Shown: piece after piece, positions 1 to 64,000 of the stretch
How positions within the stretch are numbered: the first letter of the stretch is position 1
How the letters are laid out: each line of letters begins with the position of its first letter
From: Candidatus Woesearchaeota archaeon
GTDB lineage: Archaea > Nanobdellota > Nanobdellia > SCGC-AAA011-G17 > UBA489
Assembly (NCBI GenBank): GCA_964622835.1
Contig: CAZUSA010000001.1
Location: 159,468 to 223,467, forward strand
Direction: 5' to 3'
DNA: 64,000 nucleotides
The notes under the pieces: generated by a model
The model's input: only the letters and a program-made list of their open reading frames with translations
Databases searched by the model: none
Told to the model about the DNA's origin: nothing
Program-made: the position numbers and the translations under genes

Positions 1-261
1 GACGGATGAACAAGAGAAAACACCATCTGCTACTGAAAACAAGAGTCATCCACATTTGAGTTCTACTGATAGTATGGAGTCTATTTCTCGGTTGACTGAA
101 CGTATTTTTTTCAGTTCTGATGATGCATATGACAAGTTGAAAAAGAAGAAGATTTCTAAGTAAAAGTATAGCGCTCTCGCGTTACTGAAAAGAACCCTGG
201 GAAGAAACCCGAAAGTTTCTTCCTGGGGAAAAAGAGGTGATATAATATTGTGATCACCTCT

Positions 262-276
262 GACTTATAAACCTTT
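262..276 (+). promoter_or_regulatory. Archaeal TATA/BRE-like element gacttataaaccttt, about 90 bp upstream of scpA
   Basis: Identical 15-mer recurs at 57414-57428. The core ctttataaa recurs upstream of S12, EF-2, EF-1alpha and S10. Confidence 0.35.
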
Positions 277-363
277 CGATTTGTTACTATTTTGGAATAG
301 TTACACATTTCCTCAAAGGAGAAGCCGAGAACACTTAAATACCAACACCCATTTTTAAAGACT

Positions 364-1083
364 ATGGAAGAGAAGATCTACGATCTTATTACAAAGAAAA
401 ATGAGGTGACCTGGCAGACAATTCTCTATGAATTAATCAAAACGGGAGAAATTGACCCTTGGGATATCGATCTTAGCAAGCTATCACAAAAGTACATTCA
501 AGCAATAAAAAACCTCCAAGAACACAATTTTTTCATCTCAGGAAAGATGGTGCTTGCCTCAGCAATTCTCTTACGTATGAAATCAGATCGGTTACTCAAT
601 GAACATATCGCAGAATTTGATAGTATTTTGTACCCTCCTGAAGAGGATCTGTTACTTGAAGAAAATGATGAAGATTATCGCTATGCGATTGAAGGAAAAA
701 ACGTACCAAAATTAATGGTAAAAACACCACAATCAAGAAAACGCCAAGTAACCATGAACGAATTAATGAAGGCCTTAGAAAAAGCGTTAGAAGTTGATGA
801 GCGAAGAAGAATTAGACGATTATATGAAGAGCCAGTTATTCAAGAAGCAGTCATGCCAAAAAATTCGTATAATATTTCTGATTTGATTAAGTCTATTTAT
901 GAAAAGATTGTGTATATGTTTTCTGCAAAGCAACAATTAAATTTTTCTGATTTATTAGAAACAGATACAAAAGAAGATAAGATCCTAACATTCATTCCAT
1001 TATTGCATTTATCGAATCAACAAAAGGTAGATTTGGAACAAGAGAAACCATTTTCTGAGATTAAGATTACGTTAACGAATTAA
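364..1083 (+). CDS. scpA: Segregation and condensation protein A (kleisin ScpA)-like
   Basis: 239 aa. N-terminal motif EIDPWDIDLSKLSQKYIQAIKNL matches the ScpA pattern (IDxxxIxIxxIxxQYLxY). Acidic middle region. Confidence 0.55.
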   Translation: MEEKIYDLITKKNEVTWQTILYELIKTGEIDPWDIDLSKLSQKYIQAIKNLQEHNFFISGKMVLASAILLRMKSDRLLNEHIAEFDSILYPPEEDLLLEENDEDYRYAIEGKNVPKLMVKTPQSRKRQVTMNELMKALEKALEVDERRRIRRLYEEPVIQEAVMPKNSYNISDLIKSIYEKIVYMFSAKQQLNFSDLLETDTKEDKILTFIPLLHLSNQQKVDLEQEKPFSEIKITLTN

Positions 1084-2364
1084 TGCTTTTTCTAATAACG
1101 TAAAACATTCATTTTCTGTAAGTAATTGTTCATCACCCGTTTCCATGTTTTTTAATCGTACTTTCTTTTGGTTGATTTCTTGTTCTCCAAGTAAGACAAC
1201 ATAAGGAATACCAGCTTTGGATGCGTAGTTCATGTTTTTTCCAAGGCCTCGATCGAGTAAGTCTGTGTCTACCTTTAATCCTCCTGCCCGAAGTTTGGTT
1301 ACTAACTGTCGTGTTTGATCAAAGCAGTTAATACCAATAACATAGACGTCAACAACCGTCGGTCTCACAGGTGTTGCTTGTATAAGTTTCAAAGCATCAG
1401 TAATAACATCTAATCCAAAGGAAAGACCAAGAGCAGGGTAGGTATCTTTACCTCCAATAAAGTCGCCAATCATTTGATCGTATCGACCACCACCAGCAAG
1501 ACTTGAGGTAATACCTATTTTTTTGCCGTCAGTGAGAAATGCTTCATAGACTGAGCCAGTATAATATGTTAATCCTCGTGCGAGTGCAGGTGAAAAGACT
1601 AAGCCTTCGACGTCTGTACACAATTGTTGTAAGGCAGTAAGTCCTTCATTGTCGCCGATAGCTTCTTTGATAGTAGAAAAAAGAACATCATTGGTTCCTT
1701 TTGTTTGTAATAACATTAAGAGTTCTTTGCATTGTCTAGACGAGATACCTGTTGTATCACAGAGTTCTTTTTGTACAGCTGCTTCTCCAACCTTGTCAAG
1801 TTTATCAACGATAAGTATTGCTTCTGTTTGTTTGTTGTTGGGAACACCACTTTGTGTTATAATTGCATCAATAACTCTTCGATCGTTAACGGTTAAAACA
1901 ACATCCATCGCAAGTGCCTTGAATACATCTTGTGCTAACGTTAATAACTCTGTTTCTGCTGCAACTGTTGTACAACCAACAATGTCAACATCGCATTGCC
2001 AAAATTCTCTGTATCGTCCTAGTTTTAGTGGTCCATCTCTGAAAACACGACCAATAGCATAGCGTTTATACGGCATGCGTAATCCTTTGTTCATGGCAAT
2101 GATGCGTGCAAAGGGAACTGTTAGATCATACCGTAATCCTAAGTCGCGTTTTCCTTGGTCTTGTAATTGAAAGGTTTCTTTGAGTATTTCCGCTCCACCT
2201 GCATATTTAGAGCTAAGAACATCAATGCGTTCTAACACAGGTGTCTCTAACGGATTGAATCCATATTGTTCAAACGTTTTCCTCATCGTGTCAACAACGG
2301 TATTACGAACAATCTTTTCTTCAGGTAGAAAGTCTCTCGTTCCTTTTGCTCGATTTAACTTCAT
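1072..2364 (-). CDS. hisS: Histidyl-tRNA synthetase
   Basis: 430 aa. Class II aaRS motifs: RDFLPEE, GFNPLETPVLE, YAIGRVFRDGPLKLGRYREFWQCDVD, GGGRYD. Confidence 0.9.
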   Translation of the reverse strand: MKLNRAKGTRDFLPEEKIVRNTVVDTMRKTFEQYGFNPLETPVLERIDVLSSKYAGGAEILKETFQLQDQGKRDLGLRYDLTVPFARIIAMNKGLRMPYKRYAIGRVFRDGPLKLGRYREFWQCDVDIVGCTTVAAETELLTLAQDVFKALAMDVVLTVNDRRVIDAIITQSGVPNNKQTEAILIVDKLDKVGEAAVQKELCDTTGISSRQCKELLMLLQTKGTNDVLFSTIKEAIGDNEGLTALQQLCTDVEGLVFSPALARGLTYYTGSVYEAFLTDGKKIGITSSLAGGGRYDQMIGDFIGGKDTYPALGLSFGLDVITDALKLIQATPVRPTVVDVYVIGINCFDQTRQLVTKLRAGGLKVDTDLLDRGLGKNMNYASKAGIPYVVLLGEQEINQKKVRLKNMETGDEQLLTENECFTLLEKALIR

Positions 2365-2388
2365 TGGTAACTCCTATAAGTAGAAAGG

Positions 2389-2459
2389 ACGGCCGGCGAG
2401 AATCGAACTCGCGTCACAGGACCCACAATCCCATATTCTACCATTAAACTACGGCCGTC
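2389..2459 (-). tRNA. tRNA-His (anticodon GTG) with genomically encoded G-1
   Basis: Hand-folded. Acceptor ACGGCCG/CGGCCGT. G-1 pairs with discriminator C73. D-loop AATGGTA. Anticodon stem TGGGA/TCCTG, loop TTGTGGG. T-arm GCGAG-TTCGATT-CTCGC. Lies 25 nt upstream of hisS on the same strand. Confidence 0.8.
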
Positions 2460-2624
2460 ATAAAGTGTTTCAACAGCGTTCAAACAAGGTTTAAAAAACT
2501 GTTGGAGAAAACAAGAGTTAGCACTATCATTATTGGGTATACCGATGATGAAGATACTCAACTCGTGTCATTGTATTGCTTCAAGAAAGAAATGAGTATA
2601 AAAACGTTGTTATTGTCCAATATT

Positions 2625-4907
2625 TTAACTTTCACACACTACATCCACATCATCCACATAGAGTGTGTTGTCTGTTGTAATTGAGATATCCAATGTATTT
2701 GCATTTGTAGGTGTTAAACATTTCTTGGTATAACGTGTATAAGTTGTTGTAACTATTGAATTGAAAGGACAGGTACTAATAATTGCTGAATTTTTGTCTT
2801 TCCAAGTCATTAAAATGTTAATATTGGTAGCTGGATTGTCCGCTTTTAACATAACATTTAACTCATAATTCTTAATAGTATTATCAACACTTATTGTTTG
2901 GCTTATTGAATCTCCTGCAAGTAATTGCATGCTTTTATTTCCAACAACATTTAACGGTGCAGTTGCATCTTCAATGACTACAGGATTGCCACTTATTTGC
3001 CACGCATTATTTGAAAATTCAAAACTTCCATCTTTAAGCTGATTAGAAGCTGCACACCCTAACACATTTTGTCCTTGCGATGCAAATAAATCCATCACGT
3101 CTTGGTGCGCTATTTTTGGATCATTATCAGCCCTTACCAACCCCATACTTCCCTCGCCTACCTCTCCCGAAAAATAGGTATCGGCAAAGATCCAAAAACT
3201 CATCCCTTCGAAAGAGTTAGCATTATTATCTTGAGATAATGTTGCCATTAGGTCAATAACATAATCACTTTGTAATTGTTGTTCAGGTAATGTAAGGGTT
3301 GGAAGCCCATATCCTCCTTCAGACATAAAGAAAGGCTTAACTGTAACGCCAGGATCATCTTCCTTGAGTTTATCTTTAATTAATTCAGAATTATCTAAAA
3401 GAGCCTGACCACCAGCATATCCAGAGTAAGCAAAGTACTCAATATAAGAAAGATTTTGTGTTAATTTCCATTCACCTATTCTCAATGTTTTTTCATCTTG
3501 TTGGTATGGCAACCAACCAGGACCTCCAAAGAGAGGATACTGACCCAAGCGCACCTCATAATATACTTTTTGTTGTGAATTTCCTTGTTTTATTGCTGCA
3601 GTGTAGTTTGTTAAGGTCGGAAATAATACAATTCTATCCCACCATCCCCTAAAATCTTCAAACTTAGAATTATTCCAATTCATTGGAGAATTTATTGGGT
3701 CTGCTTCATCGATATAATTTTGAAATGCACTTGGATAATTGAGCATAAAATTATAGACAATCCTCTGTTTGCTTATCCCACCAGTATAAACTGGAAACAA
3801 TACATCGCTCCAATTAACATAACTTTGACCCCATCTAGCATTCCAGTAATTTAAATCAGGGTTCCCAATAAGGGTATCACTTTGGAGAAATTCTTGCCAT
3901 GAATTCAAATAAATTTGGCTGCCATATTCCCAATAATTTAAATTCATATATTCAGAATCATGCCAGAAATTCACAACATTATCATAACCTTTCATTTCTT
4001 CAACTACAATTTTAATTGCACCAATATGAACATTTCTGAAGGCATCGACTACCATCCAACCAGGGAATAAATATCCACAACCACCAGGCAGTACTTTTCC
4101 GGCACCATCAAAACCGCCCTGGGAGTTACAAGAAGCTCCATAACCCTCTGCTTCATCCGGTATCCTTGGCCCATCAGAAAGGATTACTTTCAACCCAACA
4201 CTATCTGCTATTGTTACTAGTGTTGCCAAATCATTAAGGGTTGCTTGATTTTTAGAAAATGTTCCAAGCGTATAATTAACATTAACAACAAAGTCACCAG
4301 GGTCATTTTTTATAGTTATCGCATCAAACCCTGTTGCCTTTATTTTTTTGAAGTCCATTTCAAGTCTGTCAAGATCTAAATTTCTCCAAAAATAATGATG
4401 TAATGCATGTGGTTGAACGTAATATACAGATCGTAAAAATTCAGGATCTCCTTCATCGAAAGGTTTTAGACCACCGGGTGCTTGACCGCTTGGTTGTTGT
4501 AGATTTCCTCTTGTTGGTGTAGTGGGATTTGGTTGGCACACACCAGACCATCCAGAGCCCCATTTTACAGTAGGATCACAAAAAAATCCTTGTGGGCAAG
4601 GTTCACCACCTACAGAGCAAACACATTGGCATTTATTTTTTTCAGTTGCATCATAGTCTTCAGGACCAATGCAAGCTGTACCGAAAGTAACGCCATCGTA
4701 AGGGCAATTAATAAACGAATTACCTGTTTTTCCCACATCACAACTTTCACCTTGATTTATTATGTTATTACCGCAAACATCTGATGTTGTAACGGTGGGT
4801 GCTTGAAGAGGAATTATGGGTTGTCCTGTTAACTCATTAATATTACTAGCAAACATGGCAGCAGCAAGAACCAACACTATTGTTAATACAAATCCTCTTT
4901 TCTCCAT
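2625..4907 (-). CDS. Secreted protein: signal peptide, Cys-rich N-terminal module with one CGNNIINQGESCD repeat, then a glycoside-hydrolase-like TIM-barrel region
   Basis: 760 aa. N-terminal hydrophobic signal MEKRGFVLTIVLVLAAAMFA. The motif CGNNIINQGESCDVG resembles the Cys-rich repeats of the two giant proteins. The central region (GFDAITIKND, NFWHDSEYMNLNYWEY) reads like a GH5/GH42-type barrel. No decisive catalytic motif confirmed. Confidence 0.45.
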   Translation of the reverse strand: MEKRGFVLTIVLVLAAAMFASNINELTGQPIIPLQAPTVTTSDVCGNNIINQGESCDVGKTGNSFINCPYDGVTFGTACIGPEDYDATEKNKCQCVCSVGGEPCPQGFFCDPTVKWGSGWSGVCQPNPTTPTRGNLQQPSGQAPGGLKPFDEGDPEFLRSVYYVQPHALHHYFWRNLDLDRLEMDFKKIKATGFDAITIKNDPGDFVVNVNYTLGTFSKNQATLNDLATLVTIADSVGLKVILSDGPRIPDEAEGYGASCNSQGGFDGAGKVLPGGCGYLFPGWMVVDAFRNVHIGAIKIVVEEMKGYDNVVNFWHDSEYMNLNYWEYGSQIYLNSWQEFLQSDTLIGNPDLNYWNARWGQSYVNWSDVLFPVYTGGISKQRIVYNFMLNYPSAFQNYIDEADPINSPMNWNNSKFEDFRGWWDRIVLFPTLTNYTAAIKQGNSQQKVYYEVRLGQYPLFGGPGWLPYQQDEKTLRIGEWKLTQNLSYIEYFAYSGYAGGQALLDNSELIKDKLKEDDPGVTVKPFFMSEGGYGLPTLTLPEQQLQSDYVIDLMATLSQDNNANSFEGMSFWIFADTYFSGEVGEGSMGLVRADNDPKIAHQDVMDLFASQGQNVLGCAASNQLKDGSFEFSNNAWQISGNPVVIEDATAPLNVVGNKSMQLLAGDSISQTISVDNTIKNYELNVMLKADNPATNINILMTWKDKNSAIISTCPFNSIVTTTYTRYTKKCLTPTNANTLDISITTDNTLYVDDVDVVCES

Positions 4908-4972
4908 ACTTTACAGATGAAAACATTCTATTTAAAGGATCCCATAGAACAAATAGTCTTTGTTTATTGGAG

Positions 4973-5755
4973 TTATTGACCAAAAATAGATCGTAACATA
5001 CGTATCGCAAAGGAGTCTCGTCGGATGGTTGAAGTGGAAGTTTGTGGTCGTCCAAGTAATGATGCTGCTAAGTTTTGATAGGCCACCGCAGCAGGAGCGT
5101 TAGGGAAGAGTGATGCGACAGGTTCTCGTTTGCTTAATGCGTGTTTAACATTATGGTCTTCTGGTATGTGTCCTAAAATTGGTTGTTCTAAAAACGAAGC
5201 AACATCAGGTAGAGATACATCTGCTTCATGTCCTGCTCGTGTAACAACTGTTCCAGGAACGCGTTTTCCTAATCGTTCTGCAGTGCGTATTGTTTGTAAT
5301 GCATGGGTCATACTTGGTAAGTCTGGCGTAGTAACGGGTAAGACATCATCGGCTAATGCTAATGCTGCTGTTGTTTCTGGTGTTGTTCCTGAAGGTGTAT
5401 CTAATAAGATAATATCTGCGTTTACTTGATGTAAGTGTTCGCGTAAGACAGGTAAGTCTTTTGCTGCTGTTGATGATAATGATGCAGGAACAATGTTGAC
5501 ACCACTATGATGTTCATAGGTTGCATCAGCTAACGTTGCCGTCCCATCTAAAACATCTGATAAGGTTGTTTCTGTTGTGTGTGCACCAAGATATAATCCT
5601 AATGATGGTGCGTGAACGTCTGCATCAATAACGGTTACTTTTTTTCCCATGCGTGCAAGTGACACACCTAAGTTAAGTGCCGTGGTACTTTTTCCTGAAC
5701 CACCTTTGGCATTTGCAATACTCGCAATAAGAACCATACTGTTTCTACATTTCAC
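4973..5755 (-). CDS. ParA/MinD-family P-loop ATPase
   Basis: Deviant Walker A KGGSGKSTTALNLG and IDAD motif. Probable true start at MVLIAS (5737). Confidence 0.8.
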   Translation of the reverse strand: MKCRNSMVLIASIANAKGGSGKSTTALNLGVSLARMGKKVTVIDADVHAPSLGLYLGAHTTETTLSDVLDGTATLADATYEHHSGVNIVPASLSSTAAKDLPVLREHLHQVNADIILLDTPSGTTPETTAALALADDVLPVTTPDLPSMTHALQTIRTAERLGKRVPGTVVTRAGHEADVSLPDVASFLEQPILGHIPEDHNVKHALSKREPVASLFPNAPAAVAYQNLAASLLGRPQTSTSTIRRDSFAIRMLRSIFGQ

Positions 5756-5903
5756 AAACTTCTTTTTAAAGGTTCGTACAAAGTAAGAGAAAGGTTAACA
5801 CCACAAAGTGATAACAACTTCAGAGGTAGGTTTATATAGTCTCACGTCCCGTTTCGTTTATCGAAATTTTATTCATAAGAAAGACAAAAGGGAGGTTTTC
5901 ATT

Positions 5904-6374
5904 ATGATAAATAAAAGAGGACAAGCTGCTATGGAGTTCTTGATGACCTATGGTTGGGCTCTGCTAGTTGTGCTTGTCGCTATAGGAGCGTTAGCTTTTT
6001 TCGGAGTATTAAACCCCGGACAATTCTTACCTTCGACCTGTACAATTACACCAGGAATTGCGTGTAATGACTTTAAGGTAGCGGAAGGGGGAACACCAAT
6101 AACAGGCACTGTAGATTTACGTTTACAGAATGGTTTTGGTGACAGTTTAACTACAGTCACAGTAGATATTGACATTGGCCAAGATGGAGCCAATGATTGT
6201 CCGCAATATACAAACGCAGCCTGGGCAGATGGTGCAGAATTATCTGTAGCAATGACTGGTTGTACAGTTGGCCCAAGTGGTGGCAAAGCAAAAGCTGATG
6301 TTATTGTTGGTTACACTGGAAGCGGTGGTATTTCACACGTTAAAACAGGCGTATTAGTTACACAAATTGAATAA
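5904..6374 (+). CDS. Archaeal type IV pilin-like protein with class III signal peptide
   Basis: MINKRGQAAMEFLMTYGWALLVVLVAIGALAFF is a prepilin-like N-terminus (basic residues, G/Q, Glu near +5, hydrophobic helix). GGAGG sits 10 nt upstream of ATG 5904. The ORF track starts earlier at 5808. Confidence 0.7.
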   Translation: MINKRGQAAMEFLMTYGWALLVVLVAIGALAFFGVLNPGQFLPSTCTITPGIACNDFKVAEGGTPITGTVDLRLQNGFGDSLTTVTVDIDIGQDGANDCPQYTNAAWADGAELSVAMTGCTVGPSGGKAKADVIVGYTGSGGISHVKTGVLVTQIE

Positions 6375-6467
6375 GGGGACATCCCCTTTTTCTTTCTTTT
6401 TTTTAATTACAATATAGGGTAACCTATCTCAATAATGTTTTTATAACGTCAATGCACACGTACGAGG

Positions 6468-7265
6468 ATGAATCGTAAACCTATTGCTTGTCCTGCATTT
6501 TACCCGAATACGTTTGAAAAATTAGATAGAGCTATTCAAGATGCGTTCAAGTCTAAAACCGGTCCTGGCACGTTACAAGCGAAACGACGTAACAGCACAG
6601 TAGATTTATTCATCGCTCCTTGTGACACTATTGAAAAGACTGGTCCATGCACAGCGTGGGGATATATGGATATTGCTGAAGCGCCTTTTCCAGAAACCTA
6701 TATGATTCTTGGAACAAATAACCAAAGCGATACAAAGTTTTCTACGTATTTATTTGCTGATTGGGAAACACCGTTCGGTCCAGTCAAAGTAAATCAAGAA
6801 AAGGGTAAAGAATTGATGGAAGTCTTTCCTCAAATACTTAATGAACATACGGCTCATGCAAAGGAGCATAGTGTTGAAGTTCAGTTACCGTGGTTACAAT
6901 TTGCGTCACGTGATAAGTTAGATAGTTTAACATTTATACCCTTAGTTATCAATACAACAAGTCTTAAAGAAATACAAAAAGCTGCAGAAGTATTAAGTCC
7001 TTTTTTAGCAGAACATAAAATCCCCTTAATTGTTTCTCAAAACATTGATGATACAGCAACATTGCAATATATTAAATCAGGAGATACAGGTGCGTTACAT
7101 AATTACAAACAACGAAAACAAACAGATCTCAAGGAGATTGCTCCATTATTACTCGTCATGGAAATTGCTAAACTTCAAAAGAAGCATGCAACTATCATTA
7201 ATGAGCAACCGTCAAGAATAAAAAGTAAAGAAAAGACTCATTATGCATGCGTAAAGTTTCAATAG
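6468..7265 (+). CDS. MEMO1-family protein (AmmeMemoRadiSam system protein B-like)
   Basis: N-terminal RKPIACPAFYP (the AGSFYP-type motif) and HSVEVQLPWLQ (HSxExxLPFLQ motif). 265 aa, typical for the family. Confidence 0.65.
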   Translation: MNRKPIACPAFYPNTFEKLDRAIQDAFKSKTGPGTLQAKRRNSTVDLFIAPCDTIEKTGPCTAWGYMDIAEAPFPETYMILGTNNQSDTKFSTYLFADWETPFGPVKVNQEKGKELMEVFPQILNEHTAHAKEHSVEVQLPWLQFASRDKLDSLTFIPLVINTTSLKEIQKAAEVLSPFLAEHKIPLIVSQNIDDTATLQYIKSGDTGALHNYKQRKQTDLKEIAPLLLVMEIAKLQKKHATIINEQPSRIKSKEKTHYACVKFQ

Positions 7266-7600
7266 TGAATAAAAAGAGAAAGTTCTCCTCAAAAGCTGAG
7301 GTATACACATCAATCTGGAAACAAGCACGTGGCTTAATGTTTCAAAAACCTCTCAAGAACAATGAAAGTCTTCTGTTTGCATTACGTCGTGAAGTGAGAG
7401 AACCCATATCTATGTTGTTTGTCTTCTTTCCTATTGATGTTGTTTGGATAGACAAAGATGGAATCATTAAGCATATTGCAAGAAACGTCAAACCATTCAC
7501 ACTTATCGTTGATCCACCGGTCAAAGCAAAAGCAATTCTTGAGACAAAAGCACATGCTACAACGTCATTACGTGTAGGCGACACATTACTCAACAAATGA
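7247..7600 (+). CDS. DUF192/COG1430-like small protein
   Basis: 117 aa. Pattern GLMF...LLF...PISMLF...VVWIDKDGII is typical of DUF192. Confidence 0.45.
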   Translation: MRKVSIVNKKRKFSSKAEVYTSIWKQARGLMFQKPLKNNESLLFALRREVREPISMLFVFFPIDVVWIDKDGIIKHIARNVKPFTLIVDPPVKAKAILETKAHATTSLRVGDTLLNK

Positions 7601-7630
7601 TTTATAAACGTTCTACGGTACCAAAAGAAC

Positions 7631-8581
7631 ATGGGTGTGTTCGAATTAAAGGGTGTTACGAAGCGTTTCAAAAACAATCTTGTTCTTGATGATATTAATT
7701 TAGATATCCCTGAAGGTTCTGTTTTTGGTATTTTAGGTATTAATGGTTCTGGTAAGACAACGTTACTTCGTTTACTAGTGGGTTTTTACAAGGCTAATAG
7801 TGGCAAAGTCTTATTCGAAGAAAAACCATTACGTAAAGTGATGAAAAAATTAAAGGAAGAAGTGGGCTTTACAACACAAGATAGTTCTTTTTATCAGAAA
7901 TTAACAGTTGAAGAAAACATCCATTATTTTGGGTCATTATATGGATTAGATAAAAAAACAATAAAAAACAATGCTGAGCGTATTCTCAAACTGGTTGAAT
8001 TGGATCACGTAAGAAACATCTTAGCTGAAAATCTCTCTGGTGGTATGCAACGCCGTTTAGATATGGCGTGTTCCTTAGTACACGTTCCTCGTGTTGTTTT
8101 CTTGGACGAACCAACAGAAGATTTAGATCCACTTTTGAGAAAAGAAATATTACATTTGATTACGAAGATTCGTGATATTGGAACGACAGTTATCATCACA
8201 TCACATCGTTTAGAAGATATCGAACAAGTGTGTGATCATGTTGCTATTATCCATAATAAAAAAATTATACGAAGTTGTACGATTGATGAATTAAAAACAC
8301 GGTATAGTCCTGATGAGGAAATCCATTTGCAAACAAATCCTGGAGATTATAAAACAATTATTAAGAATATTAGTTCGTATGATGACTATTACACGGATAA
8401 TAATAGGTTAGTGATTAAAACAACGAAGGCAGAGCGTATTTTACATGAAATTTTGCATATTATTGAAAACACAGGAGAAAAACTTGTATACGTTGACGTG
8501 CAACGTCCGACGTTAGAAGAGGTTTTCCAATCATTAACGAGAGATGTGGGTGCACAGAAGGGGTTTTTGCGTAGACAATGA
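7631..8581 (+). CDS. ABC transporter ATP-binding protein
   Basis: Walker A GINGSGKTTLLRLL. Signature LSGGMQRRLDMA. Walker B VVFLDEPT. Confidence 0.85.
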   Translation: MGVFELKGVTKRFKNNLVLDDINLDIPEGSVFGILGINGSGKTTLLRLLVGFYKANSGKVLFEEKPLRKVMKKLKEEVGFTTQDSSFYQKLTVEENIHYFGSLYGLDKKTIKNNAERILKLVELDHVRNILAENLSGGMQRRLDMACSLVHVPRVVFLDEPTEDLDPLLRKEILHLITKIRDIGTTVIITSHRLEDIEQVCDHVAIIHNKKIIRSCTIDELKTRYSPDEEIHLQTNPGDYKTIIKNISSYDDYYTDNNRLVIKTTKAERILHEILHIIENTGEKLVYVDVQRPTLEEVFQSLTRDVGAQKGFLRRQ

Positions 8582-10080
8582 AACGATTAGCAACATTAAT
8601 TAAGAAGAATTTCAGACTCATTTTACGATCGAAGAGTTCTGCTGCCATGGTTATTATTGGACCGCTATTACTTATTATTTTGTTAGGTGCAGCATTTAAC
8701 ACAGCAAGCATTTATGGTATTCGTGTAGGAACATACTCTGAAAACTACAGTCCCTTATCTGAAGCGGTTATTTATGAGTTGAATCAAGAAAGTTTTGCTA
8801 CACAAAAAGTAGACAGTGAAAAATCGTGTATTGATGGTGTACGTAATAGTATCTTCCATGTATGTGCTGTATTCCCAGATAACTTGAAAGTAGCCCAGGG
8901 TGGTGAGATACAATTCTATGTTGATAATACAAAGACGAATATTATTTATTTAATTACAGAAACGATTGCTGCGGAAATTGGGAAAAAATCTGAAGATTTG
9001 TCCTTACAATTAACGAAAGGTGTGGTTGATACATTAGGTGATATTAAGGAAGAGATTGAAGATCGTGAGAGTTTGTTAAATGAAATAAAGACAAAAGGTC
9101 AAGAAAACCAAGTTATTCTGAGTAGTCTCAGTACAAATGTTAATGAGATGAATTTAGATTATCAAAAGAGTGACATTCCTTTAGGCACATTACAAGCACA
9201 AGTAAGTGGAGATGCAGCAAATACGTTCAAGGCTGTTGAAAATAAGATTGATCTTATTATGGCTGATGTTGATAAAGCAGCATCAAAGCAAGCGAGTATT
9301 CTCAAACAAGTGGCAACGTTAAATCAAAACGCTGAAACGAGTGAGTTTGCAACCATCCAAGTAGAGAAGACGTTTACCAATATTAAGAAAGATATTTCTT
9401 CTGTTAAAGAAACGGGTACGGGTAAGATTGTTAATCCTATTAGTTCTTCTATTAATCCTATTACGGCTAAAAAGACGCATTTAAACTTTATTTTTCCAAC
9501 GTTATTGATTATGATTATGATGTTTGTTTCTTTATTATTAACGTCAACGTTAGAAATTCGTGAGCGCACGTCAAAGGTGTATTTTAAGAATTTTATTACG
9601 CCAACCTCTGGTTTCTTATTTACTATAAGTAATTATATAACCAATCTATTAATTGTTGGTTTGCAAGCTGTTGTGTTACTAGGAGCGGCTGCATATTTAT
9701 TTTATGCTAATATTGCTTCAACATTACATATTTTACTGCCTGTGTTATTATTGATTACCTCTATTTTCTTGTTCATGGGTATTTGTTTGGGAAGTATTTT
9801 CAAGAATGAAGAGACAAATACTATTACTGCATTATCGTTAGGGTTTATTATGGTCTTTTTCTCTTCAGCTATTCTTCCTATCGAAACATTACCTGCAATC
9901 ATAAAAAACATTGCTATGTTTAATCCGTTTTACATTGGTGAAACGATATTAAATAAAATTATTTTATTTCAAGCTCCATTAAAAAACGTAATGAAAGAAA
10001 TATTCTTGCTTTCCGGGTACTTTATTGGTGTAGTAATCATAACAGGTATAGTTAAAAAGGCCATGGGAAAGAAAGATTAA
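8578..10080 (+). CDS. ABC-2 type permease with large extracytoplasmic coiled-coil domain
   Basis: N-terminal TM, about 270-aa hydrophilic coiled-coil region, then 5 C-terminal TM helices. Overlaps the ATPase stop (operon). Confidence 0.65.
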   Translation: MKRLATLIKKNFRLILRSKSSAAMVIIGPLLLIILLGAAFNTASIYGIRVGTYSENYSPLSEAVIYELNQESFATQKVDSEKSCIDGVRNSIFHVCAVFPDNLKVAQGGEIQFYVDNTKTNIIYLITETIAAEIGKKSEDLSLQLTKGVVDTLGDIKEEIEDRESLLNEIKTKGQENQVILSSLSTNVNEMNLDYQKSDIPLGTLQAQVSGDAANTFKAVENKIDLIMADVDKAASKQASILKQVATLNQNAETSEFATIQVEKTFTNIKKDISSVKETGTGKIVNPISSSINPITAKKTHLNFIFPTLLIMIMMFVSLLLTSTLEIRERTSKVYFKNFITPTSGFLFTISNYITNLLIVGLQAVVLLGAAAYLFYANIASTLHILLPVLLLITSIFLFMGICLGSIFKNEETNTITALSLGFIMVFFSSAILPIETLPAIIKNIAMFNPFYIGETILNKIILFQAPLKNVMKEIFLLSGYFIGVVIITGIVKKAMGKKD

Positions 10081-10081
10081 C

Positions 10082-11425
10082 GTGAAACATACACAGATTT
10101 GTACAACAGGCGGCTATAATGAGGTTGGCCGTAATATGACCTCAATTAATATTGGTGGTGAAACAGTTATTTGTGATATTGGTATAAATGTTCAAAAATT
10201 AGTTGAGTACCAACAGAAATCAACAAATCAGCCTGTATATACACGAGCAATCATGGATAAGATTGAGGCTATACCTAATTTAAACAAGTTACAGTCATGG
10301 TTACCAACAGTTAAGGGTATTGCTATTTCTCATTGTCATTTGGATCATATTGGTGGTATCAAGTATCTTGCTCCTGAAATTAAGGCTCCTGTTATTGCTT
10401 CTCCCTATACGATGGAAGTGATTCGTGGTGATATGCGTTCTGATGATATTAGTATTCCTAATAAGATGAAGACGGTTAATCCTGATGGAACGATCCAATT
10501 ATCTAAGAAGTTGAAGTTAGAGTACATTAGTATTCCTCATTCTACGCCTGAATGTGCGTTGATGGCTATTCATTCGCCGAAGGGTGTGTACTTGTATGCT
10601 ACTGATTGGAAGTTTGATAATACACCGGTGATTGGTAAAAAGCCTAATTATAAACGTCTTAAAGAGTTAGCAAATAAAGGTGTTAAGGCATTAGTTATTG
10701 ATTCATTATATTCACAAAGCGAGGGTAAAACACCTTCTGAAATGATTGCACGTGAGTTATTACGTGATGCTATGACCGGTGTTGATAACAGTAAGGCTGC
10801 TATTTTTACAACGTGTTTTGGTTCTCATATTGCACGATTAAAGAGTATTATTGAGTTTAGTAAGAAAATTAATAGAAAGGTTGTTGTGTTAGGAAGAAGT
10901 TTTGGTAGATATGTTGGTGCTGCAGAAAATACAAAGATTACCAAGTTAACAAATCAAGCTGAATTTTATACATATCGTAATGAAATTAAAAGAAAAATTA
11001 CTGAGATTGAAAAGAAAGGTCCACATAAGTATGTTGTTGTTTGTACTGGTGGCCAAGGTGAACCAAATTCTGTTCTTTCTCGTATTATGAATAGTGAGTA
11101 TAAGTTTAAGTTTTATCCTGAAGATGAAATTATTTTTTCTAATAAGTTAATTCCTGTCCAACCAAATATCCGTAATAGGGAATATATGGAGAAAAAATTG
11201 AAAGAGATGGGTGCACGTATTTTCACGGACATTCATGTTTCTGGCCACTGTTCTCGCGAGGATATTAGAGAAATGATTAATTTAACCAACCCTGAAAATA
11301 TCATTCCTTGCCATGGTAATGAGAAATTAATGAAGCCAGGGTATGATCTTGCTGAGGATATGGGCTATAAAAAAGATCGTGATATTCACTTGATGAGTAA
11401 TGGTGAAAAGATTATTATCGAGTAG
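10082..11425 (+). CDS. RNase J-like beta-CASP metallo-beta-lactamase ribonuclease
   Basis: HCHLDHIGG motif (HxHxDH), beta-CASP region, C-terminal HVSGHCSRED. GTG start at 10082 per the ORF track. Confidence 0.7.
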   Translation: MKHTQICTTGGYNEVGRNMTSINIGGETVICDIGINVQKLVEYQQKSTNQPVYTRAIMDKIEAIPNLNKLQSWLPTVKGIAISHCHLDHIGGIKYLAPEIKAPVIASPYTMEVIRGDMRSDDISIPNKMKTVNPDGTIQLSKKLKLEYISIPHSTPECALMAIHSPKGVYLYATDWKFDNTPVIGKKPNYKRLKELANKGVKALVIDSLYSQSEGKTPSEMIARELLRDAMTGVDNSKAAIFTTCFGSHIARLKSIIEFSKKINRKVVVLGRSFGRYVGAAENTKITKLTNQAEFYTYRNEIKRKITEIEKKGPHKYVVVCTGGQGEPNSVLSRIMNSEYKFKFYPEDEIIFSNKLIPVQPNIRNREYMEKKLKEMGARIFTDIHVSGHCSREDIREMINLTNPENIIPCHGNEKLMKPGYDLAEDMGYKKDRDIHLMSNGEKIIIE

Positions 11426-11520
11426 TTCCTTCTTAAAGATACTTCTTCAATCAGATAAATGTATATAAAATAAGCCTGCCAAACCTCTTCACCAAGTGAA
11501 ATATCTTGTAGGGTTTATTC

Positions 11521-12792
11521 ATGATAGAAGATCAAAAGTGTCGGTTTGCTCATTTAGCTGATTGCCATATAGGCGGATGGCGGGAAGAGAAATTAAAGGT
11601 TCTTTCCATTAAAGCTTTTGAAGAAACGGCTAAGAAGATCATTGCAGAAAAGGTTGATTTTGTTATTATTGCTGGTGATTTATTCAATACGTCCATCCCT
11701 TCTGTTGATGCATTAAAACAAGTTACTACGTCACTACGTGAAATTAAAGAAGCAAATATTCCTGTGTATATTGTTCCAGGGAGTCATGATTTTTCTCCTT
11801 CTGGTAAAACAATGTTAGATGTGTTAGAAAATGCAGGGTTATGTAAAAATGTTCATAAGTTTGATGAAGAAAAGAAAGAATTACACATCACCTATCACAC
11901 GTTACCTAACGGCGAACGTATTGCATTAACAGGTATGTGTGGTCTTGCTGGTGGTTTAGAAAAAATACAGTATGAAACAATTACAAATAGAAGAGAGATT
12001 GAAGCTATTACTGATTTCAAAATCTTTGTATTCCATACATTATTAACAGAATTAAAACCGTCAAAGGATTGGGAACATGTTCCGTCAGAGTCTATGATGT
12101 TGTTACCAGTTGGATTTAATTATTATCCCGGTGGCCATCCTCATTTTGTTTCACAAAAAACAACAGTCAACCATCCATTAGTTGCATATCCTGGTCCGTT
12201 ATTTCCTAATAATTTTAAGGAATTAGAAGAGTTACGTCAGGGTGGTTTTTACATTGCTACTGTAAAGAAAGATAACCAGATTACCTTAGATCATATTCCT
12301 GTTCAATTAAAAGAGATACTTCCGTTAACGATTGATGCGAATGATAAAACTGCTGGTACCGTCGAAGAAGAAGTTCGTGAATTGCTTACACGTGTTGATA
12401 TAACTGATAAGATTGTAACACTAAGAATAGCAGGAACGTTAAGTAGTGGTAAACCAGCCGAAATAGGTCTTAAAGCACTGTTAGAAGAACACACAGAAGC
12501 ATATCATATTCTCAAGAATACAGCAAAGCTCAAGGCAAAAGAGTTTTCAGAAATTAACAAGGCTTCAGGTAGTATTGATGAAGTTGAAGAAACAATTATT
12601 AAAGAGCATGTTGGTCAATTAGAGATTCCAGATTTACAATTGAATGAAAATCAAGAGTTGTTAACAAATCAATTAATGACAACATTAAATAAAGAAAAGA
12701 TTGAAGGTGAAAAGAACATTGATTTTGAAACAAGAATTATTCAAGATATGATTAAATTATTTAATGTGCAAGAGGTGTACAATGCGTATTAA
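11521..12792 (+). CDS. mre11: Mre11 double-strand-break repair nuclease
   Basis: Phosphoesterase motifs FAHLADCHIGGW, IIAGDLFN, GSHD. Confidence 0.85.
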   Translation: MIEDQKCRFAHLADCHIGGWREEKLKVLSIKAFEETAKKIIAEKVDFVIIAGDLFNTSIPSVDALKQVTTSLREIKEANIPVYIVPGSHDFSPSGKTMLDVLENAGLCKNVHKFDEEKKELHITYHTLPNGERIALTGMCGLAGGLEKIQYETITNRREIEAITDFKIFVFHTLLTELKPSKDWEHVPSESMMLLPVGFNYYPGGHPHFVSQKTTVNHPLVAYPGPLFPNNFKELEELRQGGFYIATVKKDNQITLDHIPVQLKEILPLTIDANDKTAGTVEEEVRELLTRVDITDKIVTLRIAGTLSSGKPAEIGLKALLEEHTEAYHILKNTAKLKAKEFSEINKASGSIDEVEETIIKEHVGQLEIPDLQLNENQELLTNQLMTTLNKEKIEGEKNIDFETRIIQDMIKLFNVQEVYNAY

Positions 12793-14848
12793 GAACATTA
12801 AATTACATAATATTCGCTCATATAAAACAGAAGAAGTTTCTTTTGAAGAAGGTTCTACATTATTATCTGGTAATATTGGTTCAGGTAAATCAACTATCCT
12901 CTTAGCTTTAGATTTTGTTTTGTTTGGTATTAGTAGAGATTTACCTGGAAGTGCATTGTTACGTAAAGGAGAAACAGAAGGAAGTGTTGAATTGCATTGT
13001 GTTATCAATGATAATGAGATTATTATTAAACGGGGATTAAAACGTACACCTACATCTGTCGGTCAAGAGACTGGTTTTATTATTAAGAATGATGAAAAGA
13101 AAGAACTTACCGCTATGGAATTAAAGCAAGAAGTGTTAACGTTATTGAATTATCCTCAAGAATTATTAACGAAGTCTAAATCTATGGTATACCATTATAC
13201 TGTCTACTCACCACAAGAGCGCATGAAGGATATTCTCCTAAGCAAGCGTGAAGAGCGTTTAGAGATCTTACGGCGTGTGTTTGGGATTGACAAGTACAAA
13301 CGTGTACAGAATAATACTGATATTTTTCTTACAGCATTAAAGCAAAAGTCTAAGGAAATTGCTGCGAGTATTGCTGATTTGGAACAAAAGAAAGAAGCAT
13401 TAGCTGAAAATAAAGAAAAGGAACAAGAAACAAAAACATTTCTTACATCGCTTGAACCTAAAATACTCACGTTACAAAACAAGATTGCAGAAAAGAAGAA
13501 GTTTATTGACGAACAGGAAAAACAACAACAAGTACACCAACAGAAGAAACATGAAAGAGAAAAATTACTCTTAGGTATTACCCATAAAAAAAGTGAGATT
13601 GTACGATTGCAAGAAGAAGAAACAAGAATAAAGAAAGAAATTGTTGATATAACACTATCTTTAGAAAAATTACCACTTGCTGATCCATCATTACAAGAAA
13701 GAATTACTATTTTAGATACTGAAATACAACAAGGCGAAAGTCAAGTAACAGCTATTGAAAGAAAAGTTATTGAGTTTACAACAGTAAAGAAAAGTAAAGA
13801 AACCGTATGTAATGATATTAATGCATTAGATGTTTGTCCAACGTGTAAACAAACGGTCGATGCAGATCATAAGAAACATATTACAAGTAATGAGTCTAAA
13901 GAGATTGAAAAGGTTGATCGTGAATTACAGGCATTACAGCGTGATCAAGAGTATCAACGACAAACACTTCTTGGGAAGAAAGAGGAACGAAAAAAGAAAC
14001 AAGAACAATTAAACGCACAACAAGTAGTTCAGATAAAGGATCAAGAAAAAAAGCAAAAGGAACTACAGGTTCAAAGTATCATTAAACAGAAAGGAGAAGC
14101 TGAACAGAGCCTATTAGGCGATAATCAAAGGATTAGCCAAGTAGAACAGGAATTACAACGTTTTCCTGAAAGTACAACTGAACTACAAGGATACAAGCAA
14201 GAACGCGATGTTATAACACAAGAATTAAAGGAAGTTGAATTACAACGTGCAGGTAAAGAAGCTGAATGTAAAGGGTTTGCTTCTATGATTCTCAGTTTAG
14301 AAGAAGAAATCACAAGAAAAAAGGTTGGGAAAGAAAACATTGCAAAATTATTACAGTTACGTGAGTGGTTAGAAAAACAATTCATGAGTATGATGGCCTT
14401 AATGGAAAAGAATTTATTGTTACGCGTTCATGGCGAGTTAGAGGAATTAATTAAGAAGTGGTTTGGTATGTTGGTTGATGAAGAAACAATGAAGATTAGA
14501 TTAGATGATGAGTTCACACCAATCATTGAACAGAATGAACATGAGATTGAATATGCTCATCTTTCTGGTGGCGAAAAAACAGCGGCTGCATTGTCATATC
14601 GGCTTGCATTGAATCAAGTGATTAACACATTAATGTCTGGTATTAACACCCGTAATATTTTAATGTTAGATGAACCAACAGACGGTTTTTCACAAGAACA
14701 GTTAGAACGTATGCGTAATATTTTAGAAGAGTTAAATACGAAACAAACGATTATTGTTTCTCATGATCCTAAGGTTGAAAGTTTTGTTGATCGTGTTGTT
14801 CGTTTAGAAAAAAAGGAACATCAGACGGTTGTTACTAAAACAATTTAA
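12782..14848 (+). CDS. rad50: Rad50 SMC-like ATPase
   Basis: Walker A GNIGSGKSTILLALDF. Long coiled coil with CPTCKQ zinc hook. Signature LSGGEKTAAALSYRLAL. D-loop MLDEPTDG. Start MRIKNIKLHNIRSY at 12782 overlaps the mre11 stop. Confidence 0.85.
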   Translation: MRIKNIKLHNIRSYKTEEVSFEEGSTLLSGNIGSGKSTILLALDFVLFGISRDLPGSALLRKGETEGSVELHCVINDNEIIIKRGLKRTPTSVGQETGFIIKNDEKKELTAMELKQEVLTLLNYPQELLTKSKSMVYHYTVYSPQERMKDILLSKREERLEILRRVFGIDKYKRVQNNTDIFLTALKQKSKEIAASIADLEQKKEALAENKEKEQETKTFLTSLEPKILTLQNKIAEKKKFIDEQEKQQQVHQQKKHEREKLLLGITHKKSEIVRLQEEETRIKKEIVDITLSLEKLPLADPSLQERITILDTEIQQGESQVTAIERKVIEFTTVKKSKETVCNDINALDVCPTCKQTVDADHKKHITSNESKEIEKVDRELQALQRDQEYQRQTLLGKKEERKKKQEQLNAQQVVQIKDQEKKQKELQVQSIIKQKGEAEQSLLGDNQRISQVEQELQRFPESTTELQGYKQERDVITQELKEVELQRAGKEAECKGFASMILSLEEEITRKKVGKENIAKLLQLREWLEKQFMSMMALMEKNLLLRVHGELEELIKKWFGMLVDEETMKIRLDDEFTPIIEQNEHEIEYAHLSGGEKTAAALSYRLALNQVINTLMSGINTRNILMLDEPTDGFSQEQLERMRNILEELNTKQTIIVSHDPKVESFVDRVVRLEKKEHQTVVTKTI

Positions 14849-16671
14849 TATTTTGCGTAGTCTGAGATCATTACTTCATCAATAATCCCATGGAAATAGC
14901 CACTAGCACCACCATTTGATCCTATTTGGAAGTTACTTGAAGCAAAGTCAAGAGTACCATCTCCTGTTGTTATAATCACAGGAGCACTACTAGGAACCAT
15001 GTTAACAAAACAGTTAAGGGTTTTTGTTGTACCATCATATTGTACAGCAACATGAGTCCAGGTATCATAAGGAACAACAGAACATCCAACATTTAATGCA
15101 GCATTATCAATATTAAGGGCAGCAAGCAACGTATGTGTTCCCGTACCAGAGTTGTATACTGTTCTAAATTGGTTAAGTGAACCTTTACTTGCCCAAAAAG
15201 AACCAACAGGTTCGCTGGTAAGATATAACCATGCTTCAACAGTTACTGAATCGGTTATAGTTGGATATGTTCCAGCTACAACAGTATCATCGACACCATC
15301 AAAGTATAATCCACCACCATATGCACCATCAATCCAGTATGGTTCTTTAATTGCTTGTTGTTGATCATAAAGATATTCCATTTGTTTAGCACTAAGGGGA
15401 CTATCATAAATAGCTACTTCATCCAGGTTGCCAAAGGTACCAGTCCAGGCCCCCACATCGTTAAATGCTCCGATTTGTGTATTAAGTCCGGACCAAGGAG
15501 CACTCATATCTGGTGTAAATATATCTGTGGGTTTTCCATCCACATAAAATTGACCAACACCATTTTTAATAGTAACACCAGCATGATGCCATCCACCATC
15601 AAAATAATTAGTAGGATCAGTATCATAGAAACTAACACCAAGACTATCAACAAAACGAAGTTTTGCAGTCTGAGTAATAAGAAGTCCATAATGGTTATTA
15701 TTAGTTTTACGTGCAAAGATATATCCACCACCCCAACTAGGATTTGCAAGAACTTTTGTCCATGCAGTAAGAGTAAAATCATCAACAAAATTTCCTGCAG
15801 TCTGCCCTATATTTACTGTATCACTTCTATCAGTAAAATCAAGATTATTACTTCCATCTGTATCCCCATCAAAATACAGTCCCCCTCCAGAGATACCACT
15901 GGACCAATCAGGACAACGCACTAGATCAGGACCTCCCGGACAAATGGATCCGAGAAAACCAAGATCTCCATTATACCCATTGCCACTACTGTCTGTTGCT
16001 GTGTCACCACTTCCTTCATCAAAATGATATACTACTTGAGCAGAATCAAAGTTTTGTAGTGTTCCAGGCGCAGATCCAAGACTATCACTGAGTGTTGTTC
16101 CACTAGCATCATCAAATTTGTATAAGGCGACGGTTGTTCCGGTTGGTATGTAACCATCACCATCACCTGGTGCAAAGCCATTACCGTCATCACTGCCGCC
16201 ACCAAAGCTTTGGCTGGTACCTCCAGCAACGATGGCGCTTAAACTGAATGCTTTGGTGTGTTCAATACTGCTATCTATTGTTTTGTAGGCAAAGGTTGGT
16301 GCGTCTTCAACAAAGTCTCCTTCGGTAAAGACCCCTTCACATCCGGTTACTGTAAATAATTTTTTTTGTCCATTTTTTAAACTGAGTGATGCTGATTGCA
16401 CACTACATGCAGGGTGGGAAAAGTAAAAGGATATGAGATCATCACCAAGTCCGTTTAAGACAGCAATGGTTATGGATCCTTCATCAGCAACAAAATCTAC
16501 ACAGGCAAATCCAGGTCCCATCAAACACGTTTCAGTTACAAAAAGATTATCACCAAAGCCAAAATAGAAACTTAAAGACGCAATAGCTAAAATAACAACG
16601 AGTAACGCCCACCCATAGGTCATCAAAAATTCCATGGCAGCTTGCCCTTTATTATGTATAGATGGGGCCAT
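14845..16671 (-). CDS. Pilin-like N-terminus fused to LamG/concanavalin-like lectin domains (surface adhesin candidate), paralog 1
   Basis: Class III signal KGQAAMEFLMTYGWALLVVILAIASL. LamG-like motifs (LYFDGDTDGS, GGLYFDGVDDTV). The ORF track extends to 16689 and overlaps the upstream paralog. Confidence 0.7.
   Translation of the reverse strand: MAPSIHNKGQAAMEFLMTYGWALLVVILAIASLSFYFGFGDNLFVTETCLMGPGFACVDFVADEGSITIAVLNGLGDDLISFYFSHPACSVQSASLSLKNGQKKLFTVTGCEGVFTEGDFVEDAPTFAYKTIDSSIEHTKAFSLSAIVAGGTSQSFGGGSDDGNGFAPGDGDGYIPTGTTVALYKFDDASGTTLSDSLGSAPGTLQNFDSAQVVYHFDEGSGDTATDSSGNGYNGDLGFLGSICPGGPDLVRCPDWSSGISGGGLYFDGDTDGSNNLDFTDRSDTVNIGQTAGNFVDDFTLTAWTKVLANPSWGGGYIFARKTNNNHYGLLITQTAKLRFVDSLGVSFYDTDPTNYFDGGWHHAGVTIKNGVGQFYVDGKPTDIFTPDMSAPWSGLNTQIGAFNDVGAWTGTFGNLDEVAIYDSPLSAKQMEYLYDQQQAIKEPYWIDGAYGGGLYFDGVDDTVVAGTYPTITDSVTVEAWLYLTSEPVGSFWASKGSLNQFRTVYNSGTGTHTLLAALNIDNAALNVGCSVVPYDTWTHVAVQYDGTTKTLNCFVNMVPSSAPVIITTGDGTLDFASSNFQIGSNGGASGYFHGIIDEVMISDYAKY
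16045..16647. repeat. 603-bp direct repeat, copy A (identical to 17861-18463)
   Basis: Codes the identical 201-aa N-terminal segment (GQAAMEF...GTLQNFD) of both pilin-LamG paralogs. The identical antisense ORFs in the track (16032-16229 and 17743-18045) confirm DNA identity. Confidence 0.85.
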
Positions 16672-18505
16672 CTGAAATACGCACCTCATCTATAATTCCT
16701 TTAAAGAATTGACCACTACCTGTCGATCCAAGGTACATATTGGTACCAGGTTGGAAATTTAATGTACCATTGTAAGGACATGTTTTGACAAGTTGTCCAT
16801 TCAGATACCCACTAATTCCAGATCCATTAAATTGTCCAACAACCTGCTGCCATTGATCTGGCGTTACTGCACCACCACCACCAAAGTTACAGTCAACTGT
16901 TTTAGTAGCTGTTGCATTTGCAATATTATAAGCAACATGGAAATTACCACCAAAAATACGCATTTCATTACCACCTTTTTTTAGGAAAAATTGGTTGTAA
17001 GTTGTTAAAGGATAGACCCATGCTTCTGTTGTTACATAGTCGCCAACAACAAAGTTATCTGCAATGGTAACAGTATCATCAACACCATCAAAGTGTAATC
17101 CACCACTATACGCACCATTAATCCAATATGGTTCATCGAGTGCTTGTTGCTGTTCAAAGAGGTACTCCATTTGGGCTGTTGAAAGAGGTGTGTCATAGAT
17201 GACAAATTCGTCCATGTTTCCGTAGGTACCTTGCCAACCATTCCCTCCATTCCATGCACCGATTTGTGAGATCCATCCATGCCCACCATTAAACATTGCA
17301 GGACTAAATGATGCACCACTAGGTTGACCATCAATATATATTTGTGAGCCAGTAACGCCACTACCGTTAATGACAACACCAATGTGATGCCAGTTACCAT
17401 CATAAAAGTTGAAGGGATCTGCCCAGTAAGAAAATAAAGAAACACCATCGGTGTCGATGAAGCGTGCTCGTGGAGGTAAACCATCATCAAGGTATAATTG
17501 ATAATGCATTTCATATTTTCTTCGGCCAAAGACCGTATGCCCAGAACCATAAGGATTATCAGAAAGTTTTATCCATGATGAAAGAGTAAATTTATCATTA
17601 CTAGAAAAGTCTGCAGTGCTAGCACCGATATCAACAAAATCACCCCTGTCAGTAAAATCGGAAGTACTAGCATCAGTATCACCATCAAAGTATAATCCAC
17701 CACCAGAGATACCACTAGACCACTCAGGACAACGAGTTATGTCTACCCCTGCAGGACAAACAGATTCTGTCGCCCCAAGGTCACCATTATATCCATTGCC
17801 ACTACTATCTGCGGTTGCATCACCATTACCTTCATCAAAATGGTACAGTGCATAAGAAGGATCAAAGTTTTGTAGTGTTCCAGGCGCAGATCCAAGACTA
17901 TCACTGAGTGTTGTTCCACTAGCATCATCAAATTTGTATAAGGCGACGGTTGTTCCGGTTGGTATGTAACCATCACCATCACCTGGTGCAAAGCCATTAC
18001 CGTCATCACTGCCGCCACCAAAGCTTTGGCTGGTACCTCCAGCAACGATGGCGCTTAAACTGAATGCTTTGGTGTGTTCAATACTGCTATCTATTGTTTT
18101 GTAGGCAAAGGTTGGTGCGTCTTCAACAAAGTCTCCTTCGGTAAAGACCCCTTCACATCCGGTTACTGTAAATAATTTTTTTTGTCCATTTTTTAAACTG
18201 AGTGATGCTGATTGCACACTACATGCAGGGTGGGAAAAGTAAAAGGATATGAGATCATCACCAAGTCCGTTTAAGACAGCAATGGTTATGGATCCTTCAT
18301 CAGCAACAAAATCTACACAGGCAAATCCAGGTCCCATCAAACACGTTTCAGTTACAAAAAGATTATCACCAAAGCCAAAATAGAAACTTAAAGACGCAAT
18401 AGCTAAAATAACAACGAGTAACGCCCACCCATAGGTCATCAAAAATTCCATGGCAGCTTGCCCTCTGGAAGATAATATAGAACGCTGTTTAAGACCACCT
18501 CTCAT
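16652..18505 (-). CDS. Pilin-like N-terminus fused to LamG/concanavalin-like lectin domains, paralog 2
   Basis: SSRGQAAMEFLMTYGWALLVVILAIASL. The N-terminal 201 aa after the signal are identical to paralog 1. The C-terminal LamG-like region has diverged (GGLHFDGVDDTV). Confidence 0.7.
   Translation of the reverse strand: MRGGLKQRSILSSRGQAAMEFLMTYGWALLVVILAIASLSFYFGFGDNLFVTETCLMGPGFACVDFVADEGSITIAVLNGLGDDLISFYFSHPACSVQSASLSLKNGQKKLFTVTGCEGVFTEGDFVEDAPTFAYKTIDSSIEHTKAFSLSAIVAGGTSQSFGGGSDDGNGFAPGDGDGYIPTGTTVALYKFDDASGTTLSDSLGSAPGTLQNFDPSYALYHFDEGNGDATADSSGNGYNGDLGATESVCPAGVDITRCPEWSSGISGGGLYFDGDTDASTSDFTDRGDFVDIGASTADFSSNDKFTLSSWIKLSDNPYGSGHTVFGRRKYEMHYQLYLDDGLPPRARFIDTDGVSLFSYWADPFNFYDGNWHHIGVVINGSGVTGSQIYIDGQPSGASFSPAMFNGGHGWISQIGAWNGGNGWQGTYGNMDEFVIYDTPLSTAQMEYLFEQQQALDEPYWINGAYSGGLHFDGVDDTVTIADNFVVGDYVTTEAWVYPLTTYNQFFLKKGGNEMRIFGGNFHVAYNIANATATKTVDCNFGGGGAVTPDQWQQVVGQFNGSGISGYLNGQLVKTCPYNGTLNFQPGTNMYLGSTGSGQFFKGIIDEVRISDGPIYT
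17861..18463. repeat. 603-bp direct repeat, copy B
   Basis: See copy A. Spacing 1816 bp. Confidence 0.85.
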
Positions 18506-18634
18506 AGAAAAATACCAAGATGAGTGACTATTTAAAATTATTTATAAAGGAATGAGAAGGAAAAAATAAACCTTTAAAAATAAGGGGGAAAGGTTATAAA
18601 TTTCAGTAAGAATAATGACGTTGAGGAAGTAATA

Positions 18635-20059
18635 ATGAAGTATATAGTATGGATAATGTTGTTGAGTGTTTTACTTACAACAGTAGTGTCTGCCGAAAAT
18701 GAAGTAACTATTGATGTCCTGGAAGGCGCAGAAGAAGCTGAAGCAGGAAGCAAGGCTATTTACGAAGTGTCTCTGACTAATTTACAGCCCGATCGTGATA
18801 TTTATCGTATCAGTTATAATGAGTTGTCCGTATATCCCTTTTCTGATTTTGCCCGAAGTATTATGACGGAACCGTCTCAATTAAAGTTAGATCCTGAAGA
18901 AACAGGGACGATGATCGTAACGATTAAGGTGTTAGAAAACGCGCTTGAAGATAAGAGTTATGAAATGCCGTTAACAGTAACGTCATTAACAAACGAAAAT
19001 ATTGCTGTTGAATTTACGCTTAAAACCTATGTGGTTGCTGCTGAAGATGTTATTTTAATTTTTCCAGAGATTCCCGATACAGTTATTCCTGGTGAAGATC
19101 AAGAAATAAAGGTACGATTAAAAAATAGGGGTAACATTGCTTTAGAAAATTATGAAATTTTAATTTCTAGTGATTTACCTCAGTTGTATAAGAATTTTAT
19201 TACAGATTTTGGTCCTGGTGAAGAAATTATTGAAACAGTTATATTAAAGACGGATAAGAATACGCATGCGGGTGATTACGTAGTAAATATACATGCGTAC
19301 GACAGTGATAGTAAAACACGTGGTTCTTACTCTTCTGCGTTTACGATTGAGTCATTTGATAATATTCGTGAAAAGAAGGATAAGGATTTAGGATTTTTTT
19401 CAAAGACAACAACGATTACAAAGACGAATGAAGGTAATATTCAAAATGAATTAATGGTTGAAGCAAAGGTTAATTTTTTGGCGCGTATGTTTACAAATAC
19501 AGAACCGCAAGCACCTGTATCAAAGGGTAAATACATCTGGACGGTTGATTTAGCTCCTGGTGAGAGCACGGTTGTGAAGTACACGTCTAATTATCGTCCT
19601 ATTTTTTATGGTCTTATTATTGTTGCATTGGCCGTATGGTTGATGACGCATTTGATTGATCGTTCTGTTATCATTAGAAAGCGATTGTATCGTATTAAGA
19701 AAACTGCTGATGGATTATCTGAATTAAAAGTATTAATTCATGTTCGTAATGGTAAGACGGAAGATATTACTGATGTAAGAATTAGTGATGTGTTACCCAA
19801 TACGATGCAGCCATTGGATGAGTTTGGAACAATGAGACCAACAAAAGTGCAGCAAGGAACCAAGGGTAAACGATTTGTGTGGGATATACCTCATTTAGCA
19901 CCGCATGAAGAACGTATCTTTTCATATAAAGTAAAAACACGATTGAAGTTAATTGGTGATGCGCGGTTACCTCCTTCGATTGTCCAGTATCAGACAAAAA
20001 AGGGTAAACATTTTACGGAACGTTCTGCAAGTTTGGCGTTAGAACATAAACAACAATAA
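18635..20059 (+). CDS. Hypothetical cell-surface protein
   Basis: 474 aa. Signal peptide, Ig/CARDB-like beta-rich ectodomain, internal TM helix near aa 325-345, about 130-aa C-terminal region. No recognisable enzyme motif. Confidence 0.5.
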   Translation: MKYIVWIMLLSVLLTTVVSAENEVTIDVLEGAEEAEAGSKAIYEVSLTNLQPDRDIYRISYNELSVYPFSDFARSIMTEPSQLKLDPEETGTMIVTIKVLENALEDKSYEMPLTVTSLTNENIAVEFTLKTYVVAAEDVILIFPEIPDTVIPGEDQEIKVRLKNRGNIALENYEILISSDLPQLYKNFITDFGPGEEIIETVILKTDKNTHAGDYVVNIHAYDSDSKTRGSYSSAFTIESFDNIREKKDKDLGFFSKTTTITKTNEGNIQNELMVEAKVNFLARMFTNTEPQAPVSKGKYIWTVDLAPGESTVVKYTSNYRPIFYGLIIVALAVWLMTHLIDRSVIIRKRLYRIKKTADGLSELKVLIHVRNGKTEDITDVRISDVLPNTMQPLDEFGTMRPTKVQQGTKGKRFVWDIPHLAPHEERIFSYKVKTRLKLIGDARLPPSIVQYQTKKGKHFTERSASLALEHKQQ

Positions 20060-20065
20060 GAGAAA

Positions 20066-20076
20066 CTATTATAAGG
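20066..20076 (+). promoter_or_regulatory. TATA-like box ctattataagg, about 30 bp upstream of tRNA-Tyr
   Basis: AT-rich TATA-like element at the expected archaeal -26/-30 position. Confidence 0.4.
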
Positions 20077-20099
20077 AATCGTGCATGCATTTCTGAATT

Positions 20100-20225
20100 C
20101 CCACTCTAGCTCAATGGTAGAGCGCACGGCTGTAGAAGATCCATGTGACGTTTGTCGCTGCGGCAATGTATGAACAATGGTCAGCCGTAACCGTGAGGTT
20201 CCAGGTTCAAGTCCCGGGGGTGGGA
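20100..20225 (+). tRNA. tRNA-Tyr (GTA) with 54-nt intron at the canonical 37/38 position (about 20136-20189)
   Basis: Hand-folded. Acceptor CCCACTC/GGGTGGG with the archaeal Tyr C1:G72 pair. D-arm GCTC-AATGGTA-GAGC. Anticodon stem CACGG/CCGTG, loop CTGTAGA after intron removal. T-arm CCAGG-TTCAAGT-CCCGG (one A-C mismatch). Confidence 0.7.
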
Positions 20226-20227
20226 GA

Positions 20228-20236
20228 TTTTTTTTC
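20228..20236 (+). terminator. Oligo-T tract (T9) directly after tRNA-Tyr
   Basis: Archaeal terminators are T-runs. This one starts 3 nt after the discriminator. Confidence 0.4.
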
Positions 20237-20453
20237 TTAAGTGAACTGCAATAATATTTATAAGGATCCGCACCGTTACTCTTATTCAGCAAGAAATGAG
20301 GCGATCTAGCTGGTTCTATCGAAAAGAAAGCCTTATATACGATAATTTTGCTTCAATTCCCAGAATGGGGCTCTCGTTTATAAAAAGTGTTGCAGTTTTG
20401 TGTTGATTTACTTCGTGTGTGTCTGCAGACTGTTATATGAGCCATAAACGAAT

Positions 20454-20525
20454 GCTCTAGTAGTGTAGTGGCTATCATACGGCCCTGTCGAGGCCGTGAC
20501 GCGGGTTCGATTCCCGCCTAGGGCG
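20454..20525 (+). tRNA. tRNA-Asp (GTC)
   Basis: Acceptor GCTCTAG/CTAGGGC. Anticodon stem CGGCC/GGCCG, loop CTGTCGA. T-arm GCGGG-TTCGATT-CCCGC. TATA-like ttatatga about 20 bp upstream. Confidence 0.8.
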
Positions 20526-20547
20526 CTTTAAATGTCACATCAAGCGG

Positions 20548-20623
20548 GGGCCGGTAGCTCAGCCTGGCTTAGAGCACTTGGCTTTTAACCAAGGGGTCGA
20601 GGGTTCAAATCCCTTCCGGCCCG
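20548..20623 (+). tRNA. tRNA-Lys (TTT)
   Basis: Acceptor GGGCCGG/CCGGCCC. D-arm GCTC-AGCCTGGCTTA-GAGC. Anticodon stem CTTGG/CCAAG, loop CTTTTAA. T-arm GAGGG-TTCAAAT-CCCTT. Confidence 0.85.
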
Positions 20624-20639
20624 CATTCACACAAAAAAA

Positions 20640-20879
20640 ATGGCAGAAGAAAGACAACAATACATTGACCACACGCTTGTACCAAAGCATACTCGCTGTT
20701 CCGAAGAAGAAGTCGAAAAAGTTCTTTCAAAGTTTAACGTAAAAAAACAACAATTACCTCGTATTAGTATGAACGATCCTGTTATTGTTCATAAAGCATA
20801 CGAACCAGGAACTATTATCAAGATCGAACGAACAAGTAAGACTGAACCAAAATCATTGTTCTATAGGATGGTTATCTAA
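20640..20879 (+). CDS. rpoH: RNA polymerase subunit H (Rpb5 homolog)
   Basis: 79 aa. HTLVPKH motif. Sits immediately upstream of rpoB, as in archaea. Confidence 0.85.
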   Translation: MAEERQQYIDHTLVPKHTRCSEEEVEKVLSKFNVKKQQLPRISMNDPVIVHKAYEPGTIIKIERTSKTEPKSLFYRMVI

Positions 20880-22361
20880 ATGAACAATACTGATATTATT
20901 CAAAAGTATTATGAGACGAATAGTTTGGTTGCTGCTGATGTTGCTTCATTTAACAGATTTGTTGATGTTGAGTTACAAAAGATTATTGAGGAAGTTGGTG
21001 ATATTATTCCAACGGTTATTCCTGCTGACATGGATGATTTCCGTATTAAGTTTGATAAGATCTGGGTTGATAAGCCCGAGATTATTGAAGCTGATGGTAG
21101 TAAACGTGATGTTTTCCCAACAGAAGCGAGATTACGTAAGTTAACGTATTCTGGTCCTATTAATTTAGAAGTGTCTGCTCACATTGATGGTGTGCAACGT
21201 GAATCGTTTACCACACAAGTGGGTAAACTTCCTATTATGTTGAAGAGTAAGTATTGTCATTTGAATAAGATGTCTCCTGAAGAAGTTATGAAAAAAGGAG
21301 AAGATCCTGATGATATTGGTGGATATTTTATTTTGAATGGTAACGAGCGTGTGCTTATTACTGTTGAAGATTTAGTATCTAATCGTATGTTTGTTGAGCG
21401 TATTGCGACAGGTCCTGTGAAGTTCTCTGCACGCGTATTCTCAGAAAAAGGGTCTTACAGGGTTCCTCACTTATTAGAGCAAACACGTGATGGTGTGATT
21501 AATGTATCCTTTACGCGATTAAAGAAAGTTCCTGTTGTCGCTGTGATTAAGGCGTTAGGGTTAACGAAAGATGCTGAAGTTATGCAACATATTGATTTGG
21601 AAGAGATGCATGATGATATTTTTGTTAACTTATACAACACAATTGATTTGAAAACAGAAGCAGAAGCAATTGAGTATGTTGGTAAAAAGATGGGTGTTAA
21701 TCAGGCACAAGAAGATAAGGATAAGAAAACGTTAGAAAATTTGGATCGTTATTTATTACCCCATTTAGGTGTTACACCTGAAGATCGTAAGAAGAAAGCA
21801 GTTAATTTGTGTAAGATGGTTAAGCGGTTATTATTAATTACTAAGAAAGATTTGGGTAATCAAGATATTGATCATTACATGCATAAACGTTTGAAACTTT
21901 CCGGAGACTTATTAGGAGATTTATTCCGCGTGCATTTACGTTCATTAATTAATGATATTATGTATAATTTTCAACGGTTAGTAAAGCGTACGAAGTTTAC
22001 GACGTTAAGTATTATTATTCGAGACAAATTATTAACATCTCGTATTAACAGTGCTATGGCTACGGGTGTATGGGTTGGTGGTCGTAAGGGATTATCACAG
22101 AATTTAGATAGAACAAATTATTTATCGTCATTATCTCATTTACAGCGTGTTAATTCGTTGTTATCGGCAACGCAAGAAAACTTTGCTGCTCGTGCATTAC
22201 ATGCTACCCATTGGGGTCGTTTGTGTGCTATTGAGACACCTGAAGGAACATCTATTGGGTTACGTAAGAACTTAGCGTTGATGGCTAATATTTCATCTGA
22301 AGATGAAAGTGAAGTAAAAATGTTAAAATTATTGAAAGGTATGGGGCTGCAATCAGAATGA
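20880..22361 (+). CDS. rpoB2: RNA polymerase subunit B'' (N-terminal half of split RpoB)
   Basis: 493 aa. Conserved Rpb2 N-terminal blocks. A split rpoB is an archaeal hallmark. Confidence 0.9.
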   Translation: MNNTDIIQKYYETNSLVAADVASFNRFVDVELQKIIEEVGDIIPTVIPADMDDFRIKFDKIWVDKPEIIEADGSKRDVFPTEARLRKLTYSGPINLEVSAHIDGVQRESFTTQVGKLPIMLKSKYCHLNKMSPEEVMKKGEDPDDIGGYFILNGNERVLITVEDLVSNRMFVERIATGPVKFSARVFSEKGSYRVPHLLEQTRDGVINVSFTRLKKVPVVAVIKALGLTKDAEVMQHIDLEEMHDDIFVNLYNTIDLKTEAEAIEYVGKKMGVNQAQEDKDKKTLENLDRYLLPHLGVTPEDRKKKAVNLCKMVKRLLLITKKDLGNQDIDHYMHKRLKLSGDLLGDLFRVHLRSLINDIMYNFQRLVKRTKFTTLSIIIRDKLLTSRINSAMATGVWVGGRKGLSQNLDRTNYLSSLSHLQRVNSLLSATQENFAARALHATHWGRLCAIETPEGTSIGLRKNLALMANISSEDESEVKMLKLLKGMGLQSE

Positions 22362-24163
22362 AAACTGACGTATACATGAGAGACGTGTTCATCGGTCAAG
22401 TTGACGATGCTAATGCATTTGTTACAACCTTTAAGGAAGAGCGTCGTAAAGGAACGTTACCTGATACGGTTAATGTTGGTTTCAATAAAGATTTGAATGA
22501 AGTTGTTGTTGAAATTTCTAAGGGCCGTGCTCGACGTCCGTTGTTTATTGTTGATAAAGGTAAAAGTCTCTTTACAGAAGAGTACAAGAAGAAGTTATTG
22601 AGTAGTGAAATTAAGTGGGAAGATTTAGTGAAAGAAGGTATTGTTGAATATTTGGATGCTGCTGAAGAAGAGAATGCATTTGTTGCTATTAATGAAAAGG
22701 TCATTACTCCTGAAAATACACATGTTGAAGTGAGTCCTATTTTGATTATGGGATTGACAACATCGTTAGTACCATTTTCTAATTTTGGTCAGAGTGCACG
22801 TTTAAACAGAGGTTCTAAAGCACAAAAGCAGTCTCTTGGCATGTATGCTGCTAATTATTTGATTCGTATTGATACTGATTCTAATATTTTACATTATCCT
22901 TCTAATCCTATTGTAAGAACGTGTAATGCACAATTAGCTGGTCAAGAGAACCATCCTGCTGGACAAAATGTTGTTATTGCGTTGATGAGTTATGAAGGGT
23001 ATAACATGCAGGATGCGTTAATTGTTAATGGTGGTTCGCTCGCTCGTGGTTTAGCACGATCAACATACTTCAAGCCATATACTGTTGAAGAGTTACGCTA
23101 TTCTGGTGGGTTAACCGATAAGATTTGTGTTCCTGATAAGGATGTTAAAGGATATCGCGCTGAAACTGATTATAAATTATTAGAAGATGATGGTATTATT
23201 CATCCTGAAGCAACGATTACTGATGAAGATGTTATTATTGGTCGTACGTCTCCTCCTCGTTTCTTGGGTGAGATGGATGAGTTTAGTATTTCCGCTAATA
23301 AGATGCGAGATAGTTCTGTTACGATTAAACCTGGTGAACCGGGTAAGGTTGATTTGATTACGGTTACTGAAAATGAAGAAGGTAATCGATTAGTACAAAT
23401 TCGTATTCGTCACCAACGTATTCCTGAGATTGGTGATAAGTTTGCGTCCCGTCATGGTCAGAAGGGTGTTGTTGGATTAATTGTTCCTCAACAAGATATG
23501 CCGTTTACGTCTTCGGGTATTACGCCTGATTTAATTTTCTCCCCACATTCTATTCCTTCGCGTATGACTGTTTCTCATTTGATTGAGGCATTAGGCGGTA
23601 AAGCTGGTGCGTTAAAAGCAGAAAAGATTGATGCTACAGCATTTGCAAGTCAGTCTGAAGGAAGTTTACGTGAGATGTTGAAAGAGTGGGGCTTCCGTGA
23701 GAATGGTACGGAACGAATGATGAATGGTATTACTGGTGAAGAGTTTGAAGTGAAGATTTTCATTGGTAACATGTTTTACTTACGATTAAAGCACATGGTT
23801 GCAAATAAGTTACACGCTCGTGCTGCTGGTCGTATCCAATTACTTACACGCCAACCTATTGAGGGTCGTGCTAAGGGTGGAGGTCTTCGTTTAGGTGAAA
23901 TGGAGAAAGATTGTTTTGTAGCACATGGTGCATCATTATTATTGAAAGAACGATTTGATTCTGATAAGACGATTGTTCCTATTTGTAGTTCATGTGGTCT
24001 TATTGGTGTTGATGATGTCTTTAGAAAGAAGAAGTTCTGTCACCGATGTGGTGGTAATGTTGAGATTAATAATGTTGAAATGTCATATGCATTTAAGTTG
24101 TTAATGGATGAGATTCGATCGATGGGGGTTCTTCCAAGTATAAAGTTGAAAAATAAGTACTAA
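22358..24163 (+). CDS. rpoB1: RNA polymerase subunit B' (C-terminal half of RpoB)
   Basis: 601 aa. Motifs SRHGQKGV, PDLIFSPHSIPSRMT, GGLRLGEMEKD, and a C-terminal Zn ribbon CSSCG...CHRCG. Confidence 0.9.
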   Translation: MKTDVYMRDVFIGQVDDANAFVTTFKEERRKGTLPDTVNVGFNKDLNEVVVEISKGRARRPLFIVDKGKSLFTEEYKKKLLSSEIKWEDLVKEGIVEYLDAAEEENAFVAINEKVITPENTHVEVSPILIMGLTTSLVPFSNFGQSARLNRGSKAQKQSLGMYAANYLIRIDTDSNILHYPSNPIVRTCNAQLAGQENHPAGQNVVIALMSYEGYNMQDALIVNGGSLARGLARSTYFKPYTVEELRYSGGLTDKICVPDKDVKGYRAETDYKLLEDDGIIHPEATITDEDVIIGRTSPPRFLGEMDEFSISANKMRDSSVTIKPGEPGKVDLITVTENEEGNRLVQIRIRHQRIPEIGDKFASRHGQKGVVGLIVPQQDMPFTSSGITPDLIFSPHSIPSRMTVSHLIEALGGKAGALKAEKIDATAFASQSEGSLREMLKEWGFRENGTERMMNGITGEEFEVKIFIGNMFYLRLKHMVANKLHARAAGRIQLLTRQPIEGRAKGGGLRLGEMEKDCFVAHGASLLLKERFDSDKTIVPICSSCGLIGVDDVFRKKKFCHRCGGNVEINNVEMSYAFKLLMDEIRSMGVLPSIKLKNKY

Positions 24164-24164
24164 A

Positions 24165-26738
24165 ATGGCTGAAAAGATTTACAAGAAAATTAGTGAAATT
24201 ACGTTTGGTATGCAGAGCCCTACATTTATTGAGGAAACATCTGCTGCGAAGATTGTTACAGCTGAATTGTATGAGAAAGAAGGCTATCCTGTTGATGGTG
24301 GTTTAATGGATGTTCATTTAGGTGTTATCGATCCTGGTTTACGTTGTAAAACATGTGGTGGTCGTTTGAAAGAGTGTATGGGCCATTTTGGTCATGTTGA
24401 GTTGGCACGTCCTGTTATTCATATTAATTATGCGACACAAGTGTATAATGTTATTCGTGGTACGTGTAATGAGTGTCATCGGTTAAAGATGGATGATAAG
24501 AAGCAAGCTTTATTCAAGGAACGGTTTGCGTATGCGAAAGAGCATGAAAATACTGATGTTATGCGAGTTATTAGTAAAGAAGTGTTAGCAAAAGCGCGTT
24601 TAATTAAGAAGTGTCCTCATTGTAAGGCAAAGCAAGATGCTGTGAAGATTGAAAAGCCAACAACATACATGCAAGGTGATAAGCGGTTAAGTCCTATTGA
24701 AGTGCGTTCACGTTTAGAAAAGGTAACCAATGAAGATGCAGAACTTATGGGGTTCAATCCGTTAACGTCTCGTCCTGAGTGGATGGTCTTACGTGTTTTA
24801 ACAATTCCTCCTGTAACGGTTCGTCCGTCTATTACGTTAGAAACAGGTGAACGGTCTGAAGACGATTTAACGCATAAGTTGGGTGATATTGTTCGTATTA
24901 ATCAACGGTTATTTGAGAATATTAATGCGGGTGCGCCTGAAATGATTATTGAGGATCTGTGGGATTTATTACAGTATCATATTACGACGTATATGGATAA
25001 TACTGTTTCAAGTATTCCTCCTGCACGTCACCGTTCTGGTCAAGAATTGAAGACGTTAACGGAGCGTATTAAGAGTAAGGAAGGAAGGTTTAGACATAAT
25101 CTTGCTGGTAAGCGTGTTAATTTTGCTGCGCGTACAGTGATTAGTCCTGATCCGTGTATTAAATTTAATGATGTTGGTATTCCTCAAAGCGTTGCTATGG
25201 AGTTAACGATTCCTGAGCGTGTTACTGAGTGGAATAAGAAATGGTTGATTCAGAAGATTAAGAATGGTCCTAAACAATATCCTGGCGCTAATTATGTTAT
25301 TTGGCCGGATGGTAAGAAGAAGAAGATTACTGAAGAGACGATGGAACAGATTATGGAAGAGTTAGATGTTGGGTTTAAGGTTGAACGTCATTTAATTGAT
25401 GGTGACCAATCTTTATTCAATAGACAACCAAGTTTACACCGTATGAGTTTAATGTGTCATCGTGTTCGTGTATTACCTGGCCGTTCATTCCGTATGAATC
25501 CTTCTGTTTGTAATCCGTATAACGCTGATTTTGATGGTGATGAGATGAACTTACATGTTCCTCAAACTGAAGAGGCACGTGCTGAATCTGAAGTGTTAAT
25601 GGAAGTGCAAACACAGATTATTACGCCGAAGAATGGGTATAATATTATTGGTTGTGTTGAAGATTCTATTACAGGGTGTTATTTGTTAACAAAGACGAAG
25701 GAAGTACCTCGTAGTGAGGCAGTTGAGTTGTTAACGTCTATTGGTTTGGATACTATTACGTTTGATAAAGAAACAGTTTCTGGTTGTGAGGTCTTTAGTG
25801 CCTTGTTCCCAAGTGATTTTAATTTTGTTCGTAAGAATAAGGATGATAAGATTGTGATGAGTTTCAAGAATGGTCAGATTATTACGGGTATTATTGATAA
25901 GAATACTATTGGTGAGAATAATGGTGAGCTTATTAGAGAGTTTTATCGTAAGTATGGCCAAAATAAGACCATTAAATTGTTAGGTAATATTTTCCAGTTG
26001 GGTATTAAGATTCTTTTAAAGAAAGGGTTTACTACTGGTGTTGCTGATACGGATGTTCCAGATGAAGCTCGTAAGAAATCTCAAGGTATGATTAAGCGTG
26101 CGTATGATAAAGTAAGTGAACATGTTGAAGAGTTTAAGAAAGGCAAAATTGAATCATTACCTGGTAAGACAATATTAGAAACCTTAGAGATTAAGGCGAT
26201 GGAAGTATTAAACAAGACGCGTACAGAAGTGGGTGATTTTGTTAAAGATTTCGCTACTGATGATAATGGTACTATTATTATGGCTAAGGCTGGTGCAAAA
26301 GGTAATATTTTGAACTTTACGCAGATGACTGGTTGTATTGGTCAACAGGCATTGGGTGGTAAGCGTATTAATCGTGGTTATAGAAAGCGTACGTTATCTT
26401 CGTTTAAGGATGATGATTTAGGTCCTGAAGCTCGTGGCTTTGTTAAGGGAACCTTTAAGCAGGGTATTTCACCGACGGAATTCTTTTTCCACGCTATGAC
26501 TGGTCGTGATTCTTTAATGGATACTGCGTTGAGAACGCCGAAGTCTGGTTATTTATATCGTCGTTTAGCAAATGCTTTACAAGATTTGAAGGTTGAGTAT
26601 GATTACACGGTTCGTAACGCGACAAAGGAAATTGTTCAGTTCAAGTATGGTGATGACAGTATTGATGTTTCCAAGTCGGAAGGTGGTACGATTAGTGTTG
26701 TTAATGCTATTCATGATGTATTAGGAGAGAAGGTATAA
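24165..26738 (+). CDS. rpoA1: RNA polymerase subunit A'
   Basis: 857 aa. Zn motifs CKTCGGRLKEC. Catalytic NADFDGDEMN motif. Confidence 0.9.
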   Translation: MAEKIYKKISEITFGMQSPTFIEETSAAKIVTAELYEKEGYPVDGGLMDVHLGVIDPGLRCKTCGGRLKECMGHFGHVELARPVIHINYATQVYNVIRGTCNECHRLKMDDKKQALFKERFAYAKEHENTDVMRVISKEVLAKARLIKKCPHCKAKQDAVKIEKPTTYMQGDKRLSPIEVRSRLEKVTNEDAELMGFNPLTSRPEWMVLRVLTIPPVTVRPSITLETGERSEDDLTHKLGDIVRINQRLFENINAGAPEMIIEDLWDLLQYHITTYMDNTVSSIPPARHRSGQELKTLTERIKSKEGRFRHNLAGKRVNFAARTVISPDPCIKFNDVGIPQSVAMELTIPERVTEWNKKWLIQKIKNGPKQYPGANYVIWPDGKKKKITEETMEQIMEELDVGFKVERHLIDGDQSLFNRQPSLHRMSLMCHRVRVLPGRSFRMNPSVCNPYNADFDGDEMNLHVPQTEEARAESEVLMEVQTQIITPKNGYNIIGCVEDSITGCYLLTKTKEVPRSEAVELLTSIGLDTITFDKETVSGCEVFSALFPSDFNFVRKNKDDKIVMSFKNGQIITGIIDKNTIGENNGELIREFYRKYGQNKTIKLLGNIFQLGIKILLKKGFTTGVADTDVPDEARKKSQGMIKRAYDKVSEHVEEFKKGKIESLPGKTILETLEIKAMEVLNKTRTEVGDFVKDFATDDNGTIIMAKAGAKGNILNFTQMTGCIGQQALGGKRINRGYRKRTLSSFKDDDLGPEARGFVKGTFKQGISPTEFFFHAMTGRDSLMDTALRTPKSGYLYRRLANALQDLKVEYDYTVRNATKEIVQFKYGDDSIDVSKSEGGTISVVNAIHDVLGEKV

Positions 26739-27928
26739 TGACTGCTGATGTGTATTCGGATTTTGTAAAGAAGCTTCCTGGTAAGATTATTAATGATATG
26801 AAGCAAGAAGCGGCAAAGCGTAGTTTGAATGATTCGCAAGTGAAGAAGGTATTAGAGTATTTGGTTGAGCAGTATGATGCGGCTAAGATTAATCCGGGCG
26901 AAGCCATTGGTATTATTACTGCAGAATCATTTGGTGAACCGGGTACGCAGATGACATTGAATGTGTTCCACTTTGCAGGTGTAGCTGAAGTATCAGTAAC
27001 ACAGGGTCTTCCGCGTTTAATTGAAATTTTAGATGCACGTAAGACGATTAAAACACCGTCTATGATTATTCATTTGAAGAAAGATTTTGCTAAGGAAAAG
27101 AATAAAGTGCATGGTGTTGCTGCACAGATTAAAGAGACTGTTCTTGAGGAAATTTCTGAAGAGTTTAATATTAATTTGAGTAAAATGCAGTTAGATGTTA
27201 AAATTAACAAAGCTCGTATGCGTGAGATTAAGACGTCTGTTCCTGAGATCAGTGAAAAGTTACAAGAATCTCATAAGGGTATAAAGGTTCGTGCTACTGA
27301 TGATGGTTTTAGTGTAAAGATTGAGGGTGCTGAGAACGAATTGATGGAAATGTATAAGTTGAAAGAAAAACTTAAACAAACGTATATTAAAGGTGTTAAA
27401 GGCGTTGTTCATGTTTTACCTGTAAAAAACGGTGCTGAGTTTATGATTATTACAGCTGGTTCTAATTTAGCTGATGTTTTGGCTATTCCTGAAGTTGATG
27501 CGTCTCGTACGACAACGAATGATATTCACGAAACGGCTAAGGTCTTAGGTATTGAGGCTGCTCGTCAGATTATTATTAATGAAGCTGAAAAGGTTATTGA
27601 AGATCAAGGATTAGATGTGGATATTCGTCATATTTTATGCGTTGCTGATACAATGTGTCGTCATGGTGTTGTTAAGGGTATTACACGTTCGGGTATTACT
27701 GGTGAAAAGAAGTCAGTATTAGCAAAGGCATCGTTCGAAACACCGTTAACACATATTGTTAATGCGTCTATTATGGGTGAACGTGATGAATTAAATTCTG
27801 TTATTGAGAATGTTATGTTAAATCAACCGGTACCGTTAGGTACAGGTCTTCCAGACTTGGTTGCGAAGATGGGTCCTGGTTTAACAGGTAAAAAAACTAA
27901 AACAAAAGAGAAGAAGGAGAAAAAATGA
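26738..27928 (+). CDS. rpoA2: RNA polymerase subunit A''
   Basis: 396 aa. Conserved trigger-loop region TAESFGEPGTQMTLNVFHFAG. Confidence 0.9.
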   Translation: MTADVYSDFVKKLPGKIINDMKQEAAKRSLNDSQVKKVLEYLVEQYDAAKINPGEAIGIITAESFGEPGTQMTLNVFHFAGVAEVSVTQGLPRLIEILDARKTIKTPSMIIHLKKDFAKEKNKVHGVAAQIKETVLEEISEEFNINLSKMQLDVKINKARMREIKTSVPEISEKLQESHKGIKVRATDDGFSVKIEGAENELMEMYKLKEKLKQTYIKGVKGVVHVLPVKNGAEFMIITAGSNLADVLAIPEVDASRTTTNDIHETAKVLGIEAARQIIINEAEKVIEDQGLDVDIRHILCVADTMCRHGVVKGITRSGITGEKKSVLAKASFETPLTHIVNASIMGERDELNSVIENVMLNQPVPLGTGLPDLVAKMGPGLTGKKTKTKEKKEKK

Positions 27929-28179
27929 GTCTTGAAGATTTACGCGCGGCTATGAAGAAAGAGAAGTTAATATTTGGTACACAACAGACAATAAAAAATA
28001 TGAAGAATAAGCAAACGAAAGTTGTTTTTTTGGCAAGTAATTGTGGTGAAAAGATTGATGAAAGTATTCATTATTATGCGAAGGGCACAAAGATTAAAAT
28101 TATTAAATTGAGTAAGCCTCGTAGTGAGATTTCTATATTCTGTAAGAAAAACTTTCCTGTGAGTGTTATTAGTTATTAG
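27925..28179 (+). CDS. rpl30e: Ribosomal protein L30e
   Basis: 84 aa. GTQQTIKNMKNKQTKVVFLASNC pattern. Conserved position after rpoA''. Confidence 0.8.
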   Translation: MSLEDLRAAMKKEKLIFGTQQTIKNMKNKQTKVVFLASNCGEKIDESIHYYAKGTKIKIIKLSKPRSEISIFCKKNFPVSVISY

Positions 28180-28597
28180 AATGAAGACACGACAAAAGTT
28201 AGATATGCGTTTAATGGGTTTGGTCTCTATTTTTGAAGAGGTTACAAAGGTTAATGCTGTTGATTTTCTTGAGAATAAGGGTCAATTAGTGTTTCTTGTA
28301 AAAGAAGATGATGGCAAAAAAGCTGTTGGTAAAAATGGCATGCATGCAAAGAAGTTAACGTATCGGTTACAGAAGAAAGTGCGTATTATTGTTCTTTCTG
28401 CTGATGTAAAGACGTTTATTGAGCAAGTTATTCGCCCATTAGAACCGGTAGATATTGAAGATGATGGAATAACGTGTAAGATTAAGATGCGTTCTGTTGA
28501 GGAAAAGGCTCGACTAATTGGTCGTGGTGGGAGTAATATTGAGTTCTTGAAGGGTATGGTAGAACACCATTATAAGCGCAAGGTTATGGCTGTTTAA
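28163..28597 (+). CDS. nusA: Archaeal NusA (KH-domain transcription factor)
   Basis: 144 aa with two KH-like segments (GKNGMHAKKL, GRGGSNIEFLKG). Conserved position before S12. Confidence 0.75.
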   Translation: MLLVIRMKTRQKLDMRLMGLVSIFEEVTKVNAVDFLENKGQLVFLVKEDDGKKAVGKNGMHAKKLTYRLQKKVRIIVLSADVKTFIEQVIRPLEPVDIEDDGITCKIKMRSVEEKARLIGRGGSNIEFLKGMVEHHYKRKVMAV

Positions 28598-28626
28598 ATA
28601 GCCTCATACGCACTTTGAGACCATAA

Positions 28627-28638
28627 TCTTTATAAACC
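28627..28638 (+). promoter_or_regulatory. BRE/TATA element tctttataaacc upstream of S12
   Basis: Identical 12-mer upstream of EF-2 (30673-30684). About 30 bp from ATG 28661. Confidence 0.5.
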
Positions 28639-28660
28639 AAATTAAGAGGTTTTGGAGTAC

Positions 28661-29098
28661 ATGGCAAAGAAATCACGTGGTCTAGGCGCTGGTAAGAAGT
28701 TAGCTGCGCGTAGAAACAAGTACAAATGGTCGCAACCGTTATACAAACGTAAGAAACGTGGTTTATATTGGAAGTCTAATCCGTTAGGTAAGTCTGCTCA
28801 AGCGAAAGGTATTGTTCTCGAAAAGCGTCAAGTTGAAGCTAAACAACCTAACTCTGCTATGCGTAAATGTGTTATTGTTCAATTAACCAAGAATGGTAAG
28901 AAGATTGGAGTGTTTGCTCCGGGTAATGAAGCGATTAAACGTATTGATGAACATGATGAAGTAATTGTTGAATGTATTGGTGGTAGTCGTGGTCGTTCGA
29001 AAGGTGATCTTCCTGGTATTCGTTGGCAAGTTATTAAAGTAAATGATCAAAGTTTAGATGCGTTATCCCGTGGTAAGATTGAGAAGGGTAGACGATGA
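28661..29098 (+). CDS. rps12: Ribosomal protein S12 (uS12)
   Basis: KGIVLEKRQVEAKQPNSAMRKCVIVQL. The ORF track gives a TTG start at 28652. Confidence 0.9.
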   Translation: MAKKSRGLGAGKKLAARRNKYKWSQPLYKRKKRGLYWKSNPLGKSAQAKGIVLEKRQVEAKQPNSAMRKCVIVQLTKNGKKIGVFAPGNEAIKRIDEHDEVIVECIGGSRGRSKGDLPGIRWQVIKVNDQSLDALSRGKIEKGRR

Positions 29099-29685
29099 AG
29101 TTATTCAACCAGTGGGAAACACAAGGCATTCAGATTACTGATGCTTCTTTGAAGCGAATGATCAATGTTCGTCCGGCGTTAATTGCTAAATCGCAAGGTC
29201 GTAATGCTTCACAACGGTTTTATCGAAGTAAGACAAATATTGTTGAGCGTTTAATTGCTCGTTTGATGGTTCCTGGTCATCGTGGGAAGAAACATAAGAC
29301 AACGTCAGGTAGATGTTCTGGTAAGTATATGACGTGTTCTCGTGTTGCTCGTGAGACATTACATTTGATTGAAGCGAAGACAAAGACAAATCCTATTCAA
29401 GTATTAGTAACTGCTATTGAGAATGCTGCTCCTCGTGAAGAGATTACGACGGTGGAGTATGGTGGTGCACGATATCCACAAGCAGTTGATTCTTCTCCTC
29501 AACGTCGTATTGATGTTGCATTACGTATTATGGTTCAAGGTGCATATCAAACATCGTTTGGTAAGAAAAAGAAGATGCGTGACGCATTAGCTGAAGAGAT
29601 TCTTGCTGCGTTTGCGATTGATCAAAAGAGTGCTGCTATTGCGAAGAAGTTAGAAATGGAACGTATGGCTGACGCTGCTCGTTAG
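29095..29685 (+). CDS. rps7: Ribosomal protein S7 (uS7)
   Basis: 196 aa. Conserved S7 fold. Sits after S12. Confidence 0.9.
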   Translation: MKLFNQWETQGIQITDASLKRMINVRPALIAKSQGRNASQRFYRSKTNIVERLIARLMVPGHRGKKHKTTSGRCSGKYMTCSRVARETLHLIEAKTKTNPIQVLVTAIENAAPREEITTVEYGGARYPQAVDSSPQRRIDVALRIMVQGAYQTSFGKKKKMRDALAEEILAAFAIDQKSAAIAKKLEMERMADAAR

Positions 29686-30216
29686 TTATTTTTTACTCAT
29701 CTTTTTCTTGGTAATCCATAAGAGTAACGCCAATTCTATACCTATAACGATGACACGTAATACTTTTGACATGTCACCAAAGTATCGTCCTGTGCTGTAG
29801 ATTAATAATAAGATTCCTCCAAACATGAAGCCACTACCAATGACTTCCATGGCATAAAATAATCCAAATAATATAGATGCTACAGCTAACGGTGTAATAA
29901 TAAAGAAGAGATTTCTGTTGTAGACTTCTTGCACGTCATGATATTCGTTGTAACAGGTATTGCATGTATCAAAGACACGACAACCATTCTCCATGGCATA
30001 TTCTGGAACACCTTTTTGTTGTTGACAGGTTTCAACGGCTGCTTCATCAATATCTGAACAATCTTCTGCTGGTGGTGTTAAGGGTTTTGGAGCGATGCGT
30101 TCTGTACAGTAATCATCATATTGTGGTTCTTCATAGATAGCATCAACAAGGAGTCCAACAAAAAGTGCTGCCATAATCGCAATGGCCAATGCCAGGAGTA
30201 ATTCTTTTGTTTTCAT
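29686..30216 (-). CDS. Hypothetical membrane protein with Cys-rich extracellular segment
   Basis: 176 aa. N-terminal TM, 8-Cys ectodomain, 2 C-terminal TM helices. Opposite strand, wedged between S7 and EF-2. Confidence 0.5.
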   Translation of the reverse strand: MKTKELLLALAIAIMAALFVGLLVDAIYEEPQYDDYCTERIAPKPLTPPAEDCSDIDEAAVETCQQQKGVPEYAMENGCRVFDTCNTCYNEYHDVQEVYNRNLFFIITPLAVASILFGLFYAMEVIGSGFMFGGILLLIYSTGRYFGDMSKVLRVIVIGIELALLLWITKKKMSKK

Positions 30217-30304
30217 GATGAATATTTACTTCTTCAAGCATTTATATGTTTTATGAACGAAAAGTATTTGAATAAGTTCGCACTCACAATGAGAGTAATA
30301 ACCT

Positions 30305-30640
30305 TTGGTGATAAAAACGATCAGACTTCGTGTCAGTTTGGATATGCTTACCGCAGATGGGTTTGGGCTGCTCGACCAACCAAAACAGGATATTTCTTTC
30401 AAACCATTACGCCAATCAATATTATTATTCAAACAACCAATAAAACCATTATTTCCTAAGCCCAGGTATGTTGGTACGCTTCGTGATGGAGAAGTGGATC
30501 ATATTGCAACGTATGAACAAAATGGAAGTCCAAGATTCTTTGATTTAGTACGTTACCATCCAGTTGGAAAACCTGATGAAGTGAGAACGGCAGCGGATTA
30601 CAGAAGAGCTTGGGAAGAAGCATCAAATGGATTAGAGTGA
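30305..30640 (+). CDS. Possible small hypothetical protein
   Basis: 111-aa ORF. Its C-terminal half (YVGTLRDGEVDHIATYEQNGSPRFFDLVRYHPVGKPDEV) looks protein-like. Local GC is slightly raised. No homology recognised. Confidence 0.25.
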   Translation: MVIKTIRLRVSLDMLTADGFGLLDQPKQDISFKPLRQSILLFKQPIKPLFPKPRYVGTLRDGEVDHIATYEQNGSPRFFDLVRYHPVGKPDEVRTAADYRRAWEEASNGLE

Positions 30641-30672
30641 GTACAGGCGAATAGCGTCTCTTCTTAGGAAAT

Positions 30673-30684
30673 CTTTATAAACCG
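30673..30684 (+). promoter_or_regulatory. BRE/TATA element tctttataaacc, 20-30 bp upstream of EF-2 ATG
   Basis: Same 12-mer as upstream of S12. Confidence 0.5.
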
Positions 30685-30703
30685 TTTTTTCACGCTTTAA
30701 ATT

Positions 30704-32902
30704 ATGGCGAAGGATATGGTAGAAAGCGTTAAAGACTTAATGCGTAAGCCAGAACAAATCCGTAACATCGCTATTTGTGCTCATATCGACCATGGTAAAA
30801 CGACGTTTTCTGATAATCTTCTTGCTGGTGCTGGCATGCTATCAGAGGAACATGCAGGTAAACAATTAGCGTTAGATTTCCATGATGATGAACAAGCGCG
30901 TGGTATTACGATTGATTCTTCAAGTGTTTCTATGGTGCACACTGTTGATGATAAAGAGCATTTAATTAATTTAATTGACACACCTGGTCACGTTGATTTT
31001 GGTGGTGACGTTACTCGTGCTATGAGAGCTGTTGATGGATGTATTGTATTATGTGATGCTGTTGAAGGTATTATGCCTCAAACTGAAACGGTATTACGGC
31101 AAGCATTACGTGAACATGTGAAGCCTATTTTATTCATTAACAAAGTTGATCGTTTAATTCGTGAAGTAAAACTTACTCCTGAAGCAATGCAGGAACGATT
31201 CCTCAAGATTATTGGTTCTGTTAATGAGTTCATGGATAAGATTGTTCCTCCTGAACATAAGGGTAAGTGGAAAGTTGCTGTGCAAGATGGTTCTGTTTGT
31301 TTTGGTTCTGCGTTCCACAATTGGGCAATGAGTGTTGATTATATGCAGAAGAAAAAGATTTCTTTCAAAGATATTATTGACCATTACCAAGATGAAGATG
31401 ATAATAAATACAAAGAACTTGCAAAATTAGCTCCTTTACATGAAGTGGTATTAGGATCTGTTATCAAACACTTACCTAATCCTGTTACAGCTCAAAAGTA
31501 TCGTATTCCTAATATTTGGCATGGCGATGGTGATTCACCTGAAGGTAAAGCAATTACTAATTGTGATCCTAATGGCGAACCTGCATTTGTTTGTGTTAAA
31601 ATTGTTATTGATCCCCACATGGGTGAAGTGGCAGCGGGACGTATGTTTTCAGGCACGATTAAACAAGGTCAAGAAGTATATTTGAATGGCGCTAAAAAAA
31701 GTGTTCGTGTACAACAAGTAAGTATTTACAAAGGTGCACAACGTATGCAGATGGATGAGGTTGTTGCAGGTAATATTGTGGGTATTTCTGGATTGAAAGG
31801 TATTTTCTCTGGTGAAACTGTTTCAAGTAAACCTATCGAACCATTCGAAGCTATTTCACATATTTTTGAACCGGTTGTTACAAAGTCTATTGAAGCAATG
31901 AAGTCTGCTGACTTACCTAAACTTATTGAAGTATTACGTAAAGTGACAAAAGAAGATCCTTCTATTAAGATTGAGATTGATGAAAAGACGGGTGAAAATT
32001 TAATGCATGGTATGGGTGAGTTACACTTAGAAGTTATTGAAAACCGTATTAAGTCTGAAAAGGGTGTTGAAGTTAAAACATCTCCTCCTATTGTTATCTA
32101 CCGTGAGTCTATTACAAAAGTATCTCCTGAAACGGAAGGAAAGTCTCCTAATAAACATAATAAGTTTTACATTATTGCTGAACCGTTAAATGAAAAAATT
32201 GTTGAAGCGATTAAGGACGGCATTATTCCTGAAGGTCGTGTTAAGAAGAATGATAAGGTCTTATATGAAAAGTTAGACAAAGTTGGTGTTCCTGTAAAAG
32301 AGGGTAAGAAAATTCGGGATATTTGTAATGGTAACATCTTAGTTGATGGTACACGTGGTATCGTTCATATTGGTGAAGTGCAAGAGTTAATCAATGAAGG
32401 GTTTGAACAAGTGATGAAGCAAGGTCCGTTAGCAAAAGAACCGGGTATTAGTATGAAAGTTACGGTTATGGATACGAAATTACACGAAGATGCTATTCAT
32501 CGCGGTCCTGCACAAGTATTACCTGCTGTTCGTGCTGCAGTAAAAGGTGCTATGACGCAAGCAACACCGGTTATGTTTGAGCCAATGCAGATTATTCAAA
32601 TTGACGCTCCTCATGAAAATATGGGTGATATGTCTGGTCTTATTTCTAATAAGCGTGGTCAATTACTTGAGATGAATCAAGAAGGTGATCAAATTGTGTT
32701 AAAGGCAAAGTTACCTGTTGCTGAAATGTTTGGTTTGAGTAATGAGATTCGTTCGATGACGTCTGGTCGAGGTAATTTCTTTTTGATTGATCAAGATTAT
32801 GAACGGTTACCACGTGAATTGCAACAAAAGATTATTACGTCTATTCGTAGTCGTAAAGGTTTGAAGGATGAAGACTTCAAAGAAGAAGGCGAAGAAGAAT
32901 AA
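30704..32902 (+). CDS. fusA: Elongation factor 2 (aEF-2)
   Basis: 732 aa. G-domain AHIDHGKTT, DTPGHVDF, NKVDR. C-terminal diphthamide region HRGPAQ. Confidence 0.95.
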   Translation: MAKDMVESVKDLMRKPEQIRNIAICAHIDHGKTTFSDNLLAGAGMLSEEHAGKQLALDFHDDEQARGITIDSSSVSMVHTVDDKEHLINLIDTPGHVDFGGDVTRAMRAVDGCIVLCDAVEGIMPQTETVLRQALREHVKPILFINKVDRLIREVKLTPEAMQERFLKIIGSVNEFMDKIVPPEHKGKWKVAVQDGSVCFGSAFHNWAMSVDYMQKKKISFKDIIDHYQDEDDNKYKELAKLAPLHEVVLGSVIKHLPNPVTAQKYRIPNIWHGDGDSPEGKAITNCDPNGEPAFVCVKIVIDPHMGEVAAGRMFSGTIKQGQEVYLNGAKKSVRVQQVSIYKGAQRMQMDEVVAGNIVGISGLKGIFSGETVSSKPIEPFEAISHIFEPVVTKSIEAMKSADLPKLIEVLRKVTKEDPSIKIEIDEKTGENLMHGMGELHLEVIENRIKSEKGVEVKTSPPIVIYRESITKVSPETEGKSPNKHNKFYIIAEPLNEKIVEAIKDGIIPEGRVKKNDKVLYEKLDKVGVPVKEGKKIRDICNGNILVDGTRGIVHIGEVQELINEGFEQVMKQGPLAKEPGISMKVTVMDTKLHEDAIHRGPAQVLPAVRAAVKGAMTQATPVMFEPMQIIQIDAPHENMGDMSGLISNKRGQLLEMNQEGDQIVLKAKLPVAEMFGLSNEIRSMTSGRGNFFLIDQDYERLPRELQQKIITSIRSRKGLKDEDFKEEGEEE

Positions 32903-32928
32903 AAGTATTCTATTTTTTTATTATGTAT

Positions 32929-33681
32929 CTAATCACTAGGGACGCCTGCTGCATTTGCAAAGGCCTGATTATCATAAAAAGATATTTTCACATTAGGTTC
33001 TGTTGGCCAGTAACCCTGAATGTAAGGAAAAGGTGATGCAAAAACAGTAAAAAATAGATTATCATCAAAATCTAAACTAATGTAACGCCCTGTTTGTGGT
33101 TCAATAAACACGGCACCGAGTGCACCATCAATAAGAACTGTAACAGCTGTATGTGCATAAAGAGGTTCTTGCGTTATTTCATCATAAACAACAAAATGTG
33201 CATATCCTGCGTTGTATCCTTTTTGCCATTCTAAAAATTGTTCTAAATCCGTAGCAAAATCATCGCAGTCATTGGTAACAGGTGTGTATGTCATACTTGC
33301 AACACCGCTTTCAGCAATATCTTGAGGCAACGTTGCAAGTGAAGGATGATCCTCTGGATTTACACCAACAGGAATAGGAATAAGTGTTCCAGAACTTACA
33401 GATGTATCATTATCAAAGGGAGTACAATGCTGTATTGCACCACCTTGTAATCGACATTGTTGTGCATTAATAGTAGAAAAACAGGTAGCATCAGGATGAC
33501 CATATACTCCTTGCGTACAACAGACAGTACTGCCAGGTGCGTGTGTTAAGGGTGGACTCGTTGTTGCTGTAGGCATGCGACCACCGCTAGGAGATATAAC
33601 AGTTTGTGCAAAAACCAATGAACTCATCATCAACATAACAAAGAGTAATACACTAAACCATTGGATAATATGTGATTTCAT
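32929..33681 (-). CDS. Hypothetical secreted protein
   Basis: 250 aa. Signal peptide MKSHIIQWFSVLLFVMLMMSSLVFAQT. Thr/Pro-rich linker and a Cys-containing domain. Confidence 0.5.
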   Translation of the reverse strand: MKSHIIQWFSVLLFVMLMMSSLVFAQTVISPSGGRMPTATTSPPLTHAPGSTVCCTQGVYGHPDATCFSTINAQQCRLQGGAIQHCTPFDNDTSVSSGTLIPIPVGVNPEDHPSLATLPQDIAESGVASMTYTPVTNDCDDFATDLEQFLEWQKGYNAGYAHFVVYDEITQEPLYAHTAVTVLIDGALGAVFIEPQTGRYISLDFDDNLFFTVFASPFPYIQGYWPTEPNVKISFYDNQAFANAAGVPSD

Positions 33682-33876
33682 GATTAGTAATTAGCCTCTT
33701 CAAATGAATGGAATGAGTAGGATATTCTATTTATAAATCTATATGATAAATTACCATAAAAAGCCTTTAGAGGCCCTTAAAGAGATATAGCTCACAAAAA
33801 GAGCCAAAAATAAGATTTATATACTAGAGTATACACATGAAATGTCTGAAAAAGAGTCCATTCTCTGAAAAATATC

Positions 33877-35295
33877 ATGGCAGAACACTACACGAGTGGA
33901 AGTGGAGAAACACATCAAGTGTATGCACCAACAAGACGTAGATTGATAGCTGTTGCTGGTCTTGTGGGGTTAACATTAGCTTCCCCACTTGCTCGCGCTT
34001 CACAAGTTGCAAATGTACTTGTAAAAAGTGATCCAAAAATATCAAAAACCAATGATGAAAATAGTCGTGAAAAACAAACTGATTTAGAACATAAATTACA
34101 ATCGGACCTGCAAGCCATTTATATGGATACTGAAGGATTTCTACAACAATTAGATAAACAAAAGTATAAAAAATTATCAAAAGATGAAATGCAAGCAGAA
34201 GCAAAATATTTGACAGAGTTATCCCTTCATATGGGAATGCCTCATCTGAGAGGGTTATTATGGTATCATGCATGTGAAAGATTAGATACACAAGCAGTCT
34301 TAGATACCTTAGTTAAACATATTACACCTCCCGAAGAAGAGAGGATAACAGCATTCGAAGAAGGGTATGCATTTGAAGGAGTGGGTTTGATAGGTTGTGG
34401 CTCATCAAAAAAAGTAACTAAAGAACAACGCAAAGCACTTGCAGAGGTACTACAACCAAGAAAAGGCGTGCCAGACTATATTAACATTTCAGCATTACGT
34501 GCAGGAGCTCTTGTTGGACAAACGTATAAAAAGGAAGAACAAAAAGCATTACTTGAAAAATATTATAGATATCTTGAAGAAGCTGTTAAAGAACCGCACC
34601 AATTAGATCTCAGAGAGACAGAAGAAACACATATATCAGACCACACTTTAGAACATTTGTTGTGGACGTGTGGAAGCATGGACGGTATAGGTGGTTTACA
34701 AGATGAATTAAGAGACAGAAAACTTACAAAAGATAATAGAATAAAAAAAATATTAGACAGTGGCGAACCAATTCCAACCTTTAAAACCGTAAGAGATCCA
34801 TTGAAAAATTTATATGATGCCTGGAAAGATCATGGAAAAAGGCAAAGAAAAAGAAATACATGGGGTTCTGTTAAGATAGCAGGTAAAGAGGATTACGAAG
34901 ATAATTTTAGAACAATGATGGATGCTACACGTAGCGATATTAAACATTTTTTACAAGTAGTTGCAAAAACAATAAGTTTGGGAGAAATAACTGGCATGTC
35001 TGGAAATGCAAGCCCTGGTTCAAGAACAATTCGCCTACCAACAAACCTACTTAAAACAAGAGACCCGAAAGGTTTGGTAGCTTCATTAACACACGAAGCA
35101 ACACATCTTTTGGATGTGATTTATGGCACATACCAAGAAGGAAAACCATCCCACTACAAAGAAGAATCACCATTTGTAACAGCTATCACTACAGAGAACA
35201 TCATGGACCAATCAAAACACTCACCTAGTGCAAGTATACTACACAATAGATTAATTCGTAAATTAAAAAAACAACACTGGAAAAAACACTGGTAA
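33877..35295 (+). CDS. Hypothetical protein with twin-arginine-like signal (TRRRLIAVAGLVG...ARAS) and HExxH motif
   Basis: 472 aa. RR motif followed by a hydrophobic stretch and AxA. LTHEATHLLD is an HExxH; a Glu sits 14 residues after the second His (gluzincin-like spacing?). Otherwise unrecognised. Confidence 0.5.
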   Translation: MAEHYTSGSGETHQVYAPTRRRLIAVAGLVGLTLASPLARASQVANVLVKSDPKISKTNDENSREKQTDLEHKLQSDLQAIYMDTEGFLQQLDKQKYKKLSKDEMQAEAKYLTELSLHMGMPHLRGLLWYHACERLDTQAVLDTLVKHITPPEEERITAFEEGYAFEGVGLIGCGSSKKVTKEQRKALAEVLQPRKGVPDYINISALRAGALVGQTYKKEEQKALLEKYYRYLEEAVKEPHQLDLRETEETHISDHTLEHLLWTCGSMDGIGGLQDELRDRKLTKDNRIKKILDSGEPIPTFKTVRDPLKNLYDAWKDHGKRQRKRNTWGSVKIAGKEDYEDNFRTMMDATRSDIKHFLQVVAKTISLGEITGMSGNASPGSRTIRLPTNLLKTRDPKGLVASLTHEATHLLDVIYGTYQEGKPSHYKEESPFVTAITTENIMDQSKHSPSASILHNRLIRKLKKQHWKKHW

Positions 35296-35312
35296 CAATA
35301 AACTTCTAAAAA

Positions 35313-38111
35313 TTAAATTGGTGTTGAAGGAGGACCATTACCAGGTCCAGGTCCATCACCACCTCCACTTTTTTTACCACCACATGCACAACAACTTATT
35401 GGATCTGTAGGATTACCAAAACCACCTGCACAGAAACCAACACCATCAGAACAGAAATCTGTACAATCTGCATCAGATACACATTCAGGCCTATTACCAC
35501 AAGTACTTGTAATTTCATCACCTGGTTCAACAATAATAGGACCACCACCACCACCAGTATCATCTGGTGGATCTGGAGGTATACCGGGACATTGGTTGTT
35601 CCAACCATCACACTCACACGCTGTACCTGAACAATCAGGCGGTACGCCTGTCGGTTTGTCACCATCACCTATACAACCATTGGTGGGATCACCACAATTA
35701 GGACTACAACATACAGGGTCAGGCGGGATATTACAATTAACCTGTGGGGGTCCGCCAAGTTGGATGCACTCTGATGTGTCACAAAACTCACAGGTACTTA
35801 CATCATATGCAGAACAGTCATTATTACACTGCAAAACACCATTACACAATTGTACAACGCCTTGTAATAAAAAGTCATTACAGTTATTACCGAGGGTATC
35901 TGTTGGCGGTGTACCACTAAATGCACCAGGATCGCATACTTCCCCTGGTTCTATTTGGCCATTCCCACAAACAGATGGAGGCGGAGGTGTTCCTGATAAT
36001 GTACAATCATTATTACAACCATCATTATTGTTACCATTTCCATCATCACATTGTTCACCAAATTCTATAACACCATTACCACATCCAGGTACGACAATTA
36101 TTTTTTTTGTTGAAACTACATCTTTTAATCCCGCGTAATAGCCATATTGGCCAGTGATTGCAGGAGGGTAAACATCACAGTGTTTTGCTGTTCCACTGTT
36201 TGCTTGATAACCACATATTTGTGTACCAATGCACGTTTCAGTAGCAGTATTATAGCCTGAGTTATCACATATTTTTACAGTCCCTTTCAGATAGGTATTG
36301 GGATACCAGTTTGTTTCCCAGATACTTGCTTTTGTAAAAGAACCAGGTTGCACGGTATAAGTTGTCATTTTCAAAGTTAACGTTGTATATGTACAATCTG
36401 CATCACAACCGGTTATTCCATCATTGATAGTGTCACCATCATCACAGTGTTCTGCTCCTTCTATAACACCATTCCCACATATTCCAGGACCGCCTTCTGT
36501 TTGACAGCTACTGTCACAGCCATCGCCGTTTGCTGTATTCCCATCATCGCATGTTTCACCTGCTTCAAGAACATTATTTCCGCAGGCACCAATAACACCG
36601 CATGTACAATCTATTTGACAGTATCCTGGACAAGCAGTATCATCTGCTCCATCACATTGTTCGCCACCTGCTGGTTCATAATTATTATTACCACAAAAGT
36701 AGGTTCCGCCAAAGTTACACACAGTGTTATCTGTTGAATCATAATCACATGCATCTCCACAACTGTCGCCGTCTGCGTTTGCTTGGTTGGGTGGTGTGCT
36801 ACATTTTTCTACAAGAACACCATTAGTTGTTTTTCCCGCACAATCTGCATTGCTGGTACAAACAATGTCTGCATCAAAGGGATTGAGACTTGGATCAGGA
36901 TTGGATGATGTACTAACAGTTACACAGGTTCCTTTCAAGACACCGTTGGGATGGAGTGGACAATTATCTAGCCCAGGACAACTACCCCCTGGTAAACAAT
37001 TTCCTAAACCGTCTCCGTCTGCATCATCAGGACCATAACAGGTACATAAACTAGTACAACTGGATAGTCCACAAAGAGCATCATCTGCTCCATCACATTG
37101 TTCACCGTTACTTGTTTCTTGTATACCGTTACCGCAAATGTTTGCACCAACACATGCACTGTCACCATCACATGCACTATCTGCACAGTCTGTTAGGCCA
37201 TTACAATTATTATCTTTGGTGTCTCCACATGTTGTTGGGAAACTTACACCTTCACCAGCTAGTGTATTAATCTGATCATTAGTGTCATCGCAGTCTACGT
37301 TACCACATGATGAACTGTAGAAGTATTCTTCTCCATCACCATCTGCATCACACGTGTTACAAACACCTAAACTACAGTATTCTCCACTGTCACAATCACT
37401 ATCACTTTCACATCCTAAACAAATACCTGATCCACTTGAAGTATCGCAGTTACCATAGGGACAGTCACCGTCAACGGTACAACTAAAAGAACATGCACCA
37501 TCACTGCCAGGTAGACCGCATCCTATGAGTGCAGGGTCCACAGGATTGCTATCATACACACAAAAGTTATCATCGTCACATGTTGCAGTATATCCTGCGG
37601 TCATGTCTTGACAGTCACTTGCGTCATCACAGTATTCACATTGTTCGCCACCAGTAACTAATCCATCGCCACATTCTTGGAAAACAATTTGTCCGTTGGT
37701 TCCATCATTAAAGAGTGTTAAATAGTGAATACCTTTATTTAATAAAAAGTCTAAACTGCCACCGACGAAATAATCCATTTCAAATTGGTCGACTGTTCCA
37801 CCGTAATTTATGGTAATGACTTTACATTGTGTTGTGCCATCTGAGAGTGCATCTGTACATTGATCGAACTGTGCACTTTCTATGTTAGGAACATTAACAA
37901 CAATGGTATCCGAACTACCACTGCCTAAATTACTTAATGATTCAACGACGTTATCTAGTGTATTAACAGTATCGGTCATATAGGGACTTTGTGTTTTCCC
38001 TTGGGATAAGAAGAATAACAGCGGTATGAGAAGAACAAGAATAATTCCCGTAAGAACCATTTGTTCGGTTGCTGCTTGCGCTCGTCGCGCACTACCCCTT
38101 TTGCGAACCAT
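35313..38111 (-). CDS. Giant Cys-rich repeat surface protein with pilin-like class III signal peptide
   Basis: 932 aa. N-terminus KRGSARRAQAATEQMVLTGIILVLLIPLLFF parallels the RGQAAMEFLMTYGWALLVV of the pilins. At least 4 Myxococcus-type repeats (CGNNVLEAGETCDDGNTANGDGCDSSC, CGNGVIEGAEHCDDGD, CGNGVIEFGEQCDDGNGNNNDGC, CGNGQIEPGEVCD). Thrombospondin-3-like Asp-rich Ca-binding stretches (DADGDGEEY). About 13% Cys. Confidence 0.75.
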   Translation of the reverse strand: MVRKRGSARRAQAATEQMVLTGIILVLLIPLLFFLSQGKTQSPYMTDTVNTLDNVVESLSNLGSGSSDTIVVNVPNIESAQFDQCTDALSDGTTQCKVITINYGGTVDQFEMDYFVGGSLDFLLNKGIHYLTLFNDGTNGQIVFQECGDGLVTGGEQCEYCDDASDCQDMTAGYTATCDDDNFCVYDSNPVDPALIGCGLPGSDGACSFSCTVDGDCPYGNCDTSSGSGICLGCESDSDCDSGEYCSLGVCNTCDADGDGEEYFYSSSCGNVDCDDTNDQINTLAGEGVSFPTTCGDTKDNNCNGLTDCADSACDGDSACVGANICGNGIQETSNGEQCDGADDALCGLSSCTSLCTCYGPDDADGDGLGNCLPGGSCPGLDNCPLHPNGVLKGTCVTVSTSSNPDPSLNPFDADIVCTSNADCAGKTTNGVLVEKCSTPPNQANADGDSCGDACDYDSTDNTVCNFGGTYFCGNNNYEPAGGEQCDGADDTACPGYCQIDCTCGVIGACGNNVLEAGETCDDGNTANGDGCDSSCQTEGGPGICGNGVIEGAEHCDDGDTINDGITGCDADCTYTTLTLKMTTYTVQPGSFTKASIWETNWYPNTYLKGTVKICDNSGYNTATETCIGTQICGYQANSGTAKHCDVYPPAITGQYGYYAGLKDVVSTKKIIVVPGCGNGVIEFGEQCDDGNGNNNDGCNNDCTLSGTPPPPSVCGNGQIEPGEVCDPGAFSGTPPTDTLGNNCNDFLLQGVVQLCNGVLQCNNDCSAYDVSTCEFCDTSECIQLGGPPQVNCNIPPDPVCCSPNCGDPTNGCIGDGDKPTGVPPDCSGTACECDGWNNQCPGIPPDPPDDTGGGGGPIIVEPGDEITSTCGNRPECVSDADCTDFCSDGVGFCAGGFGNPTDPISCCACGGKKSGGGDGPGPGNGPPSTPI

Positions 38112-38193
38112 GTATCTATTTCATGATCAAATTCATTTAAAAAGGTTGAGGTCTAGGTGGTTGTAAGAATACTCTCGAGAAAGCCTACCACAA

Positions 38194-38206
38194 GCTTTAT
38201 AAATCG
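38194..38206 (+). promoter_or_regulatory. BRE/TATA-like gctttataaatcg upstream of EF-1alpha
   Basis: Same ctttataaa core as the other operon-internal promoters. Confidence 0.4.
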
Positions 38207-38255
38207 TTTTCAGGTTACGATTCATACGCACTCAAGGGAGTAATATTACAATAAA

Positions 38256-39542
38256 ATGGCAAAAGAAAAACCGCATATGAATGTTATTTTCGTCGGTCAT
38301 GTTGACCACGGAAAATCGACGACTGTAGGTCGCCTCATGTTTGATTCAGGTAACGTAGATGAGCAGGCTATGAGAAAGTTAAAGGAAAAAGCGCAAGAAC
38401 TTGGTAAAGCTGGGTTTGAGTTTGCGTTTGTTATGGATAATCTTAAGGAAGAGCAAGAACGTGGCGTTACGATTGATCTTTCATACAAGAAGTATATGTC
38501 CCAAAAATATGAAGCAACGATTATTGATGCTCCTGGGCACAGAGATTTTGTTAAAAATATGATTACTGGTTCATCCCAAGCTGATGTTGCATTTTTAGTT
38601 GTTGCAGCTACTGAAGGGGTTATGGAACAAACGAAAGAACACTTATGGTTACTAAAAACACTTGGTGTTAGCCAAATTTGTGTGTTAGTTAACAAGATGG
38701 ATACCGTGAAGTACGATGAAGCGAAATTCAAGGAAGTACAAGAAGGTATTACAAAGTTAATTAAGACTGCTGGATATGATCCTGCAAAGGTTACCTTTAT
38801 TGCTGGTAGCGCTTTACAAGGGGATAATATTTTCAAGAAATCTGAAAACATGAGTTGGTACACAGGTCCAACCGTTGGTGAGCAGATTGATAAGTTCGAC
38901 GAACCGGAAAAACCAAAGGATTTACCTTTGCGTTTACCAATTCAGGATGTGTATAACATTTCTGGTATTGGTGTTGTTCCTGTTGGCCGTGTTGAAACGG
39001 GTACGATGAAGGTTGGACAAAAGATTGTCTTCGTTCCTGGCCGTGAAGGGAAAGGCGTTCCTGGTGAAGTCAAGTCTATTGAAATGCACCATGAACAAGT
39101 TCAAGAAGCTATTCCTGGTGACAACATTGGATTTAACGTTCGTGGTATTGGTAAGAAAGATATTGCACGTGGTGACGTCCTTGGTGACGCTGCAAACCCA
39201 CCGACGATTGTTAGTGAGTTTACTGCTCGTGTGATGATTTTGAATCATCCTACTGTTGTAACACAAGGCTATACGCCGGTGTTCCACATCCATACAGCAC
39301 AAGTTGCCTGTCAATTTTCTGCATTAAAGCAGCAATTAGATCCTGCAACCGGTGACGTTCTGAAGGAAAACCCAGACACCTTAAAGACAGGTGACGCTGC
39401 AGTTATCCAGATGATACCAACGAGACCAGTTGTTATTGAAAAGTTTAGTGAGATTCCTCAAATGTCGAAGTTCGCTATTCGTGATGCTGGTGCAACCGTT
39501 GCTGCTGGTATGTGTATTGATTCTGTAAAGAAAACAGCCTAG
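38256..39542 (+). CDS. tuf: Elongation factor 1-alpha (aEF-1A)
   Basis: 428 aa. [21 protein letters not shown]. Confidence 0.95.
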
Positions 39543-39620
39543 GGTTATACCTTAGCGCTCTTTTTTCTTTTTTTTATTCTATTTTTTAGAGCGTGTGCTC
39601 TGTAAAGAATTCACCCCATA

Positions 39621-39633
39621 AACCTTATAAACC
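39621..39633 (+). promoter_or_regulatory. TATA element ccttataaacc, 30 bp upstream of S10 ATG
   Basis: Spacing to ATG 39656 fits a leaderless or short-leader archaeal mRNA. Confidence 0.45.
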
Positions 39634-39655
39634 ACAAATTGGGCTTCCTATTCAC

Positions 39656-39964
39656 ATGGCAAAGGCACGTATTAATATTGCAAGTACAAATATTACGCAG
39701 TTAAATCAGATCTGTAGTGATATTACTGATATTGCTAAATCAACAAAAACAAAGATGTCTGGTCCTATTCCGTTACCAACACAAATTCTTAAACACACGA
39801 CTCGTCGTAGTCCCTGTGGTGATGGTAAGGCTACGTGGGATAATTTTCAAATGCGTATTCACAAACGTCTTATTGATTTAGCTGACAATGAACGAGCATT
39901 ACGGTTTGTTATGAGAGTCCCTATTCCAAAAGAAGTGGATATTGAAATTGAGTTATTAGAATAA
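39656..39964 (+). CDS. rps10: Ribosomal protein S10 (uS10)
   Basis: MAKARINIAS...IPKEVDIEIELLE. The ORF track starts at 39593; ATG 39656 gives the canonical about 102-aa S10. Confidence 0.9.
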   Translation: MAKARINIASTNITQLNQICSDITDIAKSTKTKMSGPIPLPTQILKHTTRRSPCGDGKATWDNFQMRIHKRLIDLADNERALRFVMRVPIPKEVDIEIELLE

Positions 39965-40083
39965 TTTTCTTACATAGAATAAATATTTTTTCAAGAATCT
40001 AGCGAAGCTTTCTATTGTTTAAAGTATCAGCGCATAACCGTGGGAGATAAATGTACGCAGTAAAGCGCGGGTCAATTAACCCT

Positions 40084-40311
40084 TCAGTCTCCAAATCCGT
40101 ACCGTTGGAGGAAGCCAGTAAACATAATGAAATAACTGTCAACGTCGTATCCTTCTTTGGTAAACACTTTCAAGTCTCCTACAATATCCATTGCATGATC
40201 TTTGTCGTGTTCGTTTCCGAGTCTCAGTATTTTCATTAAGAGTGTATCCCTTTGTTTTTCATCGAGTGGCTTCCGATCGCGTGCACAGCACGGATGTACT
40301 GTTTGTTGCAT
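40084..40311 (-). CDS. Possible small hypothetical protein
   Basis: 75-aa ORF with protein-like composition (DIVGDLKVFTKEGYDVDSYF). No homology recognised. Confidence 0.25.
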   Translation of the reverse strand: MQQTVHPCCARDRKPLDEKQRDTLLMKILRLGNEHDKDHAMDIVGDLKVFTKEGYDVDSYFIMFTGFLQRYGFGD

Positions 40312-40459
40312 GATAATCAGCCTATAATTATTGATATCTTTACTTACTTATAAGAACTGTTGATATAGAATTAAATGTTTCTATACTGTATATAGTTCTA
40401 AGAAAAATTGTCTCAATTTTGAGTTACGACAGAGGGGTACTTTTCACACTTCCCAACCG

Positions 40460-41182
40460 TTGAGAAAAGACATATATGTCTCAAAGAGATTATATGATAT
40501 GGATTTTTCAATACGAAATAAACAAAATGTAGAGAGTAGGTGGAGAAAGGTTCATGAAAAAGAAAGAGCATACATTAGAGATAATAAAGAAAAGACAAAG
40601 CATTTTAGGGCAAGAATATGTGGATTTTTAGCAGGAGATGGGAATCTCCTTATTGCAGGAAAAAACAACAAACACCATAACACAGTACGATTTTTTCCAG
40701 ACCATCATTCACTAATAAAACCATATATCGAGGCTACATTAAAGGTCTACAATAAAAAACCAAAAATAATAAAGAAGAAAAATTATTATTGTTTAAATAT
40801 TGATTCAAAACCAATGGTTGAGGATATTTTATCTACAACAACGTTAGGAACCAGCACATGGAGTATTCCAAAAAGTTTGAAAAGTAATAATGAAAAAATT
40901 GAGTGGTTACGAGCGTTCTTTGATGCTGAAGCCTATGTTCATCAAAAATATATCAGAGTTCAATCAGTGAATGGAGAGGGATTAAAAGAAGTAAAAGAGC
41001 TATTAGGAGACTTGAACATATATTCAAAGATTTACGAATATATGCCTAAACAAAAAAATCATAAAAAAGTCTATATGCTAACAATAATAAGAAAAAAGGA
41101 TAAGTTACATTATAAGTCCCTCATAGGATTTAACCATACAACAAAACTTAAAAAGCTAAATTTTACACTTCAAACAAGATAA
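40460..41182 (+). CDS. Free-standing double-motif LAGLIDADG homing endonuclease
   Basis: 240 aa. Motif 1 ICGFLAGDGNLLIA. Motif 2 LRAFFDAEAYVHQ. Lys-rich. Stop is 4 nt before the tRNA at 41187. Confidence 0.75.
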   Translation: MRKDIYVSKRLYDMDFSIRNKQNVESRWRKVHEKERAYIRDNKEKTKHFRARICGFLAGDGNLLIAGKNNKHHNTVRFFPDHHSLIKPYIEATLKVYNKKPKIIKKKNYYCLNIDSKPMVEDILSTTTLGTSTWSIPKSLKSNNEKIEWLRAFFDAEAYVHQKYIRVQSVNGEGLKEVKELLGDLNIYSKIYEYMPKQKNHKKVYMLTIIRKKDKLHYKSLIGFNHTTKLKKLNFTLQTR

Positions 41183-41186
41183 TCAT

Positions 41187-41321
41187 GCCACGGTCGCATA
41201 ATCTGGTATTGCACAAATCGTTGTTGTAGAATATATTACAGCGAGTGTAAGCCTGGAAAAACCAGAAGATACCAGTAAGCTTGGCCCTTTGGGCGTCCCG
41301 GTTCAAATCCGGGTCGTGGCG
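41187..41321 (+). tRNA. tRNA gene with intron(s); isotype unresolved
   Basis: Clear acceptor GCCACGG/TCGTGGC with G discriminator. T-arm CCCGG-TTCAAAT-CCGGG. D-loop AATCTGGTA. About 60 extra nt between D-arm and T-arm, including hairpin CTGG-AAAAA-CCAG and GCCC-TTT-GGGC. The anticodon stem could not be placed by hand; candidates are TTG (Gln) or GTT (Asn) after a noncanonical intron. Confidence 0.5.
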
Positions 41322-41327
41322 CTTCTA

Positions 41328-42116
41328 TTAGATTTTAATAAAGGGAGTTTTTAGCATATTCCAGAGATGAGAGCAAAGTTCTTTAGTTTCAAATTTTTTA
41401 AGTCCAATGGTCATGTTATTGTGGCCTTTTTTTGGTTGATCAATGTATGTTTTGAAGATTCGGTCCCACCATGGAAGATTAAAACCAAAATTGCTATTGG
41501 TTTCTCGAATAATGGTTGAGTGATGGATTCTATGCATGTCAGGTGTAACAATTATTAATCTCAAATATTTATCAAACGTTCTATTAAATTTGATGTTGCT
41601 GTGATTAAACATGGCTAGACCGTTGAGGATTATTTCAAATAAAATGACAGCTATAACAGGTGTGCCAAGGAGAAAGATAACAACACTTTTTATGACCATA
41701 GAAAGAACAATTTCCATGGGATGAAAGCGAAATCCTGTAGTGACATCAACATCCAAGTCTGTGTGGTGCATTCTATGAACCTTCCAAAGTATTTGGTTAT
41801 AATGGAAAAAAACGTGTTGGGCATAGATAGTTAAGTCTAGTAAAATGATGGAAATAATGAGGAGTGGTATAAATGAAACAGTGATGTGATGAAACAAGCC
41901 AAAACCTATGTTTTCAGCATATATTGCTATGCCTACAGCTGCAGCAGGGAATAATAATCTAAGAATAATACTATCCATTAATAAAATTAAAATATTATTT
42001 TTCCACCGTAGTGATCTCTGTACTTTTCTTTTACGAAAGGGAATGATAAATTCAATCAGAATCATAGATAATAATATGATTAAAAAGACACTAATGCGTA
42101 CTAAAATTTCATTCAT
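41328..42116 (-). CDS. Fatty acid hydroxylase / sterol desaturase superfamily membrane protein
   Basis: 262 aa. Histidine boxes HVFFH, HRMHHTD, HRIHHST. Multiple TM helices. Confidence 0.7.
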   Translation of the reverse strand: MNEILVRISVFLIILLSMILIEFIIPFRKRKVQRSLRWKNNILILLMDSIILRLLFPAAAVGIAIYAENIGFGLFHHITVSFIPLLIISIILLDLTIYAQHVFFHYNQILWKVHRMHHTDLDVDVTTGFRFHPMEIVLSMVIKSVVIFLLGTPVIAVILFEIILNGLAMFNHSNIKFNRTFDKYLRLIIVTPDMHRIHHSTIIRETNSNFGFNLPWWDRIFKTYIDQPKKGHNNMTIGLKKFETKELCSHLWNMLKTPFIKI

Positions 42117-42175
42117 TGTTTTTTAAGTTTTATTTGTTAAAAGTGTATATAAAGTATTTTCTGAGTATATTTTTT

Positions 42176-42736
42176 TTACGTTCGCCATTTCCGTGCACTT
42201 TTTTCTGTTAAAAGTGTTATCAAAAAGACAAAGGCAAGGGCGGTAATGTAAGCATAAAGAAAGTTACTAAGGGTATAACCATAGGATTTGGTTAATGCAA
42301 GTATAAAGACACTATACCATGTTACGATGGATATTGTTCCTGATATAGCGGATACCCACAAGATTTTCTGTGTACAATATTTCTTTCCGTTTTCTATACA
42401 TTTGGTAAGATTGGGTGATACATGTTTATGTAAAAAGAACCCGTTAACAACGATCACCAAGAACAATGCCATTTTGAGTTGAAACAACGAACTTGATAAT
42501 AGTTCTGGTTTATTGGCGACAAGTAAGACGCCAGTAATAAACATTCCACCTAAGGCACCGATGATCATGCGTGAAAGGAAGGGGTAAATAAAGACTAATC
42601 GTTTTTCTAGTCGTTTGCTTCTCAAGCCGATGAGATGAAAGTAATCAACAATGGTTACAGAACCAACACCAATGACAGCGAAGAGAATATGAAGCACTAA
42701 TGTAATAACATGTAACACATCTGGTAAAACAAACAT
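42176..42736 (-). CDS. Hypothetical polytopic membrane protein
   Basis: 186 aa, 5-6 predicted TM helices. Confidence 0.45.
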   Translation of the reverse strand: MFVLPDVLHVITLVLHILFAVIGVGSVTIVDYFHLIGLRSKRLEKRLVFIYPFLSRMIIGALGGMFITGVLLVANKPELLSSSLFQLKMALFLVIVVNGFFLHKHVSPNLTKCIENGKKYCTQKILWVSAISGTISIVTWYSVFILALTKSYGYTLSNFLYAYITALAFVFLITLLTEKSARKWRT

Positions 42737-42738
42737 GG

Positions 42739-43125
42739 TTAATAGTTTTCAAATAAGTGAGCGTATGCTTCTTTGTGAACAACGCCTAAATAGATGTTGA
42801 TAATAAATACTAACGCTGCTGCTGCAATACCTGCTGGATCTAAGAACAAGTGGAATAACACAAAGTTTATACTTAATGGTGCTAACAATATTAGTGCTAA
42901 GTGGACATATTTATTAAACAGTAATAAGAGTCCAATAACGATTTTTAGTGAGTTAACAACGTTAAAGATGTATCCAGATGCAAAGAGTGCTCCCATAAAA
43001 GCTCCTGCTGGGCCTGTAAGTTCTGGCATGGGCATGAATTGTAAGAATCCATTGAGTCCAAAGACGACTAATACAATTCCTAATACATATCGTGCGAGAG
43101 TTGCTAACCAAGATGTCTTTGCCAT
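42739..43125 (-). CDS. DoxX-like small membrane protein
   Basis: 128 aa, 4 TM. N-terminal LARYVLGIVLVVFGLNGF resembles the DoxX pattern. Confidence 0.45.
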   Translation of the reverse strand: MAKTSWLATLARYVLGIVLVVFGLNGFLQFMPMPELTGPAGAFMGALFASGYIFNVVNSLKIVIGLLLLFNKYVHLALILLAPLSINFVLFHLFLDPAGIAAAALVFIINIYLGVVHKEAYAHLFENY

Positions 43126-43165
43126 ACCAACATACTCTATACAGACTATTTAAAGATTTAGTTCA

Positions 43166-43555
43166 TTAACACGTCTTATCAATGAACGGCAACTGATGGC
43201 GTCGTATGTAGGTAATGATTGTTGCCATAACGAAGACAGTAACGGCTAATCCAAAGAGTAGTCCACCGTCGTTTTCTACAACAATGCCGAGTCGCGTAAA
43301 GTGAGCAATAATGGCTCCTAACATGAGTCCCATTGCTAACAATCCACCACTGGCGACGAGTCGTGGTATGAGTAAAAACAACCCTGCGACACCTTCTAAC
43401 AATCCGATAAGAATACGTCCTGTTGGTTCCATACCTAGTAAGGTAAAGGTTGCAACGGCTTCTGGTGCGCCGGTAAATTTAAACCATAATGTTTGGAATA
43501 AGATTATTGCTGCTATTATTTGTAAGATCCACAACCATTTGGGATAGCATTTCAT
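43166..43555 (-). CDS. DoxX-family membrane protein
   Basis: Start MKCYPKWLWILQIIAAIILFQTLWFKFTG. LIGLLEGVAGLFLL is typical DoxX. The ORF track extends to 43633 and overlaps the upstream gene. Confidence 0.5.
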   Translation of the reverse strand: MKCYPKWLWILQIIAAIILFQTLWFKFTGAPEAVATFTLLGMEPTGRILIGLLEGVAGLFLLIPRLVASGGLLAMGLMLGAIIAHFTRLGIVVENDGGLLFGLAVTVFVMATIITYIRRHQLPFIDKTC

Positions 43556-45102
43556 GATTTCCACGTCCTTTTTTGTGTTGTTGACGGCAATGTAAAGAGC
43601 GCGCTTCGTGGTATATAAACATTTTCTGGACATAAGTCTTTTGTTGATCGACAGCCCATTGCTGATAATAATTCTATGAAGTCATGTTCTAAGTTTTTTA
43701 CGTAGTTAGCAATACGTTTTGCTTTGTCTGGTATGATTAATCCTTGTTGTAATACAGGATCATGCGTCGTAATTCCAACGGGGCAGGTATTGTGGTTGCA
43801 TTGTAATGCTTGTATGCATCCAAGTGCTAACATAAATCCTCGTGCGGTATACACTGCATCTGCGCCAAGTGCCATGGCTGTTAATTGTCGTCCTGGATTG
43901 ATTAACTTTCCAGAACACACAAGTTTAAGTTTGTCGCGTACTTTTTCTTCAACAAGTACTCTGTTTGCAAAGGGTAGTGCTTTGAATAAGGGTATGCCAA
44001 GATCATCCATGAAGCTTTTCGGTGCTGCTCCTGTCCCACCTTCTGCCCCGTCAATGTCAATGTAATCGGGAAACACTTTTTGTTTTTTCATTTCTTTAAT
44101 AAGTGTTCTAAATTCTTCTTCTCGTCCTAGACATAATTTAATACCAACAGGTAATTGTGAAACATCCTGAACGCGCTTGATGAATTGTACGGTTGTTGTG
44201 GGTGTGGTACATTCTATGTGATGGGGCGGTGATATAACATCTTTATTGAGTGGAACATGTCGTAAGGCTGATATTTCTGGTGTTATTTTTTCTTTAGGTA
44301 GTAATCCTCCTTTTCCTGGTTTTGCTCCTTGTGAGAATTTTATTTCGATCATTTTGATCTTGTCTTCTGCTGCAAGATCACGAAGTTTTTCATCGTCTAA
44401 ACTACTGTCTTCATTACGAACGCCAAATTTTGCTGTTCCCATTTGAAAGATTAAATCGCATCCTTCCATTAAATGATATTTCGGCGTACCTCCTTCACCA
44501 GTGTTCATAGGTATTCCTGCCATACGTGCACCTCTCGCGAGTGATCGTACAGCGTTTTGCCCTAATGCACCAAAACTCATGGCACTGATCATAAATGGTT
44601 TGGTAATAGTATAAGCATTTTTTATGCCACGTTCTTCACCAAAGGTTACACGATAGGGTATGAGTTCATCTTTGTCTACAGGATATAATGAATGTTTAAG
44701 TTTTATTTCGCTGTCGTTGAATTCTAGTAATGATCCAAAAGCTGATGAGGAGTCAACATCTTTTGCTTTGCGATAGACTTCTGCTCGTTCAACACGAGTA
44801 AAAGGACGTTCTTCTGTGTCACCTGCAAAGAGGTATTGTCTAAATTCTGGTCCAACACTTTCGATGAGATACCGTAGTTGTCCAATAATACCAAAGTTAC
44901 GTAATAATGAGTGCCCTGTTTGTAAATGCCGATAATAATAGTTAATACCTGCTAATAATAAAAAGAAAACGGTCAAAAAGTGAAAGTAAAATGAGATGTA
45001 ATGTCCTGCAAGACCAAAAAGTAGGGCAATAACAGGTATTGAAAGGTTGACGAAGAGTGCTATTTTAGGCAAATTGATAGAGAGTCGAACCATAGTTCTC
45101 AT
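43552..45102 (-). CDS. Glutamate-synthase-domain-2-like FMN-dependent oxidoreductase with N-terminal membrane anchor
   Basis: 516 aa. 2 N-terminal TM helices. GltS FMN-domain motifs: FMISAMSFGALG, GEGG, SQGAKPGKGGLLP, CSGKLINPGR. Confidence 0.75.
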   Translation of the reverse strand: MRTMVRLSINLPKIALFVNLSIPVIALLFGLAGHYISFYFHFLTVFFLLLAGINYYYRHLQTGHSLLRNFGIIGQLRYLIESVGPEFRQYLFAGDTEERPFTRVERAEVYRKAKDVDSSSAFGSLLEFNDSEIKLKHSLYPVDKDELIPYRVTFGEERGIKNAYTITKPFMISAMSFGALGQNAVRSLARGARMAGIPMNTGEGGTPKYHLMEGCDLIFQMGTAKFGVRNEDSSLDDEKLRDLAAEDKIKMIEIKFSQGAKPGKGGLLPKEKITPEISALRHVPLNKDVISPPHHIECTTPTTTVQFIKRVQDVSQLPVGIKLCLGREEEFRTLIKEMKKQKVFPDYIDIDGAEGGTGAAPKSFMDDLGIPLFKALPFANRVLVEEKVRDKLKLVCSGKLINPGRQLTAMALGADAVYTARGFMLALGCIQALQCNHNTCPVGITTHDPVLQQGLIIPDKAKRIANYVKNLEHDFIELLSAMGCRSTKDLCPENVYIPRSALFTLPSTTQKRTWKS

Positions 45103-45147
45103 TGACGAGGATGATATTTATAAAGATACAGGTAATGCCCACCTACC

Positions 45148-45723
45148 ATGAAGCGATGTGCGTGGCCGGGAACAAAGAATCAGAGAATGATTGCATACCA
45201 TGATGAAGAGTGGGGTGTACCTTTACACGATGATAGAAAGTTATTTGAGTTTTTAGTGCTAGATGCATTCCAAGCTGGTTTGAGTTGGGAGATTACGTTG
45301 AATAAACGTGAGGGTTTTGAAAAGGCGTTTAAGAATTTTGATGCGAAAAAGATCGCAAAATTTACAGAAAAAGATGTAAAACGATTACGCCAAGATGCAA
45401 GTATTATTCGTAATCGGTTGAAGATTGAGTCGACGATTGATAATGCTAAAGCCTTTCTTATAATTCAAAAAGAGTTTGGGAGTTTTGATAAGTATATTTG
45501 GCAGTTTGTCAATCATAACCCTTTAGTTAATAAGCATAAAGCAATGACGGATATACCTGCTACAACAGAAGAATCTGATGCGATGAGTAAAGCGTTAAAG
45601 AAACGTGGGTTTCGTTTTGTTGGTTCAACAATTTGTTATGCCTTTATGCAGGCTGCTGGTATGGTGAATGATCATACCGTTGATTGTTATCGGTATAGTG
45701 AGATAAAGAAAAAGGGGATTTGA
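45148..45723 (+). CDS. tag: DNA-3-methyladenine glycosylase I
   Basis: IAYHDEEWGVP, FEFLVLDAFQAGLSWEITL, Cys/His Zn site. Confidence 0.85.
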   Translation: MKRCAWPGTKNQRMIAYHDEEWGVPLHDDRKLFEFLVLDAFQAGLSWEITLNKREGFEKAFKNFDAKKIAKFTEKDVKRLRQDASIIRNRLKIESTIDNAKAFLIIQKEFGSFDKYIWQFVNHNPLVNKHKAMTDIPATTEESDAMSKALKKRGFRFVGSTICYAFMQAAGMVNDHTVDCYRYSEIKKKGI

Positions 45724-45738
45724 CTCCCCTCGGTGAAC

Positions 45739-46050
45739 TTAGCGTCTCCGCTTTGTTCGTGCTCTACGAGCTGTCTTTCGAACAGTCTTTCGTGCAGTTT
45801 TACGAACAGTTTTACGTGCTCTACGTACGGTTTTACGAACAGTTTTACGTGCTCTTCGTACAGTTTTACGTGTTGCTTTTCTGGTACTCTTTCGAGTTGC
45901 CTTACGTGCTACACGGCGCTTAGTTGTACGTACTTTTGTACGTGCTCTTCGCACAGTTTTTCGTACTGCCTTACGTACTGTTTTACGTGCGCTCTTTCGA
46001 GTTGCTCTTCGTACAGTCTTTCTTGCAGTTCTTGTTTTTTTTCTTGCCAT
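45739..46050 (-). CDS. Highly basic Arg/Lys tandem-repeat protein (putative nucleic-acid-binding)
   Basis: 103 aa made almost entirely of 4-aa periodic units (RKTV, RRAR, RKAT). Underlying 12-nt DNA repeats ttttacgaacag/ttttacgtgctc. The minus frame is the only one giving a biochemically sensible product. Confidence 0.5.
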   Translation of the reverse strand: MARKKTRTARKTVRRATRKSARKTVRKAVRKTVRRARTKVRTTKRRVARKATRKSTRKATRKTVRRARKTVRKTVRRARKTVRKTARKTVRKTARRARTKRRR

Positions 46051-46240
46051 TTGTTTCTCCGTTCACACGTATGTGTGTGAATGTTTTATGGTTTGTTTAT
46101 ATTGTAAAAACACCATAAGTATATAGTGTAATTACTATGTTGCACTACATACTTTAGTATTTAAAGGTTGTGTTTAGTAAAAAACAACAAAAGTTAGTAA
46201 CACTTGTAAAAAAAAGTTTGTGTAAACAATATATTAATTA

Positions 46241-46612
46241 TTAAGGATGCCAACCAAGTGGAACTTCTCTTTTCCTAATAACATCCCCCTCACGAGTGTA
46301 CTCTGTATAAAGTTTCGTTTGAGAACCAATAGAATGAGTAAACGAATAAGAAGAACCATTTAAAGTATCAACAATACTAACATTTTGGTCAAATATTTTT
46401 TGTGGTGTTACAGAAGTTACTCTTCCACTATTTGAAGGAACAACGCGAGGACTACAACCAGTTAATGTAAGTGCAGCTAAAATACCAAGTGTTACAGTAG
46501 GAATAGCAAGAAGAGTAAGTAATCCAGGAACACCAGCTTCTCTTTCTGCTTCATCCCTTCCAAGTGTCCTAACAAACTCGCGACCTGCATAACGCAAAGC
46601 ACTAACAGTCAT
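46241..46612 (-). CDS. Hypothetical small membrane/secreted protein
   Basis: 123 aa with internal hydrophobic segment LLTLLAIPTVTLGILAALTLTGCS. Directly downstream of the TrmB-like gene. Confidence 0.35.
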   Translation of the reverse strand: MTVSALRYAGREFVRTLGRDEAEREAGVPGLLTLLAIPTVTLGILAALTLTGCSPRVVPSNSGRVTSVTPQKIFDQNVSIVDTLNGSSYSFTHSIGSQTKLYTEYTREGDVIRKREVPLGWHP

Positions 46613-47413
46613 TTATTTTTTACCGCCTTTCCATACGGTATCAAACATGGTACCGAAGGCTTGTGAAAAGAACGGTGTGCTGATCCAAACTGCTGAGTCA
46701 TATGTTTCGTGAACATCTTTGTCATTAGAAATCATAAACAATGCTTCTTTACGATCAACTAAACAGAATCGAGCATCGAAAGCTTCTGCTTCTTTGAGAG
46801 TTACAGAGCCTTTGACTAGTTTTAGTGTATTTTGATCGATGTCTTTTGTTGGAGCGAGCATTTTAACAGTAACACCTTTTGTGTGTAACTTTGTAAAGAG
46901 GTTTTTGAACTTTTTAATTTTTCTAGTTGCACCATCTGCTGTGGTTGCTATGATAACTTCTTTTTCTGCGTTTTCTAACATTGTTTTTAATTGTGAATAT
47001 AATGCGTCTCGTCCTTTGACAGAGCCAGATAAGTTAGTAGGATCTACTTTTTGTATGCCTTGTTTATACAATAATTCTAAGTCACCGAAGAGTGTTTCTT
47101 TCTTGACGTTGTCAAGTTCTTTCATACGATCATTTGATTTCTTTTGTACTCTATCTTTGATGCGGGTAACAATTTCTTGTGGTTCTATTGCCATGTACTT
47201 GATAGGCTTACCAAGTTTCATCATAACAAAACCTTTTTTTTCTAAAGAATCAAGAACATCATAACTTCGACTTCGTGGAATTTGTGAAATATCACTTAAT
47301 TCACCAGCGGTTGCAACGCCTCTACAAAGGAGTGCTGTCCAAATTTTGACTTCATAGATATTTAAGTCAAATGCTGATCTAAGCTTTTTGAGGAGTTCGT
47401 CCTTGAGGATCAT
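46613..47413 (-). CDS. TrmB-family transcriptional regulator
   Basis: N-terminal wHTH (YEVKIWTALLCRGVATAGELSDISQIPRSRSYDVLDSLEKKGFV) plus C-terminal TrmB-like domain. Confidence 0.65.
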   Translation of the reverse strand: MILKDELLKKLRSAFDLNIYEVKIWTALLCRGVATAGELSDISQIPRSRSYDVLDSLEKKGFVMMKLGKPIKYMAIEPQEIVTRIKDRVQKKSNDRMKELDNVKKETLFGDLELLYKQGIQKVDPTNLSGSVKGRDALYSQLKTMLENAEKEVIIATTADGATRKIKKFKNLFTKLHTKGVTVKMLAPTKDIDQNTLKLVKGSVTLKEAEAFDARFCLVDRKEALFMISNDKDVHETYDSAVWISTPFFSQAFGTMFDTVWKGGKK

Positions 47414-47532
47414 AGTATATCTTGCCCCACCTCTTGGAAGAAAAACAGAGAGAAGTCTCTTTAAAAACCTTTGGGTTTTTAATAACTAACAAGTGGTAAA
47501 ATAAAAGAAAAAATGAACCCTCTAAAAGAGGA

Positions 47533-47751
47533 TTAAAAGGCGAATTCTTCGCCAAGCGCGTCAAGCTCATCATCTGCAAGCTCTTCTGCAACGCTGTCTA
47601 AGTCATCAAATGCACTTTCTAAACCATCATCAACAGCAGCATCACCCGAAGGTGCAACAGCCTGTTGATCAGCGGGTTCATTATAAGCACAGCCAACAAC
47701 GAACAACATTAGAACAATAAAGAGTGAAATAAGTCGTTTCATAAAAGGCAC
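47533..47751 (-). CDS. Small acidic lipoprotein-like peptide
   Basis: 72 aa. Signal plus lipobox-like LFVVGC, then an Asp/Glu-rich tail. Confidence 0.35.
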   Translation of the reverse strand: MPFMKRLISLFIVLMLFVVGCAYNEPADQQAVAPSGDAAVDDGLESAFDDLDSVAEELADDELDALGEEFAF

Positions 47752-47833
47752 CTCAAAACCATGATACTAAACCCAATCGTCCACCATATTTAAAGATTTC
47801 TACACTTGACAAAAGGCTTTTATAGCTTCTAGG

Positions 47834-48532
47834 ATGCAACGCATAATGCGTAGACAACTAAAGAGGGTTATTCTGTTAGTTTTCCTAACTTGTGTACTTC
47901 TCCTACCAATCGTAAGTGCAGAAACAACAATCCAAGGAACAGTATATGATATGTTTCTTAATGAAATTGACAAAGCAGTGATTACTATTACTACAGAACC
48001 AATACAAACAGTTGTTTCTACGAATGGAGAATATAGTCTACGTGTTCCTCAAGGAACCTATACAATAACTGCAATGTATGAAACCCCAAGTGAACAGTAC
48101 ACCGTCGAAGAACCACTCACTATAACAAGTGATGGTGTCTTTACTATTGATTTAATTCTTGCACCAACACTAGATGACTTTGATGAATTGACAACAGAAA
48201 GTGAAGAGTTTATGTTGGAAGAACCTGAATCTTCAAAGACAGGTCTTATAGCAACAATCATTGTTTTATTCTTAATTCTCCTATACTTACGCATGGCAAA
48301 AAAGCATTTTGTAAACAATGACGATCTCAAAAGTGAAGCAGATGAATTATTAGAAAAGGTTTATAGGTTCATTAAAGAAGAAGGTGGACGGACAACACAG
48401 AAAGATATAAGAAAACAATTCCCTTCAAGTGAAGCAAAAGTGTCTTTAATGATCACCGAATTAGAAGAACAGGGAAGAGTAAAGAAGATAAAGAAAGGAA
48501 GAGGAAATATTATCATTATTACAGGAAAGTAA
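47834..48532 (+). CDS. Membrane-anchored winged-helix regulator with extracellular CarboxypepD_reg-like domain
   Basis: Signal/TM, then beta-rich domain (TIQGTVYD...GEYSLRVPQGTYTITA). TM at IATIIVLFLILLYL. C-terminal wHTH-like region (LLEKVYRFIKEEGGRTTQKDIRKQFPSSEAKVSLMITELEEQGRVKKIKKGRG). Confidence 0.5.
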   Translation: MQRIMRRQLKRVILLVFLTCVLLLPIVSAETTIQGTVYDMFLNEIDKAVITITTEPIQTVVSTNGEYSLRVPQGTYTITAMYETPSEQYTVEEPLTITSDGVFTIDLILAPTLDDFDELTTESEEFMLEEPESSKTGLIATIIVLFLILLYLRMAKKHFVNNDDLKSEADELLEKVYRFIKEEGGRTTQKDIRKQFPSSEAKVSLMITELEEQGRVKKIKKGRGNIIIITGK

Positions 48533-48536
48533 GACT

Positions 48537-49037
48537 ATGGGGAAAGAATCTAAGAATCCAGTATACGTACATGGGAGCAAGAGAGAGTATGTTACCATTA
48601 AACATAGTGGGACTTTTGATATGGATGGTTTATTGAATGGTATGACAGGATATTTAAAAAATTTGAGATATGATATTGGACAAAAAGAGCATACTGAATC
48701 TGTTCGTTCTGATGGAAAGGAAACAAAATTAATATGGCGATGTTTTCGTGAAGTTACAGAATATATTAAATATTACCTAGAAATAACGATTATAATATTA
48801 CATCAAGTTGATGTTATTGTTGATGGAAAGACAATGCAAACAGGCGATGTTGAAATTAGACTGATGTCAAGAATGGAAAAAAATTGGAAAGAAAGTTTTA
48901 ACAAAACACCTGTAGGAAAAACACAACGTCATGTGTATGAAAAAGTTGTTGCAAAGGAAAAATTAGGTGACAGTGAAGAACGGTTAGAAGGTGAAGGAAA
49001 TGGTCTTCTTGCAGTAGCAAAGGAGTATTTACATTAA
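48537..49037 (+). CDS. Hypothetical protein
   Basis: 166 aa, no recognised motif. Forms a tandem pair with the next ORF. Confidence 0.4.
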   Translation: MGKESKNPVYVHGSKREYVTIKHSGTFDMDGLLNGMTGYLKNLRYDIGQKEHTESVRSDGKETKLIWRCFREVTEYIKYYLEITIIILHQVDVIVDGKTMQTGDVEIRLMSRMEKNWKESFNKTPVGKTQRHVYEKVVAKEKLGDSEERLEGEGNGLLAVAKEYLH

Positions 49038-49039
49038 CA

Positions 49040-49537
49040 ATGGCATACGTTGATTTTTTAGAACGAGGAATACGTATGAGCCACAAAGGAAGATTTAACT
49101 TCAAAGGGATCTACAAGGAAATAACCCGTTGGGCACGGCAACATCATTATGATGATATTGTTGAATTAAATTATCAAACATCAAAAGGTAAAGATGGCAT
49201 GGATGTTCTCATTCAATTGGATATTTACAAGAAAGTTTCAGATTATGCAAAGATTGGTATGGAATTAGATTTATCTGGCAGAGGTATTAAAGATGTCAAA
49301 GTCAATAATAAGTTTCTTCAAGAAGGATCCATTAATGTGAGTATTAATACTTACATCAAACGCGATTATGAAGACACCTGGAGTCGTAAACATTTTACAC
49401 GATTTTGGCGAGAATTTTATGATAAATTTATTGGCAATAGTGGCTTCGATATAAAGGAAAAAGAGATCAAAAAAGACGTTATTAACCTAAAAAACGCCTT
49501 AAAAGACTATTTTAAGACCCCTACGAACAAAAAGTAA
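49040..49537 (+). CDS. Hypothetical protein (possible paralog of the preceding ORF)
   Basis: 165 aa. Similar size and composition, 2-nt intergenic gap. Confidence 0.4.
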   Translation: MAYVDFLERGIRMSHKGRFNFKGIYKEITRWARQHHYDDIVELNYQTSKGKDGMDVLIQLDIYKKVSDYAKIGMELDLSGRGIKDVKVNNKFLQEGSINVSINTYIKRDYEDTWSRKHFTRFWREFYDKFIGNSGFDIKEKEIKKDVINLKNALKDYFKTPTNKK

Positions 49538-49843
49538 AGTATATAAGGGGCCAGGGAAGCTTGGTATATGAATCGCCCACTTCAGAATCACCCAATGGAG
49601 TACGATAACAATCAAGCAATGAAGCTTGGGAGTTAGCTGTGGGCTATATCATAATCACAACATAACGCATATGTTCATCAAAAAAATACGATAGAACCTG
49701 TCAAGGTAAAAAAATTATCACATTCATTGGTCATGATGACCGGAGAAAGAGTCCCCTTATGAAGGAAGGACTGACAGTAGCGCAAAGCCAACATCGTATT
49801 CTAGAAAACATTTGATGCAACAAAAGCGCGCTGGAGGCGCAAA

Positions 49844-51211
49844 ATGGGAAAAATTAGTTTAGTATCAGCGAAATACATCATCCATGCTTCAATTGAAGTT
49901 GACGGTGTTGTAGATAGACCGGACATTATTGGATCAGTTTTCGGACAGACAGAAGGTTTACTTGGTAACGAGTTAGAACTTCGTGAATTACAAAGTTCTG
50001 GTCGTATTGGTCGCATCGAAGTTGAAACAACGATGAAAGACGGTAAGACAAGTGGACAAATTAACATTCCAAGTTCTATGGATAAAACAGAAACAGCATT
50101 AATTGCTGCAGCTGTTGAAACTATTCAACGTATTGGTCCATGTAATGCAAAAGTTAAAGTTACTGGTTTAGAAGATGTACGTGCTGCAAAACGAAGTCAA
50201 GTAATTGATCGTGCACAAGCATTGTTAAGTAATTTAACACATGGTACATTACCGGATTCACGGGATATTAAAGAAAAAGTTTCAAATGCTGTACGTGTTG
50301 CAGATATTGTAACCTATGGTAGAGAAAAGTTACCGGCAGGTCCAGATATTGACAGTAACGATGAAGTACTCGTTGTTGAAGGCCGTGCGGATGTTATTAA
50401 CTTATTGAAGTATGATATCAAAAATGCTGTTGCTATGAACGGTACATCTGTTCCAAAGACAATTGTTGATTTAGCAAAGAAGAAAGATATTACGGTGTTC
50501 CTTGATGGTGATCGTGGTGGAGATCTTATTGTTAGAGAGTTATCTTCAATGGGTGCAGAAGTAAAACATGTTGCTCGCGCTCCTGATGGTAAGGAAGTTG
50601 AAGAAATTACCCATAAGGAAATTCATCAATCGTTACGAAGTAAGATTACGTTTGAAGAAGCGATGGATCGTATTCAACGTGGTGGCTCAAAAACAAGAGC
50701 ACGTACACCTCGAAGCACAAGTACAAGTCGTCCTGAACGAAGTGCTCCTGTTCGCAGAGAGCAGTCTGATGATCGCCGTAGTTCGTTTAAAGGACGTGAT
50801 GATAGACGCGGTTCATTTAAAGGACGCGATGATAGACGCAGTTCATTTAGAAGTAGAGAACCAAGAAGTTTCAATGATAGACCGAGCTTTAGTGATCGTC
50901 CGCTACGTATGCCACCGGCACAACGAGAACGATTCATTAAGTATCTTGACGAGTTAAACGGTTCAAAAGAAGCATATCTTCTTGATGGTCGTGGAAACGT
51001 CTTAGGAAAAGTTCCAGCAAAAGAAGTTGGTGGTACTATTCAAGATCTTGGAAAATCAGCACATACTATTGTAACAGATGGTTCTTTAACAAAAGAGCTC
51101 TTAGATGTTGCAGAATCATGTAGGGTGAAGTTCTTAGTAGGAACAAAGTCCTATTTGAAGGATGTGCGAACAAGAGTAAAGGTTTTAACGAAGAAAGAAC
51201 TTAAAGATTAG
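49844..51211 (+). CDS. dnaG: Archaeal DnaG-like Toprim protein with internal Arg/Ser/Asp tandem repeats
   Basis: Toprim motifs VVEGRADV and DGDRGGD. aa 285-370 low-complexity, with three 11-aa repeats DDRRSSFKGRD encoded by 33-nt DNA repeats. Confidence 0.75.
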   Translation: MGKISLVSAKYIIHASIEVDGVVDRPDIIGSVFGQTEGLLGNELELRELQSSGRIGRIEVETTMKDGKTSGQINIPSSMDKTETALIAAAVETIQRIGPCNAKVKVTGLEDVRAAKRSQVIDRAQALLSNLTHGTLPDSRDIKEKVSNAVRVADIVTYGREKLPAGPDIDSNDEVLVVEGRADVINLLKYDIKNAVAMNGTSVPKTIVDLAKKKDITVFLDGDRGGDLIVRELSSMGAEVKHVARAPDGKEVEEITHKEIHQSLRSKITFEEAMDRIQRGGSKTRARTPRSTSTSRPERSAPVRREQSDDRRSSFKGRDDRRGSFKGRDDRRSSFRSREPRSFNDRPSFSDRPLRMPPAQRERFIKYLDELNGSKEAYLLDGRGNVLGKVPAKEVGGTIQDLGKSAHTIVTDGSLTKELLDVAESCRVKFLVGTKSYLKDVRTRVKVLTKKELKD

Positions 51212-51221
51212 AGGTGATCGA

Positions 51222-51725
51222 TTGGTTGAGTATGCAAGCAAGATAAAGCTCAAACGAAGTGCGCAGATAGTCACACTTGTGGTGATTATCAGTGCATTAT
51301 TTTTAGGTTCTTATTATACTGGTCTTACGCGTGAATTTTGTGGGAAAGATCAAGTATGTTTTGAAGAAAAGGCTGCAACGTGTAGTCCTGCTGAAGTGTA
51401 TATTTCTCGTGAGAACAATGTGTATTCCTATGTGATGCATCCTACGTTGCGTAATAAGTGTCAAATTACTATTACGTTTGAACGTGCACAGGAAGGAACG
51501 GCACAAGAGCATGTAGAATTTTTAGAAGGGAAAGAAATGACCTGTATTATTCCAAAAGGTGATATGCGTTCGTTAGATGTTATTCAAATGGATCAAGTGA
51601 TGGAATATTGTCATGGTCCCTTAAAAGAAGGGTTGTATGAATTAATTGTTAAACGTATGTATGAAGTTGTTGTTGCAAATTTAGGCAGTATCGTTGAAGA
51701 AGTTGAACGAGTGATGAAAGTATAA
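51222..51725 (+). CDS. Hypothetical membrane-anchored protein
   Basis: 167 aa. N-terminal TM, Cys-containing domain. Confidence 0.4.
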   Translation: MVEYASKIKLKRSAQIVTLVVIISALFLGSYYTGLTREFCGKDQVCFEEKAATCSPAEVYISRENNVYSYVMHPTLRNKCQITITFERAQEGTAQEHVEFLEGKEMTCIIPKGDMRSLDVIQMDQVMEYCHGPLKEGLYELIVKRMYEVVVANLGSIVEEVERVMKV

Positions 51726-51734
51726 ATGCAGAAA

Positions 51735-51990
51735 CCAGAGGGTGGAATCACTCACCAATACGGGGGAACCCCATACTTTCCTCCACTTCGTTACCCCAAA
51801 AGCGCCAATGACAATGATTAAGGCTGCTCCGATCAAGGCCTGACCTGATTCTCAAGACCAACGGCCAATTGGGACAAAGTTTCGCAGTACGGTATGAGAC
51901 CCGCACCAAGAGAGTAATCCTCCCCTCTGCCTCAGCCCCACCCTAAAGCCAATTTGTGGTAACAAGGCACGACTAATGCCCCGGCCTATT
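51735..51990 (-). ncRNA. Candidate signal recognition particle RNA (7S/SRP RNA)
   Basis: GC-rich 350-nt intergenic island in an AT-rich genome. Minus strand has CAGGTCAGGCC...GGAGCAGCC (51830-51855), close to the helix-8 SRP54-binding consensus GGUCAGG...GGAAGCAGCC. The 5' GGGTGGGGCTGAGGCAGAGGG (51919-51943) pairs with the 3' CCAGAGGGTGG (51735-51745), like closing helix 5. Confidence 0.4.
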
Positions 51991-52075
51991 CTGCAAGTTT
52001 CTAAGAGAAAGTGTGGTATTTAAACTATGTGATAGCTAAGAAATATTTAAATAGAAATAGATAGAAAGAAAAACT

Positions 52076-52804
52076 ATGGCAAGAGAGGAAAAGAGGTTTT
52101 TGAGAGATTTTCTTAGAACACGAAAACAAATACGATCTTTGTGTGCACTTATTCTTGCTGCTGTTCTAGCTGGATGCACTGCTGCAGAAAAAGCAAAAAA
52201 AGTACCACCTCCAGGAGATTTTGACCAACTTATTCAAAAATTAACAGCAGTTAATGAAGGAATTGAAAATATGTTTGGGGGTGGTGGGCTCACAGCAGTT
52301 TATGATACAGTAAGAGATATTACTACAACATTAGAGGGGTATTTGTCCAATGCAGAAAACGCCATAAGAACAATTGATAATGAAGGGCTCCAAGATAGTA
52401 GAAGTTATGAATATGAAAATTTAGGATCACGCCATTTAGAAAAGGCACAAATTGAATTAAAAAAATTACAACAACTTGTGGGAAAACTCCCAAAAGGATA
52501 TGGCAAGGAGTATAGCAACAAATTAATTAATTTTAGGGGCGTTCTAGAAGTTCTGACTGCTGAAATGACACTACTAAGTGCAACAAATACTGCAAGGTTT
52601 ATTGTAAGATTAGCAGCATCAAGCGCAGCAGATGGGTCACTAAATAGTAAACTCATTCAGGCTTTTAATACACGTTTAGAAGAAGTAAAACAGCAAGTAA
52701 AAGAGTCTCGTCTTGGAAAAGGAAGAGCATTGAAAAAACATGGGCGTGCTTTTAGTGATGCCCTTGCAGAATATGATACAATCATCGCTGAAGCTGGTTT
52801 TTAG
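52076..52804 (+). CDS. Hypothetical lipoprotein-like coiled-coil protein
   Basis: Signal with lipobox LAGC. Rest predicted helical. Confidence 0.45.
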   Translation: MAREEKRFLRDFLRTRKQIRSLCALILAAVLAGCTAAEKAKKVPPPGDFDQLIQKLTAVNEGIENMFGGGGLTAVYDTVRDITTTLEGYLSNAENAIRTIDNEGLQDSRSYEYENLGSRHLEKAQIELKKLQQLVGKLPKGYGKEYSNKLINFRGVLEVLTAEMTLLSATNTARFIVRLAASSAADGSLNSKLIQAFNTRLEEVKQQVKESRLGKGRALKKHGRAFSDALAEYDTIIAEAGF

Positions 52805-52810
52805 AGGTTC

Positions 52811-54547
52811 TTGAAGTTTTTTAAAGGGCAAAAATATGCAACTTGTATGCCCCTAAACAAGGAACAATTTGCAGAACTAATAGCTCAAAAAGCAGATCCG
52901 AAGATGTCTAAACAGGCGTTTCAAACATTAAAACAACGCGTGGCTCATCAATTAGCATTAACACACGTTCCTAAGAATACTGAAATACTTTTTGCGTTAA
53001 AGAAGAAGGATCGTGAACGCTTACATACATTACTTGTTTCCAAGCCAACGAGAACAATGTCCGGCGTAGCACCAGTTGCTATTATGAGTGCTCCTATTGC
53101 ATGCCCTCCTCAAGCATTATGTACGTATTGTCCTGGTGGTCCAAAGTCTATTTTTGGTGATGTTCCTAAGAGTTATACTGATGGTGCTCCAGCTGTTAAA
53201 AGAGCTATTCGTAATAAGTATGATCCCTATTTGCAGGTGTTTAATCGGTTAGAACATTATCATTTACTAAACCAGTGTCCAACAAAAGTGGAATTGATTG
53301 TTATGGGTGGTACGTTTCCTTCATTTGAAAAAGCATATCGTGATGTGTTTATTGCACGTGCGTTACAAGCGATGAATGATTTTAGTACAATGTTTTACAC
53401 ACAAAAAGGCACATTAGATGAAACAAAGTTTCGTGATTTTTTCTTATTAGATTTATCGTATGCTGATAAAGAACGTGAAAAAATTATTATTAAGCGTATG
53501 GAAGCATTGCGTGATTTAAAAAAACCTACAGTACTTGATGAACAAACAAATAATGAAACGGCACGTATTCGTTGTATTGCATTGGTTATTGAAACACGTC
53601 CTGATTGTGCAACACAAAAAGAGATTGATGAGATGTTGCGATATGGAACAACACGTGCAGAGATTGGTGTACAGAGTTTACGTGATCATGTATTGAAACG
53701 CATTAAGCGCGGTCATGATGTAGCAACAACGATTACAGCTACACAAGAATTACGTGATGCATTATTTAAAATTACGTATCATATGATGGTCGGTCTTCCT
53801 GAAACAACGAAAGAAACGGATATTCAAGAAGGAAAACAGTTGTTTGATGATCCACGGTTTCGTCCTGATTCGTTAAAGGTATATCCTTGCATGGTGATGG
53901 CTGGCACTCCGTTATATGAAGAATACAAAAAGAAATTATTCACACCGGTCACAACTGATGAAGCGATGGAACGTATTATTGAGTGGAAAAAAACAATTCC
54001 TGAATATTGCCGTATTATGCGTGTACAGCGCGATTTACCGACATATATGACTGAAGCGGGTGTTGACAAAACTAATTTACGGCAGTTAATGCATAATAAG
54101 AAAATTGTCTGCAGATGTATTCGTTGTCGTGAACCAAAAGAACAAACAGTTGATTTTGATAATGTTACAACGAAAGTAATAACGTATGAAGCATCGGGTG
54201 GTACAGAATGTTTTATTGCAAAAGAAGATGTTACGAATGATTTGTTGTTAGGATATGCTCGTTTGCGTATTCCGTTTAAGCCTGTTCGTAAGGAAATTAC
54301 ATCGACAAGTGCTGGTATTCGTGAGTTACATGTATTTGGCACTGCATTAGATATGCAGAAGAAGCCAACGAAAGAAGTGCAACATCGTGGGCTTGGAAAA
54401 GAACTAATGGAAGAGGCTGAAAAGTTAGCGCGTGAAACGTATGATAAGAAGAAGATGGTTGTTATTGCTGGTTTGGGTGTTCGCGAATATTATAAGAAAC
54501 AATTACAGTATATTCAAGAAGGCCCGTATGTTTCTAAGAAGATTTAA
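52811..54547 (+). CDS. elp3: Elp3-family radical SAM / GNAT tRNA modification enzyme
   Basis: Radical-SAM cluster motif CTYCPGGP. Conserved Elp3 blocks (IMRVQRDLPT, HMMVGLPET). C-terminal acetyltransferase domain. Confidence 0.85.
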   Translation: MKFFKGQKYATCMPLNKEQFAELIAQKADPKMSKQAFQTLKQRVAHQLALTHVPKNTEILFALKKKDRERLHTLLVSKPTRTMSGVAPVAIMSAPIACPPQALCTYCPGGPKSIFGDVPKSYTDGAPAVKRAIRNKYDPYLQVFNRLEHYHLLNQCPTKVELIVMGGTFPSFEKAYRDVFIARALQAMNDFSTMFYTQKGTLDETKFRDFFLLDLSYADKEREKIIIKRMEALRDLKKPTVLDEQTNNETARIRCIALVIETRPDCATQKEIDEMLRYGTTRAEIGVQSLRDHVLKRIKRGHDVATTITATQELRDALFKITYHMMVGLPETTKETDIQEGKQLFDDPRFRPDSLKVYPCMVMAGTPLYEEYKKKLFTPVTTDEAMERIIEWKKTIPEYCRIMRVQRDLPTYMTEAGVDKTNLRQLMHNKKIVCRCIRCREPKEQTVDFDNVTTKVITYEASGGTECFIAKEDVTNDLLLGYARLRIPFKPVRKEITSTSAGIRELHVFGTALDMQKKPTKEVQHRGLGKELMEEAEKLARETYDKKKMVVIAGLGVREYYKKQLQYIQEGPYVSKKI

Positions 54548-57372
54548 CGTTTTCTTACACTATAAAATCCTATTAATATCAAGATTGCTAAGAATAAGCT
54601 CATGAAGTCAAAGACGGATGCTTTTACTGCTGGTTCTAAACTACAGGCAACACTTTGTTGTGGTGCAATGGAACATTGTCCTGTTGCACATTCTTTACAA
54701 CTGCGTGTTTTTGCGTTGTCAATACATTCTGACCATTTACCACATATCCATGATTCACTAACACCAACACATTGTGGTTCTACAACGGTTGGTGCATTTT
54801 TGACACTACATCCAGGTTCAACACAGTTTCCAAAGTCTGCATTACACACTTTACCACCTGCACAGACTGTTGGTGGCGTACTTAATTCATTACAACCATC
54901 ATTGTTATAGTCTCCACAGAATTGTACATTGCCATTCGTTAGACAAATAGATGTTTCTGAAACACAATAGGAAGAACAACTGTCACTAGTCCCATCACCG
55001 TCTATTCCTTCGAGAAGACAGTCAGAACTACAGCCGTCATCATCATCGTTATTACCATCATCACATTGTTCACCTGCTGTATCATCTAAGGTATTATCAC
55101 CACAGTAACCACTTGTTAGACTACTGGTTACTTCAAGCGTAGTACTTGTTGAAACCACTGCACCATCATAAATACCACGTACCATCCAATACGCTGATTC
55201 TGGTGTTGGTCCAGGGTTTGTATTTTCTGCATTCCATGTTGCAGTACCTGTTGAACCACTAATAGAAAGAGGAGATGGTTGTGCACTTGAACTTGTCCCT
55301 TCATTGGCTTCATACACATCAAGAGCAAACGTATATTGATCACAGTCACTATTAGGCAATGTTAGTGTAATAGTCATAACGGTTCCCCTATCAACAGAAC
55401 CATCATCACCAACAGGCGACCAACTAAAGGCTGCTGTTGTAAGTGCTAGTGTACATGCGGAAGGTTCAATAATACCACCATCATCTTTCACTAAACAGGT
55501 ATTGTAATCATTGGAATCAATGTCACAGGCATTTCCACAACTATCACCTTCTGTGCCACTACCATCTTCATTGTCTTGTGTAAGTTCACAGTATTCCACA
55601 AGGATGCCCTCAACAATTTTCCCTGTACAGTCAGCATCTTCTGTACAGACTAAATTATACGCAATAGGATCAAGTGAAGGATCAGGGTTTGATTTTGTTA
55701 CTGCATTAATACAGGTTCCAAGATTATCTCCGTTCGGATGGTTGGGACAATTATCATCATCGTTATTTCCACAAACACCATCTGCACCACACAATGATGT
55801 ACCGTCACCATCCGGGTCTGATACTGCTGGATTGTCACAAATACAATTACTTAAACAAACATCGCCACCACAAGTAGCGTCATCATTACCGTCACATTGT
55901 TCGCCAATATCTTTAACACCGTCACCACAGTAGGGTTCTGGTGGAGGAATATTGTAACAGTTACTAGTGTCAATATGACATGAACCATATGTACTCGTAC
56001 CTTCAAGTGCAGAATCACCAACTTTAAAGCAACGTAATGATCCTGTATCAAAGCCAAAGGTTTCACATGATGTTGCTCCCATAATAACATCACCTTGCGA
56101 AGTGTAGTCACATTGTTCTTGGAGTGCATATTGGTCTCCTTGATCAAGATATCCATTGCCACACCATCCTCCACCACCATATTGGTAAATACATCCAAAA
56201 CTAGTATCAATACGACAGCCACTCGTACAAGTCAACGGTGCTGTACCCGGGGAAGTAGTCATACCATCTAAATCACCAAAGAAATCTTCACAGGTAACAA
56301 TGCCACCCATGTTTGTACCGTCACATTGTTCGCCTGGTTCTATAATACCATTACCACAAACAGATGGGACGGCAGCAGAACAATCACTTGTATCATATTC
56401 ACAGGTTGCTGTACAACTCAGATCTCCTGCGGCAAAGGTATCAATATCAACACAGCTTGCAATGTTTCCAAAGCTCGTACCATCACAGACTTCGCCTGGA
56501 TTTAAGGTGTCATCACCACAGGTTCCAGCATCGGCAACGCCGGGTATAAGAGCACCACTACAATCGGAAGTGTCAATACCACATGCATTCGTACAGGCAA
56601 GTATTCCTGTGGTAAAGCCAAAGTCTCCACAACCATTTATTTTACCGAAGTTTGCACCGTCACATAATTCTCCAGGATCAAGGTTGCCATCGTTGTTACA
56701 TTGTGCACTTTGTTCGACGGATTGACAACAAAGATTGTTTGCAAAGATGTCACATTCAGAAGTATGTGCATTATAGGTACTATCTCCTGCTCCTTCAAAG
56801 GAAAAGAGACATTCAAATCCTGTACCAAGACCATCACAACTTCCTTGAAGGGTTTGACAAGCAATGTTGTCATAACAAACAGGAACATATAAACTTGGAT
56901 CGGGTAGATTTGCTGATACAGTTTCAGGTGCGTAATAATGTGCATCACTTACGGTACCATTGACAGGAGGTAAACCATTGGAAACATAGCCAACTAAGTT
57001 ACTCATATCAGATAAACAGGTTCGTGTTGGTGCAACTGTTGTTAGTGCGGAGGATACTTCTATACAATAAGGAAGAGAATCAGGACCATAGGGTGAATAA
57101 AATGATTCTTCAGCATCGACGGTAATAACATGAGAGTTTGTTGCAGCAATAACGCCATCAACAAGAGAACCGTACATGCCAAGAACAGCATTGTCATTGA
57201 AGGATGCACAGCTTGAACTTGATATTGGTACAACAACGGCTCCGGTAATAAGTGATGAAGAACTGGATGGAACAATGACGTCGGCAACGCCTAGGTCATA
57301 CATATGAAACGCAAGAAAGGATGCAAATAAAATTAAAAATGCTGGAAATAGTACAGAATGTTCATGATTCAT
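54544..57372 (-). CDS. Giant Cys-rich repeat surface protein, paralog of 35313-38111, with C-terminal TM anchor
   Basis: 942 aa. N-terminal signal/TM. Repeats CGNGIIEPGEQCDGTNMG, CGDGVKDIGEQCDGNDDATCGGDVC, CGDNTLDDTAGEQCDDGNNDDDDGCSSDC. Segment NPDPSLDPIAYNLVCTEDADCTGK...GDSCGNACDIDSNDYNTC is homologous to the other giant. C-terminus FLAILILIGFYSVRKR. Confidence 0.7.
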   Translation of the reverse strand: MNHEHSVLFPAFLILFASFLAFHMYDLGVADVIVPSSSSSLITGAVVVPISSSSCASFNDNAVLGMYGSLVDGVIAATNSHVITVDAEESFYSPYGPDSLPYCIEVSSALTTVAPTRTCLSDMSNLVGYVSNGLPPVNGTVSDAHYYAPETVSANLPDPSLYVPVCYDNIACQTLQGSCDGLGTGFECLFSFEGAGDSTYNAHTSECDIFANNLCCQSVEQSAQCNNDGNLDPGELCDGANFGKINGCGDFGFTTGILACTNACGIDTSDCSGALIPGVADAGTCGDDTLNPGEVCDGTSFGNIASCVDIDTFAAGDLSCTATCEYDTSDCSAAVPSVCGNGIIEPGEQCDGTNMGGIVTCEDFFGDLDGMTTSPGTAPLTCTSGCRIDTSFGCIYQYGGGGWCGNGYLDQGDQYALQEQCDYTSQGDVIMGATSCETFGFDTGSLRCFKVGDSALEGTSTYGSCHIDTSNCYNIPPPEPYCGDGVKDIGEQCDGNDDATCGGDVCLSNCICDNPAVSDPDGDGTSLCGADGVCGNNDDDNCPNHPNGDNLGTCINAVTKSNPDPSLDPIAYNLVCTEDADCTGKIVEGILVEYCELTQDNEDGSGTEGDSCGNACDIDSNDYNTCLVKDDGGIIEPSACTLALTTAAFSWSPVGDDGSVDRGTVMTITLTLPNSDCDQYTFALDVYEANEGTSSSAQPSPLSISGSTGTATWNAENTNPGPTPESAYWMVRGIYDGAVVSTSTTLEVTSSLTSGYCGDNTLDDTAGEQCDDGNNDDDDGCSSDCLLEGIDGDGTSDSCSSYCVSETSICLTNGNVQFCGDYNNDGCNELSTPPTVCAGGKVCNADFGNCVEPGCSVKNAPTVVEPQCVGVSESWICGKWSECIDNAKTRSCKECATGQCSIAPQQSVACSLEPAVKASVFDFMSLFLAILILIGFYSVRKR

Positions 57373-57413
57373 GAAAATGAGCCCCTTTTATGCTTGTATA
57401 ATACACATAAATC

Positions 57414-57428
57414 TGACTTATAAACCTT
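57414..57428 (+). promoter_or_regulatory. TATA/BRE element gacttataaaccttt (identical to 262-276)
   Basis: Exact 15-mer repeat 50 bp upstream of ORF 57478. Confidence 0.4.
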
Positions 57429-57477
57429 TTGCGTAGTAAGAAAGGTATTTATAGCATGTTCACGTTAGTAAAAACAG

Positions 57478-57756
57478 ATGGAACTTGGCGGAAACATTAC
57501 ATTACAGGGATTTGATGCGGTTGATCCAGCGACGCTTATTGTTGTAAAGAAAATTGTTGGTAATTATACAAAGCGTTTAACGGAAAAACATGAGGATTTT
57601 ACAGGATTACATTTGGAATTAACACAGAAAGAAGGAAAACAGTTACAAATTTGTGCAAAATGTCAACGGACATCAGGGAATAATGAGACAAAACATGATG
57701 AAGATAATTTATTCTTTGCGTTAAGCGGTGCATTGGACGCTATTTTGGCATTATAA
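57478..57756 (+). CDS. Hypothetical small protein
   Basis: 92 aa with a single CAKC. Upstream of L21e. Not identified. Confidence 0.4.
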   Translation: MELGGNITLQGFDAVDPATLIVVKKIVGNYTKRLTEKHEDFTGLHLELTQKEGKQLQICAKCQRTSGNNETKHDEDNLFFALSGALDAILAL

Positions 57757-57817
57757 CGCTCCCAAACATTTATAAATCGACGGTGGGTTCTCGTCCCACG
57801 AGTGAGGAATATTTACT

Positions 57818-58108
57818 ATGGCTACACGTGTTGGGGGATTTAGAAGAAAAACGAGAAGTAAACTTCGTAAATCGCCAAAGGAAAAAGGAAAAATTAGTAT
57901 TCGCAAGTATTTTCAGGTCTTAAAACCAGATATGAAAGTATGTTTCAAAGCAGAACCTGCTGTTCAGAAAGGAATGTATTTTCCTCGTTTTCATGGGAAA
58001 ACAGGAACAGTGATTGGTAAGGAAGGAACGTGCTATCGTGTTGCGTTTAAAGATGGAAAGAAAGCAAAAATTATCATTGCACATCCTGTGCATTTGAAGA
58101 AGGTTTAA
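57818..58108 (+). CDS. rpl21e: Ribosomal protein L21e
   Basis: MATRVGGFRRKTRSKL...GKTGTV. Tttataaatcg element at 57769-57779. Confidence 0.85.
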   Translation: MATRVGGFRRKTRSKLRKSPKEKGKISIRKYFQVLKPDMKVCFKAEPAVQKGMYFPRFHGKTGTVIGKEGTCYRVAFKDGKKAKIIIAHPVHLKKV

Positions 58109-58111
58109 ACT

Positions 58112-58453
58112 ATGCCAGAAATTGAATTAAAGTCAGAAACACCGTTGACATACGCTGATGTTGCGGAAAAATTGAAGATTGTTAAGAAAAATAGAGACGA
58201 GGAAGAATTAGGCTTCCGTGCGAAGAAAGCTGAAGAATTTCTTGAAGCTATTGGAAAAGACCAGTTAAAAGGCCTTGCTGCCTTGAAAGAAAAGGTTAAA
58301 AGCTTGGAGATCCCTCGATTAAAAGAGCGCCAAGTAATTAATTTGGTTAATATTGAACCAACTGACGAAGACAGTGTTAAAGCAATATTGTCTAGCGATA
58401 ACATCACGCTCAAACAAGAAGACGTTAAACGTATCGTCGATTGTTTCGCCTAA
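58112..58453 (+). CDS. rpoF: RNA polymerase subunit F (Rpb4-like)
   Basis: 113-aa helical protein in the conserved L21e-rpoF-DUF655 arrangement. Confidence 0.65.
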   Translation: MPEIELKSETPLTYADVAEKLKIVKKNRDEEELGFRAKKAEEFLEAIGKDQLKGLAALKEKVKSLEIPRLKERQVINLVNIEPTDEDSVKAILSSDNITLKQEDVKRIVDCFA

Positions 58454-59031
58454 TAGAATGCAATACAAAAATGAATCCATCATCGCGGGAAGAAATCGCT
58501 ATAGTGTTAGACTTTCTTCCGAACGGGTATCCATCGGATACAAGACCTGCACATATGAAGACGGCAGTAGCGCAAGCCATTGGTTCTGAACATTTTATTT
58601 TATTAGAGTTAATTCCTAAGAAAGAAGTTTTCCTTAAACCTGAGCAAGAAGTGTATATGGGCGAAGGTAAACGCGACGAAATTCATCATATTGGTGGTCG
58701 TATTAATTTTTTTAAGTTAACACAGACAGCTCGTATGAATTTGGAAGATTTATTGAAGAAGTTAGTGCATAAGTATGAGGCTCGTTTTTTACAATTTTTT
58801 AATAATGCTGGTCCTATTAATGCTCGCCGTCATCAGTTAGAATTAATTCCTGGTATTGGGAAGAAGCATATGTGGGAGATTCTTGAACAACGTGAAGAAA
58901 AGCAGTTTGAGAGTTTTGAGGATATGCGTGCTCGTGTAAAATTGATGCCTGATCCTGAAAATGCGATTATGAAGCGTATTTTGCTTGAATTAAATGAAGA
59001 AGATAAGCATCGCTTGTTTATTGGCAATTAA
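58441..59031 (+). CDS. DUF655 RNA-binding protein (OB fold plus HhH)
   Basis: Conserved archaeal partner downstream of rpoF. HhH-like LIPGIGKKHMWEILEQR. Confidence 0.65.
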   Translation: MFRLIECNTKMNPSSREEIAIVLDFLPNGYPSDTRPAHMKTAVAQAIGSEHFILLELIPKKEVFLKPEQEVYMGEGKRDEIHHIGGRINFFKLTQTARMNLEDLLKKLVHKYEARFLQFFNNAGPINARRHQLELIPGIGKKHMWEILEQREEKQFESFEDMRARVKLMPDPENAIMKRILLELNEEDKHRLFIGN

Positions 59032-59098
59032 ACAGTCATCCTAGAGCAAATGACACCACAACCCTTTTAAATGGTTTTTGAGGTTCTCAAGCTGTAAA

Positions 59099-59548
59099 AT
59101 GGCACAAGAGATCAAGAACCTCATTCGTTTAGCGAATACTGATATCATGGGTGATACAACTATCGGATATGGTCTTGCGAAGGTCTATGGTGTTGGTTTA
59201 AGTTTTTCAAATGCTATCTGTCAAGTATTAGATTTAGAAAAAACAGCACCGATTGGTTCATTGGATGAAGCGCGTGTTAAAGAAATTGAAGGTGTTATTG
59301 CTGATCCTGCAAGTAAAGGTATTCCTGAGTGGATGCGTAATCGTAGAAGCGATCATGACACCGGCGAAGATATTCACATTACTGGTCCTAAGTTAAAGTT
59401 AACAAAAGAATTTGATTTACGTCGTATGAAGAAGATTAAGTCCTATCGTGGCGTTCGTCATATGTTTGGTTTACCTGTTCGTGGCCAACGTACCAAGGGT
59501 AATTTCCGTAAGGGTAAAAGTGTTGGAGTTGTAAAGAAGAAGAAATAA
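59099..59548 (+). CDS. rps13: Ribosomal protein S13 (uS13)
   Basis: MAQEIKNLIRLANTDIMGDTTIGYGLAKVYGVGLSFS. The ORF track starts at 59078. Confidence 0.9.
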   Translation: MAQEIKNLIRLANTDIMGDTTIGYGLAKVYGVGLSFSNAICQVLDLEKTAPIGSLDEARVKEIEGVIADPASKGIPEWMRNRRSDHDTGEDIHITGPKLKLTKEFDLRRMKKIKSYRGVRHMFGLPVRGQRTKGNFRKGKSVGVVKKKK

Positions 59549-59549
59549 G

Positions 59550-60257
59550 ATGGGTACTGTTAGAAAGCCAAGGAAAAAGTACGAAGGTCCTAGTCACCCG
59601 TGGGAACGAGAACGTATTGATGAAGAAAAGATTTTAAGTAAGGAATATGGTTTAAAGAATAAGAAAGAAATTTGGAAGATTGCTTCGAAGTTACGTCGAT
59701 TAAAACAACAAGCAAAGAAGTTAATTGCAAGTGATTCTGAACAGGCAAAGATTGAAGAGAAATTATTGTTAGAACGGTTAGCACGTCTTGGTTTGGTTGG
59801 TGATGGTGCTGTTTTAGATGATATTTTAGAGATTAATATTCGTAAGTTACTTGATCGCCGATTACAATCTGTGATGGTGACGCGTGGTCTTGCTCGTACG
59901 AGTAGACAAGCTCGTCAAATGATTAGTCACGGTCATGTGATGATTAAAGGTCGTAAGACTGATATTCCTTCATGTTTAATGTTAGTCAGTGAAGAATCTG
60001 ATATTACGTATGCACCAAGTTCGGCGTTTACGGATAAGGAACATCCTGAGTTAACGATTACCAAGAAAGAGTTGAGAAAAAAGGTTGATGTAGTTGAGTC
60101 TCTTCCTGAGGAAAAACCGGTTGCAAAAGAAGATGCAAAAGTTGTTGAATCAAAAGAAGCTGGTAAAGAAGAAGTAAAAGAGGCTGGTAAAGAGGAAGCG
60201 ATCAAAGAAGAAACAAAAGAAGTTGCTAAAGAACAACCGAAAGAGGAATCAAAATGA
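59550..60257 (+). CDS. rps4: Ribosomal protein S4 (uS4) with Lys/Glu-rich C-terminal extension
   Basis: N-terminal [14 protein letters not shown]4 domain. 40-aa KE-rich tail. Confidence 0.85.
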
Positions 60258-60652
60258 CTGAAGAAAAGATGAGATGGGGTGTTGCACATATTTACTCTAG
60301 CCATAATAATACTATTATTCATGTAACTGATATTACGGGTGCTGAAACTATTGCAAAAGCATCTGGTGGTATGGTTGTTAAAGCACATCGTTTAGAAAGT
60401 TCTCCTAATGCTGCGATGGCTGCTGCAAAACAAGTTGCAGAACAAGCGCGTGAAAAGGGCGTGCAAGGATTACATATTCGTATTCGTGCACCGGGTGGAC
60501 ATAATGGTCCTAATTCTCCTGGTCCTGGAGCGCAAGCTGCAGTGCGTGCATTGTCACGAAGTCGTATTCGTATTGGTGTGATTGAAGATGTCACGGGATT
60601 ACCAGCTGATGGATGTCGTAAGAAGCACGGTAAGCGTGGTCGGAGAGTATAG
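60254..60652 (+). CDS. rps11: Ribosomal protein S11 (uS11)
   Basis: [30 protein letters not shown]. Confidence 0.9.
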
Positions 60653-61429
60653 ATGGATATTAAGGTTTTGAAGAAGGATGAGAATAAGGTTACCTTTCAA
60701 TTGAAGGGTTCTAATCCTGCTATGGCGAATGCATTACGAAGATATATGCTTGCATACGTACCTACGATGGCTATTGATACTGTTGAGATTAAGAAGAATG
60801 GTTCTGCATTTTTTGATGAGATGCTTGCATTACGGTTAGGGTTAGTTCCATTAACAACGGATCTTAAGGGATACAAAATATGGGAAGGTGCTGATGAAGA
60901 TCGTCCAAAGACTGCTCAATATGAATTAAAAATGACAGTTAAGAAAGAAGGTCCGTGTATGGTGTATGCATCTGATATTACAAGTACTGATCCTAAGGTT
61001 GTTCCTGCATCTGAAAAAATTCCTGTAATGAAGTTGTTAGAAGGACAAGCTATTGAGATTATTGCAACAGCTCGTTTAGGTCGGGGTAAAGAACATGCAA
61101 AGTATAGTCCTGGTTTGGTTATTTACCGTGGTGTTCCTCAGTTAGAAGTAACCAAAGATGCTAATGTGAAAGTATGTATGGATGCGCTTGGTGATGTACT
61201 AGAAAAGAAGGGTACTGGTCTTGGTATCAAGGATATTACACGATGGAATGAGGCACATGAAGAAATGTGTGAAGCTAATGGTGTTGCTGTTACCTCAAGT
61301 AAAGAAGATTTTATGTTTACGATTGAATCATGGGGCCAATTACCTCCACGTGAGATTATGACGCAAGCGTTAACAATTTTTGAAACGAAGTTATCAGACT
61401 TTGAGTCTGGCATAAAGAAGTTGAAGTAG
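60653..61429 (+). CDS. rpoD: RNA polymerase subunit D (Rpb3 homolog)
   Basis: 258 aa. Conserved position after S11. Dimerisation-domain pattern. Confidence 0.8.
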   Translation: MDIKVLKKDENKVTFQLKGSNPAMANALRRYMLAYVPTMAIDTVEIKKNGSAFFDEMLALRLGLVPLTTDLKGYKIWEGADEDRPKTAQYELKMTVKKEGPCMVYASDITSTDPKVVPASEKIPVMKLLEGQAIEIIATARLGRGKEHAKYSPGLVIYRGVPQLEVTKDANVKVCMDALGDVLEKKGTGLGIKDITRWNEAHEEMCEANGVAVTSSKEDFMFTIESWGQLPPREIMTQALTIFETKLSDFESGIKKLK

Positions 61430-61493
61430 TTTAGTTCTCATACTTCCCATCCACTAACGAAAATAACTTATTGATATCTTATAATTTATTGCT

Positions 61494-62223
61494 GTGATTT
61501 CAAAGAACAATGCAACAGCAGAATTAGTGGGTTTAAGCTTCGGAGATGGTAGTTTAACGTATAGAAAGAATACGAAAAAATTACGATTCCAATTAAGAGG
61601 TGATGCAACTGAAGAAAGAAAACATTATACGGAGTTTATCATCCCGTTATTTAATAAAGAAATTATGAGACCTTTATTTTATAGAAATGTTGGAACAGTA
61701 TATGATAAAAAAAGGAAATTGTTTTGGCATTTCTGTAGAAAGTAAAAAAATTAATAATTTGCACCACACTCTTGGAATTCCAGTTGGTAAGAAAAATAAT
61801 CTAAAAATTCCTTTATGGATAAAAAATTCTGAAGAATACAAAAAATCCTTTTTGAGAGGGTTATTTGACACTGATGGGTGTATCTATTTTTTGAAAAACA
61901 CTTCTGAAAAAAATCCAAGAATTCACAAAAGAATTTGTCTTACAATAACACTCTGCTCAAAAAATATGATAAATAAAATTTCAGAAATTTTAAAGGGTTT
62001 AAATATCGGACATGATATCAAAGAATATCAACCAAAAAATAAAAATTGGCAAAAATCATATACTATACGGCTTTCTGGAGGAAAAAGAGTCATCCAGTGG
62101 TTTAATTGTATTAGTTCAAATAACCCTAAACATAAAACAAAATTTGAAGTATGGAAAAAACAAGGATTTTGCAGTCCCAAAACAACATTAAAACAAAGAG
62201 AAAGAATTTTAAAAAGGAATTAA
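61494..62223 (+). pseudogene. LAGLIDADG homing endonuclease gene interrupted by a frameshift at an A7 run (61707-61713)
   Basis: Frame-0 ORF 61494-61745 carries motif 1 (LVGLSFGDGSLTY). Frame-1 ORF 61687-62223 carries motif 2 (LRGLFDTDGCIYF). Removing one A joins ...VYDKK to GNCFGISVESKK in one about 243-aa ORF. Confidence 0.6.
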
Positions 62224-62240
62224 AACATTTCAACTATAAT

Positions 62241-62326
62241 GCGGGGGTCCGATAGCCTGGTCAATTCGCTATGGTTGAGGGCCATAGGGCTTAGTGCCTA
62301 CGTAGGTTCGAATCCTACCCTCCGCA
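62241..62326 (+). tRNA. tRNA-Leu (GAG), class II, no intron
   Basis: Acceptor GCGGGGG/CCTCCGC. D-arm CGA-TAGCCTGGTCAAT-TCG. Anticodon stem TATGG/CCATA, loop TTGAGGG. 15-nt variable arm. T-arm GTAGG-TTCGAAT-CCTAC. Confidence 0.8.
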
Positions 62327-62333
62327 TATTTAA

Positions 62334-63077
62334 TTATTCAGAAAAGAAGTTTTTCATTATGCTAATACCTTCACTAAAGTCATTATCAACACCCAGATTA
62401 TGTCCTGCACCTTTTATGATTTTTAGTTCGGCATTTAGAAATAAACCCACAACTTCTTCTGCAACATGATAATCTACTGAAAGATCCTTATCACCTTGTA
62501 TAATCATAATAGGCTGTTTAATTCGGGGTGCCTGTTCAAACATTGAATAGTCCTTTGCAGTTTCATAACAATTAAAATTAAAATATGTTTTTTCACCAGC
62601 CTTATTGAAATGAGGTATTCTTTTTTCCCTTTTACATTCCTCTATTTTTTCTCCAAGTTTCTTTTCAAGATGTTTTTGATAGTCTAACACTGGCGCTCTT
62701 AAGAATAATCGTTTAATTTCAGGGTGGTTTAATGCAGTTGCTAAAGCAACAATACCACCAAAGCTTGTTCCAAGTAAACTAATTTCTTTATATCCTTTAC
62801 TTTGCACAAATGTTATTGCTGCTTCGACTTGTTGAACATAATGGGGTATACTTACTTTGGTTTTAAAATCTAAATCTGATTCTCCTTGATTGTCCAAATC
62901 TATTCGCAAACTGTTTATGCCTATTTCATTCAGTTTTTCAGAGTTACTCTTGGCACTTGATTCTTTATTTGAGCTAAACCCATGAATGACTATTACAACT
63001 TCATTTTTAACTTCAACAGAGTGTAAAACTCCACAGATTTTCCCAAAATCACCTTCAAAAAAAACTTTTTCTTCCAT
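62334..63077 (-). CDS. Alpha/beta hydrolase (dienelactone hydrolase/esterase-like)
   Basis: Nucleophile elbow GTSFGG. HGFSSNKES oxyanion region. C-terminal His. Confidence 0.65.
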   Translation of the reverse strand: MEEKVFFEGDFGKICGVLHSVEVKNEVVIVIHGFSSNKESSAKSNSEKLNEIGINSLRIDLDNQGESDLDFKTKVSIPHYVQQVEAAITFVQSKGYKEISLLGTSFGGIVALATALNHPEIKRLFLRAPVLDYQKHLEKKLGEKIEECKREKRIPHFNKAGEKTYFNFNCYETAKDYSMFEQAPRIKQPIMIIQGDKDLSVDYHVAEEVVGLFLNAELKIIKGAGHNLGVDNDFSEGISIMKNFFSE

Positions 63078-63153
63078 AAGTTAAAAATATTTCCTATCTA
63101 TAAAAAGTTATTCAAACAACTACATTCCTCTTGTAAGGAGGCCGCACAATTAA

Positions 63154-63858
63154 TTATCGAATATTTTGCCAGTTCATACCTTCTTGCAGATGTTTGCATT
63201 TGATAGCGGTATCAAGATAAATCTCAAATCCTTTTTCTTTAACATCTTTACAAAACCAAATATCATCAAAAGGTTTTTTTCCTTGTTCTGCCCTAAAACG
63301 TATTCCTTTAAGAAAAACATCTTTGTGAATGAGCACACAGCCTAAGCCACAACTAGAAATAGGCATAAGTACATTTTCACGAACATCATCAAAGGTAAGG
63401 GGTTTGATTAAGTCTTTTGTTTTGTCAACAGAAACATTAGCCATGGCAAGAGTTTTTTTACGATTTTTCCCGTCAATAGTAAATTCCATGTGTTTGAAGT
63501 ACACACCAGAAATGACTTTTTTATCGTGGGCTAATAATTGTTCGATAACATCGGGGGGTGGAAGAACGTCTTGTTCTAAACTGAAGAAATAATCGTATTT
63601 TTCTGTGAGCATTTTTTCAACAAGAACATTTCGGGAGTCTGCAATTCTTTTTCGAACAGGTTCTGTATAGGGTACATGAATTATAGATAATCCAAGGGCT
63701 TTCATTGTTGTTGTATAGGTTTCATTTTGAGAATTGTCCACTAAAATGACATCAAAAGAAGGGTATGTTAATGCTTTCAAGGATGCTACAAATGCTTGCA
63801 AACAGTAGGATTTATGATCAGAGGTGGGGCATCCAACAAGGACTTTGGGATGAGACAT
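63154..63858 (-). CDS. Family 2 glycosyltransferase-like protein
   Basis: N-terminal VLVGCPTSD...DVILVDNSQNET and EQD acidic motif, typical of GT-A. Confidence 0.6.
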   Translation of the reverse strand: MSHPKVLVGCPTSDHKSYCLQAFVASLKALTYPSFDVILVDNSQNETYTTTMKALGLSIIHVPYTEPVRKRIADSRNVLVEKMLTEKYDYFFSLEQDVLPPPDVIEQLLAHDKKVISGVYFKHMEFTIDGKNRKKTLAMANVSVDKTKDLIKPLTFDDVRENVLMPISSCGLGCVLIHKDVFLKGIRFRAEQGKKPFDDIWFCKDVKEKGFEIYLDTAIKCKHLQEGMNWQNIR

Positions 63859-64000
63859 GATCTCCTTTAAGATGTACCATATAAAGAGGTATCGTTCATA
63901 CCATAACCTTTAAAAGCCCTTATTTCACAATGAGGTTACTCTGCGAGCGAAAGCGAACAGTGGAGAACTTTTTGTTCTCAACACTTTACAATGAAACGAA

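Follow-up and report, generated by a model that had tools for sequence, protein, structure and literature searches.

The question raised by this locus of a Woesearchaeota-type DPANN archaeon is what kind of proteins are encoded by two adjacent minus-strand genes, g2 and g1, which start with a perfectly identical segment and continue into clearly diverged regions, and how the identity and the divergence came to stand side by side. The window, i.e., the whole stretch of 64,000 nucleotides that was analysed, contains no N, and an archaeal SRP RNA and split RNA polymerase genes occur in the context of the locus. With a probability of about 0.68, g1 and g2 represent an archaeal modular type IV pilin pair derived from an ancient duplication, the stalk segment of which was recently homogenised by gene conversion.

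Organization of the gene pair and of the encoded proteins

The features of the locus are collected in Table 1. An alternative start of g1 at ATG 16689 gives a protein of 614 aa (ORF 14845-16689, minus strand). The counterpart of g1 in the sister assembly L001 (P0002) is called in the 608-aa form, and the sister ortholog of g2 (P0001) is 99% identical. The final 20 nt of g2, read in a different frame, encode the g1 leader MAPSIHNK, and the GAGGTG motif lying within g2 suggests a translational coupling and a co-transcription of the two genes, which are apparently transcribed together. The TATA-box-like TTTATAAATA upstream of g2 is a candidate archaeal promoter of the g2-g1 unit.

Table 1. Coordinates of the features of the g2-g1 locus and of the small pilin of the window.
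Feature	Position	Strand	Basis or remark
g2, upstream gene, 617 aa modular pilin (class III signal, pilin module, linker, two LamG domains)	16652..18505	(-)	ORF
g2 leader peptide MRGGLKQRSILSSRG	18461..18505	(-)	predicted prepilin-peptidase site after G15; cleavage predicted
g2 pilin module, aa 16-158 (predicted alpha-1 helix and Ig-like beta-sandwich, four conserved Cys)	18032..18460	(-)	AF2 model, Foldseek, alignment
g2 Gly/Asp-rich linker, about aa 159-183, FGGGSDDGNGFAPGDGDGYIPTG	17957..18031	(-)	sequence; low pLDDT
g2 first LamG domain, roughly aa 266-455	about 17141-17710 (approximate)	(-)	Pfam, other of two stretches
g2 second LamG domain, aa 473-613	16667..17089	(-)	Pfam best stretch
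g1, downstream gene, same architecture as g2	14845..16671	(-)	608 aa from ATG 16671
g1 leader peptide MAPSIHNKG, overlapping the 3' end and stop codon (16652-16654) of g2	16645..16671	(-)	sequence; cleavage predicted
g1 pilin module, same sequence as that of g2	16216..16644	(-)	exact-run comparison
g1 linker, identical to that of g2	16141-16215	(-)	sequence
g1 first LamG domain, aa 289-436 (614-aa numbering)	15382..15825	(-)	Pfam best stretch
g1 second LamG domain, roughly aa 470-610	about 14860-15282 (approximate)	(-)	Pfam, other of two stretches
Copy A of the 604-bp repeat, in g1	16045..16648	(-)	exact-run comparison
Copy B of the 604-bp repeat, in g2	17861..18464	(-)	exact-run comparison
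Shine-Dalgarno-like GAGGTG, inside g2, 10 nt upstream of g1 ATG 16671	16682..16687	(-)	sequence
TATA-box-like TTTATAAATA, about 34-43 nt upstream of g2 ATG	18539..18548	(-)	sequence
Stand-alone pilin, 156 aa, same module family	5904..6374	(+)	alignment A1; HMM E 3e-50

Both proteins begin with a short charged leader and a K/R-G-Q motif followed by about 25 hydrophobic residues. The predicted cleavage motifs, SSRG/QAAMEFLMTYGWALLVVILAIASLSFYFGF in g2 and HNKG/QAAMEF in g1, belong to a motif that is invariant across 90 relatives, and the predicted mature N-terminus of g2, QAAMEFLMTYGWALLVV, exhibits a Glu at position +5. Residues Q16, E20, F21, M23-Y25, W27 and A28 are invariant among these 90 family members, stand-alone pilins with which the module aligns. 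With respect to the Cys residues, C55, C63 and C95 are invariant and C117 occurs in at least 90% of the members, all four being invariant in a 10-sequence alignment (A1). The AF2 model of aa 1-165 of g2 (mean pLDDT 84.6) consists of a helix (15-42) and nine strands, and the archaeal type IV pili 8fk7, 6nav, 8q30 and 8tib are among its best matches in the PDB according to Foldseek.

The pilin-module HMM recognizes g2 with an E of 2e-73. No Pfam or NCBIfam profile for pilins or class III signals (e.g., Class_IIIsignal) matched g1, g2 or the 90 relatives at E<=1; the same libraries gave noise only, and no pilin family, for the N-terminal module, and a PDB sequence search with the pilin-module profile gave no match. 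The bacterial N_methyl-type motif of Pfam did not match g1 or g2 at E<=1 either; the Glu at +5 is conserved nevertheless.

The Gly/Asp-rich linker following the pilin module is disordered in the full-length AF2 model, where residues 160-183 have a pLDDT below 50. Beyond the linker, two stretches per protein match Laminin_G_3 (PF13385), with E values of 1.4e-31 for g1 and 4.6e-35 for g2 (110.2 and 121.4 bits vs a gathering cut-off of 27.6), and g2 also matches Laminin_G_2 with 23.4 bits. The fusion of a class III signal to LamG regions, anticipated for both genes by the original prediction, is thus borne out by the motif, the pilin module and the LamG profile. The LamG region is modelled with low confidence in the full-length AF2 model, the quality of which is low beyond the pilin module (pLDDT 65) and which yields only weak ConA-like and pilin matches with Foldseek; a PDB sequence search with the LamG half revealed no close solved structure.

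The exact repeat of the window and its counterparts in two other assemblies

Self-comparison of the window gives a longest exact run of 604 bp at offset 1816, coding for 201 identical residues (G15-D215 in g2). The identical segment of the adjacent genes is therefore real, and the 603 bp initially announced are exact in identity and one base short at the 5' end. In g2, the run starts at the third base of codon R(-2), covers the pilin module, the linker and 32 more residues, and ends at D215; its start is exactly the point at which the homology between the copies begins. Past the repeat, identity steps abruptly from 100% to about 72% (ungapped 70-76% across the next 200 bp) and then falls to background because indels break the register, the aligned remainder of the two proteins being 49% identical. 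When copies of this pilin module are compared within loci of other genomes (about 90 pairs), the exact runs that come next in length reach 171, 161 and 104 bp. The first two are 5' segments preceding diverged heads in tandem stand-alone pilin pairs of two genomes, and provide an independent precedent for gene conversion. The 604-bp identity is far beyond chance.

Over 21,349 bp, the sister assembly L001 is 99.63% identical to the window; of the 79 mismatches, 70 fall in the two 604-bp copies (Fisher p 9e-78), vs 9 in about 20,100 bases outside the repeat. Both paralogs are present in L001 with the same diverged tails, the LamG tails of both genes showing 0-1 differences between assemblies. The two N-terminal copies of L001 differ from each other at 66 of 604 sites, mostly synonymous (dN/dS 0.07), and their longest common exact stretch is 104 bp. 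At 62 of these 66 sites the window allele equals one of the two L001 copies, and at 4 it matches neither; only 11 switches occur across the 62 sites, fewer than in any of 100,000 random orderings. The repeat of the window is a run-structured mosaic of the two L001 copies.

A third assembly, the independently assembled JGI contig L163, was located by exact look-up of g1, the corresponding look-up of g2 giving no contig. It possesses the same mosaic allele in g1, with 2 differences from the window, and terminates inside the repeat after reaching 106 bp of the upstream copy. Over the 106 bp reached, its two copies are identical up to repeat position ~542 and different beyond. Its g2 copy is window-like at positions 451-541, where it has two alleles of the window, a novel one at 502 and the copy-1-type one at 517; it is L001-copy-2-like at 543-580, and L163 disagrees with the window at 9 sites of the 3' end of the g2 copy. 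Identity across the last ~60 bp of the upstream copy occurs in the assembly of the window only. A scan of metagenome contigs returned distant relatives only (27-52% identity) and no additional strains of the locus, and a word-indexed search with the N-terminal module did not return close paralogs.

Intragenomic gene conversion that recently overwrote the stalk-coding 5' segment probably accounts for the identity, and the three near-identical assemblies would then correspond to three states, namely 66 of 604 differences (L001), partial identity (L163) and identity up to 604 bp (the window). A minimal history would start with a patchy conversion of g1 by g2; the mosaic g1 would then have converted g2 back, once or twice, with tracts ending at different points. 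Part of the homogenisation has been seen twice, since the g2 copy of L163 shares the 502 and 517 alleles of the window, and the data support a recent and stepwise conversion of the pilin stalk.

It is rather unlikely that the perfect identity results from an assembly or consensus artefact, in which similar but non-identical real copies, like those of L001 or L163, were collapsed into a single mosaic written twice. Such a collapse would agree with an allele that mixes the two L001 copies, with the concentration of nearly all window-L001 differences in the repeat, with the 9 sites at which L163 departs from the window, and with the restriction of the identity over the last ~60 bp to one assembly. 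Moreover, short-read assemblers have difficulty in spanning an exact repeat of 604 bp, yet the window lies within a 293-kb contig, which could mean long reads and polishing. Against this explanation, the independent L163 contig carries the same mosaic in g1 and, in g2, the 502 and 517 alleles of the window, and its break inside the repeat is what one would expect from a genuine long exact repeat in that sample. L001 copies sharing no more than 104 exact bp would not be merged by a de Bruijn assembler at large k, so that a collapse of the de Bruijn graph is unlikely; the mosaic is organized in long runs, unlike per-site noise, and four sites match neither L001 copy. A long-read consensus artefact may nevertheless be behind the final perfect identity.

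Proposed pilus subunits with lectin heads

The pilin module retrieves 3062 cluster representatives with phmmer at E<=1e-3, many of them of 140-170 aa. In related loci, most members are stand-alone pilins of about 145 aa, often in tandem pairs, and most matches of the pilin-module HMM terminate within 0-5 aa of the module end. In related genomes, the module is repeatedly fused to LamG, to a polysaccharide-lyase domain or to fn3-like modules, often in tandem. Some members are labelled 'UPF0333 family' by JGI, and relatives go by 'LamG domain-containing protein' alone in public records, proteins of this kind being annotated only under that name or as hypothetical. The pilin-LamG fusion, singled out as notable beforehand, is real without being unique to this locus: it recurs in related genomes, and modular pilins that bear lectins are well known from bacteria (PMC8179133, PMC9934059).

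The closest analogues are indeed bacterial modular type IV pilins, especially PilC from Streptococcus sanguinis, in which a pilin module is linked to a concanavalin-A-like lectin module that binds glycans, the protein being a subunit of a tip complex (PMC9934059, PMC8179133). Like PilC, g1 and g2 start with a class III signal and have a ConA-like lectin module grafted onto a pilin module by way of a flexible linker; the common design is one carrier module with differing functional heads. As in bacterial modular pilins, the pilin module and the linker are followed by a functional module that has no specific tie to pilus biology. Unlike PilC, they are archaeal, combine a predicted helix with an Ig-like sandwich devoid of any bacterial N_methyl (IPR012902-type) or Pfam pilin match, possess two tandem LamG domains, and form two adjacent paralogs with carrier modules probably homogenised by gene conversion. 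They are an archaeal variant of this bacterial kind of protein.

A prepilin peptidase would cut both proteins after K/R-G and the hydrophobic alpha-1 helix would place them into a type IV pilus consisting mainly of small pilins such as 5904-6374. This small pilin is a candidate filament partner, its first 18 mature residues being those of g1 and g2 (alignment A1), an identity that would satisfy the requirement for co-polymerisation. The flexible linker would expose the LamG pair, most probably at the pilus tip, and the pair would attach to host cells or surfaces by binding glycans, g1 and g2 equipping the same stalk with binding heads of two kinds (49% identity).

Alternatively, g1 and g2 would not enter pili at all, the module being merely a bindosome-like surface anchor for LamG, or the LamG heads would be enzymatic instead of adhesive. 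Among about 50 ORFs scanned in the window, none encodes a pilus ATPase, a platform protein or a prepilin peptidase; class III signals also occur on non-filament binding proteins among the PibD substrates of Sulfolobus (PMC4858521), and one tandem relative has a Polysacc_lyase domain in place of LamG. This alternative seems improbable to us: the N-terminal module is homologous over its whole length to stand-alone pilins, whose conserved helix, Glu+5 and Cys residues it shares, and its first 18 mature residues are those of the neighbouring small pilin, while the Laminin_G_3 matches of g1 and g2 contain no catalytic signature.

Two groups of archaeal LamG proteins deserve comparison. TafC, the laminin-G-domain tip subunit of the Tat-fimbriae of Haloarcula hispanica (PMC11821415), resembles g1 and g2 in being archaeal and in associating an N-terminal subunit-like domain with a C-terminal laminin-G/ConA-like domain, which has been proposed as a filament-tip adhesin (PMC11821415), as suggested here for g1 and g2. 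However, TafC is Tat-exported and assembled by donor-strand exchange, whereas a class III signal and a hydrophobic alpha-1 helix characterise g1 and g2. Membership in the TafC family was rejected, the NCBIfam TafC model scoring 17.3 and 22 bits over the LamG regions vs a cut-off of 410 bits, and a twin-arginine (RR) motif being absent from both leaders. The LamG/concanavalin surface proteins of DPANN archaea (arCOG07813) are likewise LamG-domain proteins of small-genome archaea, and have been proposed to function in cell-cell adhesion (PMC7414124, PMC9563170). The passages of these reports devoted to them describe adhesion or Sec-exported proteins, with no link to pilins (PMC7414124, PMC9563170), and one genome study of DPANN archaea reports that its genomes had no annotated pilins (PMC9563170). 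In contrast, the LamG domains of g1 and g2 sit on a recognizable pilin module.

Probable concerted evolution of the common stalk

The locus had been compared to those devoted to surface-antigen or adhesin variation, and a pilE/pilS type of recombination creating new surface variants would indeed involve surface-exposed pilin genes, recombining copies and a strain polymorphism confined to the locus. We regard this possibility as very improbable, and it was rejected, because the homogenised part is the conserved pilin module and linker, not the variable head. The converted tract is under strong purifying selection (dN/dS 0.07), the exchanged sites are mostly synonymous, and the LamG heads are identical between strains, without exchange. 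In addition, both genes are full-length with their own starts, no silent or promoterless cassettes were seen at the locus, and the window holds only three modules of this pilin family, the third being 56% identical in DNA. The gene pair appears to be a case of concerted evolution of a common stalk, the reverse of pilE/pilS-type variation.

The original prediction placed a very recent duplication beside ongoing gene conversion. Such a tandem duplication, whether confined to the 5' part or spanning the gene as a whole, would explain neighbouring genes with an exact run starting where homology starts, but hardly deserves consideration and was rejected on the dS of the LamG halves (about 1.15, with a dN of 0.455 and 49% protein identity, so that the duplication is old), as well as on the abrupt identity boundary, on L001 having both paralogs with the same tails and N-terminal copies 66 mostly synonymous sites apart, and on the tandem fusion arrays present in distant relatives too; the conversion half of that prediction is sustained by the mosaic of the two L001 copies and by L163.

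The PilA1-6 pilins of Haloferax volcanii have identical hydrophobic domains. These archaeal type IV pilin paralogs (PMC4858521) share with g1 and g2 a conserved or identical N-terminal hydrophobic domain and variable globular parts. In g1 and g2, however, the identity covers the whole pilin module and the linker (201 aa) and holds for the DNA as well, the variable parts consisting of large lectin modules. Gene conversion is efficient in archaea (PMC11276520), and concerted evolution between tandem prokaryotic paralogs has been described (PMC6053082, PMC2568036). As in the known cases, the tract is sharply bounded and paralogs of the same genome are closer to each other than cross-strain orthologs are. 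Unlike them, the tract ends differ among three near-identical assemblies and the conversion tract coincides with a functional module boundary.

The locus offers, from an uncultured archaeon, a clean natural case of gene conversion bounded by a module, and a warning that near-identical paralog segments in metagenome-assembled genomes call for read-level checks. The pilin module defines a large family (over 3000 sequence clusters) without a Pfam model. The lifestyle assumed for DPANN archaea is one of attachment to other cells, and the interpretation of g1 and g2 as pilin-lectin fusions joins two separate observations, pili and LamG adhesins, into one attachment device. Tentatively, as a possibility with somewhat more against it than for it, DPANN archaea may use pilin arrays with interchangeable heads, in which frequent conversion between tandem genes would keep the stalk identical so that each head fits the same filament. 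If so, the three assemblies would form a natural time series of conversion in one population, and differing lectin or carbohydrate-active heads on one stalk would set the specificity for hosts or substrates.

Organization of the fused pilins and of their pilin module

The proteins encoded by the two adjacent minus-strand genes, g2 (upstream) and g1 (downstream), are composed of a class III signal, a pilin module, a flexible linker and two LamG domains, and are therefore modular pilins. Their N-terminus comprises a short charged leader, a K/R-G pair followed by QAAMEFLMTYGWALLVV... with a Glu at +5, and a globular part of ~115 residues containing four conserved cysteines. The fusion of a pilin to a LamG region, as read in the original prediction, is borne out by the Laminin_G_3 domain (Pfam), which occurs twice in each protein with scores of 110 and 121 bits for a cut-off of 27.6, and by the homology of the N-terminal module to stand-alone pilins. 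The module has a very large family of homologs, with 3062 cluster representatives reaching E≤1e-3, of which 471 also reach E≤1e-10, and those found in related loci are mostly stand-alone proteins that end 0-5 residues past the module and frequently form tandem pairs. No model covering the module was found in Pfam, NCBIfam or the PDB sequences; some members bear the JGI label "UPF0333 family". Fusions of the module are recurrent in related genomes, as detailed in the table.

Features of the window and fusions of the pilin module in loci of related genomes
Locus	Coordinates	Strand	Description
Window	4973-5755	-	MinD/ParA-type ATPase gene, adjoins the stand-alone pilin
Window	5904-6374	+	Stand-alone pilin, 156 aa, same module family, MINKRG/QAAMEFLMTYGWALLVV..., divergent from the MinD/ParA-type ATPase gene
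Window	14845-16689	-	g1, ORF, 614 aa; 608 aa if started at ATG 16671
Window	16652-18505	-	g2, ORF, 617 aa
Window	18635-20059	+	ORF, 474 aa, divergent from g2; same position in sister assembly L001
Window	35313-38111	-	DUF4215 Cys-rich repeat protein, 932 aa, also myxo_disulf_rpt match; class-III-like N-terminus (...RRAQAATEQMVLTGIILVLL...)
Window	40460-41182	+	ORF with LAGLIDADG_3 (homing-endonuclease-like) domain match
Window	54544-57372	-	DUF4215 Cys-rich repeat protein, 942 aa (domain matches)
Window	61687-62223	+	ORF with LAGLIDADG_3 (homing-endonuclease-like) domain match
L002 (GCA_018655015.1)	8736-13578		Three tandem fusions: Polysacc_lyase (PF14099); LamG twice; unknown ~250-aa domain plus LamG
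L003			Tandem fusion pair, LamG on both
L082, L084			One LamG fusion each
L083			Tandem fusion pair: LamG on one; the other with a 476-aa tail without Pfam match
L161	6019-9935		Three tandem fusions: two with fn3-like, purple-acid-phosphatase-N or CarboxypepD_reg-like domains, not LamG; third without Pfam match

The shared segment and its probable exchange between the two genes

The exact repeat predicted in the tandem paralogs is present, and comparison with the offset fixed at 1816 bp gives a longest exact run of 604 bp (16045-16648 in g1, identical to 17861-18464 in g2) which codes for 201 identical residues. The identity is real in the sequence and far above chance, since among ~90 within-locus pairs of the pilin module from other genomes the longest exact runs reach only 171, 161 and 104 bp. 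The repeat starts with base three of the K/R codon that precedes the Gly-Gln of the signal-peptide motif, and the homology between the genes starts exactly there, because the final 20 nt of g2, read in a different frame, encode the g1 leader (MAPSIHNK); g1 is called in its 608-aa form in L001. Beyond repeat position 604, numbered 5' to 3' along the genes, the ungapped identity falls to 70-76% across 200 bp before the register is lost to indels, and the proteins share 49% identity over the aligned remainder. At position 17843, 18 bp past the repeat end in g2, the window alone has C, with T in L001, in the third assembly L163 and in the g1 copy.

The duplication itself is old, as indicated by a dS of ~1.15 and a dN of 0.455 between g1 and g2 outside the shared segment, values which refute the very recent duplication originally proposed. 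The alternative of gene conversion is supported by the comparison of three near-identical genomes. The sister assembly L001 (ENA ERZ27249630), a 46.5-kb contig syntenic with the window, is 99.63% identical to it over 21,349 bp, and 70 of the 79 mismatches fall within the 604-bp copies (Fisher p 9e-78); the g1 and g2 tails show 0-1 differing sites between the two assemblies. The few differences outside the repeat are mostly clustered, with 4 in 17 bp (14197-14213, rad50) and 2 in 7 bp (6773-6779), which suggests recombination between strains or, in the assemblies, alternative haplotype paths.

In L001 the copies are unconverted: copy 1 and copy 2 differ at 66 of 604 sites, chiefly third codon positions (dS 0.49, dN 0.034, dN/dS 0.07). 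Over those 66 sites the allele of the window equals copy 2 at 41, copy 1 at 21 and neither at 4, and the resulting mosaic is arranged in long runs with 11 switches over 62 sites, fewer than in all 100,000 random orderings. L163 (JGI 3300024344), an independently assembled contig of 3584 bp covering window positions 18028-14445, carries this mosaic, 2 differences apart, in its g1 copy. The g2 copy, of which the contig covers a part, resembles the window over repeat positions 451-541, including a novel allele at 502, and L001 copy 2 over positions 543-580. The copies are thus identical up to ~542 in the visible part of L163, and up to 604 in the window.

Moreover, g1 pairs with its ortholog in the tails and with its paralog in the module, an incongruence which is a classical signature of gene conversion. 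A real conversion between the copies is favored, with a probability of roughly three in four. In the simplest history, two steps would suffice: before the window and L163 lineages split, g2 sequence would have replaced patches of g1, and the mosaic g1 would then have converted g2 back, with tract ends that differ between the two lineages. One awkward point for conversion is that it demands at least 2-3 events while the flanks diverged by ~0.04%, when homogenisation had stayed incomplete over the long preceding interval (dS 0.49). Tandem stand-alone pilins of two other Woesearchaeota assemblies offer an independent precedent, at a smaller scale, for this pattern of homogenisation: exact 5' segments of 171 bp (L095, 5386-6429) and 161 bp (L102, 6019-7017), which span the signal and the alpha-1 helix and stretch from the start codon as far as the first disulfide cysteine, precede diverged heads.

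The main rival, considered rather unlikely, is that the perfect identity is an artefact of a repeat-graph long-read consensus or of polishing with multi-mapped reads, which would have written one mosaic twice. It draws on the fact that the identity of g2 across positions 543-604 is seen only in the window, but has to face the independent presence of the mosaic allele in L163, whose g2 copy combines the novel allele at 502 with a copy-1-type allele at 517 and whose contig end falls inside the repeat, together with the non-random run structure of the mosaic. A merging by large-k de Bruijn graphs would also not be expected, as the longest exact stretch common to the L001 copies is 104 bases. As for the suggested locus of antigenic or adhesin variation, it is not supported: a pilE/pilS-type system was rejected, the exchanged part being the conserved and not the variable one, and no silent cassettes having been seen.

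Genomic surroundings and predicted display of the lectin head

The genomic context of g1 and g2 is archaeal. Genes for a Mre11-type phosphoesterase and Rad50 adjoin g1. The 474-aa protein encoded on the other side has a signal sequence at its N-terminus and a hydrophobic stretch resembling a membrane span, and gives weak DUF11 and UpsA-like matches; beyond it occur tRNAs and genes for RpoH and for split RpoB and RpoA. An archaeal SRP RNA was found in the window, and the homologs that carry an organism name belong to MAGs of Candidatus Woesearchaeota or Nanoarchaeota. A 126-nt Rfam tRNA match (20100-20225, plus strand, 48.9 bits) without an ARAGORN call probably represents an archaeal tRNA gene with an intron. 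The two DUF4215 proteins may be further surface proteins. No pilus machinery was found among the window ORFs scanned; the 156-aa pilin, whose first 18 mature residues are identical in g1 and g2, is a candidate filament partner.

A TATA-like box upstream of g2 (18539-18548) and a GAGGTG motif located within g2, 10 nt upstream of the g1 ATG, suggest that both genes are carried by a single transcript. A class III signal peptidase would cut after the Gly, and the subunit would enter, by its alpha-1 helix, a type IV pilus that consists chiefly of small pilins. The S. sanguinis pilins PilB and PilC (PMC8179133, PMC9934059) serve as the analogy for the head: the LamG pair would be displayed on its flexible linker, probably at the pilus tip because a bulky head of ~45 kDa seems ill-suited to the shaft, and would bind glycans of a host cell or surface. 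The identical stalk would allow both heads to enter the same filament.

Relationship to other modular pilins and LamG-tipped fimbriae

The closest functional analogues are the bacterial modular type IV pilins, notably PilC of S. sanguinis, in which a ConA-like lectin module serves to bind glycans (PMC9934059). A survey of modular pilins was based on the bacterial IPR012902 motif (PMC8179133); since g1 and g2 show no N_methyl-type match in Pfam, they are analogues rather than members of that group. Among archaeal filaments, the tip subunit of the Haloarcula Tat-fimbriae, TafC, bears LamG, but its export is by the Tat pathway and its assembly by donor-strand exchange (PMC11821415), and the NCBIfam TafC model scores only 17-22 bits on g1 and g2 for a cut-off of 410. 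The available portions of two reports already propose an adhesin role for LamG proteins of DPANN archaea, and do not connect pilins to these adhesins (PMC7414124, PMC9563170). Both the concerted evolution of paralogs in tandem and efficient gene conversion in archaea are well documented (PMC6053082, PMC2568036, PMC11276520). The g1/g2 proteins are an archaeal variant of the modular type IV pilin, not categorically new, and their locus offers a well-resolved example of concerted evolution that stops at a module boundary, useful to the attachment biology of DPANN archaea and to annotation.

Follow-up and report, generated by a model that had tools for sequence, protein, structure and literature searches.

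How do genes for membrane and secreted proteins come to stand among the RNA polymerase, ribosomal protein and elongation factor genes of an archaeon, and is such an arrangement out of the ordinary? Here, we analysed a stretch of 64,000 nucleotides from a Candidatus Woesearchaeota archaeon (the window), in which an earlier note had seen the gene string from rpoH to S10 interrupted twice by such genes. Gene order and strands proved to be as described, and profile matches confirmed the ORFs: rpoH-rpoB''-rpoB'-rpoA'-rpoA''-L30e-NusA-S12-S7, EF-2 and EF-1alpha-S10 lie on the + strand (identities via NCBIfam or Pfam), and the string is broken at S7|EF-2 by one gene, M176, and at EF-2|EF-1alpha by three, S250, T472 and G932, which fill a gap of 5353 bp. 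The observation is real but mostly ordinary, as relatives share the arrangement and interruptions of this cluster are common throughout the lineage. The genes are as follows.

20640-20879, + strand, rpoH (NCBIfam equivalog)
20880-22361, + strand, rpoB'' (NCBIfam equivalog)
22358-24163, + strand, rpoB' (NCBIfam equivalog)
24165-26738, + strand, rpoA' (NCBIfam equivalog)
26738-27928, + strand, rpoA'' (NCBIfam equivalog)
27925-28179, + strand, L30e (NCBIfam equivalog)
28181-28597, + strand, NusA-like (NCBIfam equivalog)
28661-29098, + strand, S12 (NCBIfam/Pfam)
29095-29685, + strand, S7 (NCBIfam/Pfam)
29686-30216, - strand, M176, a 176-aa membrane protein between S7 and EF-2
30344-30640, + strand, 98-aa ORF in the M176/EF-2 spacer
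30704-32902, + strand, EF-2 (aEF-2; Pfam)
32929-33681, - strand, S250, 250 aa, 6 Cys, Sec-type signal peptide
33877-35295, + strand, T472, 472 aa, HEATH at residues 406-410, signal-like N-terminus that contains RRR
35313-38111, - strand, G932, 932 aa with 90 Cys (9.7%), divergent from EF-1alpha
38256-39542, + strand, EF-1alpha (NCBIfam/Pfam)
39656-39964, + strand, S10, 102 aa counted from the ATG

The part from rpoH through the NusA-like gene (20640-28597) is the unbroken upstream portion of the cluster, with genes close-packed or overlapping, and S12 and S7 overlap by 4 nt. The likely starts of S12 and S10 are ATG 28661 and ATG 39656, rather than TTG and GTG codons upstream. Gene set and order are those of the archaeal rpo-str/L30e-EF cluster (PMC10833476), and contiguity is lost, as it is in relatives of the same clade. 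To call this cluster a universally conserved operon was an overstatement: the position of EF-2 and the EF-1alpha-S10 linkage vary among archaea, fusA is treated as optional in the string, one thaumarchaeon and one DPANN archaeon are reported to have EF1a-S10-fusA away from it, and Asgard archaea to have a split cluster (PMC10833476). What sets the window apart from that cluster is that lineage-specific genes for membrane and secreted proteins, mostly on the opposite strand, occupy its junctions, whereas the string of the cited DPANN genome AR10 is contiguous. A further likeness is to bacterial transcription/translation operon arrays, long conserved arrays of independently promoted operons with insertions between rather than inside operons; however, domain, promoter and terminator logic differ, and the bacterial str operon S12-S7-EF-G-EF-Tu is normally intact, whereas the window breaks at S7|EF-2 and EF-2|EF-1alpha. 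Directly past S10 the window carries a LAGLIDADG gene, with homologs past S10 in the related loci L052, L018 and L069.

S12, EF-2, EF-1alpha and S10 had each been credited with an exact promoter box of their own. This held for the first three; S10 is preceded by a variant.

28628-28636, + strand, CTTTATAAA TATA-like box, 33 nt 5' of the S12 ATG
30673-30681, + strand, CTTTATAAA box, 31 nt 5' of the EF-2 ATG
38195-38203, + strand, CTTTATAAA box, 61 nt 5' of the EF-1alpha ATG, within the 144-bp divergent intergenic region
39623-39631, + strand, CCTTATAAA box (one mismatch to CTTTATAAA), 33 nt 5' of the S10 ATG

The boxes of S12, EF-1alpha and S10 belong to a common 19-nt family (CCAYAAnCYTTATAAAYC). 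The segment with the EF-2 box is kept in relatives L058, L076 and L077, and EF-2 of L034 has CCTTATAAA at the matching position. M176 has a ATATAAAT box about 30 nt 5' of its ATG, and G932 a TTTTTAAA box on the other strand, also about 30 nt 5' of its ATG and distinct from the EF-1alpha box; the layout of boxes between EF-1alpha and the G932-family gene in L034 matches that of the window. Exact CTTTATAAA matches number five in the window versus 1.75 expected, a count reached in 5 of 100 shuffles, which taken alone is weak evidence. Each of the five is, however, correctly oriented and stands 23-61 nt 5' of a start codon. Past the S7 stop there is a T6 run, past EF-2 a T7 run, and past EF-1alpha a long T-rich stretch. 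The internal TATA-like boxes and T-runs, together with the antisense orientation of three of the four intervening genes, argue against a single operon from S12 to S10. In our reading, S12-S7, EF-2, EF-1alpha and S10 are predicted to form independent transcription units; against this, transcription may read through from S7 or EF-2 over the antisense genes. In L002 and L003, S7 and EF-2 are only 17 bp apart, with an SD-like GGTGA and no TATA box in between, which is consistent with co-transcription as the ancestral state.

The gene at the S7|EF-2 junction differs from its earlier description as a protein with an 8-Cys ectodomain. M176 has six Cys, all of them invariant across its family and including a CxxC pair; an N-terminal TM helix is followed by an ectodomain of about 70 aa, which carries these Cys, and three more TM helices. 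The family is restricted to Woesearchaeota, and in more distant members of the phylum it occupies other genomic sites. An assignment to the DsbB/VKOR-type membrane thiol oxidoreductases was rejected, as M176 does not unite a 4-TM bundle and CxxC pair with a fold or sequence like that of DsbB or VKOR. The spacer between M176 and EF-2 measures 487 bp, and its 98-aa ORF, a called gene in the JGI contig, is doubtful as a real gene, with no family match and no homologs in 77 related loci.

Within the EF-2|EF-1alpha block, S250 is an orphan, for which neither the relatives nor Pfam, NCBIfam or PDB yielded a homolog. T472 has positional orthologs in L034 and L001 that are 25-26% identical, and H406, E407, H410, H426, E429 and E430 are invariant across the three positional orthologs, which provides the conserved HExxH and downstream third ligand of a zincin. 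Among peptidase families the best match was SprT-like (E=0.021, under threshold); a profile search of the PDB matched no known structure, with Spartan best at E=1.7, and no homologs were found among the 5.8 G or 1.84 G proteins searched. The N-terminus, set against the Tat motif S/T-R-R-x-F-L-K, reads T-R-R-R-L-I-A in the window and G-R-R-G-F-L-K in L001, and is Sec-like without RR in L034. We consider T472 a putative secreted zinc metallopeptidase.

G932 consists of a class-III-signal-like N-terminus, a conserved N-domain of about 145 aa and Cys-rich acidic repeats, and its gene carries internal DNA repeats. The protein repeats match TIGR02232 in four stretches with 57.1 bits (cutoff 20.8) and DUF4215 with 27.0 (gathering score 27). 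Its N-terminus reads RRA|QAATEQMVLTGIILVLLIPLLFF, with Q12, L20, G22 and L25 invariant among nine orthologs; G932 and its orthologs share an invariant G/A-Q after a short basic stretch, followed by a hydrophobic segment of about 20 residues, and G932 thus has the short basic stretch, G/A at -1 and hydrophobic segment of a class III signal. Pfam PF04021 (Class_IIIsignal) left the window protein unmatched and gave the L004 ortholog 17.4 bits, below the cutoff of 23.7. Archaeal type IV pilus components include large adhesin-like proteins with multiple conserved cysteines (PMC4858521, citing Szabo et al. 2007), and G932 resembles such class III signal proteins that are not major pilins in N-terminus, large size and Cys richness; in contrast to them, its neighbourhood (29686-38255) does not encode a pilus assembly ATPase, a TadC or a prepilin peptidase. 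Its predicted fold is too uncertain to be set against pilins or archaellins. Compared with TIGR02232 (myxo_disulf_rpt)/DUF4215 repeat proteins, G932 differs in having the repeats fused to a pilin-type N-terminus, and in an archaeon. Similar pilin-like and Cys-rich genes also occur in the window far away from translation genes.

A comparison of synteny had been proposed as a check, and close relatives turned out to carry the same inserted gene families in the same positions, which is largely the outcome that the earlier note had set against its own proposal. An M176 homolog follows S7 or stands beside EF-2 in six to seven contigs of related Woesearchaeota, whose EF-2 is 81-90% identical, lying between S7 and EF-2 in L034, L004, L058, L076 and L077 and adjoining EF-2 in L001. 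A G932-family gene points away from EF-1alpha in L034, L004, L076 and L077, and in the same orientation in L001 at the contig end. This divergent pair, with 144-180 bp between the genes, is kept in at least five genomes whose EF-2 proteins are 81-90% identical, while the G932 family itself is 42-55% identical across them. Against L034, T472 is 25% and the G932 N-domain about 42% identical, in comparison to 90% for both EF-2 and EF-1alpha. In the EF-2 tree, all loci with the shared M176/G932/T472 arrangement fall in one clade, and in the outgroup L052 only 127 bp separate EF-2 from EF-1alpha. Gene content inside the block turns over among clade relatives and is protease- and surface-themed: the protease-type gene adjoining EF-2 encodes a Peptidase_S8 in L004, L058, L076 and L077, but an HExxH protein in L034, L001 and the window. 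The M176-EF-2 interval varies as well. L004 has a LAGLIDADG-like ORF there, L001 an MNT-type nucleotidyltransferase, and L058 and L077 have giant subtilases, whereas the window has nothing but the doubtful ORF.

Across the phylum, the arrangement loses the unusual character first ascribed to it. In a crude survey of 70 Woesearchaeota loci (ATG-only greedy ORFs, a hydropathy window as the signal/TM test, and MAG contigs possibly skewed towards easily assembled regions), with a junction of more than 300 bp taken as open, S7|EF-2 was open in 21 of 26 loci and EF-2|EF-1alpha in 31 of 47; EF genes with a transcription or location of their own were, moreover, already known in archaea. S7 was absent from the 10 kb upstream of EF-2 in many loci. 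The gap genes are functionally mixed, with Peptidase_M50, glycosyltransferases, YbjQ, Na/H exchanger and MsrA among them, and membrane, secreted or Cys-rich proteins make up 27% of them versus 24% of flanking genes (p=0.40). The proposed insertion hotspot for symbiosis factors is weakly supported: it can draw on the turnover and the protease/surface theme of the clade block, and not on any phylum-wide enrichment. In the window itself, every one of the four residents encodes a membrane or secreted protein, compared with about 37% of the other genes (chance about 2%); together with the protease- and surface-themed relatives, this suggests that junction content in this clade may be non-neutral.

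An artefact of assembly or binning that joined surface genes to translation genes has a negligible probability. Repeat-rich Cys-rich genes do break assemblies, and the JGI contig stops inside G932, as the L002, L003 and L058 contigs stop in Cys-rich or subtilase genes soon past EF-2. However, the arrangement is found in at least three independent assemblies that agree (the JGI 18.9-kb, the ENA 46.5-kb and a 293-kb contig, the ENA G932 being identical at 931 of 932 positions), and at least six related MAGs from separate studies have a matching one, which refutes the chimera that had been raised as a possibility. We also consider it very unlikely that mobile or selfish DNA, such as LAGLIDADG homing endonucleases and toxin-antitoxin cassettes, swaps cargo here in ongoing horizontal turnover. 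The variable M176-EF-2 content of close relatives, the restriction of S250 to the window and the LAGLIDADG genes past S10 would fit such activity, but the anchor genes (M176, the G932 and T472 families) are vertically shared, gaps across the phylum are filled by ordinary genes, and the composition check found the inserted genes native, with GC3 of 0.20-0.31, where the window averages 0.258 +/- 0.047, and codon distances of 0.11-0.18, where it averages 0.158 +/- 0.040. The block has no integrase or transposase, direct or inverted repeats do not bracket it, and its borders lack a tRNA; with its native composition, a genomic island or integrated mobile element was rejected. The native composition points to a fixed arrangement at the level of the clade rather than a recent insertion.

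A different account would have the surface module selected to lie beside EF-2 and EF-1alpha for high, growth-coupled expression, through shared or interfering divergent promoters or local chromatin. The G932-family/EF-1alpha pair persists despite the divergence of the giant gene, a protease-type gene adjoins EF-2 in every clade locus, and the residents are uniformly membrane or secreted; the tight divergent pairing could reflect regulatory coupling. Nevertheless, we regard this account as unlikely: each gene has a TATA-like box of its own, that of G932 lying apart from that of EF-1alpha, more distant Woesearchaeota have EF-2 and EF-1alpha adjacent or unrelated housekeeping genes in the gap, M176 is located elsewhere in other family members, and genes similar to G932 stand in the window far from translation genes. 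It is quite unlikely, too, that the genes from S7 to EF-1alpha form a clade-specific host-contact module (HExxH or subtilase protease, Cys-rich adhesin with a pilin signal, M176), held by selection for growth-coupled expression while its interior diversifies rapidly, possibly aided by free-standing LAGLIDADG endonucleases.

In the reading that we prefer, at a probability of roughly 0.7, separately promoted units follow one another, with permissive junctions and clade-ancestral surface and protease residents. The rpo-str-EF string would then consist of rpoH through NusA, S12-S7, EF-2, EF-1alpha and S10 as separate units rather than one operon, and their order would be retained by descent rather than by co-transcription, so that unit boundaries would take in other genes harmlessly. 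The common ancestor of the window's clade would have gained resident genes at these boundaries: the conserved 4-TM, 6-Cys M176 between S7 and EF-2, and between EF-2 and EF-1alpha a putative cell-surface block, with one gene for a putative secreted protease and another for a Cys-rich protein that bears a pilin-type signal. These residents have TATA-like boxes of their own and native codon usage, and the inside of the block changes from relative to relative. In symbiotic DPANN/Nanoarchaeota, hypothetical surface proteins and components of type IV pili are reported to have the highest densities of non-synonymous SNPs (PMC6142677), in a population-genetic study of Nanoarchaeota proper. The likeness lies in surface proteins whose divergence far outpaces that of the remaining genome, and the putative surface genes of this clade, too, evolve extremely fast.

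The core genes of the archaeal rpo-str-EF string lie on the + strand in the order rpoH to S10, as confirmed by ORF listing, Pfam and NCBIfam. Four resident genes, called here M176, S250, T472 and G932 after the lengths of their products in amino acids, interrupt this string. M176 immediately abuts the S7 stop, and the other three occupy the 5353 bp between EF-2 and EF-1alpha. The presence of surface and membrane genes between S7, EF-2 and EF-1alpha, as described in the earlier note, was thus confirmed by the same searches.

Core genes (ORF listing, Pfam/NCBIfam) and resident genes of the window
20640-20879, +, rpoH
20880-22361, +, rpoB''
22358-24163, +, rpoB'
24165-26738, +, rpoA'
26738-27928, +, rpoA''
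27925-28179, +, L30e
28181-28597, +, NusA-like
28661-29098, +, S12
29095-29685, +, S7
29686-30216, -, M176 (176 aa)
30704-32902, +, EF-2
32929-33681, -, S250
33877-35295, +, T472
35313-38111, -, G932
38256-39542, +, EF-1alpha
39656-39964, +, S10

A 98-aa ORF in the spacer between M176 and EF-2 (30344-30640) is a doubtful gene; it showed no conservation in the related loci compared, and Rfam detected no RNA family in this spacer. Directly upstream of rpoH there are three tRNA genes (20100-20225, 20454-20526 and 20548-20624), the first of which probably contains an intron, since this 126-nt gene is detected by Rfam and missed by ARAGORN. Further downstream, the window carries an archaeal SRP RNA (51726-51996, -, 117.7 bits) and a 103-aa ORF (45739-46050, -) made nearly entirely of Arg/Lys/Thr/Ala repeats (ARKTVRKA...), possibly coding for a very basic protein that binds nucleic acids, or else spurious. 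EF-2 relatives, the best of them MAGs with 83-90% identity and several from Saanich Inlet, place the source organism in Woesearchaeota, a lineage assigned by GTDB to the DPANN group Nanoarchaeota.

An assembly artefact was rejected because independent assemblies agree with the window: the arrangement recurs in the JGI contig L071, and an ENA contig assembled separately carries G932 with 931/932 identity. We also rejected an origin as a genomic island or mobile element. The GC3 of the resident genes is 0.20-0.31 (window mean 0.258 +/- 0.047) and their codon-usage distance is 0.11-0.18 (0.158 +/- 0.040), so that the deviation for which the earlier note proposed a check was not found and codon usage is native; the higher overall GC of G932 is due to its Gly/Cys/Pro/Asp-rich composition. 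At the borders of the block no integrase, flanking repeats or tRNA were found. The resident genes do not look like a recent insertion. In several contigs the sequence stops within the Cys-rich gene or subtilase gene that follows EF-2 (L002, 12200-13114; L003; L058, 9414-10730; L071), and such repeat-rich surface genes at the junctions are frequent assembly breakpoints beside key phylogenetic marker genes.

The string had also been proposed to consist of separately promoted units, and the transcript boundaries predicted from sequence agree with this. S12, EF-2 and EF-1alpha are preceded by an exact CTTTATAAA, 33, 31 and 61 nt before their respective ATGs, and S10 by the box CCTTATAAA, 33 nt before its ATG. 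The count of exact CTTTATAAA in the window is by itself not impressive (5, with 1.75 expected, and 5/100 shuffles reach 5). All five matches are correctly oriented and precede a start codon by 23-61 nt, a 19-nt context is common to the S12, EF-1alpha and S10 copies, and the related locus L034 has the same boxes in the same places. The four residents also have their own TATA-like boxes, and T runs follow the stops of S7, EF-2 and EF-1alpha. Because of these boxes and T runs, separate initiation and termination of the S12-S7, EF-2, EF-1alpha and S10 units is plausible. An 11-mer, TCATACGCACT, occurs upstream of the S12 TATA box (28604-28614) and in the putative EF-1alpha 5' leader (38222-38232); it is absent at the EF-1alpha site of L034.

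We compared 70 EF-2 loci of GTDB species representatives and the further contigs L071, L076 and L077, using tblastn and ORF maps. Within the clade formed by the window and relatives with 81-90% identical EF-2, the same genes recur at the same positions for M176 and the G932 family. An M176 homolog lies between S7 and EF-2 in L034, L004, L058, L076 and L077 and adjoins EF-2 in L001, and a gene of the G932 family is oriented away from EF-1alpha in L034, L004, L076 and L077 and stands at the contig end in L001. In every clade case EF-2 is abutted by a protease-type gene; the window, L034 and L001 have an HExxH-family member here, and L004, L058, L076 and L077 a Peptidase_S8. Two loci, L002 and L003, are without M176 at this site, S7 and EF-2 being 17 bp apart with an SD-like sequence, and still have a minus-strand Cys-rich gene after EF-2. 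Since both are nested inside the clade in the EF-2 NJ tree, their state would most simply reflect secondary loss or relocation. The distance between EF-2 and EF-1alpha is 127 bp in the outgroup L052 (EF-2 72% identical).

The interior of the block is variable, with S250 in the window only, giant subtilases in L058 and L077, and, in the gap between M176 and EF-2, a LAGLIDADG-like ORF in L004 (3282-4475) and an MNT-type nucleotidyltransferase in L001. Free-standing genes of the LAGLIDADG homing-endonuclease-like type are found around the cluster, one directly after S10 in the window (40460-41182, +), whose homologs likewise follow S10 in three further Woesearchaeota (L052:14566-15237, L018:10019-10702, L069:22550-23002). 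Another, at 61687-62223 (+), adjoins a tRNA-Leu at 62240.

M176 consists of an N-terminal TM helix, an ectodomain of ~70 aa and three further TM helices. It has six cysteines, and not the eight attributed to it before. Its family comprises ~35 sequence clusters (P0002-P0036), all unnamed and all on Woesearchaeota-type contigs, with invariant C37, C53, C64, C79, C85 and C88 (C85/C88 forming a CxxC pair) and a conserved RYFxDMSK loop. The genomic location differs between lineages, the gene being elsewhere in more distant genomes. The AlphaFold model (pLDDT 73.6) structurally matched generic helical bundles only. We flag this Woesearchaeota-wide membrane family with six invariant cysteines as uncharacterised. 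S250 has a Sec-type signal peptide and 6 Cys; no relative was detected in Pfam, NCBIfam, PDB or the 77 loci.

T472 has a signal-like N-terminus with RRR and a HEATH motif at residues 406-410. Searches of a word-indexed 5.8 G database and a full HMMER scan of 1.84 G representatives returned T472 alone, and no significant match came from searching PDB with a profile of the 3-ortholog alignment. Positional orthologs are present in L034 (461 aa) and L001 (445 aa), with 25-26% identity, and H406, E407, H410, H426, E429 and E430 are kept in both. A SprT-like match below threshold (E=0.021) is the sole hint of a family. Taken together, the conserved HExxH-region residues and this hint make a putative secreted zinc metallopeptidase a reasonable reading. 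L001 has a good twin-arginine motif (RRGFLK), and L034 has none. Ortholog identity of ~25% in genomes with 88-90% identical EF-2 amounts to an extreme contrast of rates inside a single syntenic block.

G932, with 90 Cys in 932 aa, matches the cysteine-rich acidic repeat TIGR02232 (57.1 bits, cutoff 20.8) and only just reaches DUF4215. Over the first ~330 residues, identity to orthologs is 42-55%. In 9/9 aligned sequences the N-terminus runs from a basic stretch through an invariant [G/A]-Q into a hydrophobic segment of ~20 residues, as archaeal class III (prepilin-type) signal peptides do (PMC4858521); the model of the N-domain used for comparison with the pilin fold had low confidence. Compared with L034, T472 is 25% and the G932 N-domain ~42% identical, and EF-2 and EF-1alpha 90%; this rapid divergence fits that reported for surface proteins of Nanoarchaeota (PMC6142677).

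By the crude hydropathy heuristic also used in our gap survey, 15/40 other non-core ORFs of the window have a hydrophobic N-terminus, among them a second Cys-rich giant and three further proteins with a pilin signal. Tandem ~615-aa paralogs immediately upstream of the rpoH region (14845-16689 and 16652-18505, both -, ORFs overlapping by 38 nt) have near-identical class-III-signal-like N-termini (GQAAMEFLMTYGWALLVV) and LamG/ConA-like domains; a 156-aa pilin-like gene (5904-6374, +) shares this N-terminus. Since the second giant (54544-57372, -, 942 aa, 72 Cys, DUF4215 sub-threshold) and a 760-aa signal-peptide protein with CGNN..GE.CD repeats (2625-4907, -) lie away from the EF region, such surface genes are common in the genome and not EF-specific.

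In the 70-locus set, S7 and EF-2 are more than 300 bp apart in 21/26 cases (median 1.4 kb, maximum 7 kb), EF-2 and EF-1alpha in 31/47 (maximum 9.4 kb) and EF-1alpha and S10 in 14/36. The NusA-S12 junction is mostly tight, and many loci have no S7 within 10 kb of EF-2. Variation of the EF part of the archaeal str/L30e cluster has already been published (PMC10833476), and bacterial equivalents are reported to be interrupted by multigene insertions between operons. The interpretation in the earlier note is borne out in part: its separately promoted units are supported, its unusual architecture is not. With crude ORF calling and the hydropathy heuristic, gap ORFs (n=148) were not enriched over flanking ORFs (n=627) in membrane/secreted (27% vs 24%, p=0.40) or Cys-rich proteins (24% vs 22%), and a phylum-wide surface-gene hotspot was not found; the suggested hotspot for symbiosis factors is weakly supported, within the clade only. 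The Pfam content of the gaps is mixed, including glycosyltransferases, YbjQ, Na/H exchanger, MsrA, regulators and others, with Peptidase_M50 the commonest (9 members, 9 loci). In another subclade (L010, L011, L013, L015, L016, L027, L035, L053) the S7-EF-2 gap holds a ~190-aa minus-strand ORF, probably a Peptidase_M50 member; if so, subclades differ in their fixed residents at this junction.

The reading best supported by the data takes the string as a chain of independently promoted units whose order would be kept by descent and whose junctions would be permissive in the Woesearchaeota lineage. The clade ancestor would have fixed a particular set of residents, of which the surface and protease genes went on to diverge very fast. 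It is less likely that the position of the residents was selected for growth-coupled expression, or that selfish elements actively target the junctions.

None of these results overturns current views of archaeal genome organisation. Contiguity of the rpo-str-EF string is not to be assumed in Woesearchaeota, which matters to annotators and to marker-gene or synteny-based binning. Positional orthologs among the residents form a well-anchored set of very fast-evolving predicted surface proteins (25-45% identical vs 90% for flanking genes), usable for following how putative host-contact proteins diversify in uncultured DPANN archaea.

Follow-up and report, generated by a model that had tools for sequence, protein, structure and literature searches.

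Modular pilins, which join a class III signal and a small pilin module to a bulky functional module, are known in bacteria from more than 1,200 proteins with 264 architectures, and the grafted effector is probably exposed at the filament tip (PMC8179133). Two of them, Streptococcus sanguinis PilB (vWA) and PilC (ConA-like lectin), are adhesins that have been proposed to sit at the tip (PMC8179133). In archaea, class III sites need Gly, Ala, or Ser at position -1 and a charge at -2, and substrates of EppA have a conserved Gln at +1 and Glu at +5 in a QxSxExxxL-type motif (PMC4371748); the Epd pilins are processed at RA↓QI and KG↓Q(V/L/I) sites (PMC4371748, Table 1). Class III signals are also carried by sugar-binding proteins of the Sulfolobus bindosome, a surface assembly other than a pilus, whose proteins are four or more times as large as a pilin, are processed by PibD, and are assembled by a dedicated PilB/PilC pair (PMC4371748). 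For Myxococcus xanthus TraA, Cys-rich tandem repeats have been proposed to form a stalk, made rigid by disulfide bonds, on which a recognition domain is presented (PMC3325183).

We analyzed a 64-kb stretch of DNA (the window) from a marine woesearchaeote that contains a gene for a 932-aa modular pilin-like protein (the target; 35313..38111 on the (-) strand, on which all features of the target given below also lie). The target plausibly represents an attachment protein in which a pilus-subunit module is fused to a long, acidic, Cys-rich stalk. It resembles the bacterial modular pilins (PilB, PilC, CofB, and GspK) in combining a class III signal with a small pilin module and a bulky functional module, and also in that the carrier is conserved and the effector varies. 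As in the modular-pilin definition of Raynaud et al. (2021), a pilin (aa 1-149) is joined to a further module (TIGR02232/DUF4215, aa 510-706); the published IPR012902 criterion is not applicable to archaea. The target differs from the bacterial proteins in its signal, which is of the archaeal Q(+1) type (PF04021/EppA) rather than the IPR012902 N-methylation motif, in its pilin module, which has no detectable sequence or fold similarity to bacterial pilins, and in its effector, an ∼780-aa stalk of several Cys-rich modules instead of one globular domain.

Among archaeal proteins, the target shares with the Methanococcus maripaludis Epd pilins (PF04021, that is, DUF361 or UPF0333) an RA↓Q or KG↓Q type of site with +1 Gln and +5 Glu, but it is ∼6 times longer, has its gene apart from any TFF locus, and lies below PF04021 detection. 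The Epd pilins carry 1 to 7 sequons (PMC4371748), whereas the target has none. Like the bindosome proteins, it is predicted to be large and extracellular with a prepilin-type site; unlike those solute-binding subunits, which have acquired the signal only, it appears to contain a complete pilin module that includes the globular domain. TraA was considered as a family relative and rejected, because its repeats belong to TIGR04201, which has no match in the target. The likeness is thus an analogy only, and it runs with opposite polarity, TraA having a C-terminal MYXO-CTERM anchor and an N-terminal PA14 domain, whereas the target is anchored N-terminally. Repeats of the same family as those in the target (DUF4215/IPR011936) are found in the diatom adhesive trail protein Ca5255, known from the adhesive trail proteome.

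The target gene and its surroundings

The target ORF is real and complete, with its stop codon at 35313-35315, and M1 is the sole possible start because an in-frame stop lies three codons upstream of it. A protein identical to the target (P0001) is present in public collections, where it is encoded on a 293-kb contig. A sequence-only reading of this DNA had called the protein giant, but with 932 aa it is better described as large.

An intergenic region of 144 bp (38112..38255, assigned to neither strand) separates the target gene from the divergently oriented gene for EF-1alpha, and A/T-rich TATA-like boxes point toward both genes, a promoter assignment made by eye only. The divergent arrangement is kept in 8/8 related loci, and the genomic surroundings of the target are translation genes rather than a TFF locus. 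No prepilin peptidase (Peptidase_A24), TFF ATPase, or platform gene was found among the scanned ORFs of the window, and none of these stands beside the target-type gene in the 8 related loci, which weakens the interpretation of the target as a pilus subunit. We considered whether the adjacent 472-aa protein (33877-35295), which has an HExxH motif, might be a conserved partner or a protease with a processing role, and rejected the idea, since the 461- and 489-aa proteins at the equivalent position in one related locus (L002) show no similarity to it by BLAST and it is absent from another (L001).

Class III signal

The N-terminus of the target reads MVRKRGSARRA↓QAATEQMVLTGIILVLLIPLLFFL, and the family alignment together with the known Epd sites predicts that the basic leader (aa 1-11; 38079..38111) is removed by a prepilin peptidase. 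In the RA↓QAATE site, R10 is at -2, A11 at -1, Q12 at +1, and E16 at +5 (stretch Q12-A-A-T-E16-Q-M-V-L20), which gives the small residue, the charge, the Gln, and the Glu of an archaeal class III site, and we infer cleavage between Ala11 and Gln12 from this pattern. The mature N-terminus and the hydrophobic alpha1-N helix would then occupy aa 12-36 (QAATEQMVLTGIILVLLIPLLFFLS; 38004..38078), with Gln at +1, Glu at +5, Gly at +11, and Pro at +19. A hydropathy scan finds no other hydrophobic segment in the target, which therefore has a single, N-terminal hydrophobic anchor.

The motif is conserved among relatives. In the alignment of the close family (A1; n = 10), every protein has G or A at -1, position -2 holds K, R, or N, and the +1 Q is invariant; 6/10 proteins have E at +5, and in the other 4/10 a D occupies +4 or +5. 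A1 shows no variation at Q12 or G22, and both are at least 90% conserved among 62 long relatives; across 48 small relatives (A2) the +1 Q is invariant and the E at least 90% conserved. The prepilin-like class III N-terminus proposed from the sequence-only reading is borne out by this Epd-type site, including the Glu at +5. So is the suggestion that other proteins share the pattern: the motif type recurs in three further window proteins, near 5919(+), 16647(-), and 18463(-), and the motif followed by a hydrophobic tail occurs 4 times in the six-frame translation of the window versus 0.023 times in shuffles.

Neither PF04021 nor other pilin profiles matched the full target or its isolated N-terminus, even at E<=10. 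The PF04021 model is only 27 positions long, and its sensitivity is accordingly low. The link between the target and PF04021 is transitive only, running through relatives, of which 25/48 small and 12/62 long proteins match the model. Some of the small relatives bear the NCBI name "class III signal peptide-containing protein".

Pilin module and its relatives

Judged by homology, the first 149 aa of the target (37665..38111) form a complete pilin module, made up of the class III signal, a predicted long helix, and a predicted beta domain of six strands that contains an invariant Cys85-Cys96 pair; the repeats therefore do not make up everything after the N-terminus, as had been supposed. Identity across the module is 43-62% among the 10 proteins of the A1 alignment, and it is given as 41-61% when taken across the family. 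A word-indexed search with aa 1-146 returned one fragment only, and an exhaustive profile search was required to recover relatives. The A1 profile aligns with 48 small, Cys-free archaeal (DPANN) proteins (hhalign, 99.6%, E 6e-25, 137 columns), and the HMM built from these small pilins (A2) matches the target directly, with 62.9 bits over profile positions 5-139.

AF2 models the module as a 54-residue helix (aa 9-62) plus six strands, with a pLDDT of 76 that is just 49-68 over the first 40 residues, and structure comparison with solved pilins gave no significant match. The sole PDB match of the A2 profile is 9v96, a solved archaellin filament subunit (E 1.2e-4), and the A1 profile reached no PDB chain. 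This last result and the position of the target below PF04021 detection both count against a pilus role.

The genomic context of the small relatives bears on that role. In two loci (L010 and L011) they stand first in clusters whose genes share one strand, in which the small pilin is accompanied by more class III-like ORFs and the cluster ends with one ATPase gene (T2SSE) and two platform genes (T2SSF). One ATPase with two platform genes is the layout described for the DPANN "system 1" TFF (bioRxiv 10.64898/2026.04.22.720090). Through its match to A2, the target module is thus homologous to proteins encoded together with TFF ATPase and platform genes, and the earlier idea of a pilin anchor bearing a disulfide-rich extracellular body is well supported by this homology and by the genomic context of the relatives.

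A motif scan of the window revealed further class III proteins. A stand-alone pilin of 156 aa (MINKRG↓QAAMEFLMTYGWA...; 5904..6374, (+) strand) is 46% identical to the pilin that flanks the TFF ATPase/platform operon in L010 and, from its sequence, is likely the major-pilin type of the same organism. Two tandem modular pilins of ∼615 aa (14845..18505, (-) strand) combine a major-pilin-type class III signal with Laminin_G_3 lectin domains (110 and 121 bits) and are the archaeal counterpart of PilC in the window.

The Cys-rich body

The target contains 90 Cys (9.7%), 14.5% Gly, and 10.8% Asp. The ∼780-aa body (aa 150-932) holds 87/90 of the Cys residues and may be disulfide bonded. The CxxC pairs described as "many" in the sequence-only reading number five. 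The net charge of the mature protein is -116, and this acidity, the one pointer to Ca binding by the body, suggests that such binding may occur.

The proximal Cys-rich stalk (aa 150-345; 37077..37664) is collinear and conserved in the family (A3 alignment; 33-41% identity by BLAST), with ∼24 of its 25 Cys at invariant alignment positions. At its end stands a DNNCNG...DC motif of the MopE or acidic-disulfide type, with a weak match to NF033662 (19.7 bits), and the precomputed PF11617 annotation of two homologs (P0009 and P0010) also bears on this part. The AF2 model of aa 150-345, made from a 12-sequence alignment, is poor (pLDDT 50, pTM 0.33), and it is the composition and the repeats that suggest an elongated stalk. 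The Asp- and Cys-rich segment that follows (aa 346-472; 36696..37076) includes DADGDG and DNCP...NADGDSCGDACD motifs; the target has this segment in common with a paralog in the window (54544-57372, (-) strand). This paralog is 35% identical to target aa 147-465 and carries its Cys-rich body on a C-terminal TM anchor, without a pilin module.

The next block (36390..36695) comprises a CGNN-type variant (aa 473) and two TIGR02232 repeats, at aa 510-541 (44.3 bits) and aa 545-574 (26.6 bits; cutoff, 20.8). It is followed by a segment that is Cys-poor and beta-rich in composition and unique to the target (aa 575-676; 36084..36389); no Pfam model matches it at E<=5 and no homolog alignment covers it, and it is a possible candidate for a ligand-binding domain. 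Beyond it lie another TIGR02232 repeat (aa 677-706, 40.8 bits) and a partial one (aa 715-730, 19.3 bits), joined by a PPPP linker (35877..36083); the best DUF4215 stretch in the target falls at aa 675-703. The C-terminal Cys/Pro/Gly-rich region (aa 746-932; 35316..35876) has 23 Cys and 25 Pro and no family match, and a hydropathy scan found no C-terminal membrane anchor or sorting tag in it.

Over its full length the target scores 57.1 bits against TIGR02232 (cutoff, 20.8) and 27.0 bits against DUF4215, which equals the cutoff of that model. Singly, three units only pass the TIGR02232 cutoff and the fourth, at aa 715-730, falls just below it; the CGNG-like starts at aa 147, 326, and 473 have no TIGR02232 match. 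The Cys-rich repeats recognized by the sequence-only reading are therefore genuine members of TIGR02232/DUF4215, but they amount to 3-4 bona fide units and ∼15% of the body rather than the "remaining 900 aa". TSP3-like loops, which it had also named, find no backing in the profiles, with TSP_3 (PF02412) reaching 8.2 bits and E 2.7 on the best segment (cutoff, 25) and giving no match to the full target at E<=1; two DADGDG motifs only are present. N-glycosylation sequons number 0, compared with 10 expected. Typical archaeal pilins are N-glycosylated, and the lack of sequons in the target is for this reason a point against the pilus interpretation.

Constant carrier and variable distal modules

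The target belongs to a narrow Woesearchaeota family that holds a fixed genomic slot, the divergent position next to EF-1alpha described above. The pilin module and the proximal stalk are conserved throughout this family, the distal parts vary (LamG, Hint, or MopE), and total lengths range from 662 to 1432 aa. More widely, the pilin module is found in 62 long archaeal proteins, counted on archaeal cluster representatives, with LamG lectins in 13/62 and DUF4215 in 10/62; the modules seen on these long relatives are Laminin_G_3, Ig-like, Big_13, MopE, NHL, PKD, and DUF4215.

The architecture as such can thus no longer be called undescribed, since modular pilins are known in bacteria and the same module occurs with DUF4215, LamG, Ig-like, or MopE domains in dozens of archaeal representatives. 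Our literature search, of incomplete coverage, turned up no account of Cys-rich repeats fused to pilins in DPANN or other archaea. What is new here is the fixed-slot Woesearchaeota family with its constant pilin and proximal stalk, and its variable distal modules, as well as the near-total absence of sequons (0 in the target).

Proposed function and alternatives

In our view, the target is probably a modular type IV pilin of the minor type from a marine woesearchaeote (DPANN). It would be inserted through Sec, after which an EppA/PibD-type prepilin peptidase would remove the 11-residue basic leader at Ala11↓Gln12 and the mature helix with the small beta domain (aa 12-149) would dock into a type IV filament. 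The filament would be assembled by Epd-like "system 1" machinery whose genes lie at another place in the genome. The subunit would most likely sit at the tip, because a C-terminal body of 780 residues is too bulky to be packed along the shaft of the filament. There it would display an elongated, disulfide-stapled, highly acidic stalk whose lineage-variable distal modules would contact another cell or surface. We infer filament incorporation and the tip position on these grounds, and adhesion, host attachment, and engagement of a binding partner would be the corresponding functions.

The class III-type N-terminus, cleaved or not, might instead hold the target in the cytoplasmic membrane by its single hydrophobic helix, with the Cys-rich body reaching through the envelope as a stalked adhesin or envelope component that never enters a filament. 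The target would then be comparable to pilins that stay unassembled or to a surface assembly of the bindosome kind. None of 9 contexts has pilus machinery adjacent, the target lies among translation genes, the large class III-signal proteins of Sulfolobus go to the bindosome and not to a pilus (PMC4371748), and the window paralog displays a similar Cys-rich body from a TM anchor with no pilin module. Yet bindosome subunits share the signal only, whereas the whole 149-aa module of the target is homologous to pilins that head TFF operons, and the 41-61% identity of the globular part across the family is hard to explain for a mere membrane anchor; we therefore regard a membrane tether as possible but doubtful. 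That the target is an ordinary Sec-secreted protein, with signal peptidase I cutting behind its hydrophobic region (e.g., after SQG38) and the product released or loosely bound as an extracellular matrix or metal-binding protein, is hardly credible. Ser36 and Gly38 do satisfy the -3/-1 small-residue rule, but this putative site is not conserved (relatives have Q, H, K, V, T, or M at the aligned positions), in contrast to the invariant [GA]↓Q site ahead of the hydrophobic stretch, and that stretch of ∼25 residues has the length of a TM or alpha1-N segment rather than an h-region. The occurrence of TIGR02232/DUF4215 mostly in bacterial proteins whose signals are ordinary or whose N-termini resemble those of lipoproteins, and the lack of a C-terminal anchor, would fit secretion, but the region that comes next, TQ(S/T)PYMTD...VESLSNLGxGS, shows the highest conservation in the family and can be aligned with the globular domain of the pilins.

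An improbable alternative is that the target is a structural subunit that polymerizes along the filament, its Cys-rich bodies making up an outer sheath as in sheathed archaella. The archaellin matched by the A2 profile (9v96) is a 463-aa Haloarcula protein with additional domains that surround the core of the filament as an outer sheath (PMC13357602), and Raynaud et al. hold a location in the filament body to be possible given a flexible linker (PMC8179133). A body of 780 aa with a net charge of about -116 on every subunit would, however, be sterically and electrostatically unfavorable, the separate small pilin of the TFF-flanking type in the organism is the likelier major subunit, and the relatives of the target module are the first genes of minor-pilin-like operons. 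The minor-type modular pilin thus remains our preferred interpretation.

Implications for DPANN attachment

Attachment to other cells is the presumed way of life of DPANN archaea, and the Woesearchaeota are uncultivated. To our knowledge, few of the molecules by which DPANN archaea make such contact are known, and the target provides a testable candidate, a pilus subunit that would carry its own adhesive stalk. The general understanding of type IV filaments is unchanged by it. The bacterial "modular pilin" strategy is widespread in DPANN as well, with one pilin module combined with lectin, Ig-like, DUF4215, and metal-binding-motif modules.

A more speculative proposal, which we think unlikely, is that the slot between EF-2 and EF-1alpha in this marine Woesearchaeota clade is a rapidly diversifying tip-adhesin cassette. 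The minor-pilin carrier and the proximal stalk would be its constant part, and swapped distal modules (Cys-rich repeats, LamG, Hint, and MopE) would set host or partner specificity; the divergent promoter region would be common to the highly expressed EF-1alpha, and the protein would be free of sequons so that glycans do not mask the disulfide-rich binding surface. If this is true, polymorphic cell-recognition receptors such as TraA would have in this cassette an archaeal equivalent that is borne on a pilus. Surveys also gain a handle from the EF-1alpha-adjacent slot and the conserved N-terminal module, with which the variable distal parts may be recovered from metagenomes and related to co-occurring hosts.

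The gene and its genomic slot

The window is archaeal, and the protein under study is encoded by an ORF present in the ORF list at 35313-38111 on the minus strand, between EF-2 (30704-32902) and EF-1alpha (38256-39542) within an rpoB-rpoA-S12-S7-EF2-EF1a-S10 cluster; its named relatives are Candidatus Woesearchaeota from marine samples. An in-frame stop precedes Met1 by three codons, which fixes the leader exactly as MVRKRGSARRA, followed by QAATEQMVLTGIILVLLIPLLFFL. At 932 aa the protein is hardly the giant that the sequence-only reading had announced. Cys makes up 9.7% of its residues (90 in all), Gly 14.5%, and Asp 10.8%. Its only hydrophobic segment spans aa 11-41, the C-terminus lacks an anchor, and the mature form carries a net charge of about -116. 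Reading by eye picked out A/T-rich TATA-like elements in the 144-bp divergent intergenic region (38112-38255): TTTAAAAA, some 25-35 nt away from the ATG of the target, and CTTTATAAATC, some 50-60 nt away from that of EF-1alpha. The short distance of the former suggests a leaderless or short-leader target transcript.

The target family is narrow, with only four loci among 185,579 species-representative genomes, all of them Woesearchaeota MAGs. EF-1alpha is the divergent neighbor of the family gene in all eight related loci with DNA (L001-L008) and likewise in the gene table of the homolog P0012, and EF-2 flanks it on the opposite side on every contig long enough to reach it; P0039, a more distant member, is located away from this slot. 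Family members align collinearly through the pilin module (41-61% identity) and on into the stalk for its first 170-250 aa (33-41%). The distal parts diverge, giving total lengths of 662-1432 aa and LamG, Hint, or MopE-type modules.

Other genes also occupy this region. At locus L004 the next gene after the one for the pilin module, on the same strand, is a further very large ORF (5835-10097, plus strand; >1,421 aa, cut off by the contig end) whose N-terminus is signal-like, so the variable slot can hold more than one giant surface protein. In the window, a 250-aa Sec-signal protein with a Cys cluster and a weak Agglutinin_C match (E = 0.024) is encoded between EF-2 and a 472-aa gene (32929-33681, minus strand), and from its sequence is a predicted further small secreted protein of the slot. 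The 472-aa protein (33877-35295, plus strand), convergent with and directly downstream of the target gene, has a Tat-like N-terminus (TRRRLIAVAGLVGL...ARA), a HEATH (HExxH) motif, and a weak SprT-like match (E = 0.02), and may be a secreted metalloprotease; it has no detectable relationship to the proteins at the same position in other loci.

A pilin module linked to type IV filament machinery

The first ∼150 aa of the target are common to the full-length matches P0003, P0007, P0009, P0010, and P0039 and are shared more loosely by P0005, P0012, P0018, and P0019. In an alignment of 10 family N-termini (A1), Gln12 and Gly22 (+11) never vary, only Gly or Ala occurs at position -1, and position +5 is Glu in six sequences, with Asp at +4 or +5 in the other four. 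This pattern fits the archaeal prepilin criteria of G/A/S at -1 and a charge at -2 (PMC4371748), and it matches more specifically the sites of Methanococcus Epd pilins, RA|QI and KG|Q(V/L/I), whose peptidase EppA requires Gln at +1 and in which Glu at +5 is conserved (PMC4371748). The core proposal, that a Cys-rich surface protein bears a prepilin-like signal, holds. A class III motif with a hydrophobic tail occurs four times in the six-frame translation of the window (0.023 in shuffles), each time at the N-terminus of a real ORF.

The N-terminus is a pilin module beyond a mere signal. An exhaustive profile search with A1 returned 249 proteins at E ≤ 1e-3, about 14 of them close relatives and most others small (130-150 aa), Cys-free archaeal proteins starting MKGQxSxEY. 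Aligned profile to profile, A1 and 48 of these small proteins (A2) matched at 99.6% probability (E = 6e-25) over 137 columns spanning signal, helix, and globular domain, including a shared LGxGS...V.V.(I)P.G motif. The A2 HMM matched the target directly (62.9 bits, profile positions 5-139), and its match to three other class III proteins of the window was limited to signal and helix. PF04021 ("Class III signal peptide") matched 25 of the 48 A2 proteins and gave no score on the target itself. At NCBI, members of A2 bear the name "class III signal peptide-containing protein" with Nanoarchaeota or Pacearchaeota as the source, and one is "UPF0333 family" at JGI. The A2 profile reached a solved filament subunit, the Haloarcula marismortui archaellin (9v96/9xtb; E = 1.2e-4), and the A1 profile reached no PDB chain. 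AlphaFold2 on A1 (pLDDT 76, with low confidence across the first 40 residues) gave a pilin-like "lollipop", a helix (aa 9-62) with a kink close to residue 40 plus a six-stranded sheet, for which structural searches of the PDB found no significant match (best Foldseek E-value 0.06); the predicted fold is thus no more than compatible with a pilin.

The genomic context of the A2 relatives ties this module to type IV filament machinery. On two longer contigs (L010 and L011) an A2-type pilin heads a same-strand cluster of several class III-like ORFs, a T2SSE ATPase, and two T2SSF platform genes; a short contig (L009) shows only the start, the A2-type pilin and then class III-like ORFs. This pairing of a single ATPase with two platform genes has been reported as the "system 1" (Epd-like) layout of methanogens and DPANN archaea (bioRxiv 10.64898/2026.04.22.720090). 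On L010 a stand-alone pilin, 46% identical to the 156-aa pilin of the window (5904-6374), divergently adjoins the operon; by analogy with Epd and bacterial systems, it is probably the major subunit and the operon-encoded A2 type probably a minor pilin.

The Cys-rich body

Myxococcus-type repeats had been proposed for the body, and they are real but account for only about 15% of it, the remainder being Cys-rich sequence of other kinds. TIGR02232 (Myxococcus cysteine-rich repeat) scored 57 bits and DUF4215 27 bits, its cutoff. Scored singly against TIGR02232, the units at aa 510-541 (44.3 bits), 545-574 (26.6 bits), and 677-706 (40.8 bits) passed alone, a fourth (aa 715-730) fell just under the cutoff, and the CGNG-like starts at aa 147, 326, and 473 all gave no score. 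The suggested thrombospondin-3 relationship is unsupported (TSP_3, 8.2 bits, E = 2.7), and the "many" CxxC pairs number five. A Cys-poor, beta-rich segment of ∼100 aa (aa 575-676) has no relatives in Pfam or the homolog alignments. Across 12 aligned family members, about 24 Cys positions of the proximal stalk (aa 150-345) are invariant; AlphaFold2 modeled this stalk poorly (pLDDT 50). Calcium binding and adhesion are suggested only through acidity and precedent: a Cys-rich stalk has been proposed for TraA too, although its repeats belong to a different family (TIGR04201), and a diatom adhesive trail protein contains DUF4215 repeats, as the target does.

Archaeal pilins and surface proteins are usually glycosylated, and the near-absence of N-glycosylation sequons (N-x-S/T) in the target, its paralog, and several homologs is unusual among them. 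The target has none, where residue shuffles predict 10.1 (0 of 20,000 reached so low a count), although the shuffle overstates significance since many Asn have their context set by the repeat motifs. A second Cys-rich protein of the window, a paralog at 54544-57372 (minus strand), has 1 against 10.1, P0010 1 against 20.9, and P0005 1 against 9.7; cytoplasmic controls showed no depletion (RpoA, 5 versus 4.3; EF-1alpha, 2 versus 1.3). Near-absence is also listed for P0019 and P0144.

The paralog (942 aa; TIGR02232 repeats at 29.6 bits) is 35% identical to target aa 147-465. In place of a pilin module it has an ordinary signal at its N-terminus and, at its C-terminus, a transmembrane anchor with a basic end, so one genome would display the same kind of stalk in two modes. 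A 760-aa protein (2625-4907, minus strand) that belongs to no Pfam family, with a Sec-like signal and, close to its N-terminus, an CGNNIINQGESCD motif, has a 19-aa stretch in common with a target repeat (58% identity) and may be a third member of this repertoire. Two tandem ∼615-aa proteins (14845-16689 and 16652-18505, both minus strand; ORFs overlapping by about 38 nt) combine a major-pilin-type class III signal with Laminin_G_3 lectin domains and show a weak sub-threshold match to the haloarchaeal TafC fimbrial family; their visible N-terminal ∼76 residues are identical from the GQAAMEF cleavage motif on, which points to recent duplication or gene conversion. Free-standing LAGLIDADG homing-endonuclease-like ORFs (40460-41182 and 61687-62223, plus strand) lie beside ribosomal protein and RNA polymerase subunit genes.

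Probable display on a filament and its alternatives

We consider it probable that the target is a modular pilin of the minor type. After processing at Ala11|Gln12, its pilin module would dock it into an Epd-like filament, most likely at the tip, where it would display a disulfide-rich acidic stalk. Ordinary Sec secretion is very unlikely: no cleavage-type site is conserved except the one before the hydrophobic stretch, and conservation in the family peaks in the sequence that follows this stretch. The main rival, to which we give perhaps a minor share of the probability, is that the signal persists without a filament on a membrane-tethered or bindosome-like surface protein; the lack of linked machinery speaks for it and the conserved globular pilin domain against it. 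A sheath-forming major subunit is conceivable but improbable.

The design is not confined to this family. By length, 57 of 142 valid profile hits have ≤200 aa, 47 have ≥400 aa, and 62 have ≥300 aa, 34 of these 62 being Cys-rich (≥6%). A Pfam census of the 62 found Laminin_G_3 in 13, DUF4215 in 10, Big_13 in 8, the MopE motif in 5, and NHL, PKD, MG2, and sialidase-N in 1 or 2 each. The same "carrier plus effector" strategy is known from bacterial modular pilins, with >1,200 proteins in 264 architectures (PMC8179133), so the claim that this architecture had not been described before fails. Among these, PilB (vWA) was shown to be an adhesin, PilC bears a ConA-like lectin module, and tip exposure is a proposal; that survey was based on a bacterial signature and does not mention archaea (PMC8179133). 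Our literature search found no published description of archaeal modular pilins.

The original observation was largely right and its core interpretation holds. The family is a well-defined group of Woesearchaeota modular pilins. It occupies a fixed position in the genome, varies in its distal modules, and markedly lacks N-glycosylation sequons. It would come as a moderate surprise to specialists, and the target is a good experimental lead for DPANN attachment.
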